Source of the DNA: a virus
Taxonomy: Duplodnaviria > Heunggongvirae > Uroviricota > Caudoviricetes
Direction: 5' to 3' (one strand)
Virus record (IMG/VR): IMGVR_UViG_3300045391_007586
Length of the DNA stretch: 64,000 nt
The translations under genes and the position numbers were made by a program. Below the pieces are notes generated by a model that saw only the letters and a list, made by a program, of their open reading frames with translations, made no database searches and was not told the DNA's origin. Positions 1 to 64,000 of this stretch are shown piece by piece. Position 1 is the first letter of the stretch. Each line of letters begins with the position of its first letter.

Positions 1-705
1 GTTGAACTCGTATTTGCCAACGTGAACCTGCCGGTCGAACGGGTAGTAGACGCGGCCAGACATCACTTCGAAGGACGCCAGAAACTCCTGCTTGAACGAC
101 TTCTCGTCCATGTCCTTGCGCGCCGCTTCAATCTCCGCTGGTGGGATGAACGGCGAAGTGATAGTCGGAAACTGCCACGACTCCCAGATGCCGCGTGCGC
201 GTAGCTTCGCGTCCTGACCGTTCTTGTAGACGGTGTAGAGGTAGTTGTAGGCTTTCGGTGTGCCGATGAAGATCGCGGAGCCGCCCCGGTCAGCCAGGGT
301 CGGGCGCAGCACCTTCGTCCACGTCTCTTCGGTCATGTCCTGGAACTCGTCCAGAACGATGAAGTCGATACCGACGCCGCGCAACGAGTCCGGCTTGTCG
401 GCACCCTTCAGCTCGATCCGGGAACCGTTGATGAGCGTGATCGAAAGCGTCGTCTCGTTGATCTTGCGCACCCACCGACGCGGGATTGCTTCCAGCAGGT
501 CGGTCCACATGATCTGCTTTGCCATGCGGTAGCTCGGCGCCACATACCAGACCTTTTGCCGCTTCTTCTTTGCGGCCCACTTGATCATTTCGACGCGCGA
601 GAGTGCCGTCTTGCCCCAACGGCGACCGGCGACCACCACGCGGAAGCGCGCGGGCGAACGATGCACCTGCCATTGCTTCTCGTGCAGGGAGAGATTGACG
701 CGCAT
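1..705 (-). CDS. terL: terminase large subunit, N-terminal ATPase part (gene runs off window start)
   Basis: Minus-strand translation from ATG at 703-705 gives MRVNLSLHEKQWQVHRSPARFRVVVAGRRWGKT...VLDEFQD: Walker A and Walker B of phage terminase ATPases. Starts 12 nt after the terS stop. Confidence 0.8.
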   Translation of the reverse strand, partial: MRVNLSLHEKQWQVHRSPARFRVVVAGRRWGKTALSRVEMIKWAAKKKRQKVWYVAPSYRMAKQIMWTDLLEAIPRRWVRKINETTLSITLINGSRIELKGADKPDSLRGVGIDFIVLDEFQDMTEETWTKVLRPTLADRGGSAIFIGTPKAYNYLYTVYKNGQDAKLRARGIWESWQFPTITSPFIPPAEIEAARKDMDEKSFKQEFLASFEVMSGRVYYPFDRQVHVGKYEFN

Positions 706-716
706 TGCCATGCGTG

Positions 717-1397
717 TCAGCCCTCTTCAACGATCTCGTCGTCTTCGTCGTCGGCGTCCGATTCGTCGTCCACAACCGACTGATCGGGCTTCGCCACTTC
801 GATGTCGAGACCCATTTCTTCCGCCAGCAGACGATCGCGCTCGCGAAGCTGCTCGATCTGCTCTGGCGTGAGCTCCTGGATTACGAGGTCCGGGAGTGCT
901 TCTTCGTCGACGTAATCGTCCTTGTCCAGGCCCAGGCACGCGTAACGCTCTTCGCGTGCCTTCCTGAGCGCGTTCATCGCCAGTTCAAGCGCCTTGACGT
1001 TGTTGATGATGGCGCCGAATGGGGTTGCGTTCGCCTTGGCCTGGACAATTTCCGCCCAGGTCAGCTTCGCCAGGCCCGCGGCCATCTTGTAGTGCTCTTC
1101 CTTGGTCTCGCGGATGCGCTGAGCCAGGAGTGCAGCTTCCTCCTTTGCGGCCTTGCTCACGGCGTCTTCGGCCGCGGCCCGGATGTCTTTCGCCTTGTCG
1201 CCCTTCTTCAGGCCGATCTTGTTGAAGTGGCGCGTGAACGCCGACTTTTGCAGGCCATACTTGGCGCAGAGCTGCGGCAGCGTAATCTCGCCGGCACCCC
1301 ACAACGCTTCGGCTTCAGCCCATTGACGAGGCGTCAGCCGCTTTCGAGGCTTGACTGTCTTCGCTGCTGCTTCGGCCGTCACTTCACTCATTTCCAA
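717..1397 (-). CDS. terS: terminase small subunit (HTH DNA-binding, acidic C-terminus)
   Basis: ORF-track 226 aa: TPRQWAEAEALWGAGEITLPQLCAKYGL HTH; immediately upstream of terL on the same strand; start is TTG. Confidence 0.65.
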   Translation of the reverse strand: MEMSEVTAEAAAKTVKPRKRLTPRQWAEAEALWGAGEITLPQLCAKYGLQKSAFTRHFNKIGLKKGDKAKDIRAAAEDAVSKAAKEEAALLAQRIRETKEEHYKMAAGLAKLTWAEIVQAKANATPFGAIINNVKALELAMNALRKAREERYACLGLDKDDYVDEEALPDLVIQELTPEQIEQLRERDRLLAEEMGLDIEVAKPDQSVVDDESDADDEDDEIVEEG

Positions 1398-1402
1398 AAA
1401 TC

Positions 1403-1431
1403 AAAAAAAAAAGGGCGCTGGAGTTGCGCCC
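1403..1431 (-). terminator. hairpin GGGCGC-N7-GCGCCC followed by T10 on minus strand
   Basis: Plus strand shows A10 then gggcgctggagttgcgccc; on the minus strand this is a stem followed by a U-tract, between the hypothetical gene at 1489-1809 and terS. Confidence 0.5.
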
Positions 1432-1488
1432 ATGCAGGGGAGGAGAGTTCCATGCAGGTAGCAACACTAACAAAAATCACGTCGAATG

Positions 1489-1809
1489 TCAATCAGCGAT
1501 GACTGATTGTCTTTCAAAAACTTCGACCTGTCGGATGAAGTCCGCCGCAGCCGCGTATGCGTGCGCCGCACTCCGGTAGTGCCGTGTGAGCATCACTTCC
1601 TCGCGAAACCAGAACACCGCCGTTACGCTGTCTTCCTGATTGCTGACGAGGCAGATGTTCTCGATCCGGGATCGGGCGAGCGCTTCTGCGTCCCGGTCGC
1701 TGTCGCAAAAGCTGGAGCCGGGACTCCCCTCCCACTCCCTTAACCTGGGGTCAGCTTGGGGTCCGGGTATGAAATCCAGGTTGATGATTCTTACCTGTAT
1801 ATCTTTCAT
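1489..1809 (-). CDS. hypothetical protein
   Basis: 106 aa ORF; AT-rich upstream region containing TATAAATA (minus orientation) around 1823-1840. Confidence 0.4.
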   Translation of the reverse strand: MKDIQVRIINLDFIPGPQADPRLREWEGSPGSSFCDSDRDAEALARSRIENICLVSNQEDSVTAVFWFREEVMLTRHYRSAAHAYAAAADFIRQVEVFERQSVIAD

Positions 1810-1884
1810 AGAAGAGGTTTGGTTCTTATATATTTATAGAAACGCGACTCGAACCCAAGTTTTGGGGAGGACGCCCCAAGTTGA

Positions 1885-2238
1885 TCACCGGATGAACTCT
1901 TCGGTCACGACATCCCGGCTTAGCTCGTCTTCTTCGACCGACACGATGTAGGTTTTCGAGGACGCGGAATCGCGCGGCCCCATGACCTTCAGCCCGAGCT
2001 CGGTGGCGACGACCGTGCGGCGGGCGTGCGAACCGCGCTTTTCCAACTCCTGCTTCACGATCAATCCCTTGGCGATGAGCGCCCGGATCGAGAACTGGAG
2101 CGACTGCTTGGTTGTCACGTAAGACAGCTTTGCGAGAATCTGGTCCAGGTCGACGGCGGTCCCGTCTTCATTCTTGCGAATGATGATCGACATCAGCTCG
2201 TGCTGCTTCTTCGTGAGTCTGAGGTAGGGATTGCTCAT
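1885..2238 (-). CDS. winged-helix (MarR-like) DNA-binding protein
   Basis: Trimmed to ATG at 2238 (MSNPYLRLTKKQHELMSIII...); wHTH-like pattern; 4-nt overlap with the upstream ORF stop. Confidence 0.5.
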   Translation of the reverse strand: MSNPYLRLTKKQHELMSIIIRKNEDGTAVDLDQILAKLSYVTTKQSLQFSIRALIAKGLIVKQELEKRGSHARRTVVATELGLKVMGPRDSASSKTYIVSVEEDELSRDVVTEEFIR

Positions 2239-3146
2239 AAGAGGTCCAATCGAAGCGGTTGGTCTGTTGGTTGGTTGTCGAACGCGAGAAGCGGTATGCG
2301 GCCCGGTAAATCGCGCGCAGCGCCCTTCGCAACGTCGTAGTCGGGATTGATGTAGAGCCCGTAGAGTGGACTTGCGAGCGTGAGTTGCTGGATCGACTTC
2401 ACGAGGTAGCCGACCGCCATGCCATCGACGCGCTTGGTCCCGTTCATCCGGTTGTCCCCCGACTTCTCCATCGACGACCACGAGTAGTAGCTCTTGCGCA
2501 GCTCCGCGACGCACTTCTCGCGCACCGGACCTGGCATGGCGTCGAGCTCAGCCATGATCGCCGTGTAGTCCGAGGGCATCGCCTCGAACCAGCGCCGAAA
2601 GAGCGCCAGGCCCTTCTCGTAGTTGGCCGAGCGCTTTGGGCGCGTGAACTTGACGCCCGCCTTCGCCGCGAACGGGTTGAACTTCGACATCGAGGACTGG
2701 AACTCAATCTGCCGGCACCCGGACATGCGCATCATGAGGTTCTGCATGCGGTAGGCGATCCCGGCACCCCGGAACATCGTGTCCAGCACGACCCGGCTGT
2801 TGGTGCAGGAGGTCGCGTTGAGCCACTTCGCGCGGTGCGTGTTCATGAGCTTGGTGTCGCGCCCGTCCTGGTTCGGCCGCATGTGTGGCATTGCCTCGTT
2901 GCGGCCGGACAGCAGCATCTTGGGCACCGTCATCACGCCCACGCCGATCGTCTCGCCGTCGAGCGCGCACCGGAAATAGCGCTCTCCAATGCCGAGGTTC
3001 GTCGCCTTGTAATGCAGCTCGTGCAGCAAGTCCCAATCCGCCTTCGTGCCGCGCTCGACGTAAATGCGCGGCAGCAAGGACAGGCGGTGGCCGGCCGGGA
3101 TGTCCCGCCGCTCCACCAGGAAGTCCGCGTTGTCGACGACGATCAC
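2235..3146 (-). CDS. hypothetical protein (303 aa)
   Basis: Long ORF with ordinary amino-acid composition; overlapping-stop/start operon context. Confidence 0.5.
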   Translation of the reverse strand: MIVVDNADFLVERRDIPAGHRLSLLPRIYVERGTKADWDLLHELHYKATNLGIGERYFRCALDGETIGVGVMTVPKMLLSGRNEAMPHMRPNQDGRDTKLMNTHRAKWLNATSCTNSRVVLDTMFRGAGIAYRMQNLMMRMSGCRQIEFQSSMSKFNPFAAKAGVKFTRPKRSANYEKGLALFRRWFEAMPSDYTAIMAELDAMPGPVREKCVAELRKSYYSWSSMEKSGDNRMNGTKRVDGMAVGYLVKSIQQLTLASPLYGLYINPDYDVAKGAARDLPGRIPLLAFDNQPTDQPLRLDLL

Positions 3147-3340
3147 TTCTTGCCCTTCTTCACCACCTTCACGTCGGCCGGCAGCAGAGTGCCGGACTCC
3201 TGAAGCGGCTTTTTCGTGCCCTTGAACAGGTCCGCGCCGCCGAGCGAATCATTGAGCTTGCGCGCGATGTCCATCGCGTTGCCGCTACCCTGCTTTTCCT
3301 TGCCCGTAACGGCGCCAGGGTTCAGTGGTTTGACTGCCAT
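3143..3340 (-). CDS. small Lys-rich hypothetical protein (65 aa)
   Basis: ATG at 3340 preceded by GAGGA RBS; MAVKPLNPGAVTGKEKQGSG...KKGKK. Confidence 0.4.
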   Translation of the reverse strand: MAVKPLNPGAVTGKEKQGSGNAMDIARKLNDSLGGADLFKGTKKPLQESGTLLPADVKVVKKGKK

Positions 3341-3612
3341 TTGAAAATCCTCTCGATCTTGGGAATGATGTGTTGATGCGTCCAGATGCTCGACGCAATG
3401 CCTAGACAGCCAGCCGCGGCCGAGACCCAGAAGGTCGTCAAGCCGCCCGTGGCCGCGTAGCGCACGAATGTGAAGTTGCTGACGCTGATCCAGAACGAAG
3501 TCACCACTGCCCAGACGTAGCGCCCCTGATTCACGTTGCGCGACTGGAGCCCGAGCAGGAAGACAACGAAGAACGACGCCAGGAAGAGCGGCACGTAGCT
3601 CAAACGCAGCAC
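3322..3612 (-). CDS. membrane protein
   Basis: 96 aa with three hydrophobic segments. Confidence 0.4.
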   Translation of the reverse strand: MLRLSYVPLFLASFFVVFLLGLQSRNVNQGRYVWAVVTSFWISVSNFTFVRYAATGGLTTFWVSAAAGCLGIASSIWTHQHIIPKIERIFKWQSNH

Positions 3613-3782
3613 TCCACCAACGTCGTCGTGACCACCGCGCAGCCGGTCGGCGGGAAGTCGTCATCGTCGATCCACCAGAACGGGTCGATCGAGCCGAAGT
3701 CGATCCAGCCTTTGCTGTCGACCCAGGCGCCGACCAGCAGAACGGCGATCACGAGAAAGGGCAAACCGAGAACGAGCAGCAT
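3600..3782 (-). CDS. small membrane protein
   Basis: 60 aa with hydrophobic N-terminus, in operon. Confidence 0.3.
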   Translation of the reverse strand: MLLVLGLPFLVIAVLLVGAWVDSKGWIDFGSIDPFWWIDDDDFPPTGCAVVTTTLVECCV

Positions 3783-4123
3783 CAGTCGAACTCCAGTGAC
3801 GAGGTAATGCCCGCGTTTTCGAGGATGGCGCGAAGCTGAGCCTCCGTCCGAGCGCTGGAGAAACCACCCACCATTGCGCCATCGCGGTAGATGCGCATGT
3901 TTGGGACAGCGCGCACGTTCTCCTGCGCGGCAAGCTCCCGTTCGGTGCCGGCGTCGACGCGAGCCAGGTCAAACGGCAACTCCATTGCCAGCTTCATGAG
4001 AAGCGGCTTGAGCTGCTTGCAGGGACCGCACCACTCCGCCCAGAAGAGAACGACCACGGGGCTCGTTTTTGAGCGCTCCAGAACTTCCGCACGAAAGTCT
4101 GGTGTCTTCACGTCGAAAATCAT
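3782..4123 (-). CDS. trxA: thioredoxin
   Basis: Trimmed to ATG at 4123; WCGPC active-site motif; about 114 aa. Confidence 0.8.
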   Translation of the reverse strand: MIFDVKTPDFRAEVLERSKTSPVVVLFWAEWCGPCKQLKPLLMKLAMELPFDLARVDAGTERELAAQENVRAVPNMRIYRDGAMVGGFSSARTEAQLRAILENAGITSSLEFD

Positions 4124-4803
4124 TGCGGAAGCCCCTGTGCGTCTTGTAGCGCGCCCTCGCGATACCCTTCGGGCACCCGGACGAGCGAAATCTTTTCGCG
4201 ATAGCGCTTCTCGATGATCAGGTTCGGCGCCAGGTCGTCCTTCATGTCGGTGTGCGTGGTCGCCACGAGCACCGTAGCCATCTGCCGACGCGCGATCTTC
4301 TGGAGGTTGAAGGCAATGACCTTGGCCGTTGTGCGGTCGAGCACAGCCAGAAACTCGTCTGCAATCCACACGTCCGCGCCCGACTCAATCAGCTTGGCGA
4401 GCCGGAACCGGTAGCGTTGACCATCCGAGAGCTCCGCGGGCTTGCGCACGAACAGGTAGGCGTCGTTCAGGCCGGCGATCGACAGCAGTTCGAGCGCGTG
4501 CGTCGTGTCGCGGCCAATCTGGTCGATCAGCGGCACGTCGCGCAGCTCCACCTTGTCGATGTCCGCGACATGCGCGCCCGCCTTCTTCATCGCCGCGGCG
4601 AGCTCACGCAACACCGTCGACTTGCCCGAGCCCGACTGGCCGGTGACGTAAACCACGTCGCCCTGCTCTATCTCGATCTCCTGGTTGTCGAAGACGACGA
4701 ACTCCTTGTCGTCCAGGCCAAGACCAAATGCTTCCGCGATTTCCAGCACGCGGGGGCTGCGCTCGACGCGCGAGGCGTAGCGCTTGTCGATGGTGTAGAT
4801 CAT
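4120..4803 (-). CDS. standalone ABC-type ATPase
   Basis: Trimmed to ATG at 4803; Walker A GQSGSGKST, ABC signature LSDGQRYR, Walker B VWIADE; ATGA overlaps at both ends. Confidence 0.75.
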   Translation of the reverse strand: MIYTIDKRYASRVERSPRVLEIAEAFGLGLDDKEFVVFDNQEIEIEQGDVVYVTGQSGSGKSTVLRELAAAMKKAGAHVADIDKVELRDVPLIDQIGRDTTHALELLSIAGLNDAYLFVRKPAELSDGQRYRFRLAKLIESGADVWIADEFLAVLDRTTAKVIAFNLQKIARRQMATVLVATTHTDMKDDLAPNLIIEKRYREKISLVRVPEGYREGALQDAQGLPQ

Positions 4804-5177
4804 TCCGAGTCCAACTCCGGCTGCGTTGCATTGATGCGCGCCCACCACTTCACAGCTTCCGGGTTGTCCTGCCAGAACTGGCAAATCGCGTGGGCGAAAT
4901 GTGTGACGTAATCCTCTTCTTCCAGCTTGTGCTCCGAGCGGTCGCCGATTTCCCGCGCCCAACACATGCCGTGCATGACTTCGTGGATGAACGTGTCGGC
5001 AAGGTTCTGCGGCTTCTGGCCGGCACCGATCAAGATGCGCTGTTCGCTCGGACACGTGCTGCCGAGAAAACCGCCTGCCTCCGCGTGGTCCTTGTCGACC
5101 ACCTGAACGTCGAACCAGAAGTTGCCGATCTTGACGTTCTTCGGGATACCGATGTAGTGCAGCTCAAGGCCATTCAT
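4800..5177 (-). CDS. HExxH zinc-metallopeptidase-like small protein
   Basis: 125 aa containing FIHEVMHGM (HExxH). Confidence 0.5.
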   Translation of the reverse strand: MNGLELHYIGIPKNVKIGNFWFDVQVVDKDHAEAGGFLGSTCPSEQRILIGAGQKPQNLADTFIHEVMHGMCWAREIGDRSEHKLEEEDYVTHFAHAICQFWQDNPEAVKWWARINATQPELDSE

Positions 5178-5833
5178 GCCGCCGCTCCGATGAATTGCTT
5201 TGCGTGGGCCTCGAAGGCGCTCGCGCCCGTCAGCCCTGTCTGGGATTCGATGAGCGCCATGAAGCGCGCAATGACGCGTTCAGCGGCGCCATTGATCGTC
5301 TTGAAGCCGAGAGCCTTGTCGATCTTGACCGGCCGCTTGTCAGCTTCCTCGACGTGCGCGGCCGTCTCCGACGCCATCCGCACCGCCTCCTGTTCGACAT
5401 TTGCGACAAGCGCGTCCGCGTTCAGCTCGCCCAGATCGACGGAGAAGAATTCGAGCTCCTTCTTGTCGAAGATGCCTTCGAGGTCGAAGTCGAGCGATTC
5501 GAGCTCCTTCTTCAGGAGGTCCGTGTCGATGTCGCCCATCGCGACGCGGTTGTCGGCGAGCCGCGCGGCACGAACTTCGTCCGGCGTCAGGTCGTCGCGC
5601 ACAATCACCGGAACTTCCGTGAGCCCAAGCGAAAGCGCGGCCAGGCGCCGGCCGTGGCCGGCAATGATCACGCCGTCCGCATCGGTGACGATCGCGGTGA
5701 TCCAGCCGAACTTCTTGATCGACTCGGCGATTTTCTTGACTTGCGCCTCGTCGTGCTTTTTCGAGTTCAGCTCGTAGGGCTTGAGCCAGTCGATCGGCTT
5801 CTTGACCGGCTTCGGAGTCTTCACGTCGCTCAT
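5174..5833 (-). CDS. ParB-like nuclease domain protein
   Basis: ParB N-terminal domain signature (YELNSKKHDEAQVKKIAESIKKFGW...IAGHGRRLAA). Confidence 0.7.
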   Translation of the reverse strand: MSDVKTPKPVKKPIDWLKPYELNSKKHDEAQVKKIAESIKKFGWITAIVTDADGVIIAGHGRRLAALSLGLTEVPVIVRDDLTPDEVRAARLADNRVAMGDIDTDLLKKELESLDFDLEGIFDKKELEFFSVDLGELNADALVANVEQEAVRMASETAAHVEEADKRPVKIDKALGFKTINGAAERVIARFMALIESQTGLTGASAFEAHAKQFIGAAA

Positions 5834-6009
5834 GCGGCCTCCAGATACACGCGGAATTCGTCGATGCTCATCACATCGACTTCCTCTTCGTCATCCGGCG
5901 CTTCATAGTTGCTGCCGTCATCGCACGAGTCGCACTGAAACGGGTCGTGCTGACGGTTCACGCAGCTCCGGCATTCGGGATAGCCCCGTCCGTTGCAACG
6001 AGTGTTCAT
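5830..6009 (-). CDS. small Cys-rich (zinc-ribbon-like) protein, 59 aa
   Basis: Own translation: MNTRCNGRGYPECRSCVNRQHDPFQCDSCDDGSNYEAPDDEEEVDVMSIDEFRVYLEAA; stop overlaps the parB-like start. Confidence 0.35.
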   Translation of the reverse strand: MNTRCNGRGYPECRSCVNRQHDPFQCDSCDDGSNYEAPDDEEEVDVMSIDEFRVYLEAA

Positions 6010-6272
6010 GCACCCACCACCTGCCAGTCGCCAGCAAGCACGTCCGTTTGCGACGCGAGCCAGGGCACGAAGTCGTCCTGTGCCGTCTTCATGCCGATCC
6101 AGGGAAGCAGCTTCTTGCCAGCGACGGCCGGCACGCCATGCACCGCGTATTCGTCCGGGTAGACGAGCACGAGGAACATGCCCTTGCCGTTCCAGCCTGC
6201 GCGGGCGATTTTCTGGCCCGCCTTCAGTTGCAGCAGGGCTGCGGAGAAATCGAGATTTGCCATTTCACGCAC
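6006..6272 (-). CDS. hypothetical phage protein (DUF2829-like pattern)
   Basis: 88 aa; MANLDFSAALLQLKAGQKIARAGWNGKGMFL. Confidence 0.45.
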   Translation of the reverse strand: MREMANLDFSAALLQLKAGQKIARAGWNGKGMFLVLVYPDEYAVHGVPAVAGKKLLPWIGMKTAQDDFVPWLASQTDVLAGDWQVVGA

Positions 6273-6918
6273 CTTTGAATGCGGACATCAGTTGAACGAA
6301 GGCATCGCCCGCGTTCGACAAGCTGTCGCCCCCGGTGAAGCCGTTTTCCTTCATCGTCCGGTCGATGATTTCGGCGATCCAGCTCTGGTCGTCGACCGGC
6401 ACCTTGAAACGCATGACGACATGCGTTTGCGCGGGCCGCTCTTTCGGAAGCGGTGCAGGCGTTTCGCTCGTGTCGTCGGGAATGTCGAGCTCGTCGAACT
6501 TGATGTCGACGGCGGAAAAGATGGAAGCGAAGTCCGCGTCCGAATACGGGAGGAACGTCGCGAGGTCTTCCGGGCTCCCGAGCGATTCGAGCAGCGACGC
6601 GAGTTCGAGCGTGTCGTCCGCGCCGTAGCGGCCGTTGTCGACGATGCCAATCTCTTTGGCCTTCCTGTCGTCGACGTGTCCGACGTTCACGATCGGCACT
6701 TCCGCCATGCCGAGCCGGATTGCCGCTTCGTTGCGGTGTTGACCGCCCAGGATTTCGAGCGTGCCGTCGTCCAGCTCACGCACAACGACCGGCTTGAACA
6801 TGCCGAGCCGCTTGATCGACGCGTCGAGCTTCGCTTCGGCGTCCGGCCCCATGTGATTCGTGTTCCACGGGTTTGCCTTCAGCGTGCGCGGGTCAATCGA
6901 CGTGAATCGCGGTGTCAT
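6265..6918 (-). CDS. ParB-like nuclease domain protein (second copy)
   Basis: Trimmed to ATG at 6918; ...LEILGGQHRNEAAIRLG... ParB/Srx fold motif. Confidence 0.7.
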   Translation of the reverse strand: MTPRFTSIDPRTLKANPWNTNHMGPDAEAKLDASIKRLGMFKPVVVRELDDGTLEILGGQHRNEAAIRLGMAEVPIVNVGHVDDRKAKEIGIVDNGRYGADDTLELASLLESLGSPEDLATFLPYSDADFASIFSAVDIKFDELDIPDDTSETPAPLPKERPAQTHVVMRFKVPVDDQSWIAEIIDRTMKENGFTGGDSLSNAGDAFVQLMSAFKGA

Positions 6919-6942
6919 TGCCACGTGTTTCCTTATAGAACC

Positions 6943-6972
6943 TTGACTGTCAGTCGTAATTGACTGACAATC
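6943..6972. promoter_or_regulatory. near-symmetric copy of recurrent motif 1 in the divergent region between the parB-like gene and the helicase
   Basis: ttgactgtcagtcgtaattgactgacaatc; matches the TCAGTCGTARCTGAC family seen at about 28 sites. Confidence 0.4.
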
Positions 6973-7005
6973 TACTCCAAGTGAACACCATTGGCAAGTC
7001 CTTAC

Positions 7006-8733
7006 ATGGCCGAAACCGTCATCATTGCGTCGAACGCGGTGGTAGCTAAGCTCCACAACCCATCACGCGAAGCCAAGCAGGCAGTCCAGTCGATCCTGAG
7101 CTACAAGGTGGCCGGCGCCGACCAGGATATTCGGGTGATCAATGGGTCTTGGGACGGTCGCAGCTCATTCTTCGATTTCCGTCTCGGCACCTTCCCTGCC
7201 GGATTCGTTCCGCTTGTCGCCGCGCATCTGCGCAAGCGCGGATTCGACGTGAAGCAGGCGAAAAAGCCCCTTCCGACGCCGCTCGGCCCTGTTCGGCCTG
7301 TGATTGACGCGTTCGGATACGGTGACGAGCGCTATGACTACCAGCCGGAGATCATGGACCGGCTCGTGCAGCACGGGCAGATCATCGCGCAGGTCGCAAC
7401 CGGTGGCGGCAAGAGCCGGATTGCCCGCATGTGTTACGCGCGGATCAACCGGCCGACGCTTTTCCTGACCACGCGCTCGATCCTGATGTATCAGATGAAG
7501 GACGCCTTCGAGCGCGACATGGGAATCCCGGTTTCCGTGCTCGGCGATGGCGAATTCGGGCACACGATCATCGACAGCGACGGCAACAAGCGTCAGGCGA
7601 TCAAGAAAATGACCGTTGGCATGGTCCAGACGCTCATTTCCCGGCTCGAAGTGAAGACGCTCGCGGGCGAGTTCACCGCAATCTACGAAGCGCAGCAGAA
7701 GAAGGAGCAGCGCCAGCTCGAAGCCGAAGAGAAGCGGCTCAAGCAGCTCGGTCTGAAGCCCGCGGATGTCGCTGCCGGCCTCAAGGTGTTGCGCGCGAGT
7801 CAGGAAAAGGTGCGTCCGAGCGCCGACGCGATGAAAAAGCAGGCCCAGGCCCGCGTCGACAAGCAGGCGGCGATCCGCGAGCAGACCATCAACCTGCTGT
7901 CCAAGTTCGAGTTCGTCATCGGCGAAGAAGCGCACGAGGCTTCCGGCAACTCCTACTTCGAAATCCTGCGTCACTGCAAGAACGCCTACTACCGTCTTGC
8001 GCTGACGGCCACGCCGTTCATGAAGGACGATGAGGAATCGAACATGCGCCTGATGGCGTCGTTCGGCCCGATCGGCTACCGGGTAACGGAGAAGATGCTG
8101 ATCGACCGCGGCATCCTCGCCAAGCCCTACTTCAAATACGTCAGGCTGCGGCAGCGCCCGCCGATGCTCACGCGCACGACAGGCTGGCAGGCCGCTTACA
8201 GGCTTGGGATCACGGACAACGAAGAACGCAACGCGGCGATCGTCTACGAGGCAATCCGTGCGGCCCGCCTGAACCTGCCGGTGATGATCCTGATCCAGCA
8301 CAAGACGCACGGCCAGGCGATCCTCGAAAAGCTGCGGGCGGCAAGCATCCCGACGCGGTTCATCATGGGCGAGAACGACACCGACGAGCGCAAGGAAGCG
8401 CTGACGCAGCTCGCAGACGGCAAGATCAAGGTGCTCATCGGCTCGACCATCCTGGATGTCGGCGTCGACGTGCCGGCCGTCTACCTGGTCATTCTCGCGG
8501 GAGGTGGGAAAGCTGAAGTCGCGCTGCGGCAGCGCATCGGGCGCGGTCTTCGCGCGAAGAAGACTGGACCGAACGTCGCGCTCGTGGTTGACTTCGATGA
8601 CCCGTTCAACAATCACCTGAAGAAGCACGCACAGCAACGCGAAGAGATCGTGCGCACCACGCCGGGATTCGGCGAGAACATTCTGCCGCCGGGTGTGGAC
8701 TTTGACTTCGCTGGCCTGGGTTTGGCCGCTTGA
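7006..8733 (+). CDS. SF2 DEAD/DEAH-box DNA helicase
   Basis: Walker A ATGGGKS, GEEAHE, LTATP, QRIGRGLR motifs; ATG at 7006 (TTG at 6991 also possible). Confidence 0.85.
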   Translation: MAETVIIASNAVVAKLHNPSREAKQAVQSILSYKVAGADQDIRVINGSWDGRSSFFDFRLGTFPAGFVPLVAAHLRKRGFDVKQAKKPLPTPLGPVRPVIDAFGYGDERYDYQPEIMDRLVQHGQIIAQVATGGGKSRIARMCYARINRPTLFLTTRSILMYQMKDAFERDMGIPVSVLGDGEFGHTIIDSDGNKRQAIKKMTVGMVQTLISRLEVKTLAGEFTAIYEAQQKKEQRQLEAEEKRLKQLGLKPADVAAGLKVLRASQEKVRPSADAMKKQAQARVDKQAAIREQTINLLSKFEFVIGEEAHEASGNSYFEILRHCKNAYYRLALTATPFMKDDEESNMRLMASFGPIGYRVTEKMLIDRGILAKPYFKYVRLRQRPPMLTRTTGWQAAYRLGITDNEERNAAIVYEAIRAARLNLPVMILIQHKTHGQAILEKLRAASIPTRFIMGENDTDERKEALTQLADGKIKVLIGSTILDVGVDVPAVYLVILAGGGKAEVALRQRIGRGLRAKKTGPNVALVVDFDDPFNNHLKKHAQQREEIVRTTPGFGENILPPGVDFDFAGLGLAA

Positions 8734-8785
8734 CAATCAGTCGTCGCTGACTTACAGTTAAATCCTCTGCTGACGGCTCCGACAC

Positions 8786-9028
8786 ATGATCGCAACACTC
8801 ACACTCAACGCATTGGTTGTTCTGACGATCATCGTCGGTCTCGTCAGCACCCACAACGAGCTGTTCATTCTCGGATTACTGTTTCTGAAGGAACTGCCGC
8901 AATACCCGCCGCTCTACGTCCTTCAGGCGCAATACGCTCTGCAAAAGCTGATTGGCGGCGACAGCGACGATGGTGAGGCATATAGCGGAAGCTCGATCGG
9001 CTTCACGGCCGGTCTGGAAGATCCGTAG
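8786..9028 (+). CDS. small membrane protein
   Basis: 80 aa with two hydrophobic helices; motif 1 copy at 8733-8757 upstream. Confidence 0.4.
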   Translation: MIATLTLNALVVLTIIVGLVSTHNELFILGLLFLKELPQYPPLYVLQAQYALQKLIGGDSDDGEAYSGSSIGFTAGLEDP

Positions 9029-9073
9029 CTGCGCTGAATGCCAGGCATTGACATAGCCGCCAGTCACACGAAG

Positions 9074-9100
9074 GCCCGCTGAAGAAGCGGGCTTTTCATT
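9074..9100 (+). terminator. rho-independent terminator
   Basis: gcccgctgaagaagcgggc stem followed by ttttcattt. Confidence 0.6.
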
Positions 9101-9167
9101 TGGGCTCAAGGAATTGTATATTTTGCGCCGGTCGCGCGATGTGCGCGGAAATTCGGGGAACACGACA

Positions 9168-9563
9168 ATGAAGAAACTGATCATTGGGGCGCTGCTCGCC
9201 GCGGCGTCCTCGGGTGCGTTCGCAACGAATTGGGTGACGGCAGCAGAAGCGCAAGGCAACAACCAGCGCATGAGCTATGACGCCGACTCAATCAAGCACG
9301 ACGGCGATTTCGTCTCGCTGTGGGTTCGCTACGACTACGGTCAGCCGACCAACATCGGGCTCGCGCGCCCGGTGCAGATGGCAATGGCGAAGTGGACGCT
9401 CAACTGCGCCAAGGACACCTACATCGCCCACGACATGAACTTCTACGACGCCCAGAACGCGCTCATCCAGCAGCCGGCGAACGCCGCGCAGGCGACGCCG
9501 GTCGTCGCTGTCGCACCGGGCACGATGAACCAGTTGGTCGAACAGGCAGTGTGCAAGCGGTAA
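9168..9563 (+). CDS. secreted protein with signal peptide
   Basis: MKKLIIGALLAAASSGAFA signal peptide; GGGGAA RBS. Confidence 0.5.
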   Translation: MKKLIIGALLAAASSGAFATNWVTAAEAQGNNQRMSYDADSIKHDGDFVSLWVRYDYGQPTNIGLARPVQMAMAKWTLNCAKDTYIAHDMNFYDAQNALIQQPANAAQATPVVAVAPGTMNQLVEQAVCKR

Positions 9564-9603
9564 CGGCGTAGAATCGGCGCCATGTCTGTTCGGGAGAGCT
9601 GCC

Positions 9604-9810
9604 ATGCTCAACTCGGAAGAATGGCGCACTGAAGTCCTGCGCAGAGGCGTTGTCATGTGCCGCTCTTGCGGGTCGCGGAGCGTGACAATGGGCGCCTGCG
9701 CAGTCGGCGCGAAGACCATCCATCAGGAATACACCTGCGAGGAATGCGGGGACGAGTTCACCGCCATGTATTCGCTGCTCGGCTGCTACGACGGCATCGG
9801 CAACACCTGA
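9604..9810 (+). CDS. small zinc-finger protein (CxxC...CxxC)
   Basis: 68 aa with CRSCGS and CEECGDEF. Confidence 0.4.
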   Translation: MLNSEEWRTEVLRRGVVMCRSCGSRSVTMGACAVGAKTIHQEYTCEECGDEFTAMYSLLGCYDGIGNT

Positions 9811-9829
9811 CCCGCCTGCAAGCGCTATA

Positions 9830-9845
9830 CTGTATATCCATACAG
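9830..9845. promoter_or_regulatory. LexA (SOS) box, CTGT-N8-ACAG
   Basis: ctgtatatccatacag, within taCTGTatatccatACAGat, 7 nt upstream of the ATG at 9852. Confidence 0.5.
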
Positions 9846-9851
9846 ATAGCC

Positions 9852-10085
9852 ATGACCGACGATCCCCTTGAATTCTTCATGGAGCGAGCCGCCATCATCG
9901 AGTTCGATGGTGGATCGCCGCGGCATGAAGCAGAGTTTCGCGCTGCCGTGCTCACCGTCCGATTCTGCGACACGCGGGGCCTCGACAAGCCGGAGCACCC
10001 GCTGATCTGGTTTTGCACCCTGAATCGGGTATATTGGTCTGCGGAAACAGAAAAACCGGAAAGCGGCTGGAAGCCGTGGAGTTGA
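9852..10085 (+). CDS. hypothetical protein (77 aa), candidate SOS-regulated
   Basis: MTDDPLEFFMERAAIIEF...; LexA box immediately upstream. Confidence 0.4.
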   Translation: MTDDPLEFFMERAAIIEFDGGSPRHEAEFRAAVLTVRFCDTRGLDKPEHPLIWFCTLNRVYWSAETEKPESGWKPWS

Positions 10086-10113
10086 CCATAGACCAAACGG
10101 AGCGGGGAGCAGG

Positions 10114-10500
10114 ATGAGAAGGGTCTTGAGCATGATCGTCGCCGGCACGATCGCTGTGTGTGCGGCGTCGTCGGTGCAAGCGGAGGATGAATCTCAAGAG
10201 GTCTACGCCGTCGCCTACGTGAACGGGAACCACTACCAGGAATACGATGTGACGACGCGCACCATCTACGTCATGGGCGTGGTGGACGGCTTGGCGGGGT
10301 CATTCACGATGGGCGGAAGCACGCGTCGAGCGAGCGCGCTTGGAGCGTGCTTGAAGGGCCTTCCGGGCGCCCAGGTGCGAGCGGTCGTCGACAAATACAT
10401 GACCGACAACCCTGCTCATTGGGACTGGTCCATGCCCATCCTCGTCTACAACGCCATCAACACCATGTGCAAAGAGCGCGGAACGCCTATCTACCCGTGA
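10114..10500 (+). CDS. secreted protein with signal peptide
   Basis: MRRVLSMIVAGTIAVCAASSVQA signal; GGAGCGGGGAG RBS. Confidence 0.55.
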   Translation: MRRVLSMIVAGTIAVCAASSVQAEDESQEVYAVAYVNGNHYQEYDVTTRTIYVMGVVDGLAGSFTMGGSTRRASALGACLKGLPGAQVRAVVDKYMTDNPAHWDWSMPILVYNAINTMCKERGTPIYP

Positions 10501-11167
10501 CCTGGCGAGACCGCCCAAACCCGAGCGCGGCGGGCCGGTCGTATTCCGAGTGCTTGATCTTGAGCCAGTCGCGCGAGCGGCCCTTCTGGTAGGTGGACTG
10601 CAAGCGCTTCGCCACCATGCCTTCCATGCCGTGCTCGATCACCTGCCCGAAGACCCATTCGCCGGCAGTGACGATGCTGCTCACGACGACAAGCGTCTTC
10701 GTGGTCTCCAGGCAATCGGCCAGGACTCGCTTGCGATCGACGAGCGGGAGCCCGCGAATGTCGCGCTTCCCGGTCGCCAGTATGTCGAAGATGTAAAGAC
10801 GCGCGGGATGCAGCGAGGCAGCAGCGCGCACGTTCGCTGACACCGATGTGCGTGCCCGGATTTGCAGACGGTCGAACGACGGTTTGCCCTTCGCATCATC
10901 GACGGTCAGCTCGGCATCGCACACGAACGATCCCGGCACCGCGGAGACGGCCGCAACGATGTCTGGAAATGAGCGATTGAGCGAATTGCCGTTACGGGAG
11001 ATCAGCTCGACGTGCTCGCCGGTCTTGCGGATCAGCGCCCTGAAGCCATCGTATTTGAGCTCGAACAGCCATGCAGGGTCCGAGAACGGGCTCTTGCGGA
11101 TGGATGCAAGCATCAGGTCGGTATGATCGATCGGACGTGTCAGCGGCACCCCAAGCGCCTTCGGCAT
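10487..11167 (-). CDS. lig: ATP-dependent DNA ligase
   Basis: KYDGFR (KxDGxR adenylation motif I) plus downstream ligase motifs. Confidence 0.8.
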   Translation of the reverse strand: MPKALGVPLTRPIDHTDLMLASIRKSPFSDPAWLFELKYDGFRALIRKTGEHVELISRNGNSLNRSFPDIVAAVSAVPGSFVCDAELTVDDAKGKPSFDRLQIRARTSVSANVRAAASLHPARLYIFDILATGKRDIRGLPLVDRKRVLADCLETTKTLVVVSSIVTAGEWVFGQVIEHGMEGMVAKRLQSTYQKGRSRDWLKIKHSEYDRPAALGFGRSRQVTGR

Positions 11168-11244
11168 ATGGCCTACCTTCTACCCGAAACCTGCCTTGCG
11201 CGAATGCGCTATATTTACTCGACCCACAGAAACGGGGAAAAATA

Positions 11245-11613
11245 ATGGGCAGGGTGAAGCTGACGAAAGAAGAACGATTTGCGCGTTGCCGCAATCAAGC
11301 CGCAACGCTTCGCAGGCACATCGCGCGGTGCGACCCTGCCACACAAAAGGACATTATCGCGAGGCTGCGTCGCGAATGCGAATACCTCGAAAAGAAGGCG
11401 GCAAATCTCGACCCGTCGAAGCCGAAGGATCAACGGCGCGAAAATCTTGTGAAGCCGAATGGCGCCCCAAAGACGCGGCAGGAACTTCTGCTTGAACAGA
11501 TTCGGCGGGAGCACGGTCCAAATGTCCAAATCGAGTTCGTAGTTGAGCATGAGCCGAAGTCTGTCTGGACTACCGGGCAAGCTGGTGGTCCCGGCACGGG
11601 CAAGCGTCGCTGA
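11245..11613 (+). CDS. hypothetical protein
   Basis: 122 aa from ATG at 11245 with GGGGAAAAA RBS; basic protein. Confidence 0.3.
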   Translation: MGRVKLTKEERFARCRNQAATLRRHIARCDPATQKDIIARLRRECEYLEKKAANLDPSKPKDQRRENLVKPNGAPKTRQELLLEQIRREHGPNVQIEFVVEHEPKSVWTTGQAGGPGTGKRR

Positions 11614-12023
11614 GCGGCACATAGCCCGCCGCAGGCGGGCGCCGGGGCGCGAGCTGCGCGGTCTTCGTGCCCACTTCCCCACGCCCCAACTACCCTTCCC
11701 CCTTCCCCACGCCCCTATGCCTGCATGCCAGGAGGTATAAGGAGCGGTGTGGCATGGTCCCGGCCCGGATGTATAAGGAGTCGATATTTGGCACCCGGAA
11801 CGAGGAAGGCAGGGCCTCCGCGCCCCTCGGCGTTTTCTAGGACTTTTTCCCTGGCATGTTGCCCTAGCGCGACGCCTCACACTTCCCGATCGGCGTCAAC
11901 CATTGCCGGCAAGTGTTGCATGCCTGTCACGGTTGACGCCTGCTCCAATTCTGCTTGCGTCTCGCTTGTCTCTACCGTATGCCCGGTAGCGATACCGGGC
12001 TATGTCTGTCTGCTTTGACTGAT

Positions 12024-12788
12024 TCACGCGAAGAGTTTAACGAACGCTTGGGCGCGCGGGTTGTCTGCTGCAATGCTCATTTCGTCGTTACGCTTGCCCT
12101 TCACTACTTGCGCAATGCCCATTTCACGCAGACACATACGCGTAGAGCCCGATTGTGAGCCCGCGGTCCCTACGCTGCTATTCATGCGACGCACAAGGGA
12201 GGCTTGCGGTTCAAGCTCGGTATATTCGACGTTACGGGACAGGGAGACCAAACCGTCTTTGATGCGCAAACCGCCCAATGCGCACAGGTTCTCTCCGATG
12301 GTCATTGTGTAACCGTCAAGCTCGCGTTTAATACCTTGCCCGATAGCACGCGCGGTAGAGACAATCTTAACGAGTGTTTTAACCGCAACGAAGTCAACCG
12401 GGTTTTGCTTGCGGTCTGCAATCGCGCAGTTTTTCAGCATACGTTCGAAAACTTCTGAAAATTCAGCACGGGCAAAGCATGCGTTAAACGCGGCCCGGTC
12501 CCGGATGACGTTCTTTGCTGCGGTTTCGGTATCAGCGCTCTTTACTTCGGTGTTACGCGCGACGAGGACCGCGTTAAACTCTGCTGCGAAGTCGCGCGGT
12601 TCGTTGGTCGTTTCGGGCTTGGTTTCGGGCTTTGCGGTTTCGTGCATGGTTGCGCCCTTGCCCTTTGCAGTGGAGCCCTTTGCTGCGCTCTTACGCGGTG
12701 CGCGTGCGGGCTTGGTTGCTGCTGCTGCGCTCTTTGCTGCTTCGATAGCTGCGAAAGTCGGGAAAACGAAAGCGTTAGCGGTTTGCAT
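12024..12788 (-). CDS. hypothetical protein, Lys/Ala-rich N-terminus (possible DNA-binding or initiator-like)
   Basis: 254 aa; adjacent to the iteron-like repeat region; motif 1 copy at 12869-12893 upstream. Confidence 0.5.
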   Translation of the reverse strand: MQTANAFVFPTFAAIEAAKSAAAATKPARAPRKSAAKGSTAKGKGATMHETAKPETKPETTNEPRDFAAEFNAVLVARNTEVKSADTETAAKNVIRDRAAFNACFARAEFSEVFERMLKNCAIADRKQNPVDFVAVKTLVKIVSTARAIGQGIKRELDGYTMTIGENLCALGGLRIKDGLVSLSRNVEYTELEPQASLVRRMNSSVGTAGSQSGSTRMCLREMGIAQVVKGKRNDEMSIAADNPRAQAFVKLFA

Positions 12789-13116
12789 GGTCGTATCTCA
12801 CACTGAGAGGGTTAGGGCACATCGCCCGGTTGATTGCGCTGTTTCGTTAGCGCATGTCGCTATCTTAGGTCAGTCAGTTGCGACTGACAAGGAATTTTTT
12901 CGTGTTGTTTTTGCGCGGATTGCTTGACGGCGTGTTTTGGCGGCGCTATTTGCGCGTGCGCGTCTGTATGTAATGGCGACAGGCGAGCGACCGGCGACCG
13001 GGTGGCGCGTGCGTAAGCGTGCGATGCGTGCCACCTGCCTGTCTCCGGTGCGCGTCGCGTGTCTGCCGTGGCTTTCGCGTGCGCCCTGCCCGCTTGCCAT
13101 TTGCCACGGATCACAT

Positions 13117-13236
13117 GCGCGTATTTTTCAGGAAAACGGATGTCGGCGCCGGCAGGCATTTCCGTGGCACCGGGCAGGCATGCGCGTATTTTCCAGGAAA
13201 AGGCGTGTCGCCGATGGCAGGCATTTCCACGGCATT
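13117..13236. repeat. tandem imperfect direct repeat (about 60 bp x2) with GCCACGGAAA / TTTCCGTGGC boxes
   Basis: gcgcgtatttttcaggaaaacggatgtcggcgccggcaggcatttccgtggc and gcgcgtattttccaggaaaaggcgtgtcgccgatggcaggcatttccacggc. Confidence 0.55.
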
Positions 13237-13363
13237 GCCACGGCACGCCGGCCACAAGACGAGAAACGTGCGTGGGCCATCCTTGTCTCGTCAGGTCAAC
13301 CACGCACGCGCTTAAAGGCAGTAGCTCAACACTTCCTCCAGTTCCGTCTTCTGTCCTTGCTGG

Positions 13364-13543
13364 TTACAGATACCGGTCGTCCTTCATCATGCGGCTGCGT
13401 CGAATGCCGGCGCGGGCCGCGCGGATCGTCTCCTGTTCTTGCAGCTCGTCGAGATACGCCATGTCGGCTTCGATGGGCATGGCACCGATGTGCGAGGTCA
13501 GGCGAGTGCGTTGGGCGATGGGCATATTGCGCAAGACGTTCAT
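13364..13543 (-). CDS. small hypothetical protein (59 aa)
   Basis: AAGGAG RBS 6 nt upstream of ATG; MNVLRNMPIAQRTRLTSHIG... Confidence 0.35.
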   Translation of the reverse strand: MNVLRNMPIAQRTRLTSHIGAMPIEADMAYLDELQEQETIRAARAGIRRSRMMKDDRYL

Positions 13544-13619
13544 GTTGACTTCTCCTTCTCTGGTTAGATTGTCGTTCAGTTACGACAGACACATTGTGCA
13601 ACCTGAAAACTGGCGATGG

Positions 13620-13820
13620 TCAGAACTTCACCGGCGACCTGAGCGAGGCGATACGCTTGGGCATGCGGCACTCGTCGCCGGTCCACCACTGGCGAATGCC
13701 ACGAGCCTTGTTGAACAGAATGTCGATCAGCCCGCACCACAACGCGCCAATGCCAACGGCTGCGCCAATCACGAGTGCGAATGCTGCGATCCATTGTGCC
13801 AACTCTGCTGCCTGGTTCAT
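13620..13820 (-). CDS. small membrane protein (66 aa)
   Basis: AGAGAGGGGAA RBS; MNQAAELAQWIAAFALVIGAAVGIGALWCGL. Confidence 0.4.
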   Translation of the reverse strand: MNQAAELAQWIAAFALVIGAAVGIGALWCGLIDILFNKARGIRQWWTGDECRMPKRIASLRSPVKF

Positions 13821-13994
13821 GTTCCCCTCTCTTGAAAGTCTGTCAGTTGCGACAGAACGAATATTCGCACCTGCCGCATGGATTGAGTGTGGCTTTCTTC
13901 TAGTCGCCGAAGGTAGAAAAACATCCTTGCCGTCGCCACGGCAAATCCGTGGCATTTCTTTCTCCCGGCACGCTCGCCGGGATGGTCCTTGCCG

Positions 13995-14144
13995 TTACGA
14001 CAGCGACGGCACCGTCCGATACGGGTCGATGCTCACCAGATTGCCCATGTCGTCCGTCGTGAACAGTCCGCCATGTCCATCCCACACCTTGTAGAGAAAG
14101 CCAAAACGGCGCGACAGGACAGGCAGCACTTGCGTGAATTTCAT
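13995..14144 (-). CDS. small hypothetical protein (49 aa)
   Basis: CAGAGGGGAAC RBS then ATG; MKFTQVLPVLSRRFGFLYKVW... Confidence 0.3.
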   Translation of the reverse strand: MKFTQVLPVLSRRFGFLYKVWDGHGGLFTTDDMGNLVSIDPYRTVPSLS

Positions 14145-14377
14145 GTTGTTCCCCTCTGGGTGGTTGCGTTTCGGTAGTCGTATGGTCACAAGCTCAATGA
14201 GGCAATGGTGCGGCGCGTTGCACGTTGCCGTGGCCCCCGCTGGATGTTCGCCGGGCTGGCAATGCCACGGAAAGCTCGCCGTTCGCCGCTTGCCGGGCCG
14301 GGTCCGCGTGCTACGCTCTCTGCATCACATCGACATGCGCTTTGCCGCCACCTGCCGGCGCCTCTCGCGTGAAAACT

Positions 14378-14495
14378 CCAGGAAAGGCGGTGTCGGCGTG
14401 CGCAGGCGTTCCGTTCGACCGCGTGCCGGTGCGTGCCAGGCTGTAAGGACTCGGCGGAAAGTGGATGTTGGCGATGGCGGAGGCCCATTGACGCT
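14378..14495. repeat. two further copies of the about 35 bp iteron-like repeat
   Basis: tccaggaaaggcggtgtcggcgtgcgcaggcgttccgttcg and cggcggaaagtggatgttggcgatggcggaggcc resemble the 13.1 kb repeats. Confidence 0.4.
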
Positions 14496-14569
14496 ATAAG
14501 GCAAACCCATCACGCCTTACATACCCCCTGCCCTACATGCCTCTATGCACACTCATCCACTCTCTGTCT

Positions 14570-14791
14570 CTATTGACTGACTGTCTGGCGAGGCACGTAT
14601 CCATCCTTCTCTTTCCGTATCCACTGTCTCGTCTCCTTGCTCCACGTGTAATCGTCATCCTCTCCGGGCATGTAGAAGTCGAGCGCCGCGAGTGCTCCGT
14701 GTCCGTAGCCTCTGTTGTTCATTGCGTCCGCGATCGTCTTTCCGGTGACGACTTCCTTGTCACCGCCGCGCCAGTAAAGCGTGAATTTCAT
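14570..14791 (-). CDS. hypothetical protein
   Basis: 73 aa; AGAGAGGAAGAG RBS. Confidence 0.5.
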   Translation of the reverse strand: MKFTLYWRGGDKEVVTGKTIADAMNNRGYGHGALAALDFYMPGEDDDYTWSKETRQWIRKEKDGYVPRQTVSQ

Positions 14792-14984
14792 GAGCTCTTC
14801 CTCTCTTACGTTGGAACTTGGAGTTCGACTTGGGGCCGGACGCGTCTTCTATATCTTTAATAACGCTTCACAACCTTTCTTTACTTAAAACTTGAAGGAA
14901 ACTCGGACTTGGAGTCGAGTTCTGGAGATTTCTCTCCGGCTTGAACAAAACTGCCCCGGTTTCCTGAAACCTTGTAGCGATTGC

Positions 14985-15260
14985 TTATACCGGGCAGGCT
15001 TGCGTGATCTCCCGGCGTGCGATCCGGCGTTTCACGTTCCTGATGGTCTGTGCCTGCTGGCGTTCGATCTCGCGATCTACGCTGGTCTGGAGTTTTCGCT
15101 CGAACGAGCGGTCGATCTCGGAGTCGATGATGTCCTGCACGCCGATGCTGAAGAAGTCTCTCCAGTCCGGGTCATAGGTGCGGGCGCCTTCCCTGATAAG
15201 GCTGTCGAACGCGGTGTAAGCCACAGTGCTTCCCTGCATGGTTGGTTCGGGCCGACACAA
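14985..15260 (-). CDS. hypothetical protein
   Basis: 91 aa ORF; start uncertain (alternative ATG at 15239). Confidence 0.4.
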   Translation of the reverse strand: MCRPEPTMQGSTVAYTAFDSLIREGARTYDPDWRDFFSIGVQDIIDSEIDRSFERKLQTSVDREIERQQAQTIRNVKRRIARREITQACPV

Positions 15261-15637
15261 TCTGTCATCGATGACTGATTGTTTCGTAAACCGGCAGGCG
15301 ACGCAAGTGTTTTTGTCAGGCGAAGCTGACTGATGGATTCGGGTCGTTTAAACGCGTTTTGAGCGGTTCGCGGTTCGGGTAATGTGTTGACCCTGACCGA
15401 TCGATTGGAGCCGCTTGTGGGTCGATCTGGTTGGTTCCAGCGGGTGCTTCGGTCGCTTAGATATGAACCCGAGAACAGGTCAAAAGTGGATTCCCAGGAG
15501 TCTACAAGCGATACAAGGTTTCATGCCGTGAAAACAGGCGAAAAGCCGTTTACATTCAACGACTTATCCGTGGCTTGGGCGGGGGAATTTTGAAACCGGG
15601 TCTACTGGCTGTAGGAACCCGGTTGAGGCTGGCGATT

Positions 15638-16027
15638 TCAGATGTGTTCTATGCCAATCCCCGCCACGACGCAGCCAAGAAGAAACGCGGCTACCGGCAA
15701 CCACATCAATACGATGGCGACCCAGATCCAGAACTTGGCTCGATAATCACCGCCAGGATACTCCAACCATCCACCTTGCATATAACGTGCAATAAACATT
15801 GATGGCACTGCAAGTGCGCCAATAACGAAAATTGCCAACGCCAAGAGCCCGAACGGCCTGAAGCTGGCAAATTGAGCTTGCTTTTGCACGAGAGCCTGCA
15901 AGAGGCCAAGCATTGCGACTGCGCCGCCACCATTCAGAATGGCAGAAGCCTTCGCGCTTTGAGTCGCGAAGTCGTTCATTTCGGATCGGAGAGCAAGGTT
16001 GCGCTCGTGCGCAAACTGCGTCCCCAT
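15638..16027 (-). CDS. membrane protein
   Basis: Trimmed to ATG at 16027 with AGAGGGGACG RBS; three TM helices. Confidence 0.5.
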   Translation of the reverse strand: MGTQFAHERNLALRSEMNDFATQSAKASAILNGGGAVAMLGLLQALVQKQAQFASFRPFGLLALAIFVIGALAVPSMFIARYMQGGWLEYPGGDYRAKFWIWVAIVLMWLPVAAFLLGCVVAGIGIEHI

Positions 16028-16057
16028 GTCGTCGTCCCCTCTTCTCATCTTCGATGA

Positions 16058-16300
16058 TCAGTGCAGGAAGAGCTTCGCGAGCGCAGCGCCAGCAGCGAGC
16101 AGACCGGCACCCGCACCCATGAAACCCGTGGCGTAGACGAGCGGCGCGTAGCGGTTCTCGCGCTCGATCTTGATCGTCTCCTGTGACACCTTCATCCTCT
16201 CGTCGATGATTTTGAGGATTTCGGCGTTCATCTTGGCGATCTCGGTTTCGGTCTTGACCGTATCCAAGCTCGGCTCCGGTGCGGTATGCGGTGTGCTCAT
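16058..16300 (-). CDS. small membrane protein
   Basis: Trimmed to ATG at 16300; C-terminal Gly/Ala-rich TM segment. Confidence 0.45.
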   Translation of the reverse strand: MSTPHTAPEPSLDTVKTETEIAKMNAEILKIIDERMKVSQETIKIERENRYAPLVYATGFMGAGAGLLAAGAALAKLFLH

Positions 16301-16321
16301 TATAGGTCGGATTCCCTTGTT

Positions 16322-16359
16322 GGTTGCGACAGGGTTAGTGTCGCAACCGGGAACAGGCG
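16322..16359 (-). promoter_or_regulatory. motif 2 copy (GTTGCGAC-N-GTCGCAAC dyad plus CCGGG..AGGCG)
   Basis: ggttgcgacagggttagtgtcgcaaccgggaacaggcg, ending 22 nt upstream of the ATG at 16300. Confidence 0.45.
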
Positions 16360-16377
16360 TCGGGAGCTGGTTGCTGG

Positions 16378-16587
16378 CTACTTCTGCGGCGGGTTCGAGA
16401 CGATCAGCCACTTCTTGCTCGTGGCACTCCAGACCCACAGACTTTCGCCAGGCTTCACAGCCGGGATATTCACCCCTTCCGGGTAGTTGTCCACGAGCCG
16501 GCCATTCACATCGCGAATCTGGTAATCGCCGTCCTTCGGTGTTACGGGTGTTTTCAAATTGCCTCCGTTTTTGGCTTGAACTTTCAC
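16378..16587 (-). CDS. hypothetical protein
   Basis: 69 aa with ordinary composition. Confidence 0.45.
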   Translation of the reverse strand: MKVQAKNGGNLKTPVTPKDGDYQIRDVNGRLVDNYPEGVNIPAVKPGESLWVWSATSKKWLIVSNPPQK

Positions 16588-16591
16588 GGCG

Positions 16592-17011
16592 TTATCCTAC
16601 CAGCGCGCGGCTTTCGGCGTGATCGAACTCGGGCCTGTCGCGGCAGTTCGGGTTCAGCGTGTGCAGCGTCCGCAGCCCGTCCTCGTCACGCGTGATGATG
16701 CCAAGCGTGTAGCGTCCGTTCGACAGCGTGCGCGTGCGATCACCTTCCAGCGCGAAGAACTCGTCGTAGGACAGGTGCGACTTGGCCCGGTAGGCGCCAG
16801 TAACCGTCAGCCACCCGTGCGTGCCGTGCGGTGGCAGCTCACCTTCCAGCGTCAGACCCAAGCGTTCGAGCCACGCCAACAGGTGCTCGCGCTTTTCGAA
16901 GGCGGTGTGCGGCCCGTGCTGGTTCTGCACCAGATACCAGTAATTGCAGGTGCGCTCGTGGCCCTGCTGGTCGAGGCTGATCACGGTCAGTTTGTCGAAG
17001 GTTCCATACAT
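16592..17011 (-). CDS. hypothetical protein
   Basis: Trimmed to ATG at 17011 with GGGAG RBS. Confidence 0.5.
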   Translation of the reverse strand: MYGTFDKLTVISLDQQGHERTCNYWYLVQNQHGPHTAFEKREHLLAWLERLGLTLEGELPPHGTHGWLTVTGAYRAKSHLSYDEFFALEGDRTRTLSNGRYTLGIITRDEDGLRTLHTLNPNCRDRPEFDHAESRALVG

Positions 17012-17065
17012 AGCGTGCTCCCGTCTGTTGCGATAACGCAATTGTCGAAGCCCGGTATTGGCTCG

Positions 17066-17272
17066 TCACCGGGCAACGCTGGCGATTGCGTCCGCCTTCT
17101 CGAACGCCTCGATGGCGTAATCTAGGCGTCCGGCCTTGATGTTCTCGCTCACGACGGCAAACCACGCCACCGCAAACGAGTCGTCGACGAATGACATCGT
17201 TTCCTCAACGGTCTCGCCGGCCAGGAACCCGTTCGTCAAGCGTTTGCGAATCCGGTAGACCACCCGATTCAT
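17066..17272 (-). CDS. hypothetical protein
   Basis: 68 aa; stop overlaps the next start. Confidence 0.45.
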   Translation of the reverse strand: MNRVVYRIRKRLTNGFLAGETVEETMSFVDDSFAVAWFAVVSENIKAGRLDYAIEAFEKADAIASVAR

Positions 17273-17772
17273 GCTGCGACCGCCTGCTTGCCGTAGCGTT
17301 TCAGCCCCTCTCTGACGAGCGACCCGATGGCGTTGAGCACGCCGTTGCCGTCCTTTGTGTCGAACGCCGGCAGCGAGTCGATCGGCAGCGAGCAGCCCGA
17401 CAGCCCGAACTTTGGATCGACGTAGACCGTCTTGACGCCGGAGGCGAGCAGTGCGCGCCGCGCGTATTCCTCAAAGTCGGTCGTGTGGCCCATCAGCTCG
17501 TTGCAGGATGCGAGCTTCTTCTGGATCGACTCCAGCTTCTTGACGGCCACCTTCAGCTCTTCGAGGCCCGAGCCAACGTGCGAGTGGTATTCGATGTCGA
17601 ACGCGTAGGCTTCCGCGAACGAGTTGCTGAACCGGCAGCGGATTCGGATGTCGCCCATGTGCGAGTCACCGAAGGCGTTCGTCAGATAGTTGCGCAGTTC
17701 GATCGTGATCCGACCGAATCCGTATTCCGAGTCACCGTAGCAATAGGCGAATGGTTCCTTTTTGGCGGTCAT
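17269..17772 (-). CDS. hypothetical protein
   Basis: 167 aa; AGAGAGGGGAAA RBS; motif 2 copy at 17791-17828. Confidence 0.55.
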   Translation of the reverse strand: MTAKKEPFAYCYGDSEYGFGRITIELRNYLTNAFGDSHMGDIRIRCRFSNSFAEAYAFDIEYHSHVGSGLEELKVAVKKLESIQKKLASCNELMGHTTDFEEYARRALLASGVKTVYVDPKFGLSGCSLPIDSLPAFDTKDGNGVLNAIGSLVREGLKRYGKQAVAA

Positions 17773-17841
17773 TTTCCCCTCTCTGGGTCGGTTTTCGGTA
17801 TCGAAATGATCGCAACCGTCGCGAGGCGACGGTGTGGCAAG

Positions 17842-18225
17842 TTACGCGGCGAGCACTTCCGGCATGACGACGGGCAGGCTGCTGGAGCCCTCGGGATCGG
17901 ACAAATAGTCGAACGCTCGCGAGAGCGGAAGCCCACGGTGCGCGTAGGCGTTCAGAGTCGCAATTACGCAGGCTTGCAGGTGATCGGCATCGCGCAGGTG
18001 CGGCGAAACTGTTGGATCGAAGAACTCGACCGTGACGGCATTCTCGTGCAGGCGCAGTTTACCCAGGCGAGGCGGCAGCGCACGCGTGTCGTCTGGATGC
18101 TCGAACTTCACAACCAGGACGTGCGAACCATCGGCGCGCTCGTGGAGCCGGTAGAGGCGCAGATGGTGCTGGCGATAGGCGCGTGCGTGAGCTTGGCGTT
18201 GTTCGGCGTTCAGGTTGAGGCTCAT
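17842..18225 (-). CDS. hypothetical protein
   Basis: 127 aa; motif 2 copy at 18244-18283 upstream. Confidence 0.5.
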   Translation of the reverse strand: MSLNLNAEQRQAHARAYRQHHLRLYRLHERADGSHVLVVKFEHPDDTRALPPRLGKLRLHENAVTVEFFDPTVSPHLRDADHLQACVIATLNAYAHRGLPLSRAFDYLSDPEGSSSLPVVMPEVLAA

Positions 18226-18345
18226 CGTTTTCCCGTCTGGGTTCGTTGTCGATACAGATATGGTCGCAACGCAGACAAGGAAAGGGGGTGGCGAACTACA
18301 TCGCGCCGTGGCATCGCAATCGGCCGGCGCGAAGCCGGCGCGAGG

Positions 18346-18525
18346 CTATGCCGCCTTTGGCAGCACGAGGAAAACACCCCGCTCGCAGACTTCAGTGTTG
18401 AACGCTTCCTCGCCGGCCTGGACGAGCGTGTTGATTGCGTCCGCTCCGGCTTGCGCTTCGTCATCCGCTTCCATCTCGATTGTGTGGCGGACAACTTCCT
18501 CGATCGTAACGACGAATTTGGGCAT
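18346..18525 (-). CDS. small acidic hypothetical protein (59 aa)
   Basis: AGAAGGAGAAAG RBS; MPKFVVTIEEVVRHTIEMEADDEAQAG... Confidence 0.35.
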   Translation of the reverse strand: MPKFVVTIEEVVRHTIEMEADDEAQAGADAINTLVQAGEEAFNTEVCERGVFLVLPKAA

Positions 18526-18554
18526 GGCTTTCTCCTTCTAAAGCTGATCGGGAA

Positions 18555-18824
18555 TCACTTCCAGAAGCCAGGGTTCGGGACGCTCTGCAAGGCACGGCTC
18601 CGAAGCAGGCTCTTTTCACTGTTCAGTTGGCTCTGCGTGAGCCCGATGTGACCGGAAGTGCTCGGGTTGAAGTATCCCGGCATCAAGTCCTTGCGCGCAG
18701 ATCGCTGGCGATACAAGCGCATGTAGTGCTCGGTTGACTTGAAACCGCGGATCGGATGGCCGCTCTTTGGATACGCGCTCGTCGCGGCCGTTGCGAGCAA
18801 AAGCAAAACTGCGAGTTTCCGCAT
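18555..18824 (-). CDS. secreted protein with signal peptide
   Basis: MRKLAVLLLLATAATSAYP signal; motif 2 copy at 18847-18888 upstream. Confidence 0.5.
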   Translation of the reverse strand: MRKLAVLLLLATAATSAYPKSGHPIRGFKSTEHYMRLYRQRSARKDLMPGYFNPSTSGHIGLTQSQLNSEKSLLRSRALQSVPNPGFWK

Positions 18825-18896
18825 CGTGTGTCTCTGGTTCGTTGCGACAGGTGAATGATCGCGCCCGGTAGCAGGCGCGAAAACCGTTGACGTTGG

Positions 18897-19124
18897 CTAT
18901 CTCGCGAAGTGCGCTTCGAGCTTTGTGTGGATCTCTTTTGCGACTCCCTGCCACGCATCGGCGCCGATCATCGGGTTCTCGCCGAACGCCTCGCGCAACT
19001 CTTCGATCGGCGTCTCGGCGACCTGTCTGGCGTGCTTCGACAGCACGTCCATCACGAACGCCTGCGCGAGCGCGCCGAAACGCGAGAACTCCATAATCTT
19101 CGTGACGCATTCCACGTTGGTCAT
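18897..19124 (-). CDS. hypothetical protein
   Basis: Trimmed to the internal ATG (MTNVECVTKIMEF...). Confidence 0.4.
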   Translation of the reverse strand: MTNVECVTKIMEFSRFGALAQAFVMDVLSKHARQVAETPIEELREAFGENPMIGADAWQGVAKEIHTKLEAHFAR

Positions 19125-19134
19125 TTGCTTTGCC

Positions 19135-19278
19135 TTAGCTGTTGAGCCATTCTTCGTAGGTCTTGACAGCCCAGCCGAGCGCTTCGGCGTTGGCGACGTA
19201 AATCTGATACTCGTCGTCGTTTGAGCCACGCTGCTGCGTCTGCCAGTCAGCGTTCGGGATGAGTCGCGGATCGTCCAT
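19135..19278 (-). CDS. small hypothetical protein (47 aa)
   Basis: GAGGGACC RBS; MDDPRLIPNADWQTQQRGSNDDEYQIYVANAEALGW... Confidence 0.3.
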   Translation of the reverse strand: MDDPRLIPNADWQTQQRGSNDDEYQIYVANAEALGWAVKTYEEWLNS

Positions 19279-19294
19279 CTGGTCCCTCGTTGTG

Positions 19295-19335
19295 TCGTTG
19301 CGGTAGAGCTATAGTCGCAACCGGGTATAGGCGCG
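19295..19335 (-). promoter_or_regulatory. motif 2 copy (best exemplar)
   Basis: gtcgttgcggtagagctatagtcgcaaccgggtataggcgc, ending 17 nt upstream of the ATG at 19278. Confidence 0.5.
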
Positions 19336-19378
19336 TGAACCGTCGGGCTAGGAGAAGTAGCGATAGACTGCGCAGTCG

Positions 19379-19588
19379 TCAGTCGTCGCCATCCGCCCCT
19401 CCGTTCGCCACCACTTCGTCCAGTTGATCCTCATCGAGGTCGTCGCAGTCGAAGCTGCCGTCCTCGACTTGGTAGCATTGCTCCAGCTTCGCCTGGTGCT
19501 CGTCGCGCTCGTGGTGGCGATGCCGGTGTTCGTTCGCGAACGCGGCCGGCGCCCACAAGATCAGTGCGCAGATCAGGATCGTCTTCAT
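19379..19588 (-). CDS. secreted acidic His-rich small protein
   Basis: MKTILICALILWAPAAFA signal; HRHRHHERDEH then acidic tail. Confidence 0.45.
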   Translation of the reverse strand: MKTILICALILWAPAAFANEHRHRHHERDEHQAKLEQCYQVEDGSFDCDDLDEDQLDEVVANGGADGDD

Positions 19589-19818
19589 GCCTGCCCCGTC
19601 TCTTCCCGATAGTTCCTCCGCGCACCGTCCAGCAGTGTTTCGAAGTCCATGCCGTTGCGGTCGCACCAGTGCATGAGGTCGGCGAGCAAATCGCCAGGCG
19701 CCTCGTCCGCTTCGCAATTCGTCTCGCCCCTGAACGCGCGCAGTGCAACGCCGGCCCAATACGCGCGGGCGTCATTCATCCGTTCCGGGTCGGGTGGCAA
19801 TTCACGTTTGTCTGTCAT
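19585..19818 (-). CDS. hypothetical protein
   Basis: 77 aa; ATGA overlap. Confidence 0.5.
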   Translation of the reverse strand: MTDKRELPPDPERMNDARAYWAGVALRAFRGETNCEADEAPGDLLADLMHWCDRNGMDFETLLDGARRNYREETGQA

Positions 19819-20141
19819 GCGTCCTCCATCAGAATGAATCCGCAGTAAGCCTTGTCGCGCACGATGATCGCGGGGTGGTCGTATCCATCGGCCGCGCTCG
19901 TCGTCGCCTCAAGAATCCAGCGGCTCGCGTCCCAATCACGCCAGCCAGTCGTTTCCAACGCCTGCTGATAGTGGTAAAGCGACCGGAACTCGACCGTCAC
20001 GGTGTGCAGCCACTCGAAGTGACGCACGCCAAGCAGTGCGATCTCATAGTCGCCCGCGTCGTTGGCAATCTGCTCCTGCTCTTTCTCGGACAGGTTCGAC
20101 GGATACGGGAACGGATAGCCGTTTCTGAGAATCAGTTTCAT
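19815..20141 (-). CDS. hypothetical protein
   Basis: 108 aa; ATGA overlap. Confidence 0.55.
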   Translation of the reverse strand: MKLILRNGYPFPYPSNLSEKEQEQIANDAGDYEIALLGVRHFEWLHTVTVEFRSLYHYQQALETTGWRDWDASRWILEATTSAADGYDHPAIIVRDKAYCGFILMEDA

Positions 20142-20399
20142 GCCGCTTTCTCCTTCAACGTCTTGCCGGGTTCGCGGGTCCGGCAGAATTCAAGCCACGT
20201 GCAGCCGGTCGCCTTGTGCGCCTTCACAAACTCGTTGCGCAGGTCGGCATATCGGATGGCATCCTTCAGCGTGTAGGGGTGGCTGAAGCGGCCTCGAACA
20301 GTCGCGTGCGTGATCCCGTTTTCCCAGGACCAGATTCATGCCGGCCTGCCACACGATGTGATGCGTATCGTTCTGGTAGAGAATGGTTTGCCTGTGCAT
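20138..20399 (-). pseudogene. hypothetical gene interrupted by an apparent frameshift near 20290-20310
   Basis: N-terminal frame MHRQTILYQNDTHHIVWQAGMNLV..., then a second frame continues ...ENGITHATVRGRFSHPYTLKDAIRYADLRNEFVKAHKATGCTWLEFCRTREPGKTLKEKAA, ending with an ATGA overlap onto the next gene. The shift occurs at gggaaaacggg. Confidence 0.4.
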
Positions 20400-20403
20400 C
20401 GCG

Positions 20404-20664
20404 TCACCATTCGATTTCGATGGACTCGATCGCGTCTTCCGCGATGAAGATTTCGCGGTCAAGTCGCCCGCCGTCTTCCGCGGTGAGCGGGTCCGGGTGC
20501 CAGAGGTTCAGGTGAAGAACGCCGGTCTTGCGCACGCTTTCTTCCGTGCTGAAGCTGCCGCCTCGATAGAATTGCCCGCTCTTTGTGCGGACCTGGAACA
20601 CGTATCCCGCACCGCCGTGCTCCGGCTTGTCCGCTTCGTGCAATGCAGCCTGAACGATGCTCAT
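20404..20664 (-). CDS. hypothetical protein
   Basis: Trimmed to the internal ATG (MSIVQAALHEADKPEHGGAGYVFQ...). Confidence 0.45.
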   Translation of the reverse strand: MSIVQAALHEADKPEHGGAGYVFQVRTKSGQFYRGGSFSTEESVRKTGVLHLNLWHPDPLTAEDGGRLDREIFIAEDAIESIEIEW

Positions 20665-21086
20665 GGGCGGCTCCACAGTTCGGACAGGGTGAAATGCGTC
20701 TGGTGGAGACCCTTGCCGTTCTGATGCGACGGCAGATACCAGGCATCGTCCGCTTTCACGGTGAACTCGAACTTCAGGTCCGCCAGAGGCTTGCAGCGGA
20801 ACCAGACGCCCGCCTTGATCAAACCATCCGCAGTGGTGCCCGCGGCGAGAGCTCCGGCGATCGTGATCTTCACGGTCTTGCAGACATCCGGTTGCGGCTT
20901 GTCGACATAGGCGAGCGTGTCGCACTCCGGGCAGCGCCCTACCGGCGACGGGTCTCCCGGCGTCAGAACGCAGTCCTCGACATTCCGCGTCGCGCTGGCA
21001 GGCCCTTGCCAATCGCAATCGCTGCACGAACAGGGCGCGTCGTCTTCGACGCCATCAACCATTGCTGTGTATGTTTCGGTCGTCAT
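20661..21086 (-). CDS. Cys-rich (zinc-ribbon) hypothetical protein
   Basis: CSCSDCDW...CPECD; motif 2 copy at 21101-21138 and motif 1 copy at 21144-21163 upstream. Confidence 0.5.
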   Translation of the reverse strand: MTTETYTAMVDGVEDDAPCSCSDCDWQGPASATRNVEDCVLTPGDPSPVGRCPECDTLAYVDKPQPDVCKTVKITIAGALAAGTTADGLIKAGVWFRCKPLADLKFEFTVKADDAWYLPSHQNGKGLHQTHFTLSELWSRP

Positions 21087-21176
21087 GTTTGACTCGTTGT
21101 GTTGTTTCGGTATGTGTATGGTCGCGATTGCAGACAGGACTATCAATCAGCTACGACTGATTGTCCTGTCAAACCG

Positions 21177-21914
21177 TTACTCGTCCGAGCCGAGCAGCGT
21201 GGCGGCTCGCGTCTGCGCGGTCGCCAGCTCGCCAAGCGCCGTGCGCAACGCCGCCACTTGCTCCGCGCACTCTGGCGCATCGGTGTAAATGTCAGCGGCA
21301 GCAGCCGAATCAACAGCGCCGGCCGCTTTGCACAGGTCTTTCAGCGCCCGGATAGCGTCATGCCGATCAACGATCGGCTGGCCCCACTTCTCTACGATGT
21401 CGCGGATGACCCAATCGAGCAGGATCGCCTGGCCGGTCGTGCAACGGCCCCAGATGGTCATCCCCATGAAGTCGCGCGCCACAATCTCGCCGCGCTCTTC
21501 CAGCTCGCGCGCAAGCTGGTCGCTGACGATCCAGTGCTCGTATGCCTCGTTTGTATGAGGCTGTATGTCGTTCCCGTTTGCGAACGACTCCAGCTCGCCC
21601 TCCGTCTCCAGGTGTTCAAGGTAGGCTGTCAGCAGCGCTTCCTTGTCCTCGTGGTCGTAGCACTCGAAGCCAGCATCCGTCAGCGCCTCGACGAGCTTGG
21701 TCCGATCCCACTCCTGGCGCAGATAGTCCTCGACCGGCTCCTTGAAGTCGTCCTGCACGCACAGATCGCGCAGCTCGTCCTCGTCGATGTCCAGCGCACG
21801 GGCGGCGTCATAGTTCCGCGCAAGATCGCCGATAAGGCTGCTGACGCATGCGAAAACATGCTGGCCGACGAACGTGCGGCACTTTTCCTGGAGCTTCGAT
21901 TCGCTGTCTTTCAT
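21177..21914 (-). CDS. hypothetical acidic protein
   Basis: Trimmed to ATG at 21914 with AAAGAGGA RBS; motifs 2 and 1 at 21941-22008 upstream. Confidence 0.55.
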   Translation of the reverse strand: MKDSESKLQEKCRTFVGQHVFACVSSLIGDLARNYDAARALDIDEDELRDLCVQDDFKEPVEDYLRQEWDRTKLVEALTDAGFECYDHEDKEALLTAYLEHLETEGELESFANGNDIQPHTNEAYEHWIVSDQLARELEERGEIVARDFMGMTIWGRCTTGQAILLDWVIRDIVEKWGQPIVDRHDAIRALKDLCKAAGAVDSAAAADIYTDAPECAEQVAALRTALGELATAQTRAATLLGSDE

Positions 21915-22022
21915 GGTGTCCTCTTTCGCGCACATCGCGCGTCGTTGTTTCGGTAGACGTATATTCGCGCCCACGCGTAGGAGCGTCACTCATCTACGAC
22001 TGATAGCCTGCACAAAAGCCAA

Positions 22023-22298
22023 TCAAAGATGGCGAGCCAGCTCCTTCCCCACGACTTCAGCGAGGCGTTCGTCCCGCTCCTTCAGCGTGACGCGCTCGCC
22101 GGCCAGCATCCACTCTTCCGCCTGATCGTAGGACTCGGTGATCTCGCCGGACTCCATGTTCTCCCACGCGTCGTTGATGTCGTCCGACCACTCCTTGATC
22201 TTCTCGATGGCAGTCGGGAATGACATTTCGTGCGGAATGCCCAACAGGCTCGCGTTGGCTTGCGCGATGGCGTGGCGGATGTCGTCAGTGAGTGTCAT
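22023..22298 (-). CDS. hypothetical protein
   Basis: 91 aa acidic. Confidence 0.5.
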   Translation of the reverse strand: MTLTDDIRHAIAQANASLLGIPHEMSFPTAIEKIKEWSDDINDAWENMESGEITESYDQAEEWMLAGERVTLKERDERLAEVVGKELARHL

Positions 22299-22491
22299 GG
22301 CGTTGTTCCCGACTTGGCAGGACGTTCAGAAAACCTTCGAAGCGCTTCCACAGGCTCGGCCGGCGCTCAATGTTGCGCGCCAGCTCTTCGCGCGTCATAC
22401 CCTCGCGCACCAGTTCCATGAAGACTTCGTTGGCACCAGCGATGTTGCGCTGCTGATTGTAAAAGATCGCGAGCTGCTCGTCATCGGTCGT
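22285..22491 (-). CDS. hypothetical protein
   Basis: GTG start after GGAAGAGG RBS. Confidence 0.4.
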   Translation of the reverse strand, partial: TTDDEQLAIFYNQQRNIAGANEVFMELVREGMTREELARNIERRPSLWKRFEGFLNVLPSREQRHDTH

Positions 22492-22793
22492 CACGCCTCT
22501 TCCTCCACGAGAACGCCGAAATACGCGTAGCACTCTTCGCCCGCTTGCTCGCTCCAGCGCCGACGAAGATCGAGGTCCGCGAACAGCGCGTCCGCAGCCT
22601 CGTGCAACGCCTCATAGTCTTTGGGCGTCGCCTGCTTGTCGCCCATGTAGCCGGACCATCCGTTGATCTCGTCGTGCAGTCCATTCAGGACCGCATCGGA
22701 GCGCATGTTCCGGCAGAGTGGAACCGCGAACGTCTCACCGCCAAAGCCCTGAAAGTAGTCGAGCAGACACGTATCGAGGTATTTGATGTTCAT
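22491..22793 (-). CDS. hypothetical protein
   Basis: Start set at MNIKYLD so that the motif 2 copy (22809-22848) lies upstream, as at the other seven sites. Confidence 0.45.
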   Translation of the reverse strand: MNIKYLDTCLLDYFQGFGGETFAVPLCRNMRSDAVLNGLHDEINGWSGYMGDKQATPKDYEALHEAADALFADLDLRRRWSEQAGEECYAYFGVLVEEEA

Positions 22794-22925
22794 AGTCTTG
22801 TCGATATTGGTTGTGACAGACATATGCTCTCAACCGGGTATAGGCGCGACCAGTCAGTTTTGTGGCGATCGTGAAGGCGCGCTATCAGCGCACACTGTGG
22901 ATGGCCGCACGGGCGCACTGAATCC

Positions 22926-24332
22926 CTATAACGAACGCGCCAGCGTCCCGACCGCCTCTACGCTTCGCTCGAACTCGCATGTCCAAGGGTGGCCGTAGTT
23001 CAGCCGGACACAATTTCGGAATCCGCGTGTTGCCGAAAAGATCGGGCCAGGCGCAATGCCGATGCCCTGCTCCAGCGACAGCTCGAAAAGGCGTAGCGCG
23101 TCGGCCTGCGGCGGCAACTCCAACCAAAGAAAATAGCCTCCCTGTGGGCGCGCAACTCGCGTCCCAGACGGAAAGAATCTTTCGACGGCCTCCACCATCT
23201 TGTCTTGTTGAACGGCAAGATTTCTCCGGAGTTGGTGCAGATGGCGATTGTAGCCGCGACCCTGCAAAATATCGGCAATGGCCAACTGTGACGGCACGAA
23301 CGTCGATATATTGGTCATCCACTTCGCCCGCGCGACCTGCTGCGTGAAGCGGCCCGCCGCAACCCATCCCACGCGATAACCTGGCGCGAGGCTCTTTGAG
23401 AAGGAACTGCAATGGAGCACCAACCCTTTCCGATCGAATGTCTTGGATGGGCGCGGACGCGACGCTCCGAAATACAGTTCGGCGTATACGTCATCCTCGA
23501 TCAGCGGCACGTCATGAGCGGCCAGCAGTGTAACCAATGCATTCTTCGCCGCGTCCGACATAGTGACGCCGGTCGGGTTCTGAAAAGACGTCATGAACAA
23601 GCACGCGCGGATTGGATGCCGCTGAAGCGCGTCAGCAAGCGCTGAAAGATCGAGACCTTCCGTCGGATCGATGGGAATCTCGATGGCCTTCAGTCGTAGC
23701 CTATCGAGTATCTGAAGCGTTGCGTAGAAAGCCGGTGCCTGGATTGCGACCGCATCGCCGGGACTGGTTACGGTCTGCAAACAAAGCGTCAGCGCTTCCA
23801 ACGCTCCATTCGTCACGACAACTTCATCGATTGGCACCGCGATTCCCGCATCTAGGTAGCGACGGACAATCTGGCGCCGCAAGCTCTCGTCACCGAAGTG
23901 CAGTTCGATGCGGGTCGCGCCGGAACGCGTTTTGCGCATGACCGATGCCAATGCACGGTCGAGCCGATTCAATGGGAATGAGTCTGAACTTGGAAGCGCC
24001 GAGCCAAGCGGCACAATGTCGGGATTCTCGATCGAATCCAACACCCGAAACACGAGATCGTCTGAATCAGCCGTCAGGGGCACGCATGTCGGTCGGACGA
24101 TCGACGATCCAAGCAATGTCTGACAGGCACCCGGCACGACGAAATAGCCGGAACGAGGCCGCGCCTCAATGAGGCCGTCGCGTTCCAACAAGTAATAAGC
24201 CTGAAACACCGTTCCCGCGCTCGCGCCATACGACTTGGTCGCCTGACGCACAGACGGGAGACGCATGCCTGGGACAAGATGTCCGCACCGAATTAGCCCG
24301 GCAATTTGCGCCGCCAGTTTCTTGTAACGCAT
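22926..24332 (-). CDS. MocR/GntR-family transcriptional regulator with PLP-dependent aminotransferase-like domain
   Basis: N-terminal GntR wHTH (VRQATKSYGASAGTVFQAYYLLERDGLIEARPRSGYFV) and a class-I aminotransferase fold. Confidence 0.85.
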   Translation of the reverse strand: MRYKKLAAQIAGLIRCGHLVPGMRLPSVRQATKSYGASAGTVFQAYYLLERDGLIEARPRSGYFVVPGACQTLLGSSIVRPTCVPLTADSDDLVFRVLDSIENPDIVPLGSALPSSDSFPLNRLDRALASVMRKTRSGATRIELHFGDESLRRQIVRRYLDAGIAVPIDEVVVTNGALEALTLCLQTVTSPGDAVAIQAPAFYATLQILDRLRLKAIEIPIDPTEGLDLSALADALQRHPIRACLFMTSFQNPTGVTMSDAAKNALVTLLAAHDVPLIEDDVYAELYFGASRPRPSKTFDRKGLVLHCSSFSKSLAPGYRVGWVAAGRFTQQVARAKWMTNISTFVPSQLAIADILQGRGYNRHLHQLRRNLAVQQDKMVEAVERFFPSGTRVARPQGGYFLWLELPPQADALRLFELSLEQGIGIAPGPIFSATRGFRNCVRLNYGHPWTCEFERSVEAVGTLARSL

Positions 24333-24608
24333 GGTTCGAATACCTTCGCCGCATTGTCGGTCGTCCGGTTGCCCCCTTTGAATTTGCGACGGTCAATGGT
24401 GGCGAGGGCGCCGCTCGACATGGGTCGGTCTTATTAGAAATTAGTGGCAGAACAGAGGCTCCTCGTTTGTCCCGCTGGTGTGCGCCACACTTTGCGCTGT
24501 CGCTCGGGCAGAAAGTCAACCTTAAACGATGTATTACCACCTAAAACGCCCTTCATGTCAATAGGTTGTCTTGCCACTATTTGGGTGGTATATGATGGGA
24601 GGAATGAA

Positions 24609-24968
24609 GTGCATCAGGAAGAACAAACACCACTGTCAAAATCCGTGGGGAAAGCGATTGCAAACCGCCGGGTTCTGGCGAATCTGACTCAGGAGCAGGT
24701 CGCCGAAAAGCTAGGGATCGGGCAGGAAGCTATCTCGCGGATGGAGAGAGGCGTTGCGAGTCCAACGGTCACCCGTTTGGCGGAGTTGGCCGACATATAC
24801 AAATGCGATCTCAGTCAGTTGCTTACTGAAGCCTCGGATCGGGAAGACGACCAAGCCAAGATCATCTCCGCCATCATCGGTCGGTTACCCAGTAACGATC
24901 GACTCCTACTGATCGAATGGCTAAAGGCATTTGCCGACAGGCTTCTATCGGCGTCTAGACCAAATTAG
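24609..24968 (+). CDS. XRE-family (Cro/CI-type) HTH transcriptional regulator
   Basis: GTG start after GGGAGG RBS; LANLTQEQVAEKLGIGQEAISRMERG HTH; candidate TTGTCT-17-TATATG promoter upstream. Confidence 0.75.
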   Translation: MHQEEQTPLSKSVGKAIANRRVLANLTQEQVAEKLGIGQEAISRMERGVASPTVTRLAELADIYKCDLSQLLTEASDREDDQAKIISAIIGRLPSNDRLLLIEWLKAFADRLLSASRPN

Positions 24969-26572
24969 ACCCGGTAAACTTGCAATTTCGAAGTCTTGGT
25001 TAGCGAGTGTCGACGCAATGAACCACCTCGTTCGGCATCTCGCGCCCTCTGAAGTCTCCCCGCAAGACGTGACGGTCCACCGCTCTCAAGGAATGCCTCC
25101 AGCCGGGCAATAGTCAGCGCGCGACTGTAAAAGAAACCTTGTCCAAAATCGGCTCTGGAGGCGTGGAGTGCCTGGTGGTGAGCTGCGCTTTCGACTCCGT
25201 CGGCCACGAGCATGGCGCCTACGTCGTGAGCGACATCGGCCATCGTCGCAAGGCGCGACACGCGCTCGTCGCTGTCAAGAGTGAGCACCTGCCTGTCCAT
25301 CTTGATCACATCGAAATCGAAGTTCCTGAGCAAGCGGAAGTTGATCGGGCCTAAGCCGGCACCAGCGAGCGCAAATCGAACCCCGTCTTTCCTCAAGAAT
25401 GCCAACGATTCCAGCACCCGTGACGCGGTGTCCGCGCAATCACTCTCCGTTACTTCCAGAACCAGATGGGGCAATATTCCATTGGCCGACTCCTGCACGT
25501 CTGATACGAAGCTGTCGGCGGCCATTTGAGCAGCGGAGACCTTCACCGAGATATAGAACGAATTCGCAACGCTCAACTCGGCGAAATCGCGGGCTACGGC
25601 AGCAAGCATGAATCGAGTCAGAGGGCCAACTACTTTGCTGTGTTCGAGACGATTCATGAAATGCGCTGGCCCTCCCAGACCAAATTCAAGATTGTCCCAA
25701 CGAAGCAGCGCTTCAATGCCGACGCACTTGCCAGTGCGGATACGGATCACTGGCTGATACTCCAGGCGAAACTCTCCGCGCTTCAATCCTCGTCGAGCTG
25801 CGCGAGCAAGTCTTGCATCCGGCGTAAATTGCCATCTGTAGAGCGCCCAACATCCAAGGACTAGCAGACAAATAAGCCCCAGACCGAGCAACACGTAGGC
25901 GCCGAAACGCACGGCCCAAGGATCGAAAGAAGGTGCACTGATCGCTTGCGACGACGGCTCGACAGGAAATATCCTGCTGCCCTGCACAGGCACGACCCGC
26001 TCAACACACGCGCGACCCTCTCCGCATTCGGCCAGAATCGGCAACCTTGGCGCCGATTGGATAGCATCCCCAGCAGGCGCCGACACGGGCGCCGGGGCCA
26101 ACGCGTCCATGCTAAACGGCACGCTGGGCTGAGCCACGATAGAAGGGCTCACTGCTACGGAAGCGTCAGGAATAACGTTTGTGTCGGCCATGCTGCCAAG
26201 CGCCCCACCGCCGATCTCCAACGGGTCGAGCATTGAAATGCAACGCAGTTGGTGAATGTCCACCTGTCCTATCAGGCCTGCGACCGGCCCCGCCAGCGTT
26301 GCGGGTGCCGGTAGCATGACGGGAAGCGTGCAGACGGTGCCGAATTGCAGACGCGCAACGTGCTTCGGAGCAGTCATCTCCGACAATCCTTGCGCAAAGG
26401 CCGCGATCCGACGCCCCACGTCATCGATCACACTACCCGGGCTCGTGTTCGCATGCGCGGGAGGTTCCAATGCGGCGAGAAGAAAAAGCATGACGAACAG
26501 TGATTTAGTCATGCGAAAAGATGGTTTATCGCCCGGTCTCACGGCGTCACGTTGGTGGCTTATGGCAATCAT
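24965..26572 (-). CDS. membrane-anchored EAL-domain c-di-GMP phosphodiesterase (CSS-like periplasmic sensor plus EAL)
   Basis: LEYQPVIRIRTGKCVGIEALLRW EAL signature; N-terminal hydrophobic segments; start could alternatively be ATG at 26512. Confidence 0.8.
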   Translation of the reverse strand: MIAISHQRDAVRPGDKPSFRMTKSLFVMLFLLAALEPPAHANTSPGSVIDDVGRRIAAFAQGLSEMTAPKHVARLQFGTVCTLPVMLPAPATLAGPVAGLIGQVDIHQLRCISMLDPLEIGGGALGSMADTNVIPDASVAVSPSIVAQPSVPFSMDALAPAPVSAPAGDAIQSAPRLPILAECGEGRACVERVVPVQGSRIFPVEPSSQAISAPSFDPWAVRFGAYVLLGLGLICLLVLGCWALYRWQFTPDARLARAARRGLKRGEFRLEYQPVIRIRTGKCVGIEALLRWDNLEFGLGGPAHFMNRLEHSKVVGPLTRFMLAAVARDFAELSVANSFYISVKVSAAQMAADSFVSDVQESANGILPHLVLEVTESDCADTASRVLESLAFLRKDGVRFALAGAGLGPINFRLLRNFDFDVIKMDRQVLTLDSDERVSRLATMADVAHDVGAMLVADGVESAAHHQALHASRADFGQGFFYSRALTIARLEAFLESGGPSRLAGRLQRARDAERGGSLRRHSLTKTSKLQVYRV

Positions 26573-26643
26573 TCTTTCTCTATATGCGCACGATGCGCTT
26601 GGCTTTGTCGGGCGGCTCGTCGCTGCGTTCCCAACTGTGAATT

Positions 26644-27348
26644 TCAGAGTAGCCGTGCCGCGATGGCGAGCCGCATGGGCCGTGCAAGAAAGTATCCCTG
26701 CGCAGTTGTGACGCCCAGCGCCTTCAACGCATTCAACTCGTCGGCGGTCTCGACACCCTCCGCGACAATCGTGCTGCCCGTCTCGTTGGCGAACGAGACC
26801 ATCGCCGACACAAGTGCCCGTCTGTTGGAATGGACGTCGATGCTTCGGATCAAGCTCGAATCAAGCTTGATCAACTCGGGATGCAGATTGATGACGTGCC
26901 GCATGTTGGCGAAGCCTGCACCCACATCATCCACAGCAATCCGGACTGAACGGCGTCGCAGCGGTTCGAGCGCCCGGATCAGTTTGTTGTAGTCGGGGAC
27001 GCAGGCATGTTCCGTGATCTCCAGGACAATCCGATTGGTCTCCATGTCGGCAAACACATCCTCGAGTTCGCCACTCAAGATTGTTCCCGGGGACGCATTG
27101 ACCGCTAAATAGAAATCCGGAACCGCCGCCAACCCCGCAAGTGCCTTGCGAATTGCCTTGAGTTCCAGAGGCACGGTCATGCCGACCTTGACAGCATCGG
27201 CGAACCACTGGCTTGGCGCACGCGTCGGCGTGACTGAGAACCGAGATAGGCACTCAAGGCCGACGACGCGACGAGGGTCCAGCGAGTAGATCGGCTGGTA
27301 AACGATGGATGGCTCGTCTGCTTTCAGCACATCCTGTATGCGCGCCAT
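26644..27348 (-). CDS. EAL-domain protein (c-di-GMP phosphodiesterase-like, ECL variant)
   Basis: IVYQPIYSLDPRRVVGLECLSRF...; start trimmed to MARIQDVL (the longer ORF to 27561 is possible, but a minus-strand terminator-like hairpin plus T7 at about 27436-27470 argues for the short form). Confidence 0.7.
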   Translation of the reverse strand: MARIQDVLKADEPSIVYQPIYSLDPRRVVGLECLSRFSVTPTRAPSQWFADAVKVGMTVPLELKAIRKALAGLAAVPDFYLAVNASPGTILSGELEDVFADMETNRIVLEITEHACVPDYNKLIRALEPLRRRSVRIAVDDVGAGFANMRHVINLHPELIKLDSSLIRSIDVHSNRRALVSAMVSFANETGSTIVAEGVETADELNALKALGVTTAQGYFLARPMRLAIAARLL

Positions 27349-27902
27349 CGTCGCTTCACGTTCTCGAACAAGTGTGGCGTTTGGCACTTTTATACCCAGC
27401 GAATCAGATGGAGCCCTAGCGTCCGATTGGGCATCACGAAAAAAAGCGCCGCGTAGACGGCGCCCAAAAGAAACTTCCAGTTTCGAAGTTGGCCAACTGG
27501 AAATTCCGAGGCCATAGCAACCAGGTCGCTTCACGACGTTGGGGACGTATTGCTTGACCATTCAGGCGCCGGTCACCAAACGCATATACGGAATTGCGTT
27601 CGGCGCTACCTCTCCTCCCGCGCGTGACCATGACGGTGGTGGCACATCGGTCCGCTGTTTGGTGTGTGGCACCGCGTATCACGCGCTCGTATGGTTAGCA
27701 GTGTGAAGGATGGGGGTGCAAAAAACAGACTCAGATTTACGCAAGAAAAACTGCATCAGACGTGACGCCCGCCGCGCGCATCGCCCAATTAAGCGGCGCG
27801 AACGCGTGTTCAAAGAATGCGACCGCCTGGGTGACGGCACGCCCGAATGAGCTAACATACTGGCGCCCACAGACAGGAACCCAAACACGAAAAGGAGAAT
27901 TT

Positions 27903-28160
27903 ATGGCAATGTCGGAACAGAAGAGAGCAGCCTTGACGCGCATTCAGCAGGCGCAATCACGCGCGGCATACGAGCAAGACGTGTGGAGCCGTGCAATGAA
28001 GTCTCACGGCGATTTCATCCAATCCTGCCTCAACGCCGGGATCGACTACAACTCGGCAAAGCGCCAATTTGCGGAGATTAACCGCGACCACCAAGAACGC
28101 TTCTCGAAGGTTCTGGAGGAAATGTTCGAGGCAGAAAAGGCGTATCGCGAGACTCCGTGA
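27903..28160 (+). CDS. hypothetical protein (85 aa)
   Basis: AAAGGAGAA RBS; MAMSEQKRAALTRIQQAQSRAAYE... Confidence 0.4.
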   Translation: MAMSEQKRAALTRIQQAQSRAAYEQDVWSRAMKSHGDFIQSCLNAGIDYNSAKRQFAEINRDHQERFSKVLEEMFEAEKAYRETP

Positions 28161-28355
28161 CGGACGCTCGACTGACGCGCGCACAGCCCGCGACGCGGGC
28201 TTCCTCAATGCGGTCAATATCAACACATACCCGAACCGCGCAGCCCGTCTAAACGCGTCTAAATCGGTCCCGCCTCGGCGCTTTCGGAGCAAAAAAGAAG
28301 GCGACCGAAGCCGCCTTTCAAAGCACCGAAACGCCACCAAATTCTGTTGTTGACC

Positions 28356-28399
28356 GTCCCATACGCGAGCGGCTTTGATCGACGGCTCGCGTATGGGAC
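28356..28399. repeat. perfect 15-bp inverted repeat (GTCCCATACGCGAGC-N14-GCTCGCGTATGGGAC)
   Basis: Read directly from the sequence; lies between convergent gene ends at the right edge of the cargo island. Confidence 0.6.
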
Positions 28400-28424
28400 G
28401 GATGTTATCCGTCCCGTCTGCGCG

Positions 28425-29429
28425 CTACTCCGTCTTGAGGGTCAGCCCGAGCTTCGTCAAGATCGTCGTCAGAAGCACGCTGTCCGGGTTCGGCTTCATG
28501 ACGCCTTTCTCGCGAACCGTGAGCTTGAGCAGCGGAAAGAGCTGGAAAATCTGGTTCGCTTGCGCGCTCGCCGTGCCCGGTGCATACGGACGGGCGAGGT
28601 AGTTCTTCTGGAGGTTGCCGCCGACGCCCGAAGACAACTGGCCGTCCTCCGCGAGCACCTTGAAGGCGCGCTGCATGTATTCGTTGAGCTTGCCGCCGTT
28701 GCGCACCCATCCGAAGAGCTGCACCGCCTTCTCGCCGACCTTCTTGGCCGTCTTGTTCGGGTCGTCCAGATCACGCAGCAGCGCCGAGCGCTTGGCTTCG
28801 AGCTCTTCCGGCGAAAGCAGCGCATCGGCCGTCTCCATGATCAGGTAGTCGTGCGCCTTGTCCCCGAGCTTCGCCATGATCTTCTCCGACTTCTTGGCGA
28901 ACGGGTTGCGCAGCACCGAAGGTGTCTTCGGCTTGCTCGCTTCCGCGGGTGCCACCTTCGTGCCCGCCAGGTCCGTTTGCGGGGCGTCCGACGCTTCCGC
29001 CTTCTCGTCGCCCGCGTCATCCGTCGAAGCACTCACGTCGCTCGCCATCGAGCGCATTTCCGCGCCGGTCGGAAACGGCCAGTGAGGCAAGGGAGTAACT
29101 GCCGGGGTTTCGGGCGTCGCGCTCGCGTCCGCAGCTTCGGGCGCTTTCTCGCCCGCGCCCTTCTTTTTGGAGCGACGCGGAAGCGAATTGACCACGACGG
29201 CGGGCGCGCTGCTCGCGACCTTCTCGGTCTTTCCGGCGCGGGCGCTCTTCTCTGCCGGCGCTTCGATTTCGGCGGGCGTCTCGTCCGCCTTCGGCTCGAT
29301 CATCCCGCTCGACATGACGGGCGCACTGCCGCTCTCGGCCATTTCCTTCATCAGGTCGTCGAGAATCTGGTTCTCGTCCACGCCGCGCGCTGCGTTGATA
29401 GGCGCCTGAGTCGTCGTTTGAACTTGCAT
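28425..29429 (-). CDS. hypothetical protein, Ala/Pro/Glu-rich N-terminal half
   Basis: 334 aa with ordinary composition; the overlapping plus-strand ORF is Arg-rich and was rejected; motif 1 variant at 29470-29495 upstream. Confidence 0.5.
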   Translation of the reverse strand: MQVQTTTQAPINAARGVDENQILDDLMKEMAESGSAPVMSSGMIEPKADETPAEIEAPAEKSARAGKTEKVASSAPAVVVNSLPRRSKKKGAGEKAPEAADASATPETPAVTPLPHWPFPTGAEMRSMASDVSASTDDAGDEKAEASDAPQTDLAGTKVAPAEASKPKTPSVLRNPFAKKSEKIMAKLGDKAHDYLIMETADALLSPEELEAKRSALLRDLDDPNKTAKKVGEKAVQLFGWVRNGGKLNEYMQRAFKVLAEDGQLSSGVGGNLQKNYLARPYAPGTASAQANQIFQLFPLLKLTVREKGVMKPNPDSVLLTTILTKLGLTLKTE

Positions 29430-29558
29430 GGTGTCACTCCTTAGTGAGTCGTTCGGTTTCGGTTTTTGTTTTGTCGCTCAGTTGCGACAGAACGAACTTT
29501 AAAGACCCAACTTTGGCAGTAGTGACAGGCGAGGCACGTTTCCAATGAGGTCGCCAGA

Positions 29559-29583
29559 AACGAAAAAGGCGAGCTCGCGCCCG
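29559..29583 (-). terminator. possible terminator hairpin with U-tract (minus strand)
   Basis: ggcgagctcgcgcccgcc imperfect stem preceded on plus by gaaaaag (a U-tract on minus). Confidence 0.3.
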
Positions 29584-29619
29584 CCGTGGATACAGTCGCC
29601 CGCTTGGCGCGGGCCTCAG

Positions 29620-29967
29620 TCAGTGACGCACTTCGTCTTCGGTCATGTAGCTGCCGGGGCTGCGGTGCGCCGCATGGTCCAGGTTGTCCAGGCACTTGCC
29701 GAACGCGATCATGTGCGCGCTGCGTTGATCCGCCGCTTCGTCGTGCCCGTAGTTGTAGGCGAACTGCATGATGCCGCCGATCCAGCTATTGCGGGTCTCG
29801 TCGTCAATGTTGCTCGGCAGCGGCGTGCCGCGGTTCTGGAAGCCGATCTCGGCTTCCTGGCCGACCATCCTGCACATTTCCAGCTTCTTCGCTTCGTTGC
29901 CGTAGCTGAAGGCGTGCGCGGCGTTGGCGGACAGTGCGATCAGGGTTGCGATCAGAGTTTTCTTCAT
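29620..29967 (-). CDS. secreted protein with signal peptide
   Basis: MKKTLIATLIALSANAAHA. Confidence 0.55.
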   Translation of the reverse strand: MKKTLIATLIALSANAAHAFSYGNEAKKLEMCRMVGQEAEIGFQNRGTPLPSNIDDETRNSWIGGIMQFAYNYGHDEAADQRSAHMIAFGKCLDNLDHAAHRSPGSYMTEDEVRH

Positions 29968-30143
29968 GGGCGGTCTCCGCGTTGTTCGTCATGAGAGACA
30001 TGATCGAGTGCTGTTCTTGGACCCACAACGGGCTTGCAGGCAAAAAGAAAGGCGGGTGATCCCCGCCCTTCGAGATCGAGCCGCATGATAGCGAAGCTCG
30101 ATGCGCTTGCCAACAGTCACCTATGACTGAGAATGCCGGCGCT

Positions 30144-30374
30144 TCAGCCAAGCCCCAACGCAGCACGAATGTCCCGCTGCGCCTGCGCGTAGCCTTCGCC
30201 ATAAGCGATGTTGGCGATTCGGGCCGCTCGTTCGCAGTCTTCCATGTTGGAGAACCGTGAGTTCGGCGAAAGGGTGCCGCCGTAGTAGCTGCACTCCACT
30301 TGATGACACCCTGCCACATACGGCTTCCCTTCCGAGTCGTGTCCGGCCTTGAACGGGTCACGCTTGCTCATCAT
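30144..30374 (-). CDS. hypothetical protein
   Basis: 76 aa; ATGA overlap with the exonuclease gene. Confidence 0.5.
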   Translation of the reverse strand: MMSKRDPFKAGHDSEGKPYVAGCHQVECSYYGGTLSPNSRFSNMEDCERAARIANIAYGEGYAQAQRDIRAALGLG

Positions 30375-30949
30375 TCACTCCTTTCCGGCCACGCCGCGAA
30401 GATTGTCCAGTCGTTGTCGGGCTTGTAGAACCCGCGCTCCACGCCCGCGAAGAAGCACGCCATCATGCGCTCAACGTCATACTCTGCCCCGTGCGCTAAG
30501 GACGGGTCGTAGGGCAGATTGAGCGCGAAGCAGAGCTCGCCAAGACGCGGTGACTTCCCGTCTGGCGTCGCCCATCGCGCATGCGTCAACGTGCAGAATC
30601 CGATCAGGTCCGGCTTGACGTGCAGACCGAGGCGCTTGAGCTCGCCATTCGTGAACGGCGCGTCGAACCCGCCGTTGTGCATCACGATCAGGTCCGACTT
30701 GTTCAGCTCTTCCACGAGTTTCGGCGCCACGTCGACCCACTTGGGCATCCCGACCAGATCGTCGTAGGCGATCCCATGAACCGCCTGCGCCTTTGCATCG
30801 ATGGCGCGCTCGGGGTCGATGCGCGTCACGAACTTGTCCACGGGCTTGCGGGTATCGAAGTCGTAGTGCAGCAGGCCCACTTCGATGATCCGATGGCCGT
30901 CCACCCATTTCAGTCCGGTGGTTTCGGTGTCGTATCCTGAGACGATCAT
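30371..30949 (-). CDS. DnaQ-like (DEDD) 3'-5' exonuclease
   Basis: YDTETTG, HNGGFD and HGAEYD exo motifs. Confidence 0.8.
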   Translation of the reverse strand: MIVSGYDTETTGLKWVDGHRIIEVGLLHYDFDTRKPVDKFVTRIDPERAIDAKAQAVHGIAYDDLVGMPKWVDVAPKLVEELNKSDLIVMHNGGFDAPFTNGELKRLGLHVKPDLIGFCTLTHARWATPDGKSPRLGELCFALNLPYDPSLAHGAEYDVERMMACFFAGVERGFYKPDNDWTIFAAWPERSE

Positions 30950-31089
30950 CCCGCCGCTCCTTTCCGCTTCCTGCGCTCGTGCAGCTTCACTTCAAAGACG
31001 GTCACAACGACGAGCGTCGCGACGACGCCAAGTCCAACGCCGAAGAGAAACGTGTCGACCACGTGGCCCAAAGTGCAAAACATCGTCAT
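30946..31089 (-). CDS. small membrane protein (47 aa)
   Basis: MTMFCTLGHVVDTFLFGVGLGVVATLVVVTVFEVKL...; GAGG RBS; ATGA overlap. Confidence 0.35.
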   Translation of the reverse strand: MTMFCTLGHVVDTFLFGVGLGVVATLVVVTVFEVKLHERRKRKGAAG

Positions 31090-31097
31090 GGCTCGCC

Positions 31098-31514
31098 TCA
31101 GTCGCAGGTGCCGCCGTCCGAATCCGTCTCGGCCGGCTCGTCAACGATGGTCGTGATGGCTTCCTCATTCGGAAGGCGGAACTGCGTCTCGGGCGATCCC
31201 ATGCGCTCGATGGCGGATGCCAGACCGGCGCTTTGCTCCGGCGTGAGGGCGCCATCGGTCAAGTCGGTCCCGACAATCGGAGCGAAGAACGGCCGCAGAA
31301 TCTCCTGTGCCTTGTCCTCACCCATCGTGCTTTCGATGTGTGCCTGCGTTCGCGCCAATGCCGCCCGCCAGTCGAACGAGCTCGACTGCGACAGGGCTTT
31401 GCCGCTGATCTCTGCGGCGAACCGCAGAAGGTTGTTGACCGGCGCTTTCACTTTCGAGCGGTTGGCTGCAACGACGATCTCTCGTGCCGTGAGACCGTTG
31501 ATACGAAGGGACAT
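31098..31514 (-). CDS. hypothetical protein
   Basis: 138 aa. Confidence 0.5.
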   Translation of the reverse strand: MSLRINGLTAREIVVAANRSKVKAPVNNLLRFAAEISGKALSQSSSFDWRAALARTQAHIESTMGEDKAQEILRPFFAPIVGTDLTDGALTPEQSAGLASAIERMGSPETQFRLPNEEAITTIVDEPAETDSDGGTCD

Positions 31515-31536
31515 GCGAATCTCCTTGATGAAAATT

Positions 31537-31566
31537 GCGGTATCGGTCAGTTACGACTGATACCGC
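31537..31566 (-). promoter_or_regulatory. motif 1 copy embedded in a 30-bp palindrome
   Basis: gcggtatcggtcagttacgactgataccgc, 23 nt upstream of the ATG at 31514. Confidence 0.5.
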
Positions 31567-31591
31567 ATTGAAACCTACAGGTTGTGGATCG

Positions 31592-32377
31592 TCACTTCAC
31601 ATTGACCATCGGGCGAACATCGCCAGTGCCGACGATCATGGTGCAGCCCTGATGCGAGGCGCACGCCTGCAACGCCATGTTGTATTCGTGTTGCAGGTAG
31701 GCCGGCGTGAGCGATTGCGTCAGCTTTTCGTTCGCCTGGGCTTCCTGCTCTTTCACCTGGACGAGCTGCTTGGCGGTCTGCACCTGCTTTTCAGCCATGA
31801 TCGAATTGCGGATCGCGTCCTCGACCGACGGGTCGGTGTGGATCGTCCGCACGATGACGTTCGTGACCGTGAACGTGTTCGGGTTGTCCTTGTCCAGCCG
31901 CGACTGCAACTCAGCCTTGATCATCGATTCCAGCGGGCCACGGTTCGTGTGCAGCGTCAGACTGTCGAAGTGCGACACGGAGTCGTTGATAACGCCCGAG
32001 GCGACGTTCTGGATCAAGACGTAGCCCGGACGCACGAAGCCCTCACCCGAGAGTTCGGCCGACTGGCCGGCGCGGCTCGCCTGGAAGTTCGGCAACGCGG
32101 CCGGGTTCGCGCGATAGTAGATCGTCACGTCCAAGTCCTTGAGCGTCAGGTTGTCCTTCGCCCGCGGAGTCAGCCCGCCGATGTCGACCGTCGTTTCCTT
32201 CGCCGTGTAGATCGTTAGATGCGACAGGATCGCGGTGTAGAAGCCTGGCTGCTCGACGGTCGGCTGAATCTGGCCGAATTGCGTGCGCACGCCGACCTCT
32301 CCCGAGTCGATGAAGCCGCAGCCGGTGAAGAAAAACGGCATCAGAACCGCCAAAACTACGAGAATGAGTCGCTTCAT
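31592..32377 (-). CDS. SPFH/band-7 (prohibitin-like) domain lipoprotein
   Basis: Lipobox FFFTGC; SPFH domain pattern (EVGVRTQFGQI...TKDNLTL.DLDVTIYYRA...). Confidence 0.8.
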   Translation of the reverse strand: MKRLILVVLAVLMPFFFTGCGFIDSGEVGVRTQFGQIQPTVEQPGFYTAILSHLTIYTAKETTVDIGGLTPRAKDNLTLKDLDVTIYYRANPAALPNFQASRAGQSAELSGEGFVRPGYVLIQNVASGVINDSVSHFDSLTLHTNRGPLESMIKAELQSRLDKDNPNTFTVTNVIVRTIHTDPSVEDAIRNSIMAEKQVQTAKQLVQVKEQEAQANEKLTQSLTPAYLQHEYNMALQACASHQGCTMIVGTGDVRPMVNVK

Positions 32378-32384
32378 GTATTCC

Positions 32385-32585
32385 TCAAAAGATGTGATCG
32401 ACCGTGATCAGGACGTTGATTGCGATGACGGTCAAAGCAAGCGCAATCACGAAAAGGGCCAAACGCTTCGTCAGCGTCCAGGCGACCGCGCGAGTCTTTG
32501 CGAAAGGCGCGGCGCTGACGACGCGAATCAGCCCGTAAAACATAGCCAGCAGCAGCAGGCCGATGAACGCGACGCGAACGATCAC
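32385..32585 (-). CDS. small membrane protein (67 aa)
   Basis: GTG start right after the upstream stop; two TM helices. Confidence 0.4.
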   Translation of the reverse strand: MIVRVAFIGLLLLAMFYGLIRVVSAAPFAKTRAVAWTLTKRLALFVIALALTVIAINVLITVDHIF

Positions 32586-32803
32586 AGCGCCACCTCTTCG
32601 AAAGCCTCGTGCTCGGGCGACACGATCTGGAATTCGCGGCGAAAGTCCTCGCAACGAACCCATTCGGGATCAGTGGCGCCGGTATCGAAGTTCACGCGAG
32701 AGGCGCAGACGCTCGTCACGTAGTAGATGTTGCCGGTCAGCTTTTCGCGGATGGGGTCTCCCGGCTTCAGGACTTCCCACAACGGCGCGACTGGCGTTCG
32801 CAT
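32582..32803 (-). CDS. hypothetical protein
   Basis: 73 aa. Confidence 0.45.
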   Translation of the reverse strand: MRTPVAPLWEVLKPGDPIREKLTGNIYYVTSVCASRVNFDTGATDPEWVRCEDFRREFQIVSPEHEAFEEVAL

Positions 32804-32821
32804 ATGCTTTTCTCCTTTCGT

Positions 32822-33355
32822 TCAGTGCAAATAGTTTCGTTTCGTCTCATCGGTGAGCATGGACAGCTCAACCATCTTTTGCGGCGCAAATTGAGGCTTC
32901 GTCTTGACGAGGACCGAGTGATCGACAAACTTCGTCACCCCTATGCGCCAGATCGCCACGAGCTCGTAGTCGTGCTTGTAGACGTAGAACCGGACAAGCC
33001 GGATGGAAGGCGTCGTGACCAGATGCTCGTTCCAGATTTCGACATCGATTCCGACTGCGGGGCCGTCAAGCAGGTCTTGTGGCGGACGCCAGAAGATGTG
33101 TCCTCTGCTTTCCTCGATCTCCTGCTGCGGGTATCGAGCCTGCGAAGAAAACTCCAACAGGCTTGTGATGCCGCTGGCTTGCCAGTCCTCATAGACCCAG
33201 GCTGGAAGCTCAACCCGACGAGCCAGGACCGATCGCTCGCGCGACAGTTCATACATCCCGAACTTCCTGTCCCGACCAACATCGATGAACAACTCAATCC
33301 CGCCTTGCTCCAACATGCGCGGTTTTGCACCGCCCCGCGCGAGACGAACGTCCAT
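32822..33355 (-). CDS. hypothetical protein
   Basis: 177 aa; TAGGAGG RBS; motif 1 copy at 33366-33388 upstream. Confidence 0.5.
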   Translation of the reverse strand: MDVRLARGGAKPRMLEQGGIELFIDVGRDRKFGMYELSRERSVLARRVELPAWVYEDWQASGITSLLEFSSQARYPQQEIEESRGHIFWRPPQDLLDGPAVGIDVEIWNEHLVTTPSIRLVRFYVYKHDYELVAIWRIGVTKFVDHSVLVKTKPQFAPQKMVELSMLTDETKRNYLH

Positions 33356-33392
33356 GACGCCTCCTATACGTCAGCTATGACTGATATTCCGG

Positions 33393-33980
33393 TTAATTGA
33401 GCAGATCGAGGCAGCGCGAACGCAGCCACTTCATGTCGTCCAAGCTCGGACGCCGGCTCTGCGAGAATTTCATGGCCTCCGGGCGACCGGCCGGCAGGAA
33501 AAGATTTGACCGCGATTCCATGTCCTGGAACTGGTGCAGCCCAAGCAGCACTGGCTCGCCGACCGTCACTGCTCGCAACGTGTGAATGTCCGATGTGCTG
33601 TTGAAGTAGTGACTGCCACGACGATGCCGGGTCGCGTGCGGCACAAGTCCGGCTGTCGCGGCCGGACGGAACGAACGCGTCTCCGTGTGGTAGACATGCC
33701 GGTCCCATTCGCCGCCCTCGCGCTCGCCGAACTTGATCTCGTCGAGCTCGCCGGCAAGAACAACGGTGTCGAACGCGTAGCGGTGGGTATGCGGATGCAG
33801 AAGGAAGCCCGAGAAGTCGTTGGAATCGCGCTCGATCAGGTAGAGCTTGAGCGTGACCTTGGGGCTACGGTGAAGGCAGAGGTAGTGCATGCCGTCGATG
33901 ATGTGATTCATCACCGAATGGTTCATCATTTCAACGAGGTCCATTTCGGCAAGCATGGTCCGAGCCGATTGCGGTGTCAT
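33393..33980 (-). CDS. cupin-like / putative Fe-dependent oxygenase
   Basis: Trimmed to MTPQSARTML; LLHPHTHRY...H pattern suggests a metal-binding cupin; assignment tentative. Confidence 0.45.
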   Translation of the reverse strand: MTPQSARTMLAEMDLVEMMNHSVMNHIIDGMHYLCLHRSPKVTLKLYLIERDSNDFSGFLLHPHTHRYAFDTVVLAGELDEIKFGEREGGEWDRHVYHTETRSFRPAATAGLVPHATRHRRGSHYFNSTSDIHTLRAVTVGEPVLLGLHQFQDMESRSNLFLPAGRPEAMKFSQSRRPSLDDMKWLRSRCLDLLN

Positions 33981-34091
33981 GATCTCCAATTCCCTGAAAA
34001 GTGATGCGCTGACACTCAGCGCTGACTGATATTCTACAGAAAAAGAAAGACGACGCAAGCGCGTTTGACGGCGTTTGCGTCGTTGCCAGGT

Positions 34092-35474
34092 TCAAACCGC
34101 CTTGATCGGGATCGTGCGGCGCCGCGGTGTTTCTTCGTGCTGGAGCAGGTTGCCCCAGATGTCGCGGCGCTCCGGTGGCAGCGTGGGTGCGCCGATATAC
34201 GTCGGGATGAAGCCCGTCATCCGCTCAAAGCTCAGAGCGAACAGGACGATGTTGTCCGAGTAGGAGTTCGCGCACGAGGCGTTCCAGTAGTCCCCTTCGA
34301 GGAACATGCACGAGCCCTTGCAAAGCTGAAGCACCGGACAGCCCGAGCAGTTCGGCCGATTCCGCCAGTGAGCAGCTGAATGCACGCGCACCTGATCCAT
34401 ATCAGCGATGTTGCCGGCGCAGTGCGATGTGCCGTTCGGAGCCGTTTCCACAGCGCTCACGTTCTGGCAGGTCAGCACGTTGCCGCGCAGGTCGATCGCC
34501 AGCACATGCGGGTCATCCATGCCGCACTTCTGCCCCAGGAAGCGCGCCTCGCGATGTGAGAGGACGCTGCGTGTGAAGCTGTCGATCTTCTCAATGACGC
34601 CGGGAAAGCCAATGTCTCCGCCAGTCGAGTAGATGTCGTTGAACGCTTCACGCCGGAACGCGAAGTGCTCGGCTTTCGTATCCAGAGAGCTGCCGTATCC
34701 GCCTTCGTCGTAGGCGTCGACCACACTCCCCTCTCCGAGAATCACGTTCGGGTCGCCCGTGAACTTGACGAAAAACTCGTGGATCGCCTTGCGACTCGTA
34801 TTTGCGCGGTTGAGCATCGCATTGAAGGAAATCCGGCCAAGCGGCCTGAGCGCGCGATACAGACCGAGAATCGCCTCACGCGTCTCGGGCACTTCGAGAG
34901 GATCGGGGCCGCGCACGTGCTGACCCGGACCATCGTGCGAGATTGCAACCGCAAAGCAGTTGCCAATCAGCCACGACGCGATCTCTTCCGTCATCAGGGA
35001 GCCATTCGTGATGATGGAGTAGCGCGGCTTCGTCTTCCACTCCCGGAAACGTTCGTTGATGGCTTCCACAAGCGGACGCAAGGTCTTGATGTAGACCAGA
35101 GGCTCGCCGCCCCAGAATTCGATCTTGAGCCCCGCAGCCTCGTCAAATTCGAGCGCGTCCAGGCGACGCATGAAAGCCTCGATGTCCTTGCGGCTCGTCT
35201 CCGGTGGGCGTTCGACAAAGCGTTGCGAGCAATACTCGCAGGAGTAGTTGCACGAAAGCCCGAGCTGGATCTTCAGCAGGCGCACGTGACGCGACTTCGA
35301 GAGCGGCGCGTCGATCGAGAATGGAACCGCCTCGGGCCGATCTTCGACCCGCTGATCGGCGCCAGGATACTCGAACACGGTGCCATTCTCCGCGCGCAGC
35401 GTATTCGTCTCGTTGTCGTATTCGAATTTGGCTCGCGTGCCGTCCTGCTTGGCCGCGATGATTGTAAAGAGCAT
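34092..35474 (-). CDS. radical SAM enzyme with C-terminal SPASM domain (anSME-like peptide or protein maturase)
   Basis: CNYSCEYC (CxxxCxxC) radical SAM motif; C-terminal Cys cluster CSGCPVLQLCKGSC...C; ATG at 35474 with AAGGAG RBS formed by the last two codons (aag gag) of the upstream gene. Confidence 0.85.
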   Translation of the reverse strand: MLFTIIAAKQDGTRAKFEYDNETNTLRAENGTVFEYPGADQRVEDRPEAVPFSIDAPLSKSRHVRLLKIQLGLSCNYSCEYCSQRFVERPPETSRKDIEAFMRRLDALEFDEAAGLKIEFWGGEPLVYIKTLRPLVEAINERFREWKTKPRYSIITNGSLMTEEIASWLIGNCFAVAISHDGPGQHVRGPDPLEVPETREAILGLYRALRPLGRISFNAMLNRANTSRKAIHEFFVKFTGDPNVILGEGSVVDAYDEGGYGSSLDTKAEHFAFRREAFNDIYSTGGDIGFPGVIEKIDSFTRSVLSHREARFLGQKCGMDDPHVLAIDLRGNVLTCQNVSAVETAPNGTSHCAGNIADMDQVRVHSAAHWRNRPNCSGCPVLQLCKGSCMFLEGDYWNASCANSYSDNIVLFALSFERMTGFIPTYIGAPTLPPERRDIWGNLLQHEETPRRRTIPIKAV

Positions 35475-35476
35475 GG

Positions 35477-36472
35477 TTACTCCTTGATATGAAGGGCGCG
35501 CGCCGATTCCCATTCGAGCGCGGTGTAATCAAAGGCGAACTCGTTGACGCCGGCTCCGACCACGTAACCCTCAACGATGATTGGCGAGCCGCCCGTGACC
35601 GGCAGAAAGATCGGCGTTTGCGGATTGGCGTAAGCAAGGTGGGTCACTTCCCGCTCAACAAATCCGTCCAGGTGAGCGAACTCGACGCCGGGGCCACCCA
35701 TGAGCGAGTCGTTATCGCGAAGCCCGCCAATAACGCCCATTTCGACCTCGCGACGCCAGCGCTCCGGGTTGGCAGACCACCACCATTCACGCGCACCGCG
35801 GCGGGTCCAGAATGCGTGCTCTTCCGACCACGCGAGCGACCCGTCGCCAAACGCCATGAGACGGCGTGGGCCGACAATATCCACGTGCAGGCGCTCGACG
35901 CGAGCTGGCCCGAGCGGACCCATCACCATGTCGCCGGACTGGATTGTCTCAATGCGACGCCACGTGCGGTCAGCCATAAGAACGCGGCTACCGGCCACAA
36001 AGCAGCAGCAGGCGCAATCGCAGTTGCAGTTGCAGTTGTAGGAGGTCGCCCCGGTCGTGTTGCAGTTGAACGCGGCTGCGTTCTGGGTGCAGTTGTAGGT
36101 GCAGGCGCAGTTGCAGTTCGGCTGAAGCCAGGCGCGTGAGTCGCAGTTCGTGCAATTGATAGCGTTGCAGTTGTTGCAGTTCGCGCTATACGAGTTGCAG
36201 GCGAAGCAATTCGAGCACTGGATGTTGCCGCAATTGCAGTTCGTCGGGCAGTTGCCGTTTGAACAGTTCGCGCAGTTGTTGCAGTTTCCGTTGTTGCAGT
36301 TGCCGTCCACGTTGCGCTGATACCAGGCGCGACCGTGCAGCGAGTTCAGGTTCGCAACCCCGTCCTTCGTGTTGTTGCGAACCCAATTCATGTCCATGTA
36401 GGCGTTGGATGCCCATCCGATCTCGCTATCGATCTGCGAAAAATAGATGGTCCCACTAGCGGGAAGTGTCAT
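35477..36472 (-). CDS. Cys/Asn-repeat protein with C-terminal Hint (intein/hedgehog-like) domain; candidate rSAM substrate
   Basis: Residues about 56-168 contain more than 20 NC dipeptides (NCNNGNCNNCANCSNGNC...NCNCNCDCACC), followed by CFVAGSRVLMADRTWRRIETIQSGDMV (Hint N-terminal pattern). Confidence 0.7.
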   Translation of the reverse strand: MTLPASGTIYFSQIDSEIGWASNAYMDMNWVRNNTKDGVANLNSLHGRAWYQRNVDGNCNNGNCNNCANCSNGNCPTNCNCGNIQCSNCFACNSYSANCNNCNAINCTNCDSRAWLQPNCNCACTYNCTQNAAAFNCNTTGATSYNCNCNCDCACCCFVAGSRVLMADRTWRRIETIQSGDMVMGPLGPARVERLHVDIVGPRRLMAFGDGSLAWSEEHAFWTRRGAREWWWSANPERWRREVEMGVIGGLRDNDSLMGGPGVEFAHLDGFVEREVTHLAYANPQTPIFLPVTGGSPIIVEGYVVGAGVNEFAFDYTALEWESARALHIKE

Positions 36473-37656
36473 TGCAGTTTTTTCTCCAATGCAGTGACTC
36501 GCCGACGCAGCGTCTTGACCTCGGCACGCGCCTTCTGAATTTCGGCGCGCGTCTCAACCACGAATTCCTTCAGTGCCTCGATCAGCAGCGGCGAGAGCTT
36601 GTCGTAAGCCACCGTGTCGTATTCGACGCCATCTGGCGATACCGCCGTTGTCGACACGGCTTCCGGCAGCACACGACGCACGTCAGGCGACATGACCCCG
36701 ACATCGCGCTTGCCCGGCTTGCCGATGATTGCGTGATCGCGCCACGTGAAGCGCACGCCATTGAGTGACAACACGCTGTTGAGCGCGTCCTTGATAGGCT
36801 CGACGTCCTCTTTCAGACGCGGGTCCGAATACGCACCGATGTTCCCGGCTGCGATCATGTCGCCCGTGCCGGTGTTGACATACCAGCGCCAGGCAGAAGC
36901 GCTCCACCCGCCGATGCCGAAGTAGCCATCGGCGCGCAGGTGCATTTGCAGACCCCAATTGCTCTGGCACAGGAACGAGAGCGCCGCCACGTTACCGTCG
37001 CCCGTGCCGCCGTTGTTCTGGATGGTCATCGACGAAACGTTGCCGGAAGTCGTCGAGCCAGCGGTAGGCACACTCGTTACGTGGCCCGTGAACTGACCGC
37101 CAGCAACCGGGAAGTAGTTGGCGGGGTTGAAATTGCCGGTATCCCACGGGGTAGCGCTGCCGAAAACCGGCCGCACAGCGAAGGTCGCAACGTCATTCGA
37201 GCCATACGTGACTGGCGCTGTAGCCGACGAGAAGTCGCCGGCCGTAGCAGTGTTGCGCTGAAGGATCATCGAGCCGCCGCTCGAAATCCATCGGAAGCGG
37301 CCCGCACCGTTTGATTGAGTCGAGTCGAGCCACGCAAGCTGTGGCGCTGCGTAGTTGAGGGAGACCGTGCCAGTGTGCGTGCCGCCAGCCAGCGGCATAT
37401 AAGAAGCCGCCACGTCCTGCGCGAAGATCGGCGTCTTGTTGAAGTCGCACACGAGCATCCAGACGCTCGGCGAGGTCGACGTGAGTTGGTAGAGCTTGTT
37501 CAGGTCTGTGCGGAAGCACGGCATTCCCACATACAGATTCGTAGTGGGAAATGCCGTGCCGGCGTTGCAAGAAATCGCCGTTTCATCGTTCGCCAGCAAC
37601 AGGCTGAGCGAGCTAAGCAGGCTGGTGTTCGGATCGACGTTTGTGAAACTTTGCAT
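36469..37656 (-). CDS. tail fibre protein with C-terminal intramolecular chaperone (peptidase S74) domain
   Basis: C-terminal SDPRLKEDVEPI...coiled-coil typical of the self-cleaving chaperone of tail spikes/fibres; Gly/Thr/Ser-rich central region. Confidence 0.75.
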   Translation of the reverse strand: MQSFTNVDPNTSLLSSLSLLLANDETAISCNAGTAFPTTNLYVGMPCFRTDLNKLYQLTSTSPSVWMLVCDFNKTPIFAQDVAASYMPLAGGTHTGTVSLNYAAPQLAWLDSTQSNGAGRFRWISSGGSMILQRNTATAGDFSSATAPVTYGSNDVATFAVRPVFGSATPWDTGNFNPANYFPVAGGQFTGHVTSVPTAGSTTSGNVSSMTIQNNGGTGDGNVAALSFLCQSNWGLQMHLRADGYFGIGGWSASAWRWYVNTGTGDMIAAGNIGAYSDPRLKEDVEPIKDALNSVLSLNGVRFTWRDHAIIGKPGKRDVGVMSPDVRRVLPEAVSTTAVSPDGVEYDTVAYDKLSPLLIEALKEFVVETRAEIQKARAEVKTLRRRVTALEKKLQ

Positions 37657-37753
37657 ACGCTTTAGACGAGAATCTGTCAGTGTTGACTGATTCTATCACG
37701 CGGTTTAGGCAGCAAATATAAGGTTTGGACCAGGCCGGCGTAAATGCGCATGA

Positions 37754-37978
37754 TCAGCCCGCCTTCTGCCCCATGATCAGTGCCATGCCGCCCATCATGT
37801 CGAACTCACCGGGCTCCAGCTCGGCGACGCGCACATGGTTGTATAGCTGCGTCTTGTCGACAGGCAGCGAATCGACAAGCGTGGTCGTCGTGCCGTCGCG
37901 ATGGTTGAAAGTCGCGCTGATCGTGTCGCCGGCATGCAGCAGAATAGGAGCGATGTCCTTCTCGTAGATGGTCTTCAT
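37754..37978 (-). CDS. hypothetical protein
   Basis: 74 aa; GGGGAAATT RBS; motif 1 copy at 37996-38015. Confidence 0.45.
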   Translation of the reverse strand: MKTIYEKDIAPILLHAGDTISATFNHRDGTTTTLVDSLPVDKTQLYNHVRVAELEPGEFDMMGGMALIMGQKAG

Positions 37979-38161
37979 AATTTCCCCAGTAAAATCACTC
38001 AGTTACGATTGAGTGTCGGTTTCGCGGTCGCCTGCGATTGCCGCGATTGGAGAGCCTTCGGCACCCAACGCCGTCAAGCCGGCGCGCATCACCGTGTGCG
38101 TCGCGTAGGCATTGATCTCAACCTTCGCCTTCTGCACGGTGTTCTCCATGTGCTCGCCGAA

Positions 38162-38701
38162 CTACTTCAGGACGAACGGAAGGTTCGAGACCAACTCCTG
38201 CCGCGACATGCGGATGTGCCCGATCAGTTGGTCCTTCTGCTTCTGGCTGATTTTCATTTCGTTGATCTGCTCGACCAACTTGTCCAGGTGCTTGAGCGCA
38301 TCACCCAACGTTTCGCGTGCCTCGCCCTCGAACTGGTCGATCCGCCGCTCCGGCTTCGGTAGGCCCGGAATCATTTCGTGGTTCCGCTCCACGAGCGTGC
38401 ATTGGACGCCCATGCCAACGTTGAAGCTGCTGACGAACTCGGCCCATTGAGCCTCCGACAGGTCGACCTCGATATAGGTCTTGCCTCCCATCGCCCAATC
38501 CCGACTCAGACTCCGGTGCAGCTCGGACGCGCGAATCGTCACGCGGACGAAGTGCTGATGCTGGAAATCGGACCCGTAGAGCATGGCGCCGCCGCTGACC
38601 CGGCTGACCGCTATCTGGGCGAACGCCGGGTGACGCACAATGTCTTCTTCGATTCCAGGCGAGCTGCGATGCTCGACGGTTGGCTGCTGAATCTCTCTCA
38701 T
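38162..38701 (-). CDS. hypothetical protein
   Basis: Trimmed to MREIQQ with GGGGGAG RBS. Confidence 0.5.
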   Translation of the reverse strand: MREIQQPTVEHRSSPGIEEDIVRHPAFAQIAVSRVSGGAMLYGSDFQHQHFVRVTIRASELHRSLSRDWAMGGKTYIEVDLSEAQWAEFVSSFNVGMGVQCTLVERNHEMIPGLPKPERRIDQFEGEARETLGDALKHLDKLVEQINEMKISQKQKDQLIGHIRMSRQELVSNLPFVLK

Positions 38702-38712
38702 GCTGCTCCCCC

Positions 38713-39918
38713 TCACGCCCCCTTGACGCACAGGACTTGCTTCAGCGTGTGGACGACTTCGACCAGATCGGTCTGGTTCGCCATCACCACGTCGATCGGC
38801 TTGTAGGCGCCCGGAATTTCATCCAGCACCGCGTCATCCTTGCGGCACTCGACGCCGGCCGTCTGCGCCTTCAGGTCGTCCAGATTGAACAACTTCCGGG
38901 CCTTCGCGCGGCTCATCTGCCGCCCTGCCCCGTGCGAGCACGAGCAATAGGACTGCACATTGCCCTTGCCGCGCACGATGTAGCTGCGCTGGCCCATCGA
39001 GCCGGGAATGATCCCGAGATCGCCTTCACGTGCGCGAATGGCACCCTTGCGCGTAACCCACAGGTTCTTGCCGAAGTGGTTCTCCCGCGCAATGTAGTTG
39101 TGGTGGCAGTTGATTGCCTCCTGCGTGATCGAGAACTCAACCGGGATGTGACGGCGCAGCGCCGCGATCGTCGCATCCATCATGACGCGGCGGTTCTCCA
39201 GCGCATACTGCTGCGCCCACTCGACAGCCTTCACGTAGTCGTTGAAGTCTTCGGTGTCTTCCGGCAGATACGCCAGGTCAGCGTCGGGCAGGCGGATGAA
39301 GTAGCCCTCCATCGTCTTCTTCGCCTTCTCGATGAAGTAGCTGCCGATCATGTTGCCGATGCCGCGCGAGCCCGAGTGCAGCATGATCCACACATCCTCG
39401 TTCTCGTCGAGGCACAGTTCGATGAAGTGGTTGCCGGAGCCGAGCGAGCCGAGCTGGTGCCACGCCTTGTCGAACACCTTGTCGCCGAGCGCCTGCTTGA
39501 TGCAGGGCGTGTCGTGGAACGCTCGCCACAGCGGGTGGACGCCTATGTCGTGTCCAGGCGGAAGGTAGCCTCTCTCGTGAGACCCGCCAGCGCCGAGCGG
39601 CACGTCACGCTCGATCTGATGGCGAATTGCGGTGAGACTTTCCGGGAGATCGCTCGCCTTCAGCGACAGACGAACCGCGTTCATGCCACAGCCGATGTCG
39701 ACGCCGACCGCAGCCGGGATGATCGCCTTTTCGGTCGCGATGACCGAGCCGACCGTCGCGCCCTTGCCTGCATGCACGTCGGGCATCAGCGCAACGCCGT
39801 TGTGATGGATGAACGGCAGGCGCGCGATGTTCTTCGCCTGTTGCAGCGCTTCATCCTCAATATCGGTCGTCCATACCTTGATCGGACGGCCACCCTCTTC
39901 CTGAATGACTTGCTTCAT
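38713..39918 (-). CDS. rtcB: RtcB-family RNA ligase
   Basis: Conserved RtcB motifs including SHGAGR, HNGVALMPDVHAGKG and CHHNY. Confidence 0.85.
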   Translation of the reverse strand: MKQVIQEEGGRPIKVWTTDIEDEALQQAKNIARLPFIHHNGVALMPDVHAGKGATVGSVIATEKAIIPAAVGVDIGCGMNAVRLSLKASDLPESLTAIRHQIERDVPLGAGGSHERGYLPPGHDIGVHPLWRAFHDTPCIKQALGDKVFDKAWHQLGSLGSGNHFIELCLDENEDVWIMLHSGSRGIGNMIGSYFIEKAKKTMEGYFIRLPDADLAYLPEDTEDFNDYVKAVEWAQQYALENRRVMMDATIAALRRHIPVEFSITQEAINCHHNYIARENHFGKNLWVTRKGAIRAREGDLGIIPGSMGQRSYIVRGKGNVQSYCSCSHGAGRQMSRAKARKLFNLDDLKAQTAGVECRKDDAVLDEIPGAYKPIDVVMANQTDLVEVVHTLKQVLCVKGA

Positions 39919-39933
39919 GGTTCTCCTACCCGG

Positions 39934-40353
39934 TTAAAGTTCCTGATAACCCTTGCTCACGAGCCGGTCGCCGAGCTTCTTCATGAAGTCGGCCGCTTCC
40001 GCACTCGTGTGAAATTCCTTCACGGTTTCGTCGTGGTTCACTCCCGCGAGCCATTGCGTCACAGTGACCTTTTGCTCGCCCGCCACGCGCTTGATGACCA
40101 TTACGGTGTCGCGAAGCACATAGGACCGCTTCTCGACCGTTTTATGCCCTTGCAACACTGCTTGCGATTCGCTCACCGCGGCAGTAACGTCGCGCGGGAC
40201 GAGCCCCGCGCTGATGAGCCACACAACATCCATTCCCGTGCTGAACTGGTCTTTCGTCAGCTTGCCGTGATCGAGCCCGGTGCAAAGAAACGCGAGTGCG
40301 TCATAGGTCTTGCGGGCAATCTCATCCTTCAGCAGTGGCGGTTCACCGTTCAT
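39934..40353 (-). CDS. hypothetical protein
   Basis: 139 aa; GAGAGGGAG RBS; motif 1 copy at 40415-40440. Confidence 0.5.
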   Translation of the reverse strand: MNGEPPLLKDEIARKTYDALAFLCTGLDHGKLTKDQFSTGMDVVWLISAGLVPRDVTAAVSESQAVLQGHKTVEKRSYVLRDTVMVIKRVAGEQKVTVTQWLAGVNHDETVKEFHTSAEAADFMKKLGDRLVSKGYQEL

Positions 40354-40452
40354 TAACTCCCTCTCATGCGCAACACTGCGCGAACAGCACTAATGGTAAA
40401 GACGATCGCCCGAACAGTCAATCAGTTGCGACTGACTATCCGGGCGCGTCTT

Positions 40453-41091
40453 TTAGTGCAGACTTAGACCAGCCTGCTTCAGCCGGAGAGCAGCGAAGTG
40501 CGCCTCACGAATCACGGAACCGACACAGTAATCCACCGCCTCGACCCGCTCTCCCAGGTCCGTCTTGTTGCGCTGGATGTAGCCGTGCGGCACATTCAGG
40601 CGCTCGTCGCAGATCAGGCCCAGGATCAGCGAGTTAAGGTGCTCGATATAGGCCCGGTTCGGCACAGCCTTCCCTTCCGCGTCCGCGATCTCGATGCCCG
40701 GTTGCACCAGCACAACGACGCCAAAGCGCTTGTTCGTGATGTCGAAACACTTCTGGACATACTGCGCGAACCGCTCCTGGTCCTCGTCGGACACGCGGTT
40801 GTTGATCGCTTCCGCCATCGTGTAGCCGATCATGTCGAGCGGGGTTCGGTCAACGATCACGGTTTTGCCGGCATGGCGGGCAAAGATCGCGTCCACCCGG
40901 TCGAGGATGATTTCCTGCTGCGTCAGGCGTTCCGCGAACGTGTGCTCCTTCGTCAGGTCGAACCCGAGCTTCTTGTTGATGGCGCTCACCGACGTTTCGA
41001 CGAACTCGATTTCCGCCTGCTTTGCATACAGACGGGCAAGCGTCGTCTTTCCGGTGCGGTGCGCACCGCACAGTCCGATCATCATTGGCAC
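40453..41091 (-). CDS. P-loop NTPase / nucleoside(-monophosphate) kinase-like
   Basis: Walker A GAHRTGKTT at the N-terminus; about 210 aa, size and fold typical of small kinases. Confidence 0.6.
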   Translation of the reverse strand: MPMMIGLCGAHRTGKTTLARLYAKQAEIEFVETSVSAINKKLGFDLTKEHTFAERLTQQEIILDRVDAIFARHAGKTVIVDRTPLDMIGYTMAEAINNRVSDEDQERFAQYVQKCFDITNKRFGVVVLVQPGIEIADAEGKAVPNRAYIEHLNSLILGLICDERLNVPHGYIQRNKTDLGERVEAVDYCVGSVIREAHFAALRLKQAGLSLH

Positions 41092-41354
41092 TTCTCCTTC
41101 GACTTGTCGCAGTGGTGCGGCGGGACGATGACCGGCGTCACGACTGCACGCGGCGCGACAACAGGCTCGGCGATGTGCGGGGCCGCAACGGGATGTGCCG
41201 TCACTACTTCCACCGGGTGCGCAACCACGACCGGATGTGCCGCTACCACGACCGGGTGCGCTGCCACAGCCACCACCGCGTTCGCTTGACGCGTGTAGAC
41301 AACCATGCCGGCGACGATCAGCGCGGCGAGCAGATAGGTGCGCAGCTTCTTCAT
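41082..41354 (-). CDS. secreted repeat protein (AHPVVV repeats)
   Basis: Signal peptide then AAHPVVVAAHPVVVAHPVEVVTAHPVAAPH repeats. Confidence 0.45.
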   Translation of the reverse strand: MKKLRTYLLAALIVAGMVVYTRQANAVVAVAAHPVVVAAHPVVVAHPVEVVTAHPVAAPHIAEPVVAPRAVVTPVIVPPHHCDKSKEKCQ

Positions 41355-41995
41355 GCCGACACTCCTTCTTCCAGCAGCTCGCGCTCCGCAGCCGTGTCGC
41401 GGTTGACCGCCTGCTCGTTGCTGAAGGAGCCTGTCTTGTAACGGCCCTTCATCTTGTCGGTGAGCTTCTTGACGTTGAGCGCGTCGACTTCCTCGCGCGT
41501 CGCGCCGATCGCATCCAGCCCGAGCTCGCGATACCAGCCGCTATCGCCGAACTCTTCTTTCAGGTTCGCCATATCCAGCGGTTCGCCGGTCTCGAACGAC
41601 TTCTTGATCGCTTCCAGCAGCTCAGCATCTTCCGTGAAGCCGCCGAGCGCCGCGTGCAGCAGGCGGATGTCGACCGTCGCCAGGTCGGCGTTCGGGTATG
41701 CCTTTGCGAACATCAGGCGCGTCGTATCCGGGAGCTTGTCGTCGGAGCTATAGGTGTTGCTCAGCACGCCGTAGGCGAGCGCGTTGAGACCCGCTGCGGC
41801 GCTCTGCACGGCCGGGACGAACTTCGCCTTGTCGATCTCCTTGCCGTAGTAGACCGACCGCTTGAACTGATCCATGATCGTGCCGACAGCGACGGCCAGT
41901 TCCAGCATTTCAAGGAACGTGACCTTGTTCAAAGCGATGGTTTCCGGCTTGCTTTCCAGGGCCAGCACTGCTTCACGGTATTGCGTCGGATTCAT
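41351..41995 (-). CDS. MazG-like nucleotide pyrophosphohydrolase (tentative)
   Basis: All-alpha composition with EEFGDSGWYRELGLDAIG...REEVDALNVKKL resembling the MazG EExGDxxWY core. Confidence 0.4.
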   Translation of the reverse strand: MNPTQYREAVLALESKPETIALNKVTFLEMLELAVAVGTIMDQFKRSVYYGKEIDKAKFVPAVQSAAAGLNALAYGVLSNTYSSDDKLPDTTRLMFAKAYPNADLATVDIRLLHAALGGFTEDAELLEAIKKSFETGEPLDMANLKEEFGDSGWYRELGLDAIGATREEVDALNVKKLTDKMKGRYKTGSFSNEQAVNRDTAAERELLEEGVSA

Positions 41996-42022
41996 TGATG
42001 AAACTTTCCTGTCTGTGGTTGA

Positions 42023-42622
42023 TTAACGGAACTGCGGGCCGGCAATCCAGCCGACCAAGCTGCGACGAATACCCTTCGTCACGGGCGTGACCCGGTGCAA
42101 GCACCAGGACGGAAATGCGTGAACGTGGCCCGGAGTCTTCGGCACGGTCGTGGTCGAAATGCCGTTGAACTCCAGCTCACCGCCCTCGTATTCGTCAGGA
42201 TTCGAGAGCGGCACGACGACGGTCAGCTTGCGCGGCGCATCGGTCTTCAGACCCATGTCCATATGCCAGTCGTAGTGACCGGGCTTTTCAGGCGAGCCGT
42301 GATAGACCGTGTATTGCAGCGAGTCGACGAATCCGAACAGGTCGAATCCGAAAAACTTCGCGTTCAGGTCTGCCGCATACCGGCCGAGCGCCTTAAAGAG
42401 CCAGTCCGACTCGGGCGTGTGATCGATCCAGCCGACCTCGGTGCGCCGAATCTGCGCGAGCACTTCCACGTTCGTCTCGTTGAAGACGGTCGCCTGCTGC
42501 TTCTGCTGCTTCTCGCCGAGCTCGATGATCAGAGCGATGTCTGCGGGATCGAACGCACCGCGCCAGCATGCGTAGCTCTGGTCGAACTGCGGCGGGCCGG
42601 GAGGAATGAGATAGCCGTTCAC
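42023..42622 (-). CDS. 2OG-Fe(II) oxygenase (prolyl-4-hydroxylase-like)
   Basis: HMD...H (YDWHMDMG, HVHAFPSWCLH) and RRSLVGW 2OG-binding motif; GTG start after GGGAGG RBS. Confidence 0.7.
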   Translation of the reverse strand: MNGYLIPPGPPQFDQSYACWRGAFDPADIALIIELGEKQQKQQATVFNETNVEVLAQIRRTEVGWIDHTPESDWLFKALGRYAADLNAKFFGFDLFGFVDSLQYTVYHGSPEKPGHYDWHMDMGLKTDAPRKLTVVVPLSNPDEYEGGELEFNGISTTTVPKTPGHVHAFPSWCLHRVTPVTKGIRRSLVGWIAGPQFR

Positions 42623-43464
42623 GCTGCCTCCCGCTCCAGCATTTCGCTTTCCACCGCCTGACGGAACTGGAACCAGCCCCGGAAGTTCTTGCACCACTCG
42701 CGCTCGAACGGCAGCGGAAAACCTTGATGCTCGGTCGGCGACGCATGCAGCGGACGCGAGCCAACCAGGCGCTCGAAGAGCCCCTTGTCCTTTTCGATGT
42801 TCGGCTCCTGGCCGTCGTGCGTCAGATACGACGTGCGGGCGCAGCGAGCCGCCGAGATTTCAGCGAGAAACCACGGGTTGACGCCGCGAACGTTGCGCTC
42901 TTCGGCGGTCACATACGGCAAGTGCCAGTTCTCGACATCGTTCTCGTTGTAGGAGCGGTAAGTCGGATGCGACGCCGCAATCGCGCGCTTCATCTGGATC
43001 GCCAGCTCGCGAATCTCCGGCTGTGCGTCCTCGTGATCGCGAAGCTCGAAGAAGTTCTCCCACTCCGTTGCCGTGACGACTACGCTGATATGCAGGAACG
43101 GCTCCAGCACGCGGTTGACGACCTGCTTGTGAAGGCCGAGCGCTGCCAGTGCTTCTGCCCGATCGGCAGCAGAGTTCGCCGCCCATCGCCAGTTAGAGAC
43201 GCACGTCGCCCAATCCGCTTGCTCTGCCTTCGCCTGCATGCCAGGTTGGTTGAGGCCCCAATGGATCGGCATGGCCGGATCGTTGCGAACCTGCTCGATC
43301 ATCTTGGCGACCGGGATCGCACGCGACGAGCTGGCGTTGCGGCTGAAGACGCGATGGGTCATTACTTCGCTGTGGATGAACCGCGGATAGCGCAGTTGCA
43401 GCGTCGCGAGGCGAATGCCGTGCGGGCTGATCGAATCCTCGATCATTTTGGCTTCGATTGTCAT
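42619..43464 (-). CDS. thyX: flavin-dependent thymidylate synthase
   Basis: ThyX RHR motif (MTHRVFSRNASSSRA). Confidence 0.85.
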   Translation of the reverse strand: MTIEAKMIEDSISPHGIRLATLQLRYPRFIHSEVMTHRVFSRNASSSRAIPVAKMIEQVRNDPAMPIHWGLNQPGMQAKAEQADWATCVSNWRWAANSAADRAEALAALGLHKQVVNRVLEPFLHISVVVTATEWENFFELRDHEDAQPEIRELAIQMKRAIAASHPTYRSYNENDVENWHLPYVTAEERNVRGVNPWFLAEISAARCARTSYLTHDGQEPNIEKDKGLFERLVGSRPLHASPTEHQGFPLPFEREWCKNFRGWFQFRQAVESEMLEREAA

Positions 43465-43658
43465 GCCGCCTCCTTCACAAGTTCGCCAGTCACGGCGATT
43501 GCAGAGTTACCCATCAGAATCGCTTCAACAGCCACATCCGGGCGGCTGTAGTTGTTGATGTCCAGCGTCAGACGCTCCAGGTCCGAGTTGCAGTCCGGGT
43601 AGTTGTCCGGGTTGATCTCGTATTCGAGCGTGTGCTGGATGGTGATACGTGCCCTTGC
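43461..43658 (-). CDS. hypothetical protein
   Basis: Trimmed to MARARITIQ with GAGGA RBS. Confidence 0.35.
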   Translation of the reverse strand, partial: ARARITIQHTLEYEINPDNYPDCNSDLERLTLDINNYSRPDVAVEAILMGNSAIAVTGELVKEAA

Positions 43659-43662
43659 CATT

Positions 43663-44037
43663 TCAGTCCTCGAAAATCTTGTGGTCCTCCACTCGGACCA
43701 GACTGTTTGCGTCATTCACGTAGACGACGCGATGTTGAAAATCAGGAAGGTCAGCCGACTCCAGATGCGCGAGGCAGTTGACCACCACCTTGTCGCCCGG
43801 TGCGAACAGCCGCGCGGGCGGGCCATGCAGCGTGATCTCGCCGGGGTTGCCCTTGATCGCGTATGTCTCCCAATGCTGGCCGTTCGCCAGGTTGTTCACA
43901 TGCACGAACTCGTAAGGCAGAATCCCCGCCGCTTCGAGCAGCCGCGGGCAGATGGCAATGCTTCCCTTGTAGTTCAGGTTGGCGTCAGTCACCGTCGCGC
44001 GGTGGATCTTCGCCCGCACGAATATCCGGCTCATCAA
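43663..44037 (-). CDS. panD: aspartate 1-decarboxylase-like pyruvoyl-dependent decarboxylase
   Basis: KIHRATVTDANLNYKGSIAI and LEAAGILPYEFVHVNNLANGQHWETYAI align with the PanD pro-enzyme including the G-S self-cleavage site. Confidence 0.75.
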   Translation of the reverse strand: MMSRIFVRAKIHRATVTDANLNYKGSIAICPRLLEAAGILPYEFVHVNNLANGQHWETYAIKGNPGEITLHGPPARLFAPGDKVVVNCLAHLESADLPDFQHRVVYVNDANSLVRVEDHKIFED

Positions 44038-44498
44038 CGGCGCCCCGAGCGGAAGGAGCTGTAGCCCGACGAGCGGTAGCTGCTGAAGCTGGACGACGAG
44101 CGATACGCGCTATAGCCGGAGGACGGCCGGTAAGTCGTCGTTGGCGCGCGGTAAGTCGGCGCAGGCGCCGGACGCGTAATCGTGACCGTCTTGTTGATGA
44201 CCGTCGTGTTGCGAACGACCGGGGCCGGCGTGTAGTGATGAACGACCGTCGTGTGACCCCATCCGCCGAACAGATGACCCATCATGTAGCCCTGCCAGAA
44301 GCCGTCATTGGACGGCTGCTGCACGACCACGGGTGGCTGCTGAACAACGACCGGACCTTGAGCTGGCGCTGCTGCTGCGACGACAGGTGCCGCCGCTACA
44401 GGTTGCTGTGCATAGTCGTCGTGGCGGGAACTGCAAGACGCAATGGCTGCTACTGCGACGACAGCCACCGCTGCCGCCGCGATATACCGCATTCGCAT
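44034..44498 (-). CDS. lipoprotein, low-complexity (Pro/Val/Ala/Ser-rich)
   Basis: Signal plus lipobox IASCSS. Confidence 0.5.
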   Translation of the reverse strand: MRMRYIAAAAVAVVAVAAIASCSSRHDDYAQQPVAAAPVVAAAAPAQGPVVVQQPPVVVQQPSNDGFWQGYMMGHLFGGWGHTTVVHHYTPAPVVRNTTVINKTVTITRPAPAPTYRAPTTTYRPSSGYSAYRSSSSFSSYRSSGYSSFRSGRR

Positions 44499-44659
44499 GA
44501 TTACTCCAGTTGGTTAATGGGCAACTACTGCCTTGTCGAGCTGCTTGGCTCTGACACATGGCTACCGCTGGCACTTCGGGCTATCTGCCCGACGCCGATC
44601 GACCGGCGCCATGTGTAAGAGTCCCGGTGTTGCGGACACCGGGAACCGGGCGGGCTGAA

Positions 44660-44779
44660 TTACTGGCCCTTGTAGACCTTGGCCGGGCTGTTGAAGTCGT
44701 CCGGCTGTGCCTTGCTGCACGCCGCAACCGACAGCGACAGCGCAACCACCGCCATTGCCACCACGAACACCTTCTTCAT
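44660..44779 (-). CDS. small lipoprotein (39 aa, entericidin-like size)
   Basis: MKKVFVVAMAVVALSLSVAACSKAQPDDFNSPAKVYKGQ; GAGAGAGGAAAG RBS; two motif 1 copies upstream (44807-44880). Confidence 0.4.
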   Translation of the reverse strand: MKKVFVVAMAVVALSLSVAACSKAQPDDFNSPAKVYKGQ

Positions 44780-44893
44780 GCTTTCCTCTCTCAGGTTAGG
44801 TTTGAAAATCTGTCAGCTACGACTGACAGATTGAATGTTACGCAAGTCTGCCCGGATATGCAATCAGCTATGACTGATTTACCACGTAATGCC

Positions 44894-45895
44894 TCAGTCT
44901 TCCCACCCGTCGAGGGTGCCCACCGAGTAGTCCACGACCTTGCTCTCGAAGAAGTTCTTCTCGCGCTTTTTGGACGGGTCAGAGAACTGCTCAACCCACG
45001 GGAACGGGTTTTTGATACCGGGATACAACGGCTCGATACCGATCAGGGCCGCAACCTCGTTTGCGCGCGACTTGCAGTATTCATCCATCAGCAGGTCCGA
45101 CAACCCCGGAACGCCCTTTCGGATGATGTATTTGCCCCACTTGGTCTCCAGCTCGGTCGCCTCGCGCAGCAGCACTTCGGCGTCGCTGTAGAACGTAGGC
45201 CCGTAGACTTCCGGGTTCTCCACCTTGTGCGTGAAGTGCATGCGCTTGAACAGGTGAAGGTGCGTGATCTCATCCCGGTTGATGAACTTCACCATGTCCG
45301 AAGCGCCGATCATTTCGCCCATGCGCCCGAGCACGTAGAAGACCAGGAACGCGCTGTAGAAGTAGATGCCCTCCAGCGCCATGTTGGCGACGATCGCGCG
45401 GGCGAATTGGGCGTGCGACTGCTCTCTCGCGAGGATTTCCGCCTGCCGGATGATGTGCTCGTTCTTCGCCGCGAGAATCCCGTCCTGCTCGAACCGCATG
45501 TAGACCGCCATCGGGTCGGCCGACACCGTTTCCACGATCTGCGAGTAGGAGTCGACGTGCAGCGCCTCTTCATACGCCTGGCGCTTGATCAGCATCGTCA
45601 CTTCCGGCGACGTGATGCAGTTGTCGATGTTCACGAGGTTGTAGAGCTGGATGCCGTCCAGGTTCGAGACGAACGACAGCGCCGAGTCGAACGCGTAACG
45701 CTTGCCCTCGTCGAGGCGCCGATAGCACGGGCCGTCTTCGGTCAGGTTGACTTCGTTGGCGGTCCAGTTGTTCGCGAGCATGGTGTTCCACATGTCTCGC
45801 GCCCACACGTGGCGCATGGGAGAGATTGCCATCAGGCGGGATTGCGGGCCGAACGCCAGGCGTCGGGCATTGATGATTTCAGAGCTACGGGTCAT
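44894..45895 (-). CDS. nrdB: ribonucleotide reductase class I beta subunit
   Basis: Di-iron ligand motifs (EEALHVDSY, DEITHLHL), FYSAFLVFY. Confidence 0.85.
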   Translation of the reverse strand: MTRSSEIINARRLAFGPQSRLMAISPMRHVWARDMWNTMLANNWTANEVNLTEDGPCYRRLDEGKRYAFDSALSFVSNLDGIQLYNLVNIDNCITSPEVTMLIKRQAYEEALHVDSYSQIVETVSADPMAVYMRFEQDGILAAKNEHIIRQAEILAREQSHAQFARAIVANMALEGIYFYSAFLVFYVLGRMGEMIGASDMVKFINRDEITHLHLFKRMHFTHKVENPEVYGPTFYSDAEVLLREATELETKWGKYIIRKGVPGLSDLLMDEYCKSRANEVAALIGIEPLYPGIKNPFPWVEQFSDPSKKREKNFFESKVVDYSVGTLDGWED

Positions 45896-46194
45896 GCTGC
45901 ACCAGGAGGTTGAGGGGTTGTTGCGATCAATTGCTGAAACTTTGCGAGCGCCGCCTTTGCGCGCTTGCCTTGGTCCTGTCCGCCGACTGCATAGAACTGG
46001 CACGCCGCGATGAATGCCTCGATCGGCTGCATGCCGTCCGTCACGTCGGGCAAAATCGCTGCGAACTTGCCTGTCGGGACGCGGTTGAGGATGCCCTCTT
46101 CTACCGGCGTCGACATCGGACGCGCTTGCTCGCGGGACGGCTCTACGCTAGGCGCGGGTTTCGCGCGACCGGGGAACTGAATGACTTCTGCCAC
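45892..46194 (-). CDS. hypothetical protein between nrdA and nrdB
   Basis: GTG start after GGAGAA RBS; ATGA overlap with nrdB. Confidence 0.45.
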   Translation of the reverse strand: MAEVIQFPGRAKPAPSVEPSREQARPMSTPVEEGILNRVPTGKFAAILPDVTDGMQPIEAFIAACQFYAVGGQDQGKRAKAALAKFQQLIATTPQPPGAA

Positions 46195-46210
46195 TTTGGT
46201 TTCTCCGATA

Positions 46211-46236
46211 AAAAGCGGGCGACTTGCGCCCGCTCT
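46211..46236 (-). terminator. hairpin plus U-tract directly downstream of nrdA (minus strand)
   Basis: gcgggcgcaagtcgcccgc followed by ttttt on minus; sits between the motif 1 copy (46244-46263) and the next RBS. Confidence 0.45.
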
Positions 46237-46263
46237 TGATTGTATGTCAGTTACGACTGATTC

Positions 46264-48528
46264 TCACTGGCATGCTTCGCACTCGGGGTTGTCGATGCTG
46301 CACAGCTTGACTTCCGGCTCCGCGGTCGTGCTCGGCGCCGTCGACACAGACTGTGATTCCGTCCGCAGGTAGTAGGTCGTCTTCAGACCCAATTCCCACG
46401 CGGTCTCGTAGATGCGCGCCAGGTCTTTGCCTTTGGTCCCGCGCTTGACGAAGATGTTCGTCGACTGCGCCTGGTCGATCCACTTCTGACGGCGGGCCGC
46501 TGCCTTCACAACCCAGATCGGGTCGATTTCGAACATGCCCTTCGCCAGCTCGGGACGGCCATACTTCAGCGTCGGGTCGACCACCAGGAAGTCACCGGAC
46601 AGGTTGGTCTTCGAATACACCAGATCGACAGCCGCCTCGATGCACGGCGTCGTGCCGGCGATGTTCGAGATCGTCGCGGTCGGTGCGATTGCCATGCAGT
46701 TCGAGTTGCGGATGCCAACCTGCTCGATCTGGCGACGCAGCGCGTCCCAATCCCGGTGCGGCCGGAGCCCGATGTCGCGTGCCGTGTCGATCGGCAGAAT
46801 GCCTCGCGACCACTTCGAGCCAGCGAAGGTCGGATACGCGCCACGCTCGCGTGCCAAGCCGACAGACGCCTCGATGGCGTCATAGCTCCACTCTTCGAAC
46901 AGACGATCGGCGAAGTCCAGGTGCTCGTCCGACTCGAAGTCGATGCCGCTCTGCACCAGATACTCCATGTAGCCCATCACGCCAAGCCCGACCGGACGGT
47001 GCTTCAGGTTGGACTCGCGAGCGCGCTCGGACGGATAGAAGTTGATGTCGATCACGTTGTCGAGCATCCGCATTGCCGTGCGAACCACGTGGCGGAACCG
47101 GGCGCGGTCCTTCGTCGGGTTGCAGCGCGACAGGTTCACCGAGCCGAGGTTGCAGACGAACGTCTCCGTGTCCGAGTTGTTCAGGGCGATTTCCGTGCAA
47201 AGGTTCGAGTTGTGGATGACGCCGACGTGCGACTGCGGGTTGCGGCGGTTCATTTCGTCCTTGAACGTGATCCACGGGTGGCCCGTCTCGAACAGCATCG
47301 TCAGCCACTTGCGCCACAGTTCGATCGCCGGCATCTGACGGACGAACTTGCCCGCGGCTTCCAGCTCCAGGTAACGCGCTTCGAACGCCTCGCCGTGCAG
47401 CTCGTGCAGCTCCGGGTATTCCTTCGGGCTGAAGAAGCTCCAGACGCCCCGCTCTTTCTGACGCTTCATGAAGAGGTCCGGCATCCAGCCAGCCGGGTAG
47501 ATTTCGTGCGCACGCTTGCGCTCGTCGCCCGTGTTCTTCTTGAGCTCCAGGAAGTCGGGGAAGTCCGGGTGCCACGGTTCGAGATACGGCGCAAACGAAC
47601 CCTTGCGCTTGCCACCCTGATTCACCGCCACCGCCGTGTCGTTGTAAATCTTGAGGTAAGGAACGATGCCGGAGCTGATGCCCGACGTGCCACGAATGTG
47701 GTCGCCTTCCGCACGCACGCGCGTCCAGTCGGTGCCGATACCGCCCGCATACTTCGACAGGTTGGCGCACTCTTCGATCGTGCCGAAGATCGACGCGTGC
47801 TTGTGCATGCCGTCCTCGTTGCTGATCGAATCGAAGACGGTATTGCCGTAGCACGACGACAGTTGCGAGTGGCGCGTGCCGGCGTTGAACAGCGTCGGCG
47901 TCGAGCTCACGAATTCGAGGTTCGACAGGATGTCGTAGAACTGGATCGCGCGAGCGGTCGGGTCGTCTTCGTTCAGCGCGACGCCCATCGCCACGCGCAT
48001 CCAGAAGTGCTGAGGCATTTCGATGATGCGCCCTTCCGGCTTGTCGCGCAGGAAGTAGCGGTCTGCGAGGGTTTGCAGCCCCAGGTAGCCGAACAGGAAG
48101 TCACGCTCGGGCTTGATTGCGTCATTCAGGCGGTTCAGGTCGAACCGTTCGGTGTCGCCCATGCGCGGGTCCAGCAGCTCGGCGTCGAACGCCTGGATGA
48201 GGTAGCTGCGCAGGTGCGGATAGTGGATCGAGTCCGCCGCCTGCTTATAGACTTCCTGAAGCAGCAGGCGAGCCGCCGCGAAGTCAGCGTCGGGGTTGCC
48301 GATCGCAATCTGACCAGCCGCCGCGCCGATGGCGAGCCGGTGAATGTCGGAAGTCTTGATGCCGTCGTAGACGGCCTTCTCCACCGCCTCGAAGATCGAG
48401 GCCGGCGACACCGACAGACCTTGGCAGGCCCACTCGATGCACTTCAGAATCTTGCTGGAATCCTTCGGAGCGCGCGTCCCATTGCGCTTGATTACAAACA
48501 CAGTATCGTCCTTCATAGGTTCGTTCAC
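46264..48528 (-). CDS. nrdA: ribonucleotide reductase class Ia alpha subunit
   Basis: ATP-cone N-terminus, NLCTEI active-site motif, C-terminal CSIDNPECEACQ redox tail. Confidence 0.9.
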   Translation of the reverse strand: MNEPMKDDTVFVIKRNGTRAPKDSSKILKCIEWACQGLSVSPASIFEAVEKAVYDGIKTSDIHRLAIGAAAGQIAIGNPDADFAAARLLLQEVYKQAADSIHYPHLRSYLIQAFDAELLDPRMGDTERFDLNRLNDAIKPERDFLFGYLGLQTLADRYFLRDKPEGRIIEMPQHFWMRVAMGVALNEDDPTARAIQFYDILSNLEFVSSTPTLFNAGTRHSQLSSCYGNTVFDSISNEDGMHKHASIFGTIEECANLSKYAGGIGTDWTRVRAEGDHIRGTSGISSGIVPYLKIYNDTAVAVNQGGKRKGSFAPYLEPWHPDFPDFLELKKNTGDERKRAHEIYPAGWMPDLFMKRQKERGVWSFFSPKEYPELHELHGEAFEARYLELEAAGKFVRQMPAIELWRKWLTMLFETGHPWITFKDEMNRRNPQSHVGVIHNSNLCTEIALNNSDTETFVCNLGSVNLSRCNPTKDRARFRHVVRTAMRMLDNVIDINFYPSERARESNLKHRPVGLGVMGYMEYLVQSGIDFESDEHLDFADRLFEEWSYDAIEASVGLARERGAYPTFAGSKWSRGILPIDTARDIGLRPHRDWDALRRQIEQVGIRNSNCMAIAPTATISNIAGTTPCIEAAVDLVYSKTNLSGDFLVVDPTLKYGRPELAKGMFEIDPIWVVKAAARRQKWIDQAQSTNIFVKRGTKGKDLARIYETAWELGLKTTYYLRTESQSVSTAPSTTAEPEVKLCSIDNPECEACQ

Positions 48529-48582
48529 AGGGGTCGTTGATTATACGTCAGTCACTTACGACTGAATATAAGCGGTTGAAAA

Positions 48583-48906
48583 TTACCAGTCACCTGCCGA
48601 GGGCGTCAGGGGTCTGTCCGGGTGAGGCTTCGGGGCGACCGGCATCTGCGTGTGCCAGTCAACGTGCGTCCAGTCTGTAGAATGCGCGTGCTGCATATAC
48701 AAGTCCCGAAACACGCTTGCGCCCCGGTCGTCGATCGTCCGCTTCATCGCAGCCTGCAACTTCCCGTCTTCAATCAGCTTGCGCCAAACGTCGTCGTCGA
48801 CCGCCGCGCACTCGTCGACCCATACGCTGTCGATCTCGAAACCGGTGATCGTTGTTCGTCCTTCGTCCCGCATATGTTCGGACACGGAAACTCTCCAATC
48901 TGTCAT
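48583..48906 (-). CDS. hypothetical protein
   Basis: 107 aa; motif 1 copy at 48897-48922. Confidence 0.45.
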   Translation of the reverse strand: MTDWRVSVSEHMRDEGRTTITGFEIDSVWVDECAAVDDDVWRKLIEDGKLQAAMKRTIDDRGASVFRDLYMQHAHSTDWTHVDWHTQMPVAPKPHPDRPLTPSAGDW

Positions 48907-48916
48907 TTAAGACTGA

Positions 48917-49510
48917 TTACGCGGCGATGCGCATCCCTGCCCAGAATGCCGCAGCCTGCTTATATTGATCGGTGCGCAGACCTGCTTCGATCGCCGCCGT
49001 CGCGTCCGCCAGATGCTCATTTGCGTCCGCAATGTCGCCCTTCTTATAGGTCTTGCCGTTCCGGTCGTATCGCAGCCACGGTGCCTCCGGATATTTCCCG
49101 GTCGCCCACGCGATCATTTCGAGCTTCGACGCGTCTGGCTTGCCGATTGCCGCCATTTTGACTTCGGTCGGCGTCACCTGGATCAGCGGCACCGGGCATG
49201 CGGCCAGAATGCCCAGGCAAACGCCATACGACGCCATTGCACGGGCCGATTGCGAGCCGACCGGCACTTCAGCGAAAGCCAACGCCACGTCGGTCAGATT
49301 GGTCATCATGCCCTTGTGCAGCAGACGCGCCCGCTCCAGGTCTTCAGAGTTCTTCCGAACCTGCTTGCGAGTCGCCTTATCCTTCTCCGGCGCTGTCTTC
49401 ACGAGGATCAGGTCATACGGGTTCAGCTCCAGCGTGTCGGTATCGACGAACGCCTTCACGATGCCAAAGTTGCTGAGGCTCGGGTCGAGCCCTGCGATAC
49501 GCAGCTTCAT
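48917..49510 (-). CDS. RuvC-like Holliday junction resolvase
   Basis: N-terminal IAGLDPSLSNFGIV (catalytic Asp) and C-terminal DIADANEHLADATAAIEA matching the RuvC D-DA-A-H segment. Confidence 0.6.
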   Translation of the reverse strand: MKLRIAGLDPSLSNFGIVKAFVDTDTLELNPYDLILVKTAPEKDKATRKQVRKNSEDLERARLLHKGMMTNLTDVALAFAEVPVGSQSARAMASYGVCLGILAACPVPLIQVTPTEVKMAAIGKPDASKLEMIAWATGKYPEAPWLRYDRNGKTYKKGDIADANEHLADATAAIEAGLRTDQYKQAAAFWAGMRIAA

Positions 49511-49513
49511 TTC

Positions 49514-50002
49514 CTACCAAGCTCCAAAGTTGTCGTCATACTGCCCCGCCTTTTCCTTCAGGCGAAGCTCTTCCACTGCTGCCAATTGCGCACGCCGCAG
49601 TCCAGCAAGCGCCTCGATCGAGTCCTTCTTGAAGATCGAGTCGAGCGCCGCACGCATCCCGTTGAACTTGTCGAGTGCTTCACCGACCGGCACTTCGATG
49701 AAGCGGAACTTCTCGGCGCCCGCGGGCGCCAGCGTGAGCACGAGGTCTTTCCCGTTCGCGAGGTATGCGCCCCTGAGCCAGAATTCCTCCAAGCCGATCA
49801 GACTTGCGATCATTGCGACGCCGCGCTTGCCCGTCGCGTTGAACTGTGCGGGGCCGGTCAGCGTCACCTTGAAGTCGCGCCACTCACACGCTTCCGTGAT
49901 CAGTTGCGCGAGCTTCTGCCCCTCCAGGTCGGTCGTCTCCGGGTCGGGCGGATCGTCCACCCAGAACCCACTGTCGTCGAAATGCCCTCTTGCCTTCGTC
50001 AT
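49514..50002 (-). CDS. hypothetical protein
   Basis: 162 aa. Confidence 0.5.
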   Translation of the reverse strand: MTKARGHFDDSGFWVDDPPDPETTDLEGQKLAQLITEACEWRDFKVTLTGPAQFNATGKRGVAMIASLIGLEEFWLRGAYLANGKDLVLTLAPAGAEKFRFIEVPVGEALDKFNGMRAALDSIFKKDSIEALAGLRRAQLAAVEELRLKEKAGQYDDNFGAW

Positions 50003-50011
50003 GCCCTTCTC

Positions 50012-51961
50012 TTACATAGCGTGATGCGTTGCACCTTCCACGCGTGACGTTTTCCCTTCACGCGTGACCGTAATGATGTTGTCGATCCAGTCGGCGAGGT
50101 TGTTGTGCGACACGACGATGACGGTGCCGCGCTCGCGCGCCTTCTTGTTCAGCATGTCCATCAGACGTTCGAGACCCGCGTCGTCGAGCGCGTGATCGAT
50201 CTCGTCCGCCATGAAGATGTTGATGGGCTTCGTCGCCCGCGTCGCCACGAGGTCTTGCAGCGCGCTTGCGGTTGCGAGCCGCACCTTGCGCTTCTCACCA
50301 CCCGACAAGCCCGCGAACCCGTCAGAGCCGTCCTCATACGTGACTTCGATGTTGAACTTCTCTTTGGTCTCGCCCTTCGCGGTGCGCGTCAGCGTCGACC
50401 AGACCGCTTGAATGTTCCCGTCCGACAGCACGCCCAGATATTCAGACGTGCGGGCGTTTAGGAAAGGTGTAACCGTGTCGAGAATGTGTGCGCGCACGCC
50501 CGCCGGCCCGAACACTTTCACCGCGTCGTTGGCGACCGCCAGGGCCTTGTCGGCCGCTTCGAGCTGCGTTTCGAGCGTCGCGAGCGTGCCTTCGATATGC
50601 TTGACGCCCGCTTCGCGCTCTTCGCGCACCTTGGTCCACGGGTTCGGCTCGGTCAGCTTCGCCTGGGCCTGCGCTTTGATCGTTTCCACCTGCCCCTTGA
50701 GCGAGGCAATCTCGCGCTCTGCCGTCTGCGCGGCGGTCAGAACCCTGCTGAGCATCTGCTGCTCGGCGCTGATAGCGCTCACGTCCGGCATCGACGCCTT
50801 GAACGCTTCGATTTCGGCCCGTTTCGCGTCGATTCGCGGCCCCATTTCCTTCAGCGCACGCGCCTTCGGAAGCAGCTCTTCCTTCGCCTTGCGCAGCCCA
50901 TCCTCTTGCGCCGCCTTTGCAGCCGCCAGGTCGTGCTCGCAATACGACTTCCCGCATTCGCCGCAGGGAGTGCCAACGCGCTTGTCGATGTTCTCGATCG
51001 CCTGCTGACGACGCGTCAGGTCTTGCTTTCCGTGCTCGACCGCGGACTGCGCGCGCGTCTGTTCTCGCTCCATTGCCCGCAGCTCGTTTTGAATCGCGGT
51101 CAGCTTCGCCACGCGTTCGTTGTGCGCCGTCAGGTCGCGATTGATCTCGTCGATCCGGGCTTGGGTGCCGGCGACATCGAGCTTGGCTCGCGTCGTTTCC
51201 CGCTCCTGAATGCCCTGCTGAAGCGGCAGCACGCCACGCAGATGATCGCGCGCACGGTCCTTCCGGCCGCTCTCGAATGCAGCCTCTTCCGCTTGAGCCT
51301 GTGCGAGCGACGCTTTGGCATTCGTGAGGTTGTCACGCGCACTGACGACGCCCGATGCGAGGTTGTCCCGGCTGCTCTGCGCTGCGAGCGCCTTCTGACG
51401 CGCGATGCGATACGCTTCCGTCAGCACTTCGACGCCGGCCGCTTCCTCGATGAGCACCTTCAGTTGCTTGTCGGTCATGCCAGGCAGGTCGGGCATTGCC
51501 TCCTGCCCCGCGTAGACCGACGCGTTGAATACGTCCGCGCTACAGCCGACGATCGCCTCGACGACTGCCTGGGTCTCCTTGTCGGTGCCCTTGCTTATGT
51601 CGGTGCCAATGCCGGTCTTCAGGTCGCGTTGTGTGACGGTCAGTGCATTCTTGCCGACCGAATGCTTCCGATGCCGCACGATCCGGTATTCACAGTCGCC
51701 GTCGACCAGAACGACCGCGACGTAACAATCCTTCTTGATCTTGTTGTTGACCACCGAATCGCCCGTCACGCCACGCGCGGTGATGCCGAACAGGCACCAC
51801 GAGATTGCATCCAGCAGACTCGACTTGCCGGAACCGTTGCTCTTGGCGGACGGCTCGGCGAGGTTGATGCCCTGCACGAGCAGCAGCCCGCGCTTGTCCA
51901 GCTCCACTTCGAACTTCCCGAGCTTAAGGAAGTTTTCGCCTTCGAGTTTCAGAATGTCCAT
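50012..51961 (-). CDS. SbcC/Rad50-like recombination ATPase (gp46-like)
   Basis: Walker A GSGKSS, zinc-hook CGECGKSYC, signature LSGGEKRK, Walker B IFMADEID, long coiled-coil. Confidence 0.8.
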   Translation of the reverse strand: MDILKLEGENFLKLGKFEVELDKRGLLLVQGINLAEPSAKSNGSGKSSLLDAISWCLFGITARGVTGDSVVNNKIKKDCYVAVVLVDGDCEYRIVRHRKHSVGKNALTVTQRDLKTGIGTDISKGTDKETQAVVEAIVGCSADVFNASVYAGQEAMPDLPGMTDKQLKVLIEEAAGVEVLTEAYRIARQKALAAQSSRDNLASGVVSARDNLTNAKASLAQAQAEEAAFESGRKDRARDHLRGVLPLQQGIQERETTRAKLDVAGTQARIDEINRDLTAHNERVAKLTAIQNELRAMEREQTRAQSAVEHGKQDLTRRQQAIENIDKRVGTPCGECGKSYCEHDLAAAKAAQEDGLRKAKEELLPKARALKEMGPRIDAKRAEIEAFKASMPDVSAISAEQQMLSRVLTAAQTAEREIASLKGQVETIKAQAQAKLTEPNPWTKVREEREAGVKHIEGTLATLETQLEAADKALAVANDAVKVFGPAGVRAHILDTVTPFLNARTSEYLGVLSDGNIQAVWSTLTRTAKGETKEKFNIEVTYEDGSDGFAGLSGGEKRKVRLATASALQDLVATRATKPINIFMADEIDHALDDAGLERLMDMLNKKARERGTVIVVSHNNLADWIDNIITVTREGKTSRVEGATHHAM

Positions 51962-51970
51962 GTCCGCTCC

Positions 51971-53050
51971 TTATTCGCTCAATGCGCCCGCGCGTGCTTC
52001 GGCAAGAATCTGCGCACACAGATCGTTGACCGCCGCTTCGTTCTCGAACTTCTGGGCTTTCACGTAGCCCGCCACACTCGCTTCGAGCGTCTCGCCCTTC
52101 GTGACTGTCACGGCGCCCGTCGCACGCGTCGTTTTCGCGCTCCCTTGCGGGATAAGCACGACTTCGCGCGCACCATGCGACGCGAGAAGCTCGCGCAGCG
52201 CGGCGACCTCTTTCGACTTGGCGCCCGAGTCGATGAACGCCCGGATGTAGTTGCCTTGCACCATCGCTGCGAGCTCCAGCTCGTCTTCGCTGCCGTTGAT
52301 CTGCACGAACTCCGGTGCGTGCGACTTGCGCCACGTCACACCGTCTTCACGCACGATCAGAAAGCCCGCCTTTGTCCCCACGTCGCTCCACGTCTGGTGC
52401 GTCGTCGCACCGATCGACCAGACCTTGCCGGGAACGACTTCCTTGTGGTTGTGGTAGTGACCCGTGAACACGCGACGGAACCCGAGGCTTGCCAGGTATT
52501 CGCCCGTCAGCCCGTGATCGGGAATGCCGAGCAGCACGCCGTCGACGGGCGCATGCAGAACAAGGTCGACGCCAGTGCGGTCGACTGGATCGATCAGCTC
52601 CAGCTTTTCCTTGAGCTGACGCACGCTGCCGAACCACGGGACGACGACGATGTGGTCGTGGACGTGCAGACCGTGCTCCCACGAAGAGACCACCTTGCAG
52701 CCGACGTTCTCCAGCGCGGTCGCGGCGCTCGAAAGACGCTCTGCATCTTTCCCTTCGAGGTCGTGGTTGCCGGCGTCGATGATGATCTGAAACCCTTCCG
52801 CGATCAGTTCGCGATGCAGGTCGAGCACCGGGTTCAGCACGGTTGGCGCGAGCGAGCCGCGCACGTGGAAGGTGTCGCCCGCATTGACGATCAGGTTGCC
52901 GCCCGCCTCTCGCAGCTCGTTCGCGCACCGACGCAACTCGTCGAGCTGGAACTGAAGGCGTGTATTGACGCCCTTCTCGTTGACGGCATTGAACTTCTGC
53001 CAGTTATGGAAATGCTGATCGGATACGATCGCGTAGGGTTTTTGCTGCAT
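51971..53050 (-). CDS. SbcD/Mre11-like nuclease (gp47-like)
   Basis: Phosphoesterase motifs VSDQHFH, GDTFH, GNHD; start trimmed to ATG with GGAGAAAG RBS. Confidence 0.8.
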   Translation of the reverse strand: MQQKPYAIVSDQHFHNWQKFNAVNEKGVNTRLQFQLDELRRCANELREAGGNLIVNAGDTFHVRGSLAPTVLNPVLDLHRELIAEGFQIIIDAGNHDLEGKDAERLSSAATALENVGCKVVSSWEHGLHVHDHIVVVPWFGSVRQLKEKLELIDPVDRTGVDLVLHAPVDGVLLGIPDHGLTGEYLASLGFRRVFTGHYHNHKEVVPGKVWSIGATTHQTWSDVGTKAGFLIVREDGVTWRKSHAPEFVQINGSEDELELAAMVQGNYIRAFIDSGAKSKEVAALRELLASHGAREVVLIPQGSAKTTRATGAVTVTKGETLEASVAGYVKAQKFENEAAVNDLCAQILAEARAGALSE

Positions 53051-53081
53051 GGCTTTCTCCTGGACAGTCATCTTTGACTGA

Positions 53082-53489
53082 TTATCTGGCCGCGTAGAAC
53101 AGGTGGTTTCCGATCCGCTCGCGATATGTGACTTCTTTCCGCCACCACGGTCGCGAGTATGTCGCGTGATAGTAAGTGGCTCCGTTCGTGATGTCTGGGA
53201 ACCTTCCCGAGAGGACGATCCCTGCGATGCGCTTCGCGAGCGCCCATGAGTCGTCGTCCTGCATCACATACTCTTGCTTCACAGAGAAAATACCTCTGCG
53301 ACGCTGGACATACAACGATGTCCAACTAAACTGCTTCGGCTTCAACACGACATCGCAAACCTTCTTCGGATCGTGATCTGCCCGGTTCATCGTTACCAGA
53401 GCCACCGCATACTGCCCTGGAATCGTTTCCCCTCTTGCTTCAAAAAACACGTTCGCCGCGAGACATAGAAAAGCGCTCGCCAAGACCAT
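53082..53489 (-). CDS. SleB/CwlJ-family cell wall hydrolase (candidate endolysin)
   Basis: NVFFEARGE...GQYAVALVTMNR signature of the hydrolase_2 family; N-terminal hydrophobic segment. Confidence 0.65.
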   Translation of the reverse strand: MVLASAFLCLAANVFFEARGETIPGQYAVALVTMNRADHDPKKVCDVVLKPKQFSWTSLYVQRRRGIFSVKQEYVMQDDDSWALAKRIAGIVLSGRFPDITNGATYYHATYSRPWWRKEVTYRERIGNHLFYAAR

Positions 53490-53555
53490 CAGTGACCTCC
53501 TTTTATTCTTTCAGCTTTGACTGACATTCTAACACACAAACCTGTAAGGATTGGG

Positions 53556-53927
53556 TCAGCGCAGACGCATCGCTTTTTCGATCGCCTTCGCTCGTGTGTC
53601 AGGCCGGACGCGGAACTTCGAGAGTGGCAGGCCCCGCTGAAGGGTCTCGTATCGGTGCCGGAATGAATGCTCGCCGTAGAAGTCGTCGATATGGGTTAGC
53701 CAGACCTGACGCTTGCCCTCCTTCTTGATCAGCACGCCGATAGCGAAGCAGCCGCGTGCCCGCGATTGTTCGAGCGTCCGGTTGTCGATGCACCACGCCC
53801 ATTTGGCTTGGAAGATTTCCCGCTCTTTGCGGTGCGCGAGGTAGATGACCTTGCCGCTGTCCAGGTGATACCAGCGGCCGTAGAACTTGCCATTGACGGT
53901 GTGCGGGACGATTACCATGCGCCCCAC
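53556..53927 (-). CDS. hypothetical protein
   Basis: 123 aa. Confidence 0.45.
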   Translation of the reverse strand: MGRMVIVPHTVNGKFYGRWYHLDSGKVIYLAHRKEREIFQAKWAWCIDNRTLEQSRARGCFAIGVLIKKEGKRQVWLTHIDDFYGEHSFRHRYETLQRGLPLSKFRVRPDTRAKAIEKAMRLR

Positions 53928-54310
53928 CCTTCGTCGTATTGGACAGCGGTTTCGACGGGCGGGGGCGCTACGGTGTCCGGGAACTCGATGCGAACGCGTG
54001 GCGAGTCACCGAGCTCTTTCCATTTGCCAATCGTTGAACCGAACTTGCGATGCAAGTCCTTGACTTCCTGGATTACCTTGTCCAGCAGTTCGTTCGTGTC
54101 TGAATCGAACTGGTTTCTGCCGGTCTTCGCCTCTTCGCTGCGCAACCAACACAGCCAGCCGGCGTCGTCGATGATCACCTGCTGGACCGTCTTACCCTTG
54201 TGTCTGCCGAAGGTCAGCGTGTCCTCCAGCGTCAGAGTGCCTTTCACGTTCGCCTCCAAAGGAACCGAGGCGAACCCCGGTTCACTCGATTCTTTCGAGA
54301 TAGACCACAA
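53912..54310 (-). CDS. hypothetical protein (DUF3820-like FGRHKGKT motif)
   Basis: TFGRHKGKTVQQVIIDDAGWLCWL resembles a conserved phage/bacterial small domain. Confidence 0.45.
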   Translation of the reverse strand: MWSISKESSEPGFASVPLEANVKGTLTLEDTLTFGRHKGKTVQQVIIDDAGWLCWLRSEEAKTGRNQFDSDTNELLDKVIQEVKDLHRKFGSTIGKWKELGDSPRVRIEFPDTVAPPPVETAVQYDEGWGAW

Positions 54311-54635
54311 CCGCGCGTTTGGTCGGAAGCGCGATGTGCGGCCCGTATAGCTTCCGAATGTAGGCGAAGAGGCGTGCGGACGATTCAGTCTTGTCCGTGC
54401 TGTGAACCTCGGTATGGTTCATTGCTGCGTGAGAGAGACAGAGCTCGCCAAGCAAGCCCGGTTCGATCTGCGTCACGCGTGCGCGACCGAATACAACCTT
54501 CCTCTTCCCTTCCATCAAAAAGACTTCATCGCCGACCGCGACCTTCTTGAGCATGCCGGTGCCGAGCCGGAACGTGTTGAACGCGCCCTCGAAGCCGGTC
54601 AGCGGCGGGATGAAGTCCAATACCAGTGTTTCCAT
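54282..54635 (-). CDS. hypothetical protein (possible ASCH/PUA-like)
   Basis: 117 aa. Confidence 0.4.
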   Translation of the reverse strand: METLVLDFIPPLTGFEGAFNTFRLGTGMLKKVAVGDEVFLMEGKRKVVFGRARVTQIEPGLLGELCLSHAAMNHTEVHSTDKTESSARLFAYIRKLYGPHIALPTKRAVVVYLERIE

Positions 54636-54695
54636 AGAGCCCTCACAGTCGATCAGTGAATCGATCGACTATACCGGGCCAGCGAAACGCCTGGT

Positions 54696-55712
54696 TTAGG
54701 CAGCAGCAGCGAGAAGCAGGCTGCGCAGTTGGCTTTCCAGACCTTCCGCGCGAACCTTCTCGGCGAGCTCCTTGATGAAATACTTCTTGCCGTCGATCCA
54801 CGTCACACGAGGCTTGCTGTATTCGAGCTTGCCTTCAGCGATCAGGTATTCGATCAGCGTGAAGTTGTAGTCAAAGTGCGCCACGCCCAAGTCGTCGAAC
54901 GTCAGACGCAGATCGACCTCCTGGAACGGCTTCGTGAATTTCGACTTCACTACCTTGGCGCCCACGTTCTGACCGGCAAACTCCTTGCCGCCAGCGGCGT
55001 TCTCCATGATCTTCGAGCGCGACAGGGCGACGCGGGCCGACGCGTAGAACTCCATCGCCTTGCCGCCCGGTGTCGTCGTCGGATCGCCGTAGACGACGCC
55101 CGGTTTCGTGCGCGTCTGGTTCAGATACAGGAACGTCGCGTTCAGCTCGCCGGCCCAGAACGCTTGCGTCTTCAGCGTGCTCGACGTAACGCGTGCGAGC
55201 GCCGTCGTGTCGTTCATCGTGTATTGGTCGATCTCCTTCTCGGCTTGCGACTGCGGCAGCGCTGCCGCGATCGAGTCGAAGACCCACAGGATCGGCGCAT
55301 CGGGCGCGATCACGCCAGCCTTGCGGAGCAACTGAGTGGCTTTCGTCGCCTTCATGTTGCCCTCTTCCCAAGTCTTCGGCCGATAGTAGAACCAATGCGG
55401 ACGCTCGTCATTGAGACCGAAGCCCTTCGCCAGCTCGACGTTGAAAGAACGCTCCCAATCGATGAAGCCGGCGATGCCACCGAGCCGCTGCGCCTGCACC
55501 ATCCACTTCGTCGCGAGCGCGGTTTTGCCCGTCGACGAGTCGCCATACATTTCGACCAGGCGCCCATACGGCAGACCGCCGTCATAGCGGCCCGAGATCG
55601 CCTTGTTCAGCGGGGGATACCCCGTGTCGATCCACTGCGTGACGGCCTGCTCTTCGTCGTTCTTGCCAAGCTCCTTCTCCAGCAACGCCAATGCGTCTGC
55701 CATGCTGCTCAT
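54696..55712 (-). CDS. RecA/UvsX-like recombinase
   Basis: Walker A GDSSTGKTA and RecA-fold core; start trimmed to MSSMAD. Confidence 0.75.
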   Translation of the reverse strand: MSSMADALALLEKELGKNDEEQAVTQWIDTGYPPLNKAISGRYDGGLPYGRLVEMYGDSSTGKTALATKWMVQAQRLGGIAGFIDWERSFNVELAKGFGLNDERPHWFYYRPKTWEEGNMKATKATQLLRKAGVIAPDAPILWVFDSIAAALPQSQAEKEIDQYTMNDTTALARVTSSTLKTQAFWAGELNATFLYLNQTRTKPGVVYGDPTTTPGGKAMEFYASARVALSRSKIMENAAGGKEFAGQNVGAKVVKSKFTKPFQEVDLRLTFDDLGVAHFDYNFTLIEYLIAEGKLEYSKPRVTWIDGKKYFIKELAEKVRAEGLESQLRSLLLAAAA

Positions 55713-55714
55713 TT

Positions 55715-56623
55715 TTACTGCGCTCCAATGAAAGGTCTGATGAAGTGATCGACGTTGTTTGCGATGCTGGAAAATCCGAGCTCGAAACACACGTCCTGAA
55801 ATGCGCTCTTGTCGAACGCGCCGCGGTCGATTTCCACGGTTGAAGGGTCCGGCTTCTGCACGCGGAGAAGCTGCATGAGCCGGAAGTTGCGTCGATAGAC
55901 GGTGCGACCTTCAGGGCTTGCCAGCCGCTCGTGCGCCTTCTTCTTTGGCGTCACCGCCCCGCTGTCGACTGCCTGCCAGAAGCGACGCACCGAGCCGAAC
56001 TCCGCAAGGAATTCAGGTGCGCCCTTCTCACCGATGCCGCCCACGCCGGGAACCACGTCCGAGCTGTCGCCTTGCAGGCACTTGCCTTCGAGAAAGTTGA
56101 ACGGCGTCTTGTAGCCGGTCTTGTCGAAGAAATTGCGCGCCGTGATGACATTGCGGCGATCGAGCGTGTCAACCCACTCCACGTTCTCCCGAATGAGCTG
56201 GAGCCAGTCGTGGTCGCCCGTGTAAAGGTTGATGTCGTTCGATGGGTCAGAAGCGAGTCGATCGACGAGATAGCCCGCCATGTCGTCTGCTTCATGCGTT
56301 GCGACGGTCAGTTGTCGGACGCCCAGAGCGCGAAGCGCCCGCACCAGAAACGGCTTTTGTCGTGCATACGACTCCTTCGCCGCGAGCTTCTTCGGGTCGT
56401 TACCGCGATTGGACTTGTAGTCCGGGTGCAGATCGAAACGCCACTGAGCGCGACCATCCCAGAGCACCTGGAACGTGCGGCCCGGTTCGTTCGCGACGAC
56501 GTTGCGCAGACGGTTGAGAAAACCAAAGACCGCTTGCGTCTCCATATCGCCCGACTTCAGCTTCGTTGCGTGGTTGCATGCGTGACCCCAACTGTTGCCG
56601 TCGATGAGTCCGTGTCTTGCCAT
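55715..56623 (-). CDS. 5'-3' exonuclease / flap endonuclease (RNase H-like, FEN family)
   Basis: LIDGNS, EADD, GDHDWLQL and H3TH VPGVGGIGEKGA motifs. Confidence 0.85.
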   Translation of the reverse strand: MARHGLIDGNSWGHACNHATKLKSGDMETQAVFGFLNRLRNVVANEPGRTFQVLWDGRAQWRFDLHPDYKSNRGNDPKKLAAKESYARQKPFLVRALRALGVRQLTVATHEADDMAGYLVDRLASDPSNDINLYTGDHDWLQLIRENVEWVDTLDRRNVITARNFFDKTGYKTPFNFLEGKCLQGDSSDVVPGVGGIGEKGAPEFLAEFGSVRRFWQAVDSGAVTPKKKAHERLASPEGRTVYRRNFRLMQLLRVQKPDPSTVEIDRGAFDKSAFQDVCFELGFSSIANNVDHFIRPFIGAQ

Positions 56624-56704
56624 TTAACCTCCAGAGACAGTAAGGGCCGGACAGCCTTTCGACCACCGGTCCTTATCCGTCAACGTTGACTGACTATCCG
56701 AGCT

Positions 56705-57544
56705 TTACTGCTTCAGGAGCTCGTCCAGTTCAGCATCGAGGTCCACCGTCGCTGCCGCTGCGGGGGCTGCGGTTGCAGCAACCGGTGCCGCCGCTACCGT
56801 TTCAGCCGGGAATGCGGCCGGTGCAGCAGCAGCCGTTGCAGCAGCCGTCGACGCGGGCAGAGCCGGAGCCGCAGTGCGCGGTGCATCGGAAGCGCCCGGT
56901 GCAGCCAGCAGACCTGCGACCGTCTTGACGGCGATCTGCGCGCGACGCTTGCCTTCGTCGCTCGTCTGCTTCACATACTCGTCCAGGTTGTTGAGCTTGG
57001 TCAGTGCGTCAGCCGGGACGTTGGCCGGGTTCGGGGACGGAACCGCCGTGTATTTCGTGTTGAGACCCTTGCCGTCCTTGTTGATCTCCAGCTCCATTTC
57101 GAACGCGCGATGCTGCCAGGAGCCGACGATCTGAAGAACTGCGTTGAAAACGCTGCCGGGAACTTCGAGAATCTGCGGCGTGTTCGGCTGTTCGCTTTCG
57201 GGCAGAAGCACGTTCAGGAGGTAGACCTGATTGGCCTTTGCTTCAGCGAGCGTTTCGCGCGTAGCGTCGTCGACCAGCTTCGATGCGCGGGCCAGCTCGT
57301 CGCAGATTTCGCACGGCACGTTGTCGGTGCGGTGCGAGCACACGTAGACTGCCTGGACCGTGCCGGTCGTGTCCTTGATGTAGTGCTGACCGAACTCGCG
57401 CCAGAAGACTTCGCGTTCGGTTTCGCGCCAGCCGGGAAGGAGAACCACACGGTTCTTGCCGGGCTTCAGCTTCACGGTGCGACCGTGACGTTGGAGAGCT
57501 TGTTGCTTGTTCTTGACGAGGGCGAGAAGTTTGGACGTGTCCAT
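56705..57544 (-). CDS. single-stranded DNA-binding protein (gp32-like, zinc-binding) with Ala/Pro-rich acidic tail
   Basis: VCSHRTDNVPCEICD zinc site; trimmed to MDTSKLL with AAGGA RBS; located between FEN and polymerase. Confidence 0.6.
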   Translation of the reverse strand: MDTSKLLALVKNKQQALQRHGRTVKLKPGKNRVVLLPGWRETEREVFWREFGQHYIKDTTGTVQAVYVCSHRTDNVPCEICDELARASKLVDDATRETLAEAKANQVYLLNVLLPESEQPNTPQILEVPGSVFNAVLQIVGSWQHRAFEMELEINKDGKGLNTKYTAVPSPNPANVPADALTKLNNLDEYVKQTSDEGKRRAQIAVKTVAGLLAAPGASDAPRTAAPALPASTAAATAAAAPAAFPAETVAAAPVAATAAPAAAATVDLDAELDELLKQ

Positions 57545-57648
57545 GACTTTGATCCTTGAAAGAGAAAGAGAGTAAGTTTTCGCTAGTCTTGTCATCCGGC
57601 TAACTGCGCCCTCTGACAAGACTATTATCTGTCATCGCTGACTGACAA

Positions 57649-58647
57649 TCAAGCGTTGCGCAAGGCGGCTTTTGCGCTTTCCTTCATGTCGTTGAAGGCG
57701 TTGTCGCGCGCCTGCTGCTCCATCACGCGCAGTTGACCCTGCATTTCGTTGCGACGGTCTGCGCCGAGCTGCACGAGCATGTCCTTGCGGTCGCCCATTG
57801 CCGCGACGATTGCCTTGTTCTGGTTCACGATGGACTCAGCCTCGATGACCAGATTCTTGACCTTCTGATACGCCTCGTCCTGCCGGACGGCCGACTCGAT
57901 CATCTTCTCGGTCACTTTCTCGCCGGCAGCAACAAACTGGCGACGATACTTGTCGCTCAGCGACGCCTCGGTGAGCTCCAGCCGTTGCTTCAGCTTCGAA
58001 TGCTGCTGCTCAGCCATCGCCGCCTGAACGCCGTAGAAAGCCCGCAGCCCCGCCTGTTGCATCATGTTCTCGTTGAGCGTCAGGTCGGATACGCGGGTAT
58101 CCGCTGCCCACTGTTCAGCCGGGATGAAGTATCGAAGACCGAGCGGCGAGCGTGTCGGCGCGCTCTCGTCCGGTGCGACGCGTTCGAGCGTCGGTGCAGG
58201 CTCGACGGTTGGCGGAACAGCCGGCGTCGGCGGGACGATCGGTTGCTCAACAGCCGGTGTCGGCGCTGGAGTCGGTGCCGGTGTCGGCGTCGGCGTTGGC
58301 GCCACCTGGGGATTGCCGCCCTTCAGCGCGGCGAGCGCCGCCGCTTTCAGCGAGGCAGTGTCGGGCTCCGGCTGCGCGGGCTCTTCCGGGAAGACGGGCG
58401 GTTCCACTGCCGTGACCGGCTCCAGCTCTTCCTTCATGAAATAAGACTCCGCGGTCGGCGTCGGTGCTGGCGTCGGTGCTGGCGTCGGCTCAGGCGTCGG
58501 CTCTGCAACCGGCGCACTGACCGTTGCGGGCGCGGAGGCCGTCTCGGGCGTCGAATTCGCACGGGCAATCATGTCCGCCGCTTGGGTTTCCAGCTCGCTC
58601 ATCAACTCGTCCAGCTCTGCATCCGAAATGTCGATAGGGGTCGACAT
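57649..58647 (-). CDS. hypothetical protein with Pro/Thr-rich (PTPAPTP) linker and C-terminal coiled-coil
   Basis: 332 aa; motif 1 copy at 58689-58711. Confidence 0.5.
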   Translation of the reverse strand: MSTPIDISDAELDELMSELETQAADMIARANSTPETASAPATVSAPVAEPTPEPTPAPTPAPTPTAESYFMKEELEPVTAVEPPVFPEEPAQPEPDTASLKAAALAALKGGNPQVAPTPTPTPAPTPAPTPAVEQPIVPPTPAVPPTVEPAPTLERVAPDESAPTRSPLGLRYFIPAEQWAADTRVSDLTLNENMMQQAGLRAFYGVQAAMAEQQHSKLKQRLELTEASLSDKYRRQFVAAGEKVTEKMIESAVRQDEAYQKVKNLVIEAESIVNQNKAIVAAMGDRKDMLVQLGADRRNEMQGQLRVMEQQARDNAFNDMKESAKAALRNA

Positions 58648-58710
58648 GGTTACTCCATCAGGTTTAGGGTTGGGTTGAAATGATAGTGTATGTCAGTGTT
58701 GACTGATTGT

Positions 58711-61700
58711 TTAACTCAAAATCTCGGCAACTTTTTCGAAAATCTCCTTCAAAACTTCGATCTTGGACGGATCGAATCCGATTTGCTGCGGATTTATCCC
58801 ACACACAATGCTCGCGTCGAGCGCCGGGTCATACAGCACCTTGCCAGCGAGCTCCGCGCTCGAACCCTTCAGTCCGGGCGCCAGATACTTGATCGAGGCC
58901 GTGCCGAGCGCGACGATGATCGCCGGCTTGATCAGCTCGATCTCGCGCTTCAGAAAGCCACAACACCCGTTGATCTGGGCGTTCGAGAGGAACTTGTCGT
59001 TCTTCTTCGCCTTGACCAGCGTCGTGTAGTAGCCCTCGTTCGGGTTCAGCCCGACCGCCTTGATGGTTTCGGTCAGGTAGGTCGCCGCGTCGCCCGTGAG
59101 CAGCTTGCCCGACTTCTCTTCCTGCCAGCTCGGGCAGTCCGTGACGACCATGAACTTGACCGTGTTCTTTGCCCGGACGTTCGGGTGCGCCTGCGCATGA
59201 AGATCGCACGCGGTGCAGCCCTTGTATTCCTGCACGATGTGGATGATCTTCGCTTTCAGGAAGTTCTCCGACAGGTCGGTTGTCCGGTCAGCTTTCACCG
59301 CGTCAACGATCAGCCCAGGAAGCAGGTCGATCTGGTCTTTGCGACGCGACAGGTCGCGCGGTCCCGGCGCACCAGGCGTCAGCTCCGCAAGCGCCCCTAC
59401 CTTTTCGAGGTTCGCGACAGCCCGCGCGTTGATTTTGGAGCCTTTCTCGGCCGCTACGCGCTTGAAATGCTCTGCGTCGACAAACCGCCCGCCCTCCCGC
59501 GCTCGAAACTCGATGATCCGGCTCCCGATGTTCTCCGAGATACCCTTCACTGCCGAGAACGGCGCCAGGATGTGCCTGTCATCCTTGATCGTGAACTTGT
59601 TCAAGGACAGGTTCACGTCAGGCGGCAGCACTTCGATGCCGTATTTGCGCGCGTCCATCACGAGACCGGGCCGCTTCTCTTCGTCGACGATCGACATGCA
59701 AGCCGCGAAGTATTCGGCCGGGTAACGCACGCGCACCCACATGGTCAGGTAGGAGATCAGCGAGTATGCGCACGCGTGCGACTTGTTGAAGCCGTAGCCC
59801 GCGAACGCCTCCACCTTGTCGAACACGTTGACGGCGATACGCTCGTCGATGCCGTTTGCCTTGCAGCCGGCCACCCACTTGTCGCGCATCTGGGCCATCT
59901 TGTCCTTATCCTTCTTACCCATCGCCTTCCGCAGGTGATCTGCTTCGGTCATCGTGAAGCCGGCCATGTCCCGCGCGAGCTGCATAGCCTGCTCCTGGTA
60001 GATCAGGACGCTCGACGTGTCTTTCAGCGCGTTCACCATCGACGGGTGCTCGTAGGACGGCTCCATCTTGCCCTGCTTGATGCGCACGTAGTCGGCCATC
60101 AGGCCCGAGTCCATCGGACCCGGACGGTAGAGCGCGGTTGCTGCGGTGATGTCGTCGAATGTCAGGCGCTCGCGCTCGGCCAAGTCCTTCAAGAGCTGTT
60201 TCATGCCGCCCGACTCGAACTGGAAGATGCCCGTCGTGTCGCCCCGCCCGAACGCATCCATCACGTCCGGCTCATTCAACGGAATGCGGAGGTAGTCGAC
60301 CGACTTCCCATGCCGCTCCTGAATGTATTGCTTGGCGATTTCGAGCACGTCCAGGGTCGACAGGCCCAGAATATCCATCTTGACCAGGCCCCAATCCTCG
60401 ACGACGCGTTTGTCCCACGACACAACCGGCGTGTCGCCGCGAGTCTCGACCACTGCGCGGTTCACCAGCGGCTCGCCACCGACGACGACGCCGGCCGCGT
60501 GCTGTCCGAAGGACTTCATGACGCCTTCGAACTTCGTCGCGTGCGCCCACACTTCGGGGAACTTGTCCTTGAACGCGTCGATCTCCGGGACGGCCTTCGC
60601 GGCTTCCGTCAGCGACATCGGAATACCGTGCTCCTTCGGCACGAGCTTCGTGCAGGTGTAGTCGAACGGCTCCAACCCCATGATGCGCGCAGTGTCGCGC
60701 AGCGCTGACGCCGACGCGAGCGTGTTGAAGTTCGCGATGCCCGCCACTCGATCGGCGCCGTATTTCGCTGTCAGGTATTCCGTCACCAAGTGCCGCTTGC
60801 TCGACATGAAGTCCAGATCGGCGTCGGGCAAGTCGATACGGTCGGGATTGATGAAGCGCTCGAACAGCAGGTCAAACCGGATCGGGTCGACTTCGGTGAT
60901 CCCGATCAGGTAAGCGACGAGCGAGCCGCCGACCGAACCGCGGCCTGGCCCGACCATCACGCCGTTCGTTTTCGCCCACTGCACGAGGTCTTCGACGAGC
61001 AGGAAGTAGCCGGAAAAGCCCATGCGCTTGAGCACGCTCAGTTCGTAACGCAGGCGCTCGCTGTAGTCCTTCAGGCGCTCCTTCGGTGGCAGATAGCCGA
61101 AGACCGGTGCGCCAAACCGACGGGTCCAGCCCTCTTTGCACTTCTCGACGAGCGTGTTGAACTCCGCGTCCGACATCTTGGGCAACGACACGTCCAGCTT
61201 CTTGAACTCGTAGTCGCACTTGCCGACGATCTCTTCGATCGCCTTCATACCCTCGACCCAATAGATCGGCTTAGCGAGCGCATAGAATTTCGCCGCCCGC
61301 GCGTTGGCGCCCTTTACGCGCTCGACCAGATGGTTCGGCTCCCGAAACCCGAAGTCCTTGACGAACTGGATCGAGCGCCAGGGTGCGTCTGTCTTCGTGT
61401 TCGAGGCGACGCACCCGAGAATGTCCAGACTCGCGGCATCCTCGTCCGTCTTGTAGAGCGTCGGGTAGCTGACGACCGTGCGTGCGCCGAGTGCGTCAGC
61501 CGTAGCCACCGCCCGCGCGTTCAGCGTGTCAAACAGGGGCGTGTTGACCGGCACCAGCTCCACATAGAGATCGTCGCCGAACTTCGTATGCAGCGAGTGA
61601 ACGATGGCGCTGTGGTTCTCCATGTGGAACACATTGAAGAAGTCGCCCGTTGTCACCACCACGTCTTCGAGCGCCAGCACGTCGTCCAGCCCCACGCGCG

Positions 61701-62073
61701 AGTGGTAGTAGAAGTAGTCGGCTGAGTTGGCTTTGGTGAGAAGGTTCAGGAGCGATCGCATGCCCTTGTCAGTCTTCACGAAAACCTTCAGCGTGTAGGA
61801 TGGGTTCGACTTTTCCTCTTCGCCACTCGACTTGGCAGGCACGCGATAACGCGGGTCTTCGTAGACCCGGAGCACACAGCCGACGATCGGCTTGATGCCC
61901 TTCTTCTTCGCCGCGTTCTGAAAGCTGACGGACGCATGCACAGACATTTCGTCCGCGAGCGCGACGGTCTGGTAGCCCAATTCCGCTGCCTTCTCGACGA
62001 TGTGGTCGACCTGGAGCATCGATCGTCCGACTGAGAAGTCGGACCTTACATTCAAATGATGATTCAGATTCAC
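58711..62073 (-). CDS. dnaE: DNA polymerase III alpha-type (DnaE) replicative polymerase with C-terminal UDG-like domain
   Basis: PHP domain N-terminus (HHLNVRSDFS), polymerase core GSVGGSLVAYLIGITEVDPIRFDLLFERFINPDRIDLPD; last about 160 aa show a family-4 UDG-like pattern; GTG start after AAGGA RBS. Confidence 0.9.
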   Translation of the reverse strand: MNLNHHLNVRSDFSVGRSMLQVDHIVEKAAELGYQTVALADEMSVHASVSFQNAAKKKGIKPIVGCVLRVYEDPRYRVPAKSSGEEEKSNPSYTLKVFVKTDKGMRSLLNLLTKANSADYFYYHSRVGLDDVLALEDVVVTTGDFFNVFHMENHSAIVHSLHTKFGDDLYVELVPVNTPLFDTLNARAVATADALGARTVVSYPTLYKTDEDAASLDILGCVASNTKTDAPWRSIQFVKDFGFREPNHLVERVKGANARAAKFYALAKPIYWVEGMKAIEEIVGKCDYEFKKLDVSLPKMSDAEFNTLVEKCKEGWTRRFGAPVFGYLPPKERLKDYSERLRYELSVLKRMGFSGYFLLVEDLVQWAKTNGVMVGPGRGSVGGSLVAYLIGITEVDPIRFDLLFERFINPDRIDLPDADLDFMSSKRHLVTEYLTAKYGADRVAGIANFNTLASASALRDTARIMGLEPFDYTCTKLVPKEHGIPMSLTEAAKAVPEIDAFKDKFPEVWAHATKFEGVMKSFGQHAAGVVVGGEPLVNRAVVETRGDTPVVSWDKRVVEDWGLVKMDILGLSTLDVLEIAKQYIQERHGKSVDYLRIPLNEPDVMDAFGRGDTTGIFQFESGGMKQLLKDLAERERLTFDDITAATALYRPGPMDSGLMADYVRIKQGKMEPSYEHPSMVNALKDTSSVLIYQEQAMQLARDMAGFTMTEADHLRKAMGKKDKDKMAQMRDKWVAGCKANGIDERIAVNVFDKVEAFAGYGFNKSHACAYSLISYLTMWVRVRYPAEYFAACMSIVDEEKRPGLVMDARKYGIEVLPPDVNLSLNKFTIKDDRHILAPFSAVKGISENIGSRIIEFRAREGGRFVDAEHFKRVAAEKGSKINARAVANLEKVGALAELTPGAPGPRDLSRRKDQIDLLPGLIVDAVKADRTTDLSENFLKAKIIHIVQEYKGCTACDLHAQAHPNVRAKNTVKFMVVTDCPSWQEEKSGKLLTGDAATYLTETIKAVGLNPNEGYYTTLVKAKKNDKFLSNAQINGCCGFLKREIELIKPAIIVALGTASIKYLAPGLKGSSAELAGKVLYDPALDASIVCGINPQQIGFDPSKIEVLKEIFEKVAEILS

Positions 62074-62279
62074 GTTTGATCCTTCAACTGGATGGGTCGA
62101 CCGCAGAAACCGCAAAACTTGTGGCCGTCATCGGTCGGCAGCGGCGGCAAGCTGAAGCCGACTTCAATGGGCGCTTCCATCCGTATCTGATGCCCGCATG
62201 CAGTTTTCCAGTCAGCGCCATAACCGTCCTGGTCGACCTTTCGATATTCACAGTTCATGGGTTTCCTTATGTATGTCAT
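62070..62279 (-). CDS. small zinc-ribbon protein
   Basis: 69 aa with NCEY...CGH...CGFCG; overlaps the dnaE start (GTGA). Confidence 0.45.
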   Translation of the reverse strand: MTYIRKPMNCEYRKVDQDGYGADWKTACGHQIRMEAPIEVGFSLPPLPTDDGHKFCGFCGRPIQLKDQT

Positions 62280-62293
62280 CTACGACTGACAGT

Positions 62294-62950
62294 CTATTTG
62301 CGAATCGCTGGATTGAGAATGAAGGACTTCCCGCTCGCCACGACGATGTTCATCGGCTGCAACATGGCGACCGTGATCGATACGTGCGACCCGGCCGTGC
62401 CCTCGCTCTGCCCGAGCCGTTCCATGAACGCCTTCTTGAGCTGCGCCTTCGTGAAGCCACCCTTGAGCAGCAAGTCGCACGCAACGTTCAGGAACCGGGG
62501 CGGGTGATTCTCGAACGGGTTCTCCCCTTTCGAGAGTGCGACGATCGCACGCTCGATCATGTTCGCTTTCGCGAGCACGAGCGCCTGCGCCTTCGCCTTG
62601 ACGTTCCCGATGTTGGCGATCAGGTCCATCGTTCTCTGGTCGATCTCGAAGTCGACCTTGGCAACGACTGTCTTGCGTTCGATTGATTGCGGCAATGGCG
62701 CAGTCGTCGCAAGCGCGGTCTCCACGACGGCCGCTTCAGTCGGGTCCGGCGCCACGCCCATCTTCTTGCGCGCCTTCTCGTGCATATCGATCAGGTCTTT
62801 CACGTCGATGACAGTCCCGATCTCCGCGAGCGTCTTCAGCATCGCCTCGCCGCACTCCTTGTATGCGACGCACTGCTGGCAGTATTGCGAGTCAATCGCG
62901 TAGATGCTCGGGGACGCGAAGCATCCCGGAGCCTGAAGTTCTGGGTTCAT
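62294..62950 (-). CDS. hypothetical protein
   Basis: 218 aa. Confidence 0.5.
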   Translation of the reverse strand: MNPELQAPGCFASPSIYAIDSQYCQQCVAYKECGEAMLKTLAEIGTVIDVKDLIDMHEKARKKMGVAPDPTEAAVVETALATTAPLPQSIERKTVVAKVDFEIDQRTMDLIANIGNVKAKAQALVLAKANMIERAIVALSKGENPFENHPPRFLNVACDLLLKGGFTKAQLKKAFMERLGQSEGTAGSHVSITVAMLQPMNIVVASGKSFILNPAIRK

Positions 62951-62961
62951 TGCCGCCTCGA

Positions 62962-63993
62962 TTACGCTCCGAAGATACGCTGCGCCAGGCCATTCACGAC
63001 CGCCTGGTCGACCTTCGACAGCTTGTTCGTGAACGCGAGCGCGATGCCCTTGCTGAACGACGCCTTAGAGACGCCCAGACGCGCACCGTTGATCAGGGCG
63101 CGCGGCGAAATGATGTCGCTGATCTTCGAGCCGTCATACGCCTCGCGCACCTGCTTTGCGAACTGCGCCAGCTTTTTCGCATCATCCTCGACCAGACCCG
63201 CCTTCTGACGCAGAATGCGAATCTCATCCTTCTCGGACATGTATTTCTTGTGGATCGTCACGCCGAACCGGTCGAAGTTCGCCGAGTTCTGGATCGACGT
63301 GCCCTGATAGAGCCCGGTTTCGTCGCCTGAACCGTTGGTGTTACCCGTCGCGACGAAACGAAAATTCGGGTGCGGTCGAACGATGCGATTGGCGGCATCT
63401 GCCTCTTTGATGACCAGCGGCTTGCCTTCGAGCACCGGCTGATAGACCGACAGCACGTTCGGAAGCCCGAAATCGTATTCGTCGGCGAGATACGTCCAGC
63501 CGTTGAGCATCGCCATCGGCAGCGGCCCGAGTTCAAAGACGGTGTGACCGCCCTTCACCGTCCACTGACCGACGATGTGACTCTCTTCCGTATTGACCGT
63601 GTGCTGAACGCGCAGCAACGGGCGATTCGTGCGCGCACACACTTGCTCGAACAGCTCCGTCTTGCCCGAGCCCTTGTGACCCCAGACGAACACCGGCATG
63701 TCGAGCTCGAACCCGAGAACGACATCCTTCAGCTCTTCAGGGTCAAAGACGTAGCCTTCGTCGATTGCCGGCACGTAGTCCTGCTGTGAGTGCGGCGCGA
63801 ACACGTTGATCGGAATGGGCTTGCCCTTCGCCGAGAGCGTCTTCTTGTCTGCTTCGAGCCCGAAGACCTCATGAAACGGACGTTTCGTCGCCGGGAGTGA
63901 CAGCGAGACCGCTTCGGCCATTTCCGTGCGTGCAGCTTCAGCGGGCGCCTCACCGGAGAGTTCGCGCTTGCGCTCTGCGATCTTCACCTTCAT
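62962..63993 (-). CDS. AAA+ ATPase (AAA_5 / MoxR-CobS-like)
   Basis: Walker A GHKGSGKTE, Walker B LADEYD; about 340 aa, as in phage CobS-like ATPases. Confidence 0.7.
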   Translation of the reverse strand: MKVKIAERKRELSGEAPAEAARTEMAEAVSLSLPATKRPFHEVFGLEADKKTLSAKGKPIPINVFAPHSQQDYVPAIDEGYVFDPEELKDVVLGFELDMPVFVWGHKGSGKTELFEQVCARTNRPLLRVQHTVNTEESHIVGQWTVKGGHTVFELGPLPMAMLNGWTYLADEYDFGLPNVLSVYQPVLEGKPLVIKEADAANRIVRPHPNFRFVATGNTNGSGDETGLYQGTSIQNSANFDRFGVTIHKKYMSEKDEIRILRQKAGLVEDDAKKLAQFAKQVREAYDGSKISDIISPRALINGARLGVSKASFSKGIALAFTNKLSKVDQAVVNGLAQRIFGA

Positions 63994-64000
63994 GAACTCA

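Follow-up and report, generated by a model that had tools for sequence, protein, structure and literature searches.

The SPASM enzymes PapB, NxxcB, and CteB form S–C bonds at Cys residues of short leader-containing peptides, on which they act via a recognition element. QhpD, also a SPASM enzyme, introduces several Cys thioethers into QhpC, a protein subunit and not a small secreted peptide; this substrate is an enzyme subunit, and the acceptor residues are Asp and Glu. The closest solved fold to the enzyme described here, anSME, acts on full-length proteins without a recognition element and oxidizes Cys to formylglycine instead of forming thioethers. The covalent cross-links known from virions are mostly self-catalyzed, such as the isopeptide chainmail of HK97. 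A self-removing C-terminal module of phage fibers is known in the Peptidase_S74 chaperone, which uses Ser-Lys chemistry and, to our knowledge as well as in the Pfam description, occurs only on fibers and spikes.

Here, we analyzed a 64,000-nucleotide stretch of DNA from a member of Caudoviricetes (hereafter, the window), in which genes for a tail fiber, a 331-aa protein rich in Cys and Asn, and a radical SAM/SPASM enzyme follow one another. We estimate the probability that these three genes constitute a tail-fiber tip maturation module at roughly 55%.

The three-gene unit and its radical SAM/SPASM enzyme

The tail-fiber gene (36469–37656, 395 aa), the gene for the 331-aa protein (35477–36472, stop codon included), and the enzyme gene (34092–35474, 460 aa) form a tightly coupled unit on the minus strand, on which all features given below also lie. 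The ORFs of the latter two were both present at these coordinates. Direct reading of the first junction revealed an ATGA overlap at 36469–36472 between the stop codon of the tail-fiber gene and the start codon of the 331-aa gene (...CTG CAA TGA / ATG ACA CTT). At the second junction (...ATC AAG GAG TAA cc ATG), the 331-aa gene has AAGGAG as its two final codons at 35485–35480, its stop codon lies at 35479–35477, and the enzyme ATG is at 35474, with 5 nt (TAACC) separating AAGGAG from ATG. This arrangement confirmed the translational coupling, and AAGGAG is the Shine-Dalgarno sequence of the enzyme gene, as the initial annotation had claimed. A longer enzyme ORF starting from 35513 was rejected because the homologues begin at MxFxI... 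(corresponding to 35474) and because the Shine-Dalgarno sequence fits the start at 35474.

A consensus scan detected a promoter-like site just upstream of the tail-fiber start (37715–37744; 9 of 12 matches) and a terminator-like hairpin, GCGCTGAGTGTCAGCGC, with a T-rich tail between the enzyme stop codon and the next gene (34006–34022). These sites are possibly the start and the end of the operon, and the position of the hairpin fits a three-gene unit. Although they bracket the unit, the counts of such sites were not above those in shuffles, and the two sites therefore hint at its limits without fixing them.

The first gene of the unit encodes a phage tail fiber with a self-cleaving S74 intramolecular chaperone at its C-terminus. 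Its product matched Peptidase_S74 (PF13884) at residues 277–334 with 43.5 bits against a cut-off of 22, as well as more than 25 PHROG tail-fiber families, and its N-terminus is homologous to those of fibers ending in NCNCNC-Hint or NCNCNC-COOH.

The gene downstream of the unit, at 33393–33980, had been taken for a cupin-like oxygenase. It gave no Pfam match at E ≤ 5 and no PDB sequence match below E 0.4, and its sole match was phrog_8313, a family of unknown function. When it was compared with PF13759-like neighbors of other loci, the hhalign probability was 0.1%, and blastp found it in none of 154 viral loci. Between it and the enzyme gene lie 111 nt with the terminator-like hairpin. Having no profile support and not being conserved with the pair of enzyme and Cys/Asn-rich protein, this gene was placed outside the unit, and its assignment as an oxygenase was withdrawn. 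A 2OG-Fe(II) oxygenase (PF13759) is a partner in many other loci; tblastn searches of the window for this oxygenase, the Asp/Asn hydroxylase, and the accessory proteins of ~236 and ~280 aa gave no match at E < 0.3.

The product of the last gene exceeded the cut-offs of both Pfam Radical_SAM PF04055 (35.7 bits; cut-off 29.5) and NCBIfam SPASM TIGR04085 (30.6 bits; cut-off 27), in agreement with the earlier description of a radical SAM enzyme with a CxxxCxxC motif and a C-terminal SPASM domain. It also matched phrog_1802 (E 3e-59). The CX3CX2C motif, CNYSCEYC, was located by a regular expression at residues 75–82 (35229–35252), and C75, C79, and C82 were invariant in 38 sequences. The SPASM domain (34272–34526) contains seven Cys, expected to hold two auxiliary [4Fe-4S] clusters, in the pattern C317-x13-G-x4-C336, C376xxC379x5C385x3C389, and C401. 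All seven were invariant, and no eighth conserved Cys was found. We take this number to fit an open Fe site at which a substrate Cys could bind, as in CteB. In Foldseek searches with the AlphaFold model (pLDDT 87.5), the top matches were anSME (4k39; E 7e-12, TM ~0.6), ChlB, CteB (5wgg), and TigE (8vpo). These profiles and folds identify the protein as a radical SAM/SPASM enzyme of the peptide/protein-maturase type.

The best NCBIfam partial matches were the thioether formers QhpD (TIGR03906; E 1.9e-22), of which the radical SAM core alone aligned, and PapB (2.2e-21), and CteB was among the top matches in both sequence and fold. The window's enzyme can be likened to these Cys S–C bond-forming enzymes. 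Unlike in PapB, NxxcB, and CteB, a winged-helix (PqqD-like) RiPP recognition element was not recognizable, and residues 1–28 were modeled as three beta-strands with no helices. All named NCBIfam equivalogs scored far below their cut-offs, namely QhpD (79.5 against 453), PapB (76.4 against 340), CcpM (62.5 against 500), anSME (TIGR03942; 44.3 against 349), and the SCIFF maturase (43.3 against 425), so the reaction could be new.

It is unlikely, in our judgment, that the enzyme is anSME-like, converting Cys to C-alpha-formylglycine, or that it performs other non-thioether chemistry, such as cross-linking of the two neighboring residues of each Asn-Cys unit, epimerization, or C–C bond formation. 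Its best structural neighbor is indeed an enzyme that modifies whole proteins without a recognition element, its homologues carry the database names "anaerobic sulfatase-maturating enzyme" and "AslB", and the low scores against the thioether-forming equivalogs point in the same direction. However, anSME has eight ligating Cys, whereas only seven SPASM Cys are conserved here; the sulfatase motif (C/S-x-P/A-x-R) is absent from the Cys/Asn core of the 331-aa protein; a reaction other than that of anSME is expected; and the top profile matches are thioether formers. In favor of a non-thioether reaction, the strict Asn-Cys adjacency in the core hints at dipeptide-local chemistry, and TqqB links adjacent residues (PMC9389541).

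The 331-aa protein and its interchangeable C-terminal modules

The 331-aa protein had 389 homologues at E ≤ 1e-3 and no PHROG match. Its N-terminal domain (residues 1–56; 36305–36472) is conserved and free of Cys, with an AlphaFold pLDDT of ~90. The N-terminus MTLPASG... is conserved throughout the family, and the domain is retained in the variants that are short or carry S74, Hint, or CSKIIC modules. Neither this domain nor the core had a Pfam, NCBIfam, or PHROG match. We propose that it serves as an attachment/adaptor domain or as an enzyme-recognition domain.

The Cys/Asn core (residues 57–156; 36005–36304), the proposed substrate of the radical SAM enzyme, holds GNCNNGNC...NCNCGNIQCSNC...INCTNCDSRAWLQPNCNCACTYNC...YNCNCNCDCACC. 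All 26 Cys of the protein are within residues 59–157, and 19 of them are preceded by Asn. The 101 residues from 57 to 157 include 29 Asn, 19 Asn-Cys dipeptides, and 10 Cys-Asn dipeptides; the richness in Asn and Cys seen by the initial annotation was thus evident, but its count of more than 20 Asn-Cys in about 110 residues was slightly too high. C64, C110, N119, C120, N121, C122, and C128 were invariant, and in 154 family members Asn made up 70% of the residues preceding Cys. All six frames of the window together contain the ([ND]C)x3 motif only once. In related loci, 56 of 2625 ORFs near the enzyme had it, as against 0 of 5051 elsewhere, and it is not a chance occurrence. At the DNA level, the core showed no repeat-expansion structure, only short AAC-TGC codon runs. 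The pLDDT of the core was below 50, and we therefore make no claim on its fold, including a fiber-like one.

Tail-fiber tips are known to bind metals through repeated HxH motifs. The core might likewise bind metals, either as a metallothionein-like CxC array or as an axial ladder in a trimer, with the enzyme loading or folding the protein or in any case not cross-linking it; we consider this distinctly improbable. The CxCxCxC alternation would make all Cys point to the same side of a beta-strand, and such a ladder would have its analogue in the HxH iron sites of T4 gp37. Moreover, a 67-aa ORF of locus L158 has HTH just upstream of its CNCNCNCAC, and a cysteine-desulfurase-type gene follows the enzyme gene in locus L160. 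However, metal binding explains neither why a SPASM maturase-type enzyme almost always accompanies the motif nor why Asn is conserved before Cys, including the invariant N119 and N121, and we know of no SPASM enzyme that acts as a metal loader.

The C-terminal 175 residues (157–331; 35480–36004) are a Hint fold according to AlphaFold (pLDDT > 90) and Foldseek. CFVAGSRVLMADRTWRRIETIQSGDMV begins at Cys157 (36002–36004), the putative nucleophile, and His219 lies within SEEH at residues 216–219 (35816–35818). C157, F158, and H219 were invariant in 49 sequences, and the S/TxxH His was conserved, as in the Hedgehog C-terminal domain and BIL domains, which share the fold and cleave at their N-terminal junction alone. 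Among the 27 PDB matches at E ≤ 1e-3, the top ones were BIL2 (6y75; E 9e-7), the Prp8 intein, the Clostridium thermocellum BIL (2lwy), and Hedgehog (1at0), and all 50 PDB matches listed were BIL, intein (including PI-SceI/VMA1), Hedgehog, or Vint domains. The Hint domain proposed earlier was thus upheld by structure and by its conserved catalytic residues, but the Hint_2 (PF13403) match expected for it was not obtained in the Pfam search with the 331-aa protein. Hom_end_hint (PF05203; 22.6 bits against a cut-off of 32.1) and Vint (PF14623; 16.5 against 27) fell short, a difference from known Hedgehog and BIL domains, and the Hint-type alignments covered residues 157–194 only.

Self-cleavage at Cys157 is plausible. 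An intein that catalyzes protein splicing was considered and discarded, because the chain stops ~25 residues beyond the final Hint strand and has neither a terminal His-Asn nor an extein downstream. Since the domain is at the extreme C-terminus, N-terminal cleavage alone would be possible. As a separate observation, relative P0013 has an extra insert with ...VHN|C.

Unlike Hedgehog and BIL domains, the window's Hint is joined to a proposed phage fiber tip directly after an (NC)n motif. The modules that follow the core in the family are interchangeable: none, Peptidase_S74, Hint, or a ~170-aa "CSKIIC" domain. In paralogues, the Peptidase_S74 chaperone, which is also carried by the window's own fiber, comes straight after the core at the same position as Hint. 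Like Hint here, it would be a self-removing module, but its fold is unrelated, which makes it a functional analogue and not a relative. Hint, or S74 in the paralogues, sits exactly at the position of the natural C-terminus seen in Burkholderiales prophages. The true tail fibers of these prophages end in ...NCNCNC(D/A)CC-COOH, with the enzyme encoded 1–3 kb downstream. In 49 of 55 prophage motif proteins, the chain ends within 6 residues of the motif, and Hint is carried by the two that have long tails.

Distribution of the enzyme and the Asn-Cys motif

In IMG/VR, a same-strand Cys/Asn-core gene accompanied 92 of 94 distinct relatives of the enzyme; in 79 cases, the distance was at most 60 nt. 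One exception was Achromobacter phage JWF, which has NCNCDCNCNCSC inside its fiber, and the other was a locus at a contig end. Conversely, 71 of 73 loci with the motif pattern had the enzyme, and both exceptions were at contig ends. In bacterial genomes, an ORF with ([ND]C)>=3 was found at most 4 kb upstream of the enzyme in 60 of 80 loci, and three further loci had motif variants, two with Ala and one with a QCxQC form. Thirteen others were at contig edges; of the seven unexplained loci, four had less than 2.4 kb of upstream sequence, and one with ample upstream sequence had no motif. The genomic coupling of enzyme and motif is thus near-obligate in both directions, and what had been suggested as a plausible substrate, the Asn/Cys repeat region, is very probably the substrate of the enzyme.

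In contrast, Hint was rejected as the partner of the enzyme, since no more than about 4 of the 154 viral loci and 1 of the 80 genome loci contained it. Hint is not part of the conserved system but one of several exchangeable C-terminal modules. A Hint-tipped fiber without the NC motif had no enzyme nearby (locus L157), and in L158 a Hint-tipped fiber was accompanied by the separate 67-aa ORF, ending in ACNCNCNCACSRGII, and an enzyme homologue. In these gene neighborhoods, the enzyme tracks the (Asn-Cys)n motif and not Hint. Recurrence in other phage genomes therefore held for enzyme and motif, not for enzyme and Hint. The enzyme–motif pair is not rare, although the combination had been thought unfamiliar in phages: the phages and prophages that carry it number at least in the hundreds. 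The enzyme family, which belongs to phrog_1802, occurs in sipho-, myo-, and jumbo phages as well as in many Burkholderiales prophages, and it comprises more than 3000 homologous clusters (90% identity clustering) at 57–64% identity. Full-text searches of papers readable without a subscription retrieved no literature on the enzyme and Asn-Cys system, and the pair seems never to have been studied.

In sipho-, myo-, and large phages, close relatives are encoded directly after tail-fiber genes. The T4-like aquatic phages differ: their pair lies away from tail fibers, among genes for 2OG oxygenase, desaturase-like, and Asp/Asn hydroxylase proteins, and after the core comes a domain whose C-terminal stretch is hydrophobic. 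This context fits a non-virion role, at least there. As a general account, however, a RiPP-like precursor whose N-terminal domain is a leader and whose Hint or S74 serves only the release of a non-virion product (toxin, signal, or host-surface modifier) is quite unlikely: the ~130-aa short forms do resemble long RiPP precursors, the L158 variant is a peptide of 67 aa, and the oxygenase gene clusters would suit such a product, but true tail fibers encoded after gpJ have this very motif as their C-terminus, S74 chaperones are known solely from fibers and spikes, the window's 331-aa gene overlaps the stop codon of the fiber gene, and the unit contains no signal peptide, transporter, or protease gene. 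A structural tail-fiber tip is more likely than the released RiPP-like product envisaged by the initial annotation, because the motif ends true fibers and the paralogues carry the fiber-specific S74.

A candidate route for tail-fiber tip maturation

In the proposed tip maturation, the 331-aa precursor would consist of the N-terminal adaptor domain, the (Asn-Cys)-rich core, and Hint, and the co-translated enzyme would act on the core in the reducing cytoplasm. NxxcB, PapB, QhpD, and CteB serve as the model: the thiolate of a substrate Cys would bind an auxiliary Fe-S cluster, and the 5′-deoxyadenosyl radical would abstract H from a neighboring residue, most likely at Asn C-beta. Thioether chemistry with an Asn acceptor (Cys-Asn) is the most likely outcome by this analogy: Asn C-beta is the thioether acceptor in NxxcB (PMC9389541), and SycC provides a precedent for the same acceptor (PMC10989515). 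Repeated formation of C–S bonds would yield a covalently knotted, redox-insensitive domain. Hint would then perform an N-to-S acyl shift at Cys157, and resolution of the thioester would remove it. The remaining protein of ~156 residues would end in ...NCNCNCDCACC, the same kind of C-terminus as the natural ends of the Hint-less tail fibers, and would be located at the distal end of the fiber encoded just upstream.

We infer the modification of the core by the enzyme from their coupling, and incorporation of the 331-aa product into the virion is suggested by its relatives among the fibers. However, the neighbors of the three genes in the window are replication and RNA-repair genes and not a tail module, which argues against a tail tip. 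Unlike that of QhpD, the proposed substrate is an Asn-Cys repeat in a phage fiber context, and the proposed substrates of the enzyme family are proteins of 130–600 aa with 5–31 Cys, in contrast to the short peptides of PapB, NxxcB, and CteB. A broader proposal, that a very large phage SPASM family cross-links (Asn-Cys)n at the distal ends of fibers, with Hint and S74 as disposable C-terminal maturation handles and perhaps with Asn-Cys-specific chemistry, is tentative, and we rate it at somewhat less than an even chance. If it holds, no earlier case would exist in which an enzyme installs a RiPP-type covalent modification on a host-recognition structure of a virion. The chemistry of the Asn-Cys dipeptides may be of an undescribed kind, for example cross-links between adjacent residues or between trimer chains.

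If tip maturation proceeds in this manner, phage assembly would gain a new principle, a dedicated radical enzyme by which the receptor-binding end of a fiber is hardened or shaped. Radical SAM "RiPP" chemistry would then also reach large structural proteins with up to ~30 Cys. Freshwater and soil phages and Burkholderiales prophages, including Burkholderia and Achromobacter phages of medical interest, carry the enzyme family in abundance. It could therefore have effects on host range, on particle stability, and on how phages or tailocins are engineered.

Gene organization and protein domains of the window unit

The ORF search of the window, a 64-kb part of a 174-kb JGI metagenomic phage contig, revealed four minus-strand ORFs arranged head to tail: a tail fibre gene (36469–37656; 395 aa), the gene for a 331-aa protein (35477–36472), the gene for a radical SAM enzyme (34092–35474; start listed as 35513 in the ORF search), and, after a 111-nt gap, an ORF of 195 aa, the most likely start of which is 33980. 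Reading of the sequence showed that the fibre stop codon and the start of the 331-aa gene form an ATGA overlap. The 331-aa gene ends with ...AAG GAG TAA. Because the enzyme ATG at 35474 comes two bases past this stop, the last two codons serve as the enzyme Shine-Dalgarno sequence, in agreement with the initial annotation. The enzyme homologues also start at the position equivalent to 35474. The three-gene unit is flanked by a promoter-like site (37744–37715) and a terminator-like hairpin (34022–34006), the frequency of which was not above that in shuffled sequence.

The 331-aa protein was divided into three parts. Residues 1–56 form a conserved N-domain (AlphaFold pLDDT ~90) without Cys. Residues 57–157 form a core (pLDDT <50) containing 26 Cys, 29 Asn, 19 Asn-Cys dipeptides, and 10 Cys-Asn dipeptides, in which Asn precedes 19 of the 26 Cys; the rest of the protein is Cys-free. 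The Cys/Asn-rich feature noticed initially is thus real, although the count of more than 20 Asn-Cys dipeptides was slightly high. Residues 157–331 were modelled with a pLDDT of >90 and matched only Hint folds in the PDB, namely Tetrahymena BIL2 (6y75; E 9e-7), the Prp8 intein, a bacterial intein-like (BIL) domain of C. thermocellum, and Hedgehog. Cys157, Phe158, and His219 (in SEEH) were invariant across an alignment of 49 homologues. The Pfam score alone was below the threshold (Hom_end_hint, 22.6 bits vs 32.1, over residues 157–191). Neither a terminal His-Asn nor a downstream extein is present in the protein. The only self-cleavage that the sequence would allow is at the Cys157 junction, as is the case for Hedgehog and certain BIL domains. 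The putative substrate family to which the 331-aa protein belongs is not covered by any Pfam, NCBIfam, or PHROG model.

The enzyme scored above the cut-offs of both Pfam Radical_SAM and NCBIfam SPASM. The CX3CX2C motif (residues 75–82) and a full seven-Cys SPASM motif were invariant in 38 homologues, and its proposed identity as a radical SAM/SPASM protein was thereby confirmed. The family corresponds to phrog_1802 and has at least 3173 clusters of relatives at E ≤ 1e-10, most of them 57–64% identical to the window enzyme and, where named, called "radical SAM/SPASM domain-containing protein" or "AslB".

Pairing of the enzyme with the (Asn-Cys)n motif

The main result is that, in viral contigs and bacterial genomes alike, the enzyme goes with the (Asn-Cys)n motif. 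A scan of IMG/VR with the enzyme yielded 222 relatives, and the best 80 loci were taken on together with Achromobacter phage JWF. In 78 of these 81 viral loci, the enzyme gene had a Cys/Asn-core ORF as its same-strand neighbour. When duplicate enzymes were removed, 92 of 94 were paired (40 upstream and 52 downstream; 79 within 60 nt); the two unpaired enzymes were one at a contig end and that of JWF, in which the fibre gp028 bears NCNCDCNCNCSC. The motif-first search of viral contigs with the pattern [WY][LFI]QxNCNC found 73 loci, many on contigs common to the enzyme-first set, and the enzyme was present in 71 of them, both exceptions being contig ends. The Hint domain occurred in only about 4 of 154 viral loci.

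Among species-representative bacterial genomes, 190 relatives of the enzyme were found, mostly in Burkholderiales (Limnohabitans, Polynucleobacter, Burkholderia, Polaromonas, and Rhodoferax), and 80 loci were examined for the motif. An ORF with ([ND]C)≥3 lay on the same strand within 4 kb upstream of the enzyme in 60 of the 80, and Ala-containing variants were found in two further loci. On a cyanobacterial MAG contig (locus L229), the ORF upstream of the enzyme homologue (1249–1638) has QCFQCYQCYQCYQC, a Gln-Cys variant replacing (NC)n. Thirteen other bacterial loci sit at contig edges, and four of seven unexplained loci have less than 2.4 kb of upstream sequence; bacterial locus L182 has ample upstream sequence, yet no motif. 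Of 2625 ORFs in the vicinity of the enzyme, 56 carried the motif, compared with 0 of 5051 other ORFs of the same loci; the six-frame translation of the window contained it once.

Position of the motif and its C-terminal modules

We interpret the (Asn-Cys)n motif as an element of the distal ends of tail fibres in phages; in the window it has been turned into a separate, expanded protein encoded straight after the fibre gene. The motif-bearing prophage proteins are true tail fibres: they come after gpJ, their N-termini are homologous to the window fibre, and some contain collagen-like repeats. The motif was located at most 6 residues from the C-terminal end in 49 of 55 distinct prophage proteins, with ends such as ...NCNCNCDCCC, ...NCNCDCNCC, and ...NCNCNCACDCW, and the two long-tailed proteins among the 55 were exactly the two with Hint after the motif. 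The gene order J, small gene, fibre-NCNCNCAC(T)-Hint gene, ~240-aa gene, enzyme, small gene, and endolysin is common to phage JWF and a prophage of Burkholderia territorii. The ~240-aa gene of JWF-like phages and prophages (8 of 80 genome loci) encodes a conserved protein without a Pfam match, and examples that follow the NCNCNC-Hint fibre and precede the enzyme are gp029 of JWF (L001, 7203–7925) and that of locus L155 (9466–10176); a different ~280-aa protein holds this slot in most other prophage loci (49).

Near relatives of the window protein that also carry Hint are encoded directly after tail-fibre genes on three other contigs: a temperate siphovirus-like one, a myovirus-like one, and that of a phage of 184 kb. 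Hint-tipped family members without the NC motif were also found. One of them (L157) has no enzyme nearby. On a 362-kb jumbo-phage contig (L158), the gene for a Hint-tipped fibre without the motif precedes a separate ORF of 67 aa that ends with ACNCNCNCACSRGII (9690–9893), after which come three radical SAM genes (10819–16092), one of which encodes a homologue of the window enzyme (28% identity, E 3e-33).

Burkholderia prophage fibres ending with NCNCNCACT-Hint (P0066, P0075, and relatives) were also observed. The genes around them (tape measure, L, K, I, J, and lysis genes) show that they are phage fibres, so that the name given to them in NCBI, 'shufflon system plasmid conjugative transfer pilus tip adhesin PilV', is probably wrong and owed to a weak match to Shufflon_N.

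The free-standing Cys/Asn-core family, which includes the window protein, comprised 103 representatives at 50% identity (E ≤ 1e-3), and its members are mostly 125–160 aa long. Family-wide, the core consists of 24% Cys and 22% Asn, with Asn before Cys in 70%. The C-termini were interchangeable among 154 distinct members: 60 carry a ~170-aa "CSKIIC" domain with a hydrophobic end, 54 carry Hint, 33 have no or a very short C-terminus, and 3 carry a Peptidase_S74 chaperone (29.1 bits vs 22). The CSKIIC domain, the commonest module after the core (L004, L005, L017, and other loci; homologues P0084, P0097, and P0120), has the pattern NCSKIICAKLxxxGMM...W.ADQ.YG...YRGY..WA..., followed by a hydrophobic stretch of ~20 residues, and has no Pfam match.

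Hint sits where the natural C-terminus would be, a place occupied in paralogues by the self-cleaving S74 chaperone, and is most simply read as a disposable C-terminal handle. Its removal at Cys157 would leave an ...NCNCxC end of the same kind as that of Hint-less fibres. Another Cys/Asn-core protein, P0013, has two consecutive Hint domains, of which the first is a canonical mini-intein inserted (CFDPDAPVLMADG ... STDDH ... VVDGFIVHN|C) just before the terminal non-splicing Hint.

Proposed chemistry and neighbouring genes

Each component of the system has known counterparts: the SPASM maturase and its putative Cys-rich substrate are comparable to QhpD/QhpC and to the ranthipeptide and sactipeptide systems, and Hint autoprocessing domains and S74-type fibres are likewise familiar. 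The enzyme probably forms multiple Cys thioether cross-links in the core, since the nearest NCBIfam profiles are those of the thioether formers QhpD and PapB. It is a member of no named equivalog, and it scored far under every such NCBIfam cut-off. No eighth conserved SPASM Cys was found among the 38 homologues, and the presence of seven, not eight, suggests that a substrate Cys binds to a cluster. In this respect, the enzyme resembles CteB, where a substrate Cys completes an auxiliary cluster, rather than anSME.

The solved chains nearest by sequence were 8vpo (TigE), CteB, and anSME, and the nearest by fold were, in order, anSME, ChlB, CteB, and TigE. The closest fold is that of a Cys oxidiser, not a cross-linker, which counts against the thioether reading; oxidation of Cys in the manner of anSME is nevertheless unlikely, given the profile matches and the seven conserved SPASM Cys. 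In the AlphaFold model, a small three-strand element is found at the N-terminus instead of a winged-helix recognition domain. The acceptor of the proposed thioethers is most likely the Asn C-beta, because Asn is conserved along with Cys and because radical SAM enzymes linking Cys to Asn C-beta are known, namely NxxcB (PMC9389541) and SycC (PMC10989515). During virion assembly, the reducing cytoplasm would leave a domain with 12–31 Cys without defined disulfides, and enzyme-made thioethers would fix the core topology before release.

The full-text literature search found no paper on the system, and the database names are hypothetical, "anaerobic sulfatase-maturating enzyme", and "PilV" for the Hint-bearing fibres. 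The enzyme-motif module occurs very widely and seems not to have been studied; if our reading is true, radical SAM protein chemistry operates at the end of the phage tail that recognizes the host.

The family may not always be fibre-bound, because in T4-like aquatic phages the enzyme gene and the following core-CSKIIC gene are located away from tail genes, amid genes for 2OG-Fe(II) oxygenase (PF13759), desaturase-like, and Asp/Asn beta-hydroxylase proteins. PF13759 genes were third neighbours of the pair in 54 of the 81 viral loci and Asp/Asn beta-hydroxylase genes were present in 39, with desaturase-like genes in L162 and L163. A PF13759-like gene was also the usual neighbour directly upstream of the prophage enzyme (47 of 80 loci; 3 of 9 sampled members match Pfam, E 2e-7). 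Phages with such oxygenase or hydroxylase neighbours may carry extra modifications, e.g., Asn hydroxylation. In locus L160, an Aminotran_5 (cysteine-desulfurase-type) gene (10320–11570) directly follows the radical SAM gene, and its product may supply sulfur for Fe-S clusters.

None of the PF13759 oxygenase, Asp/Asn beta-hydroxylase, and desaturase-like genes was found in the window. The 195-aa ORF (33393–33980), initially annotated as a cupin-like oxygenase, had no profile or PDB support, was unlinked to the enzyme in other loci, and showed no relation to any cupin or to the PF13759-like neighbour genes. It belongs to phrog_8313, and its nucleotide sequence is ~72% similar to that of a gene annotated as hypothetical in Bordetella phage PHB04.

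Non-structural genes lie on both sides of the fibre/enzyme unit, an unusual setting for a fibre gene. On the minus strand, the window encodes RtcB RNA ligase (38713–39918; 82% nucleotide identity to the PHB04 gene), an SPFH/Band 7 protein with a lipoprotein-like N-terminus (31592–32377), and a DnaQ-like exonuclease called from a sequence motif only (30371–30949). DNA polymerase and helicase genes were identified with PHROG, and two further ORFs look like putative ribonucleotide reductase and ThyX, judged only from their N-termini.
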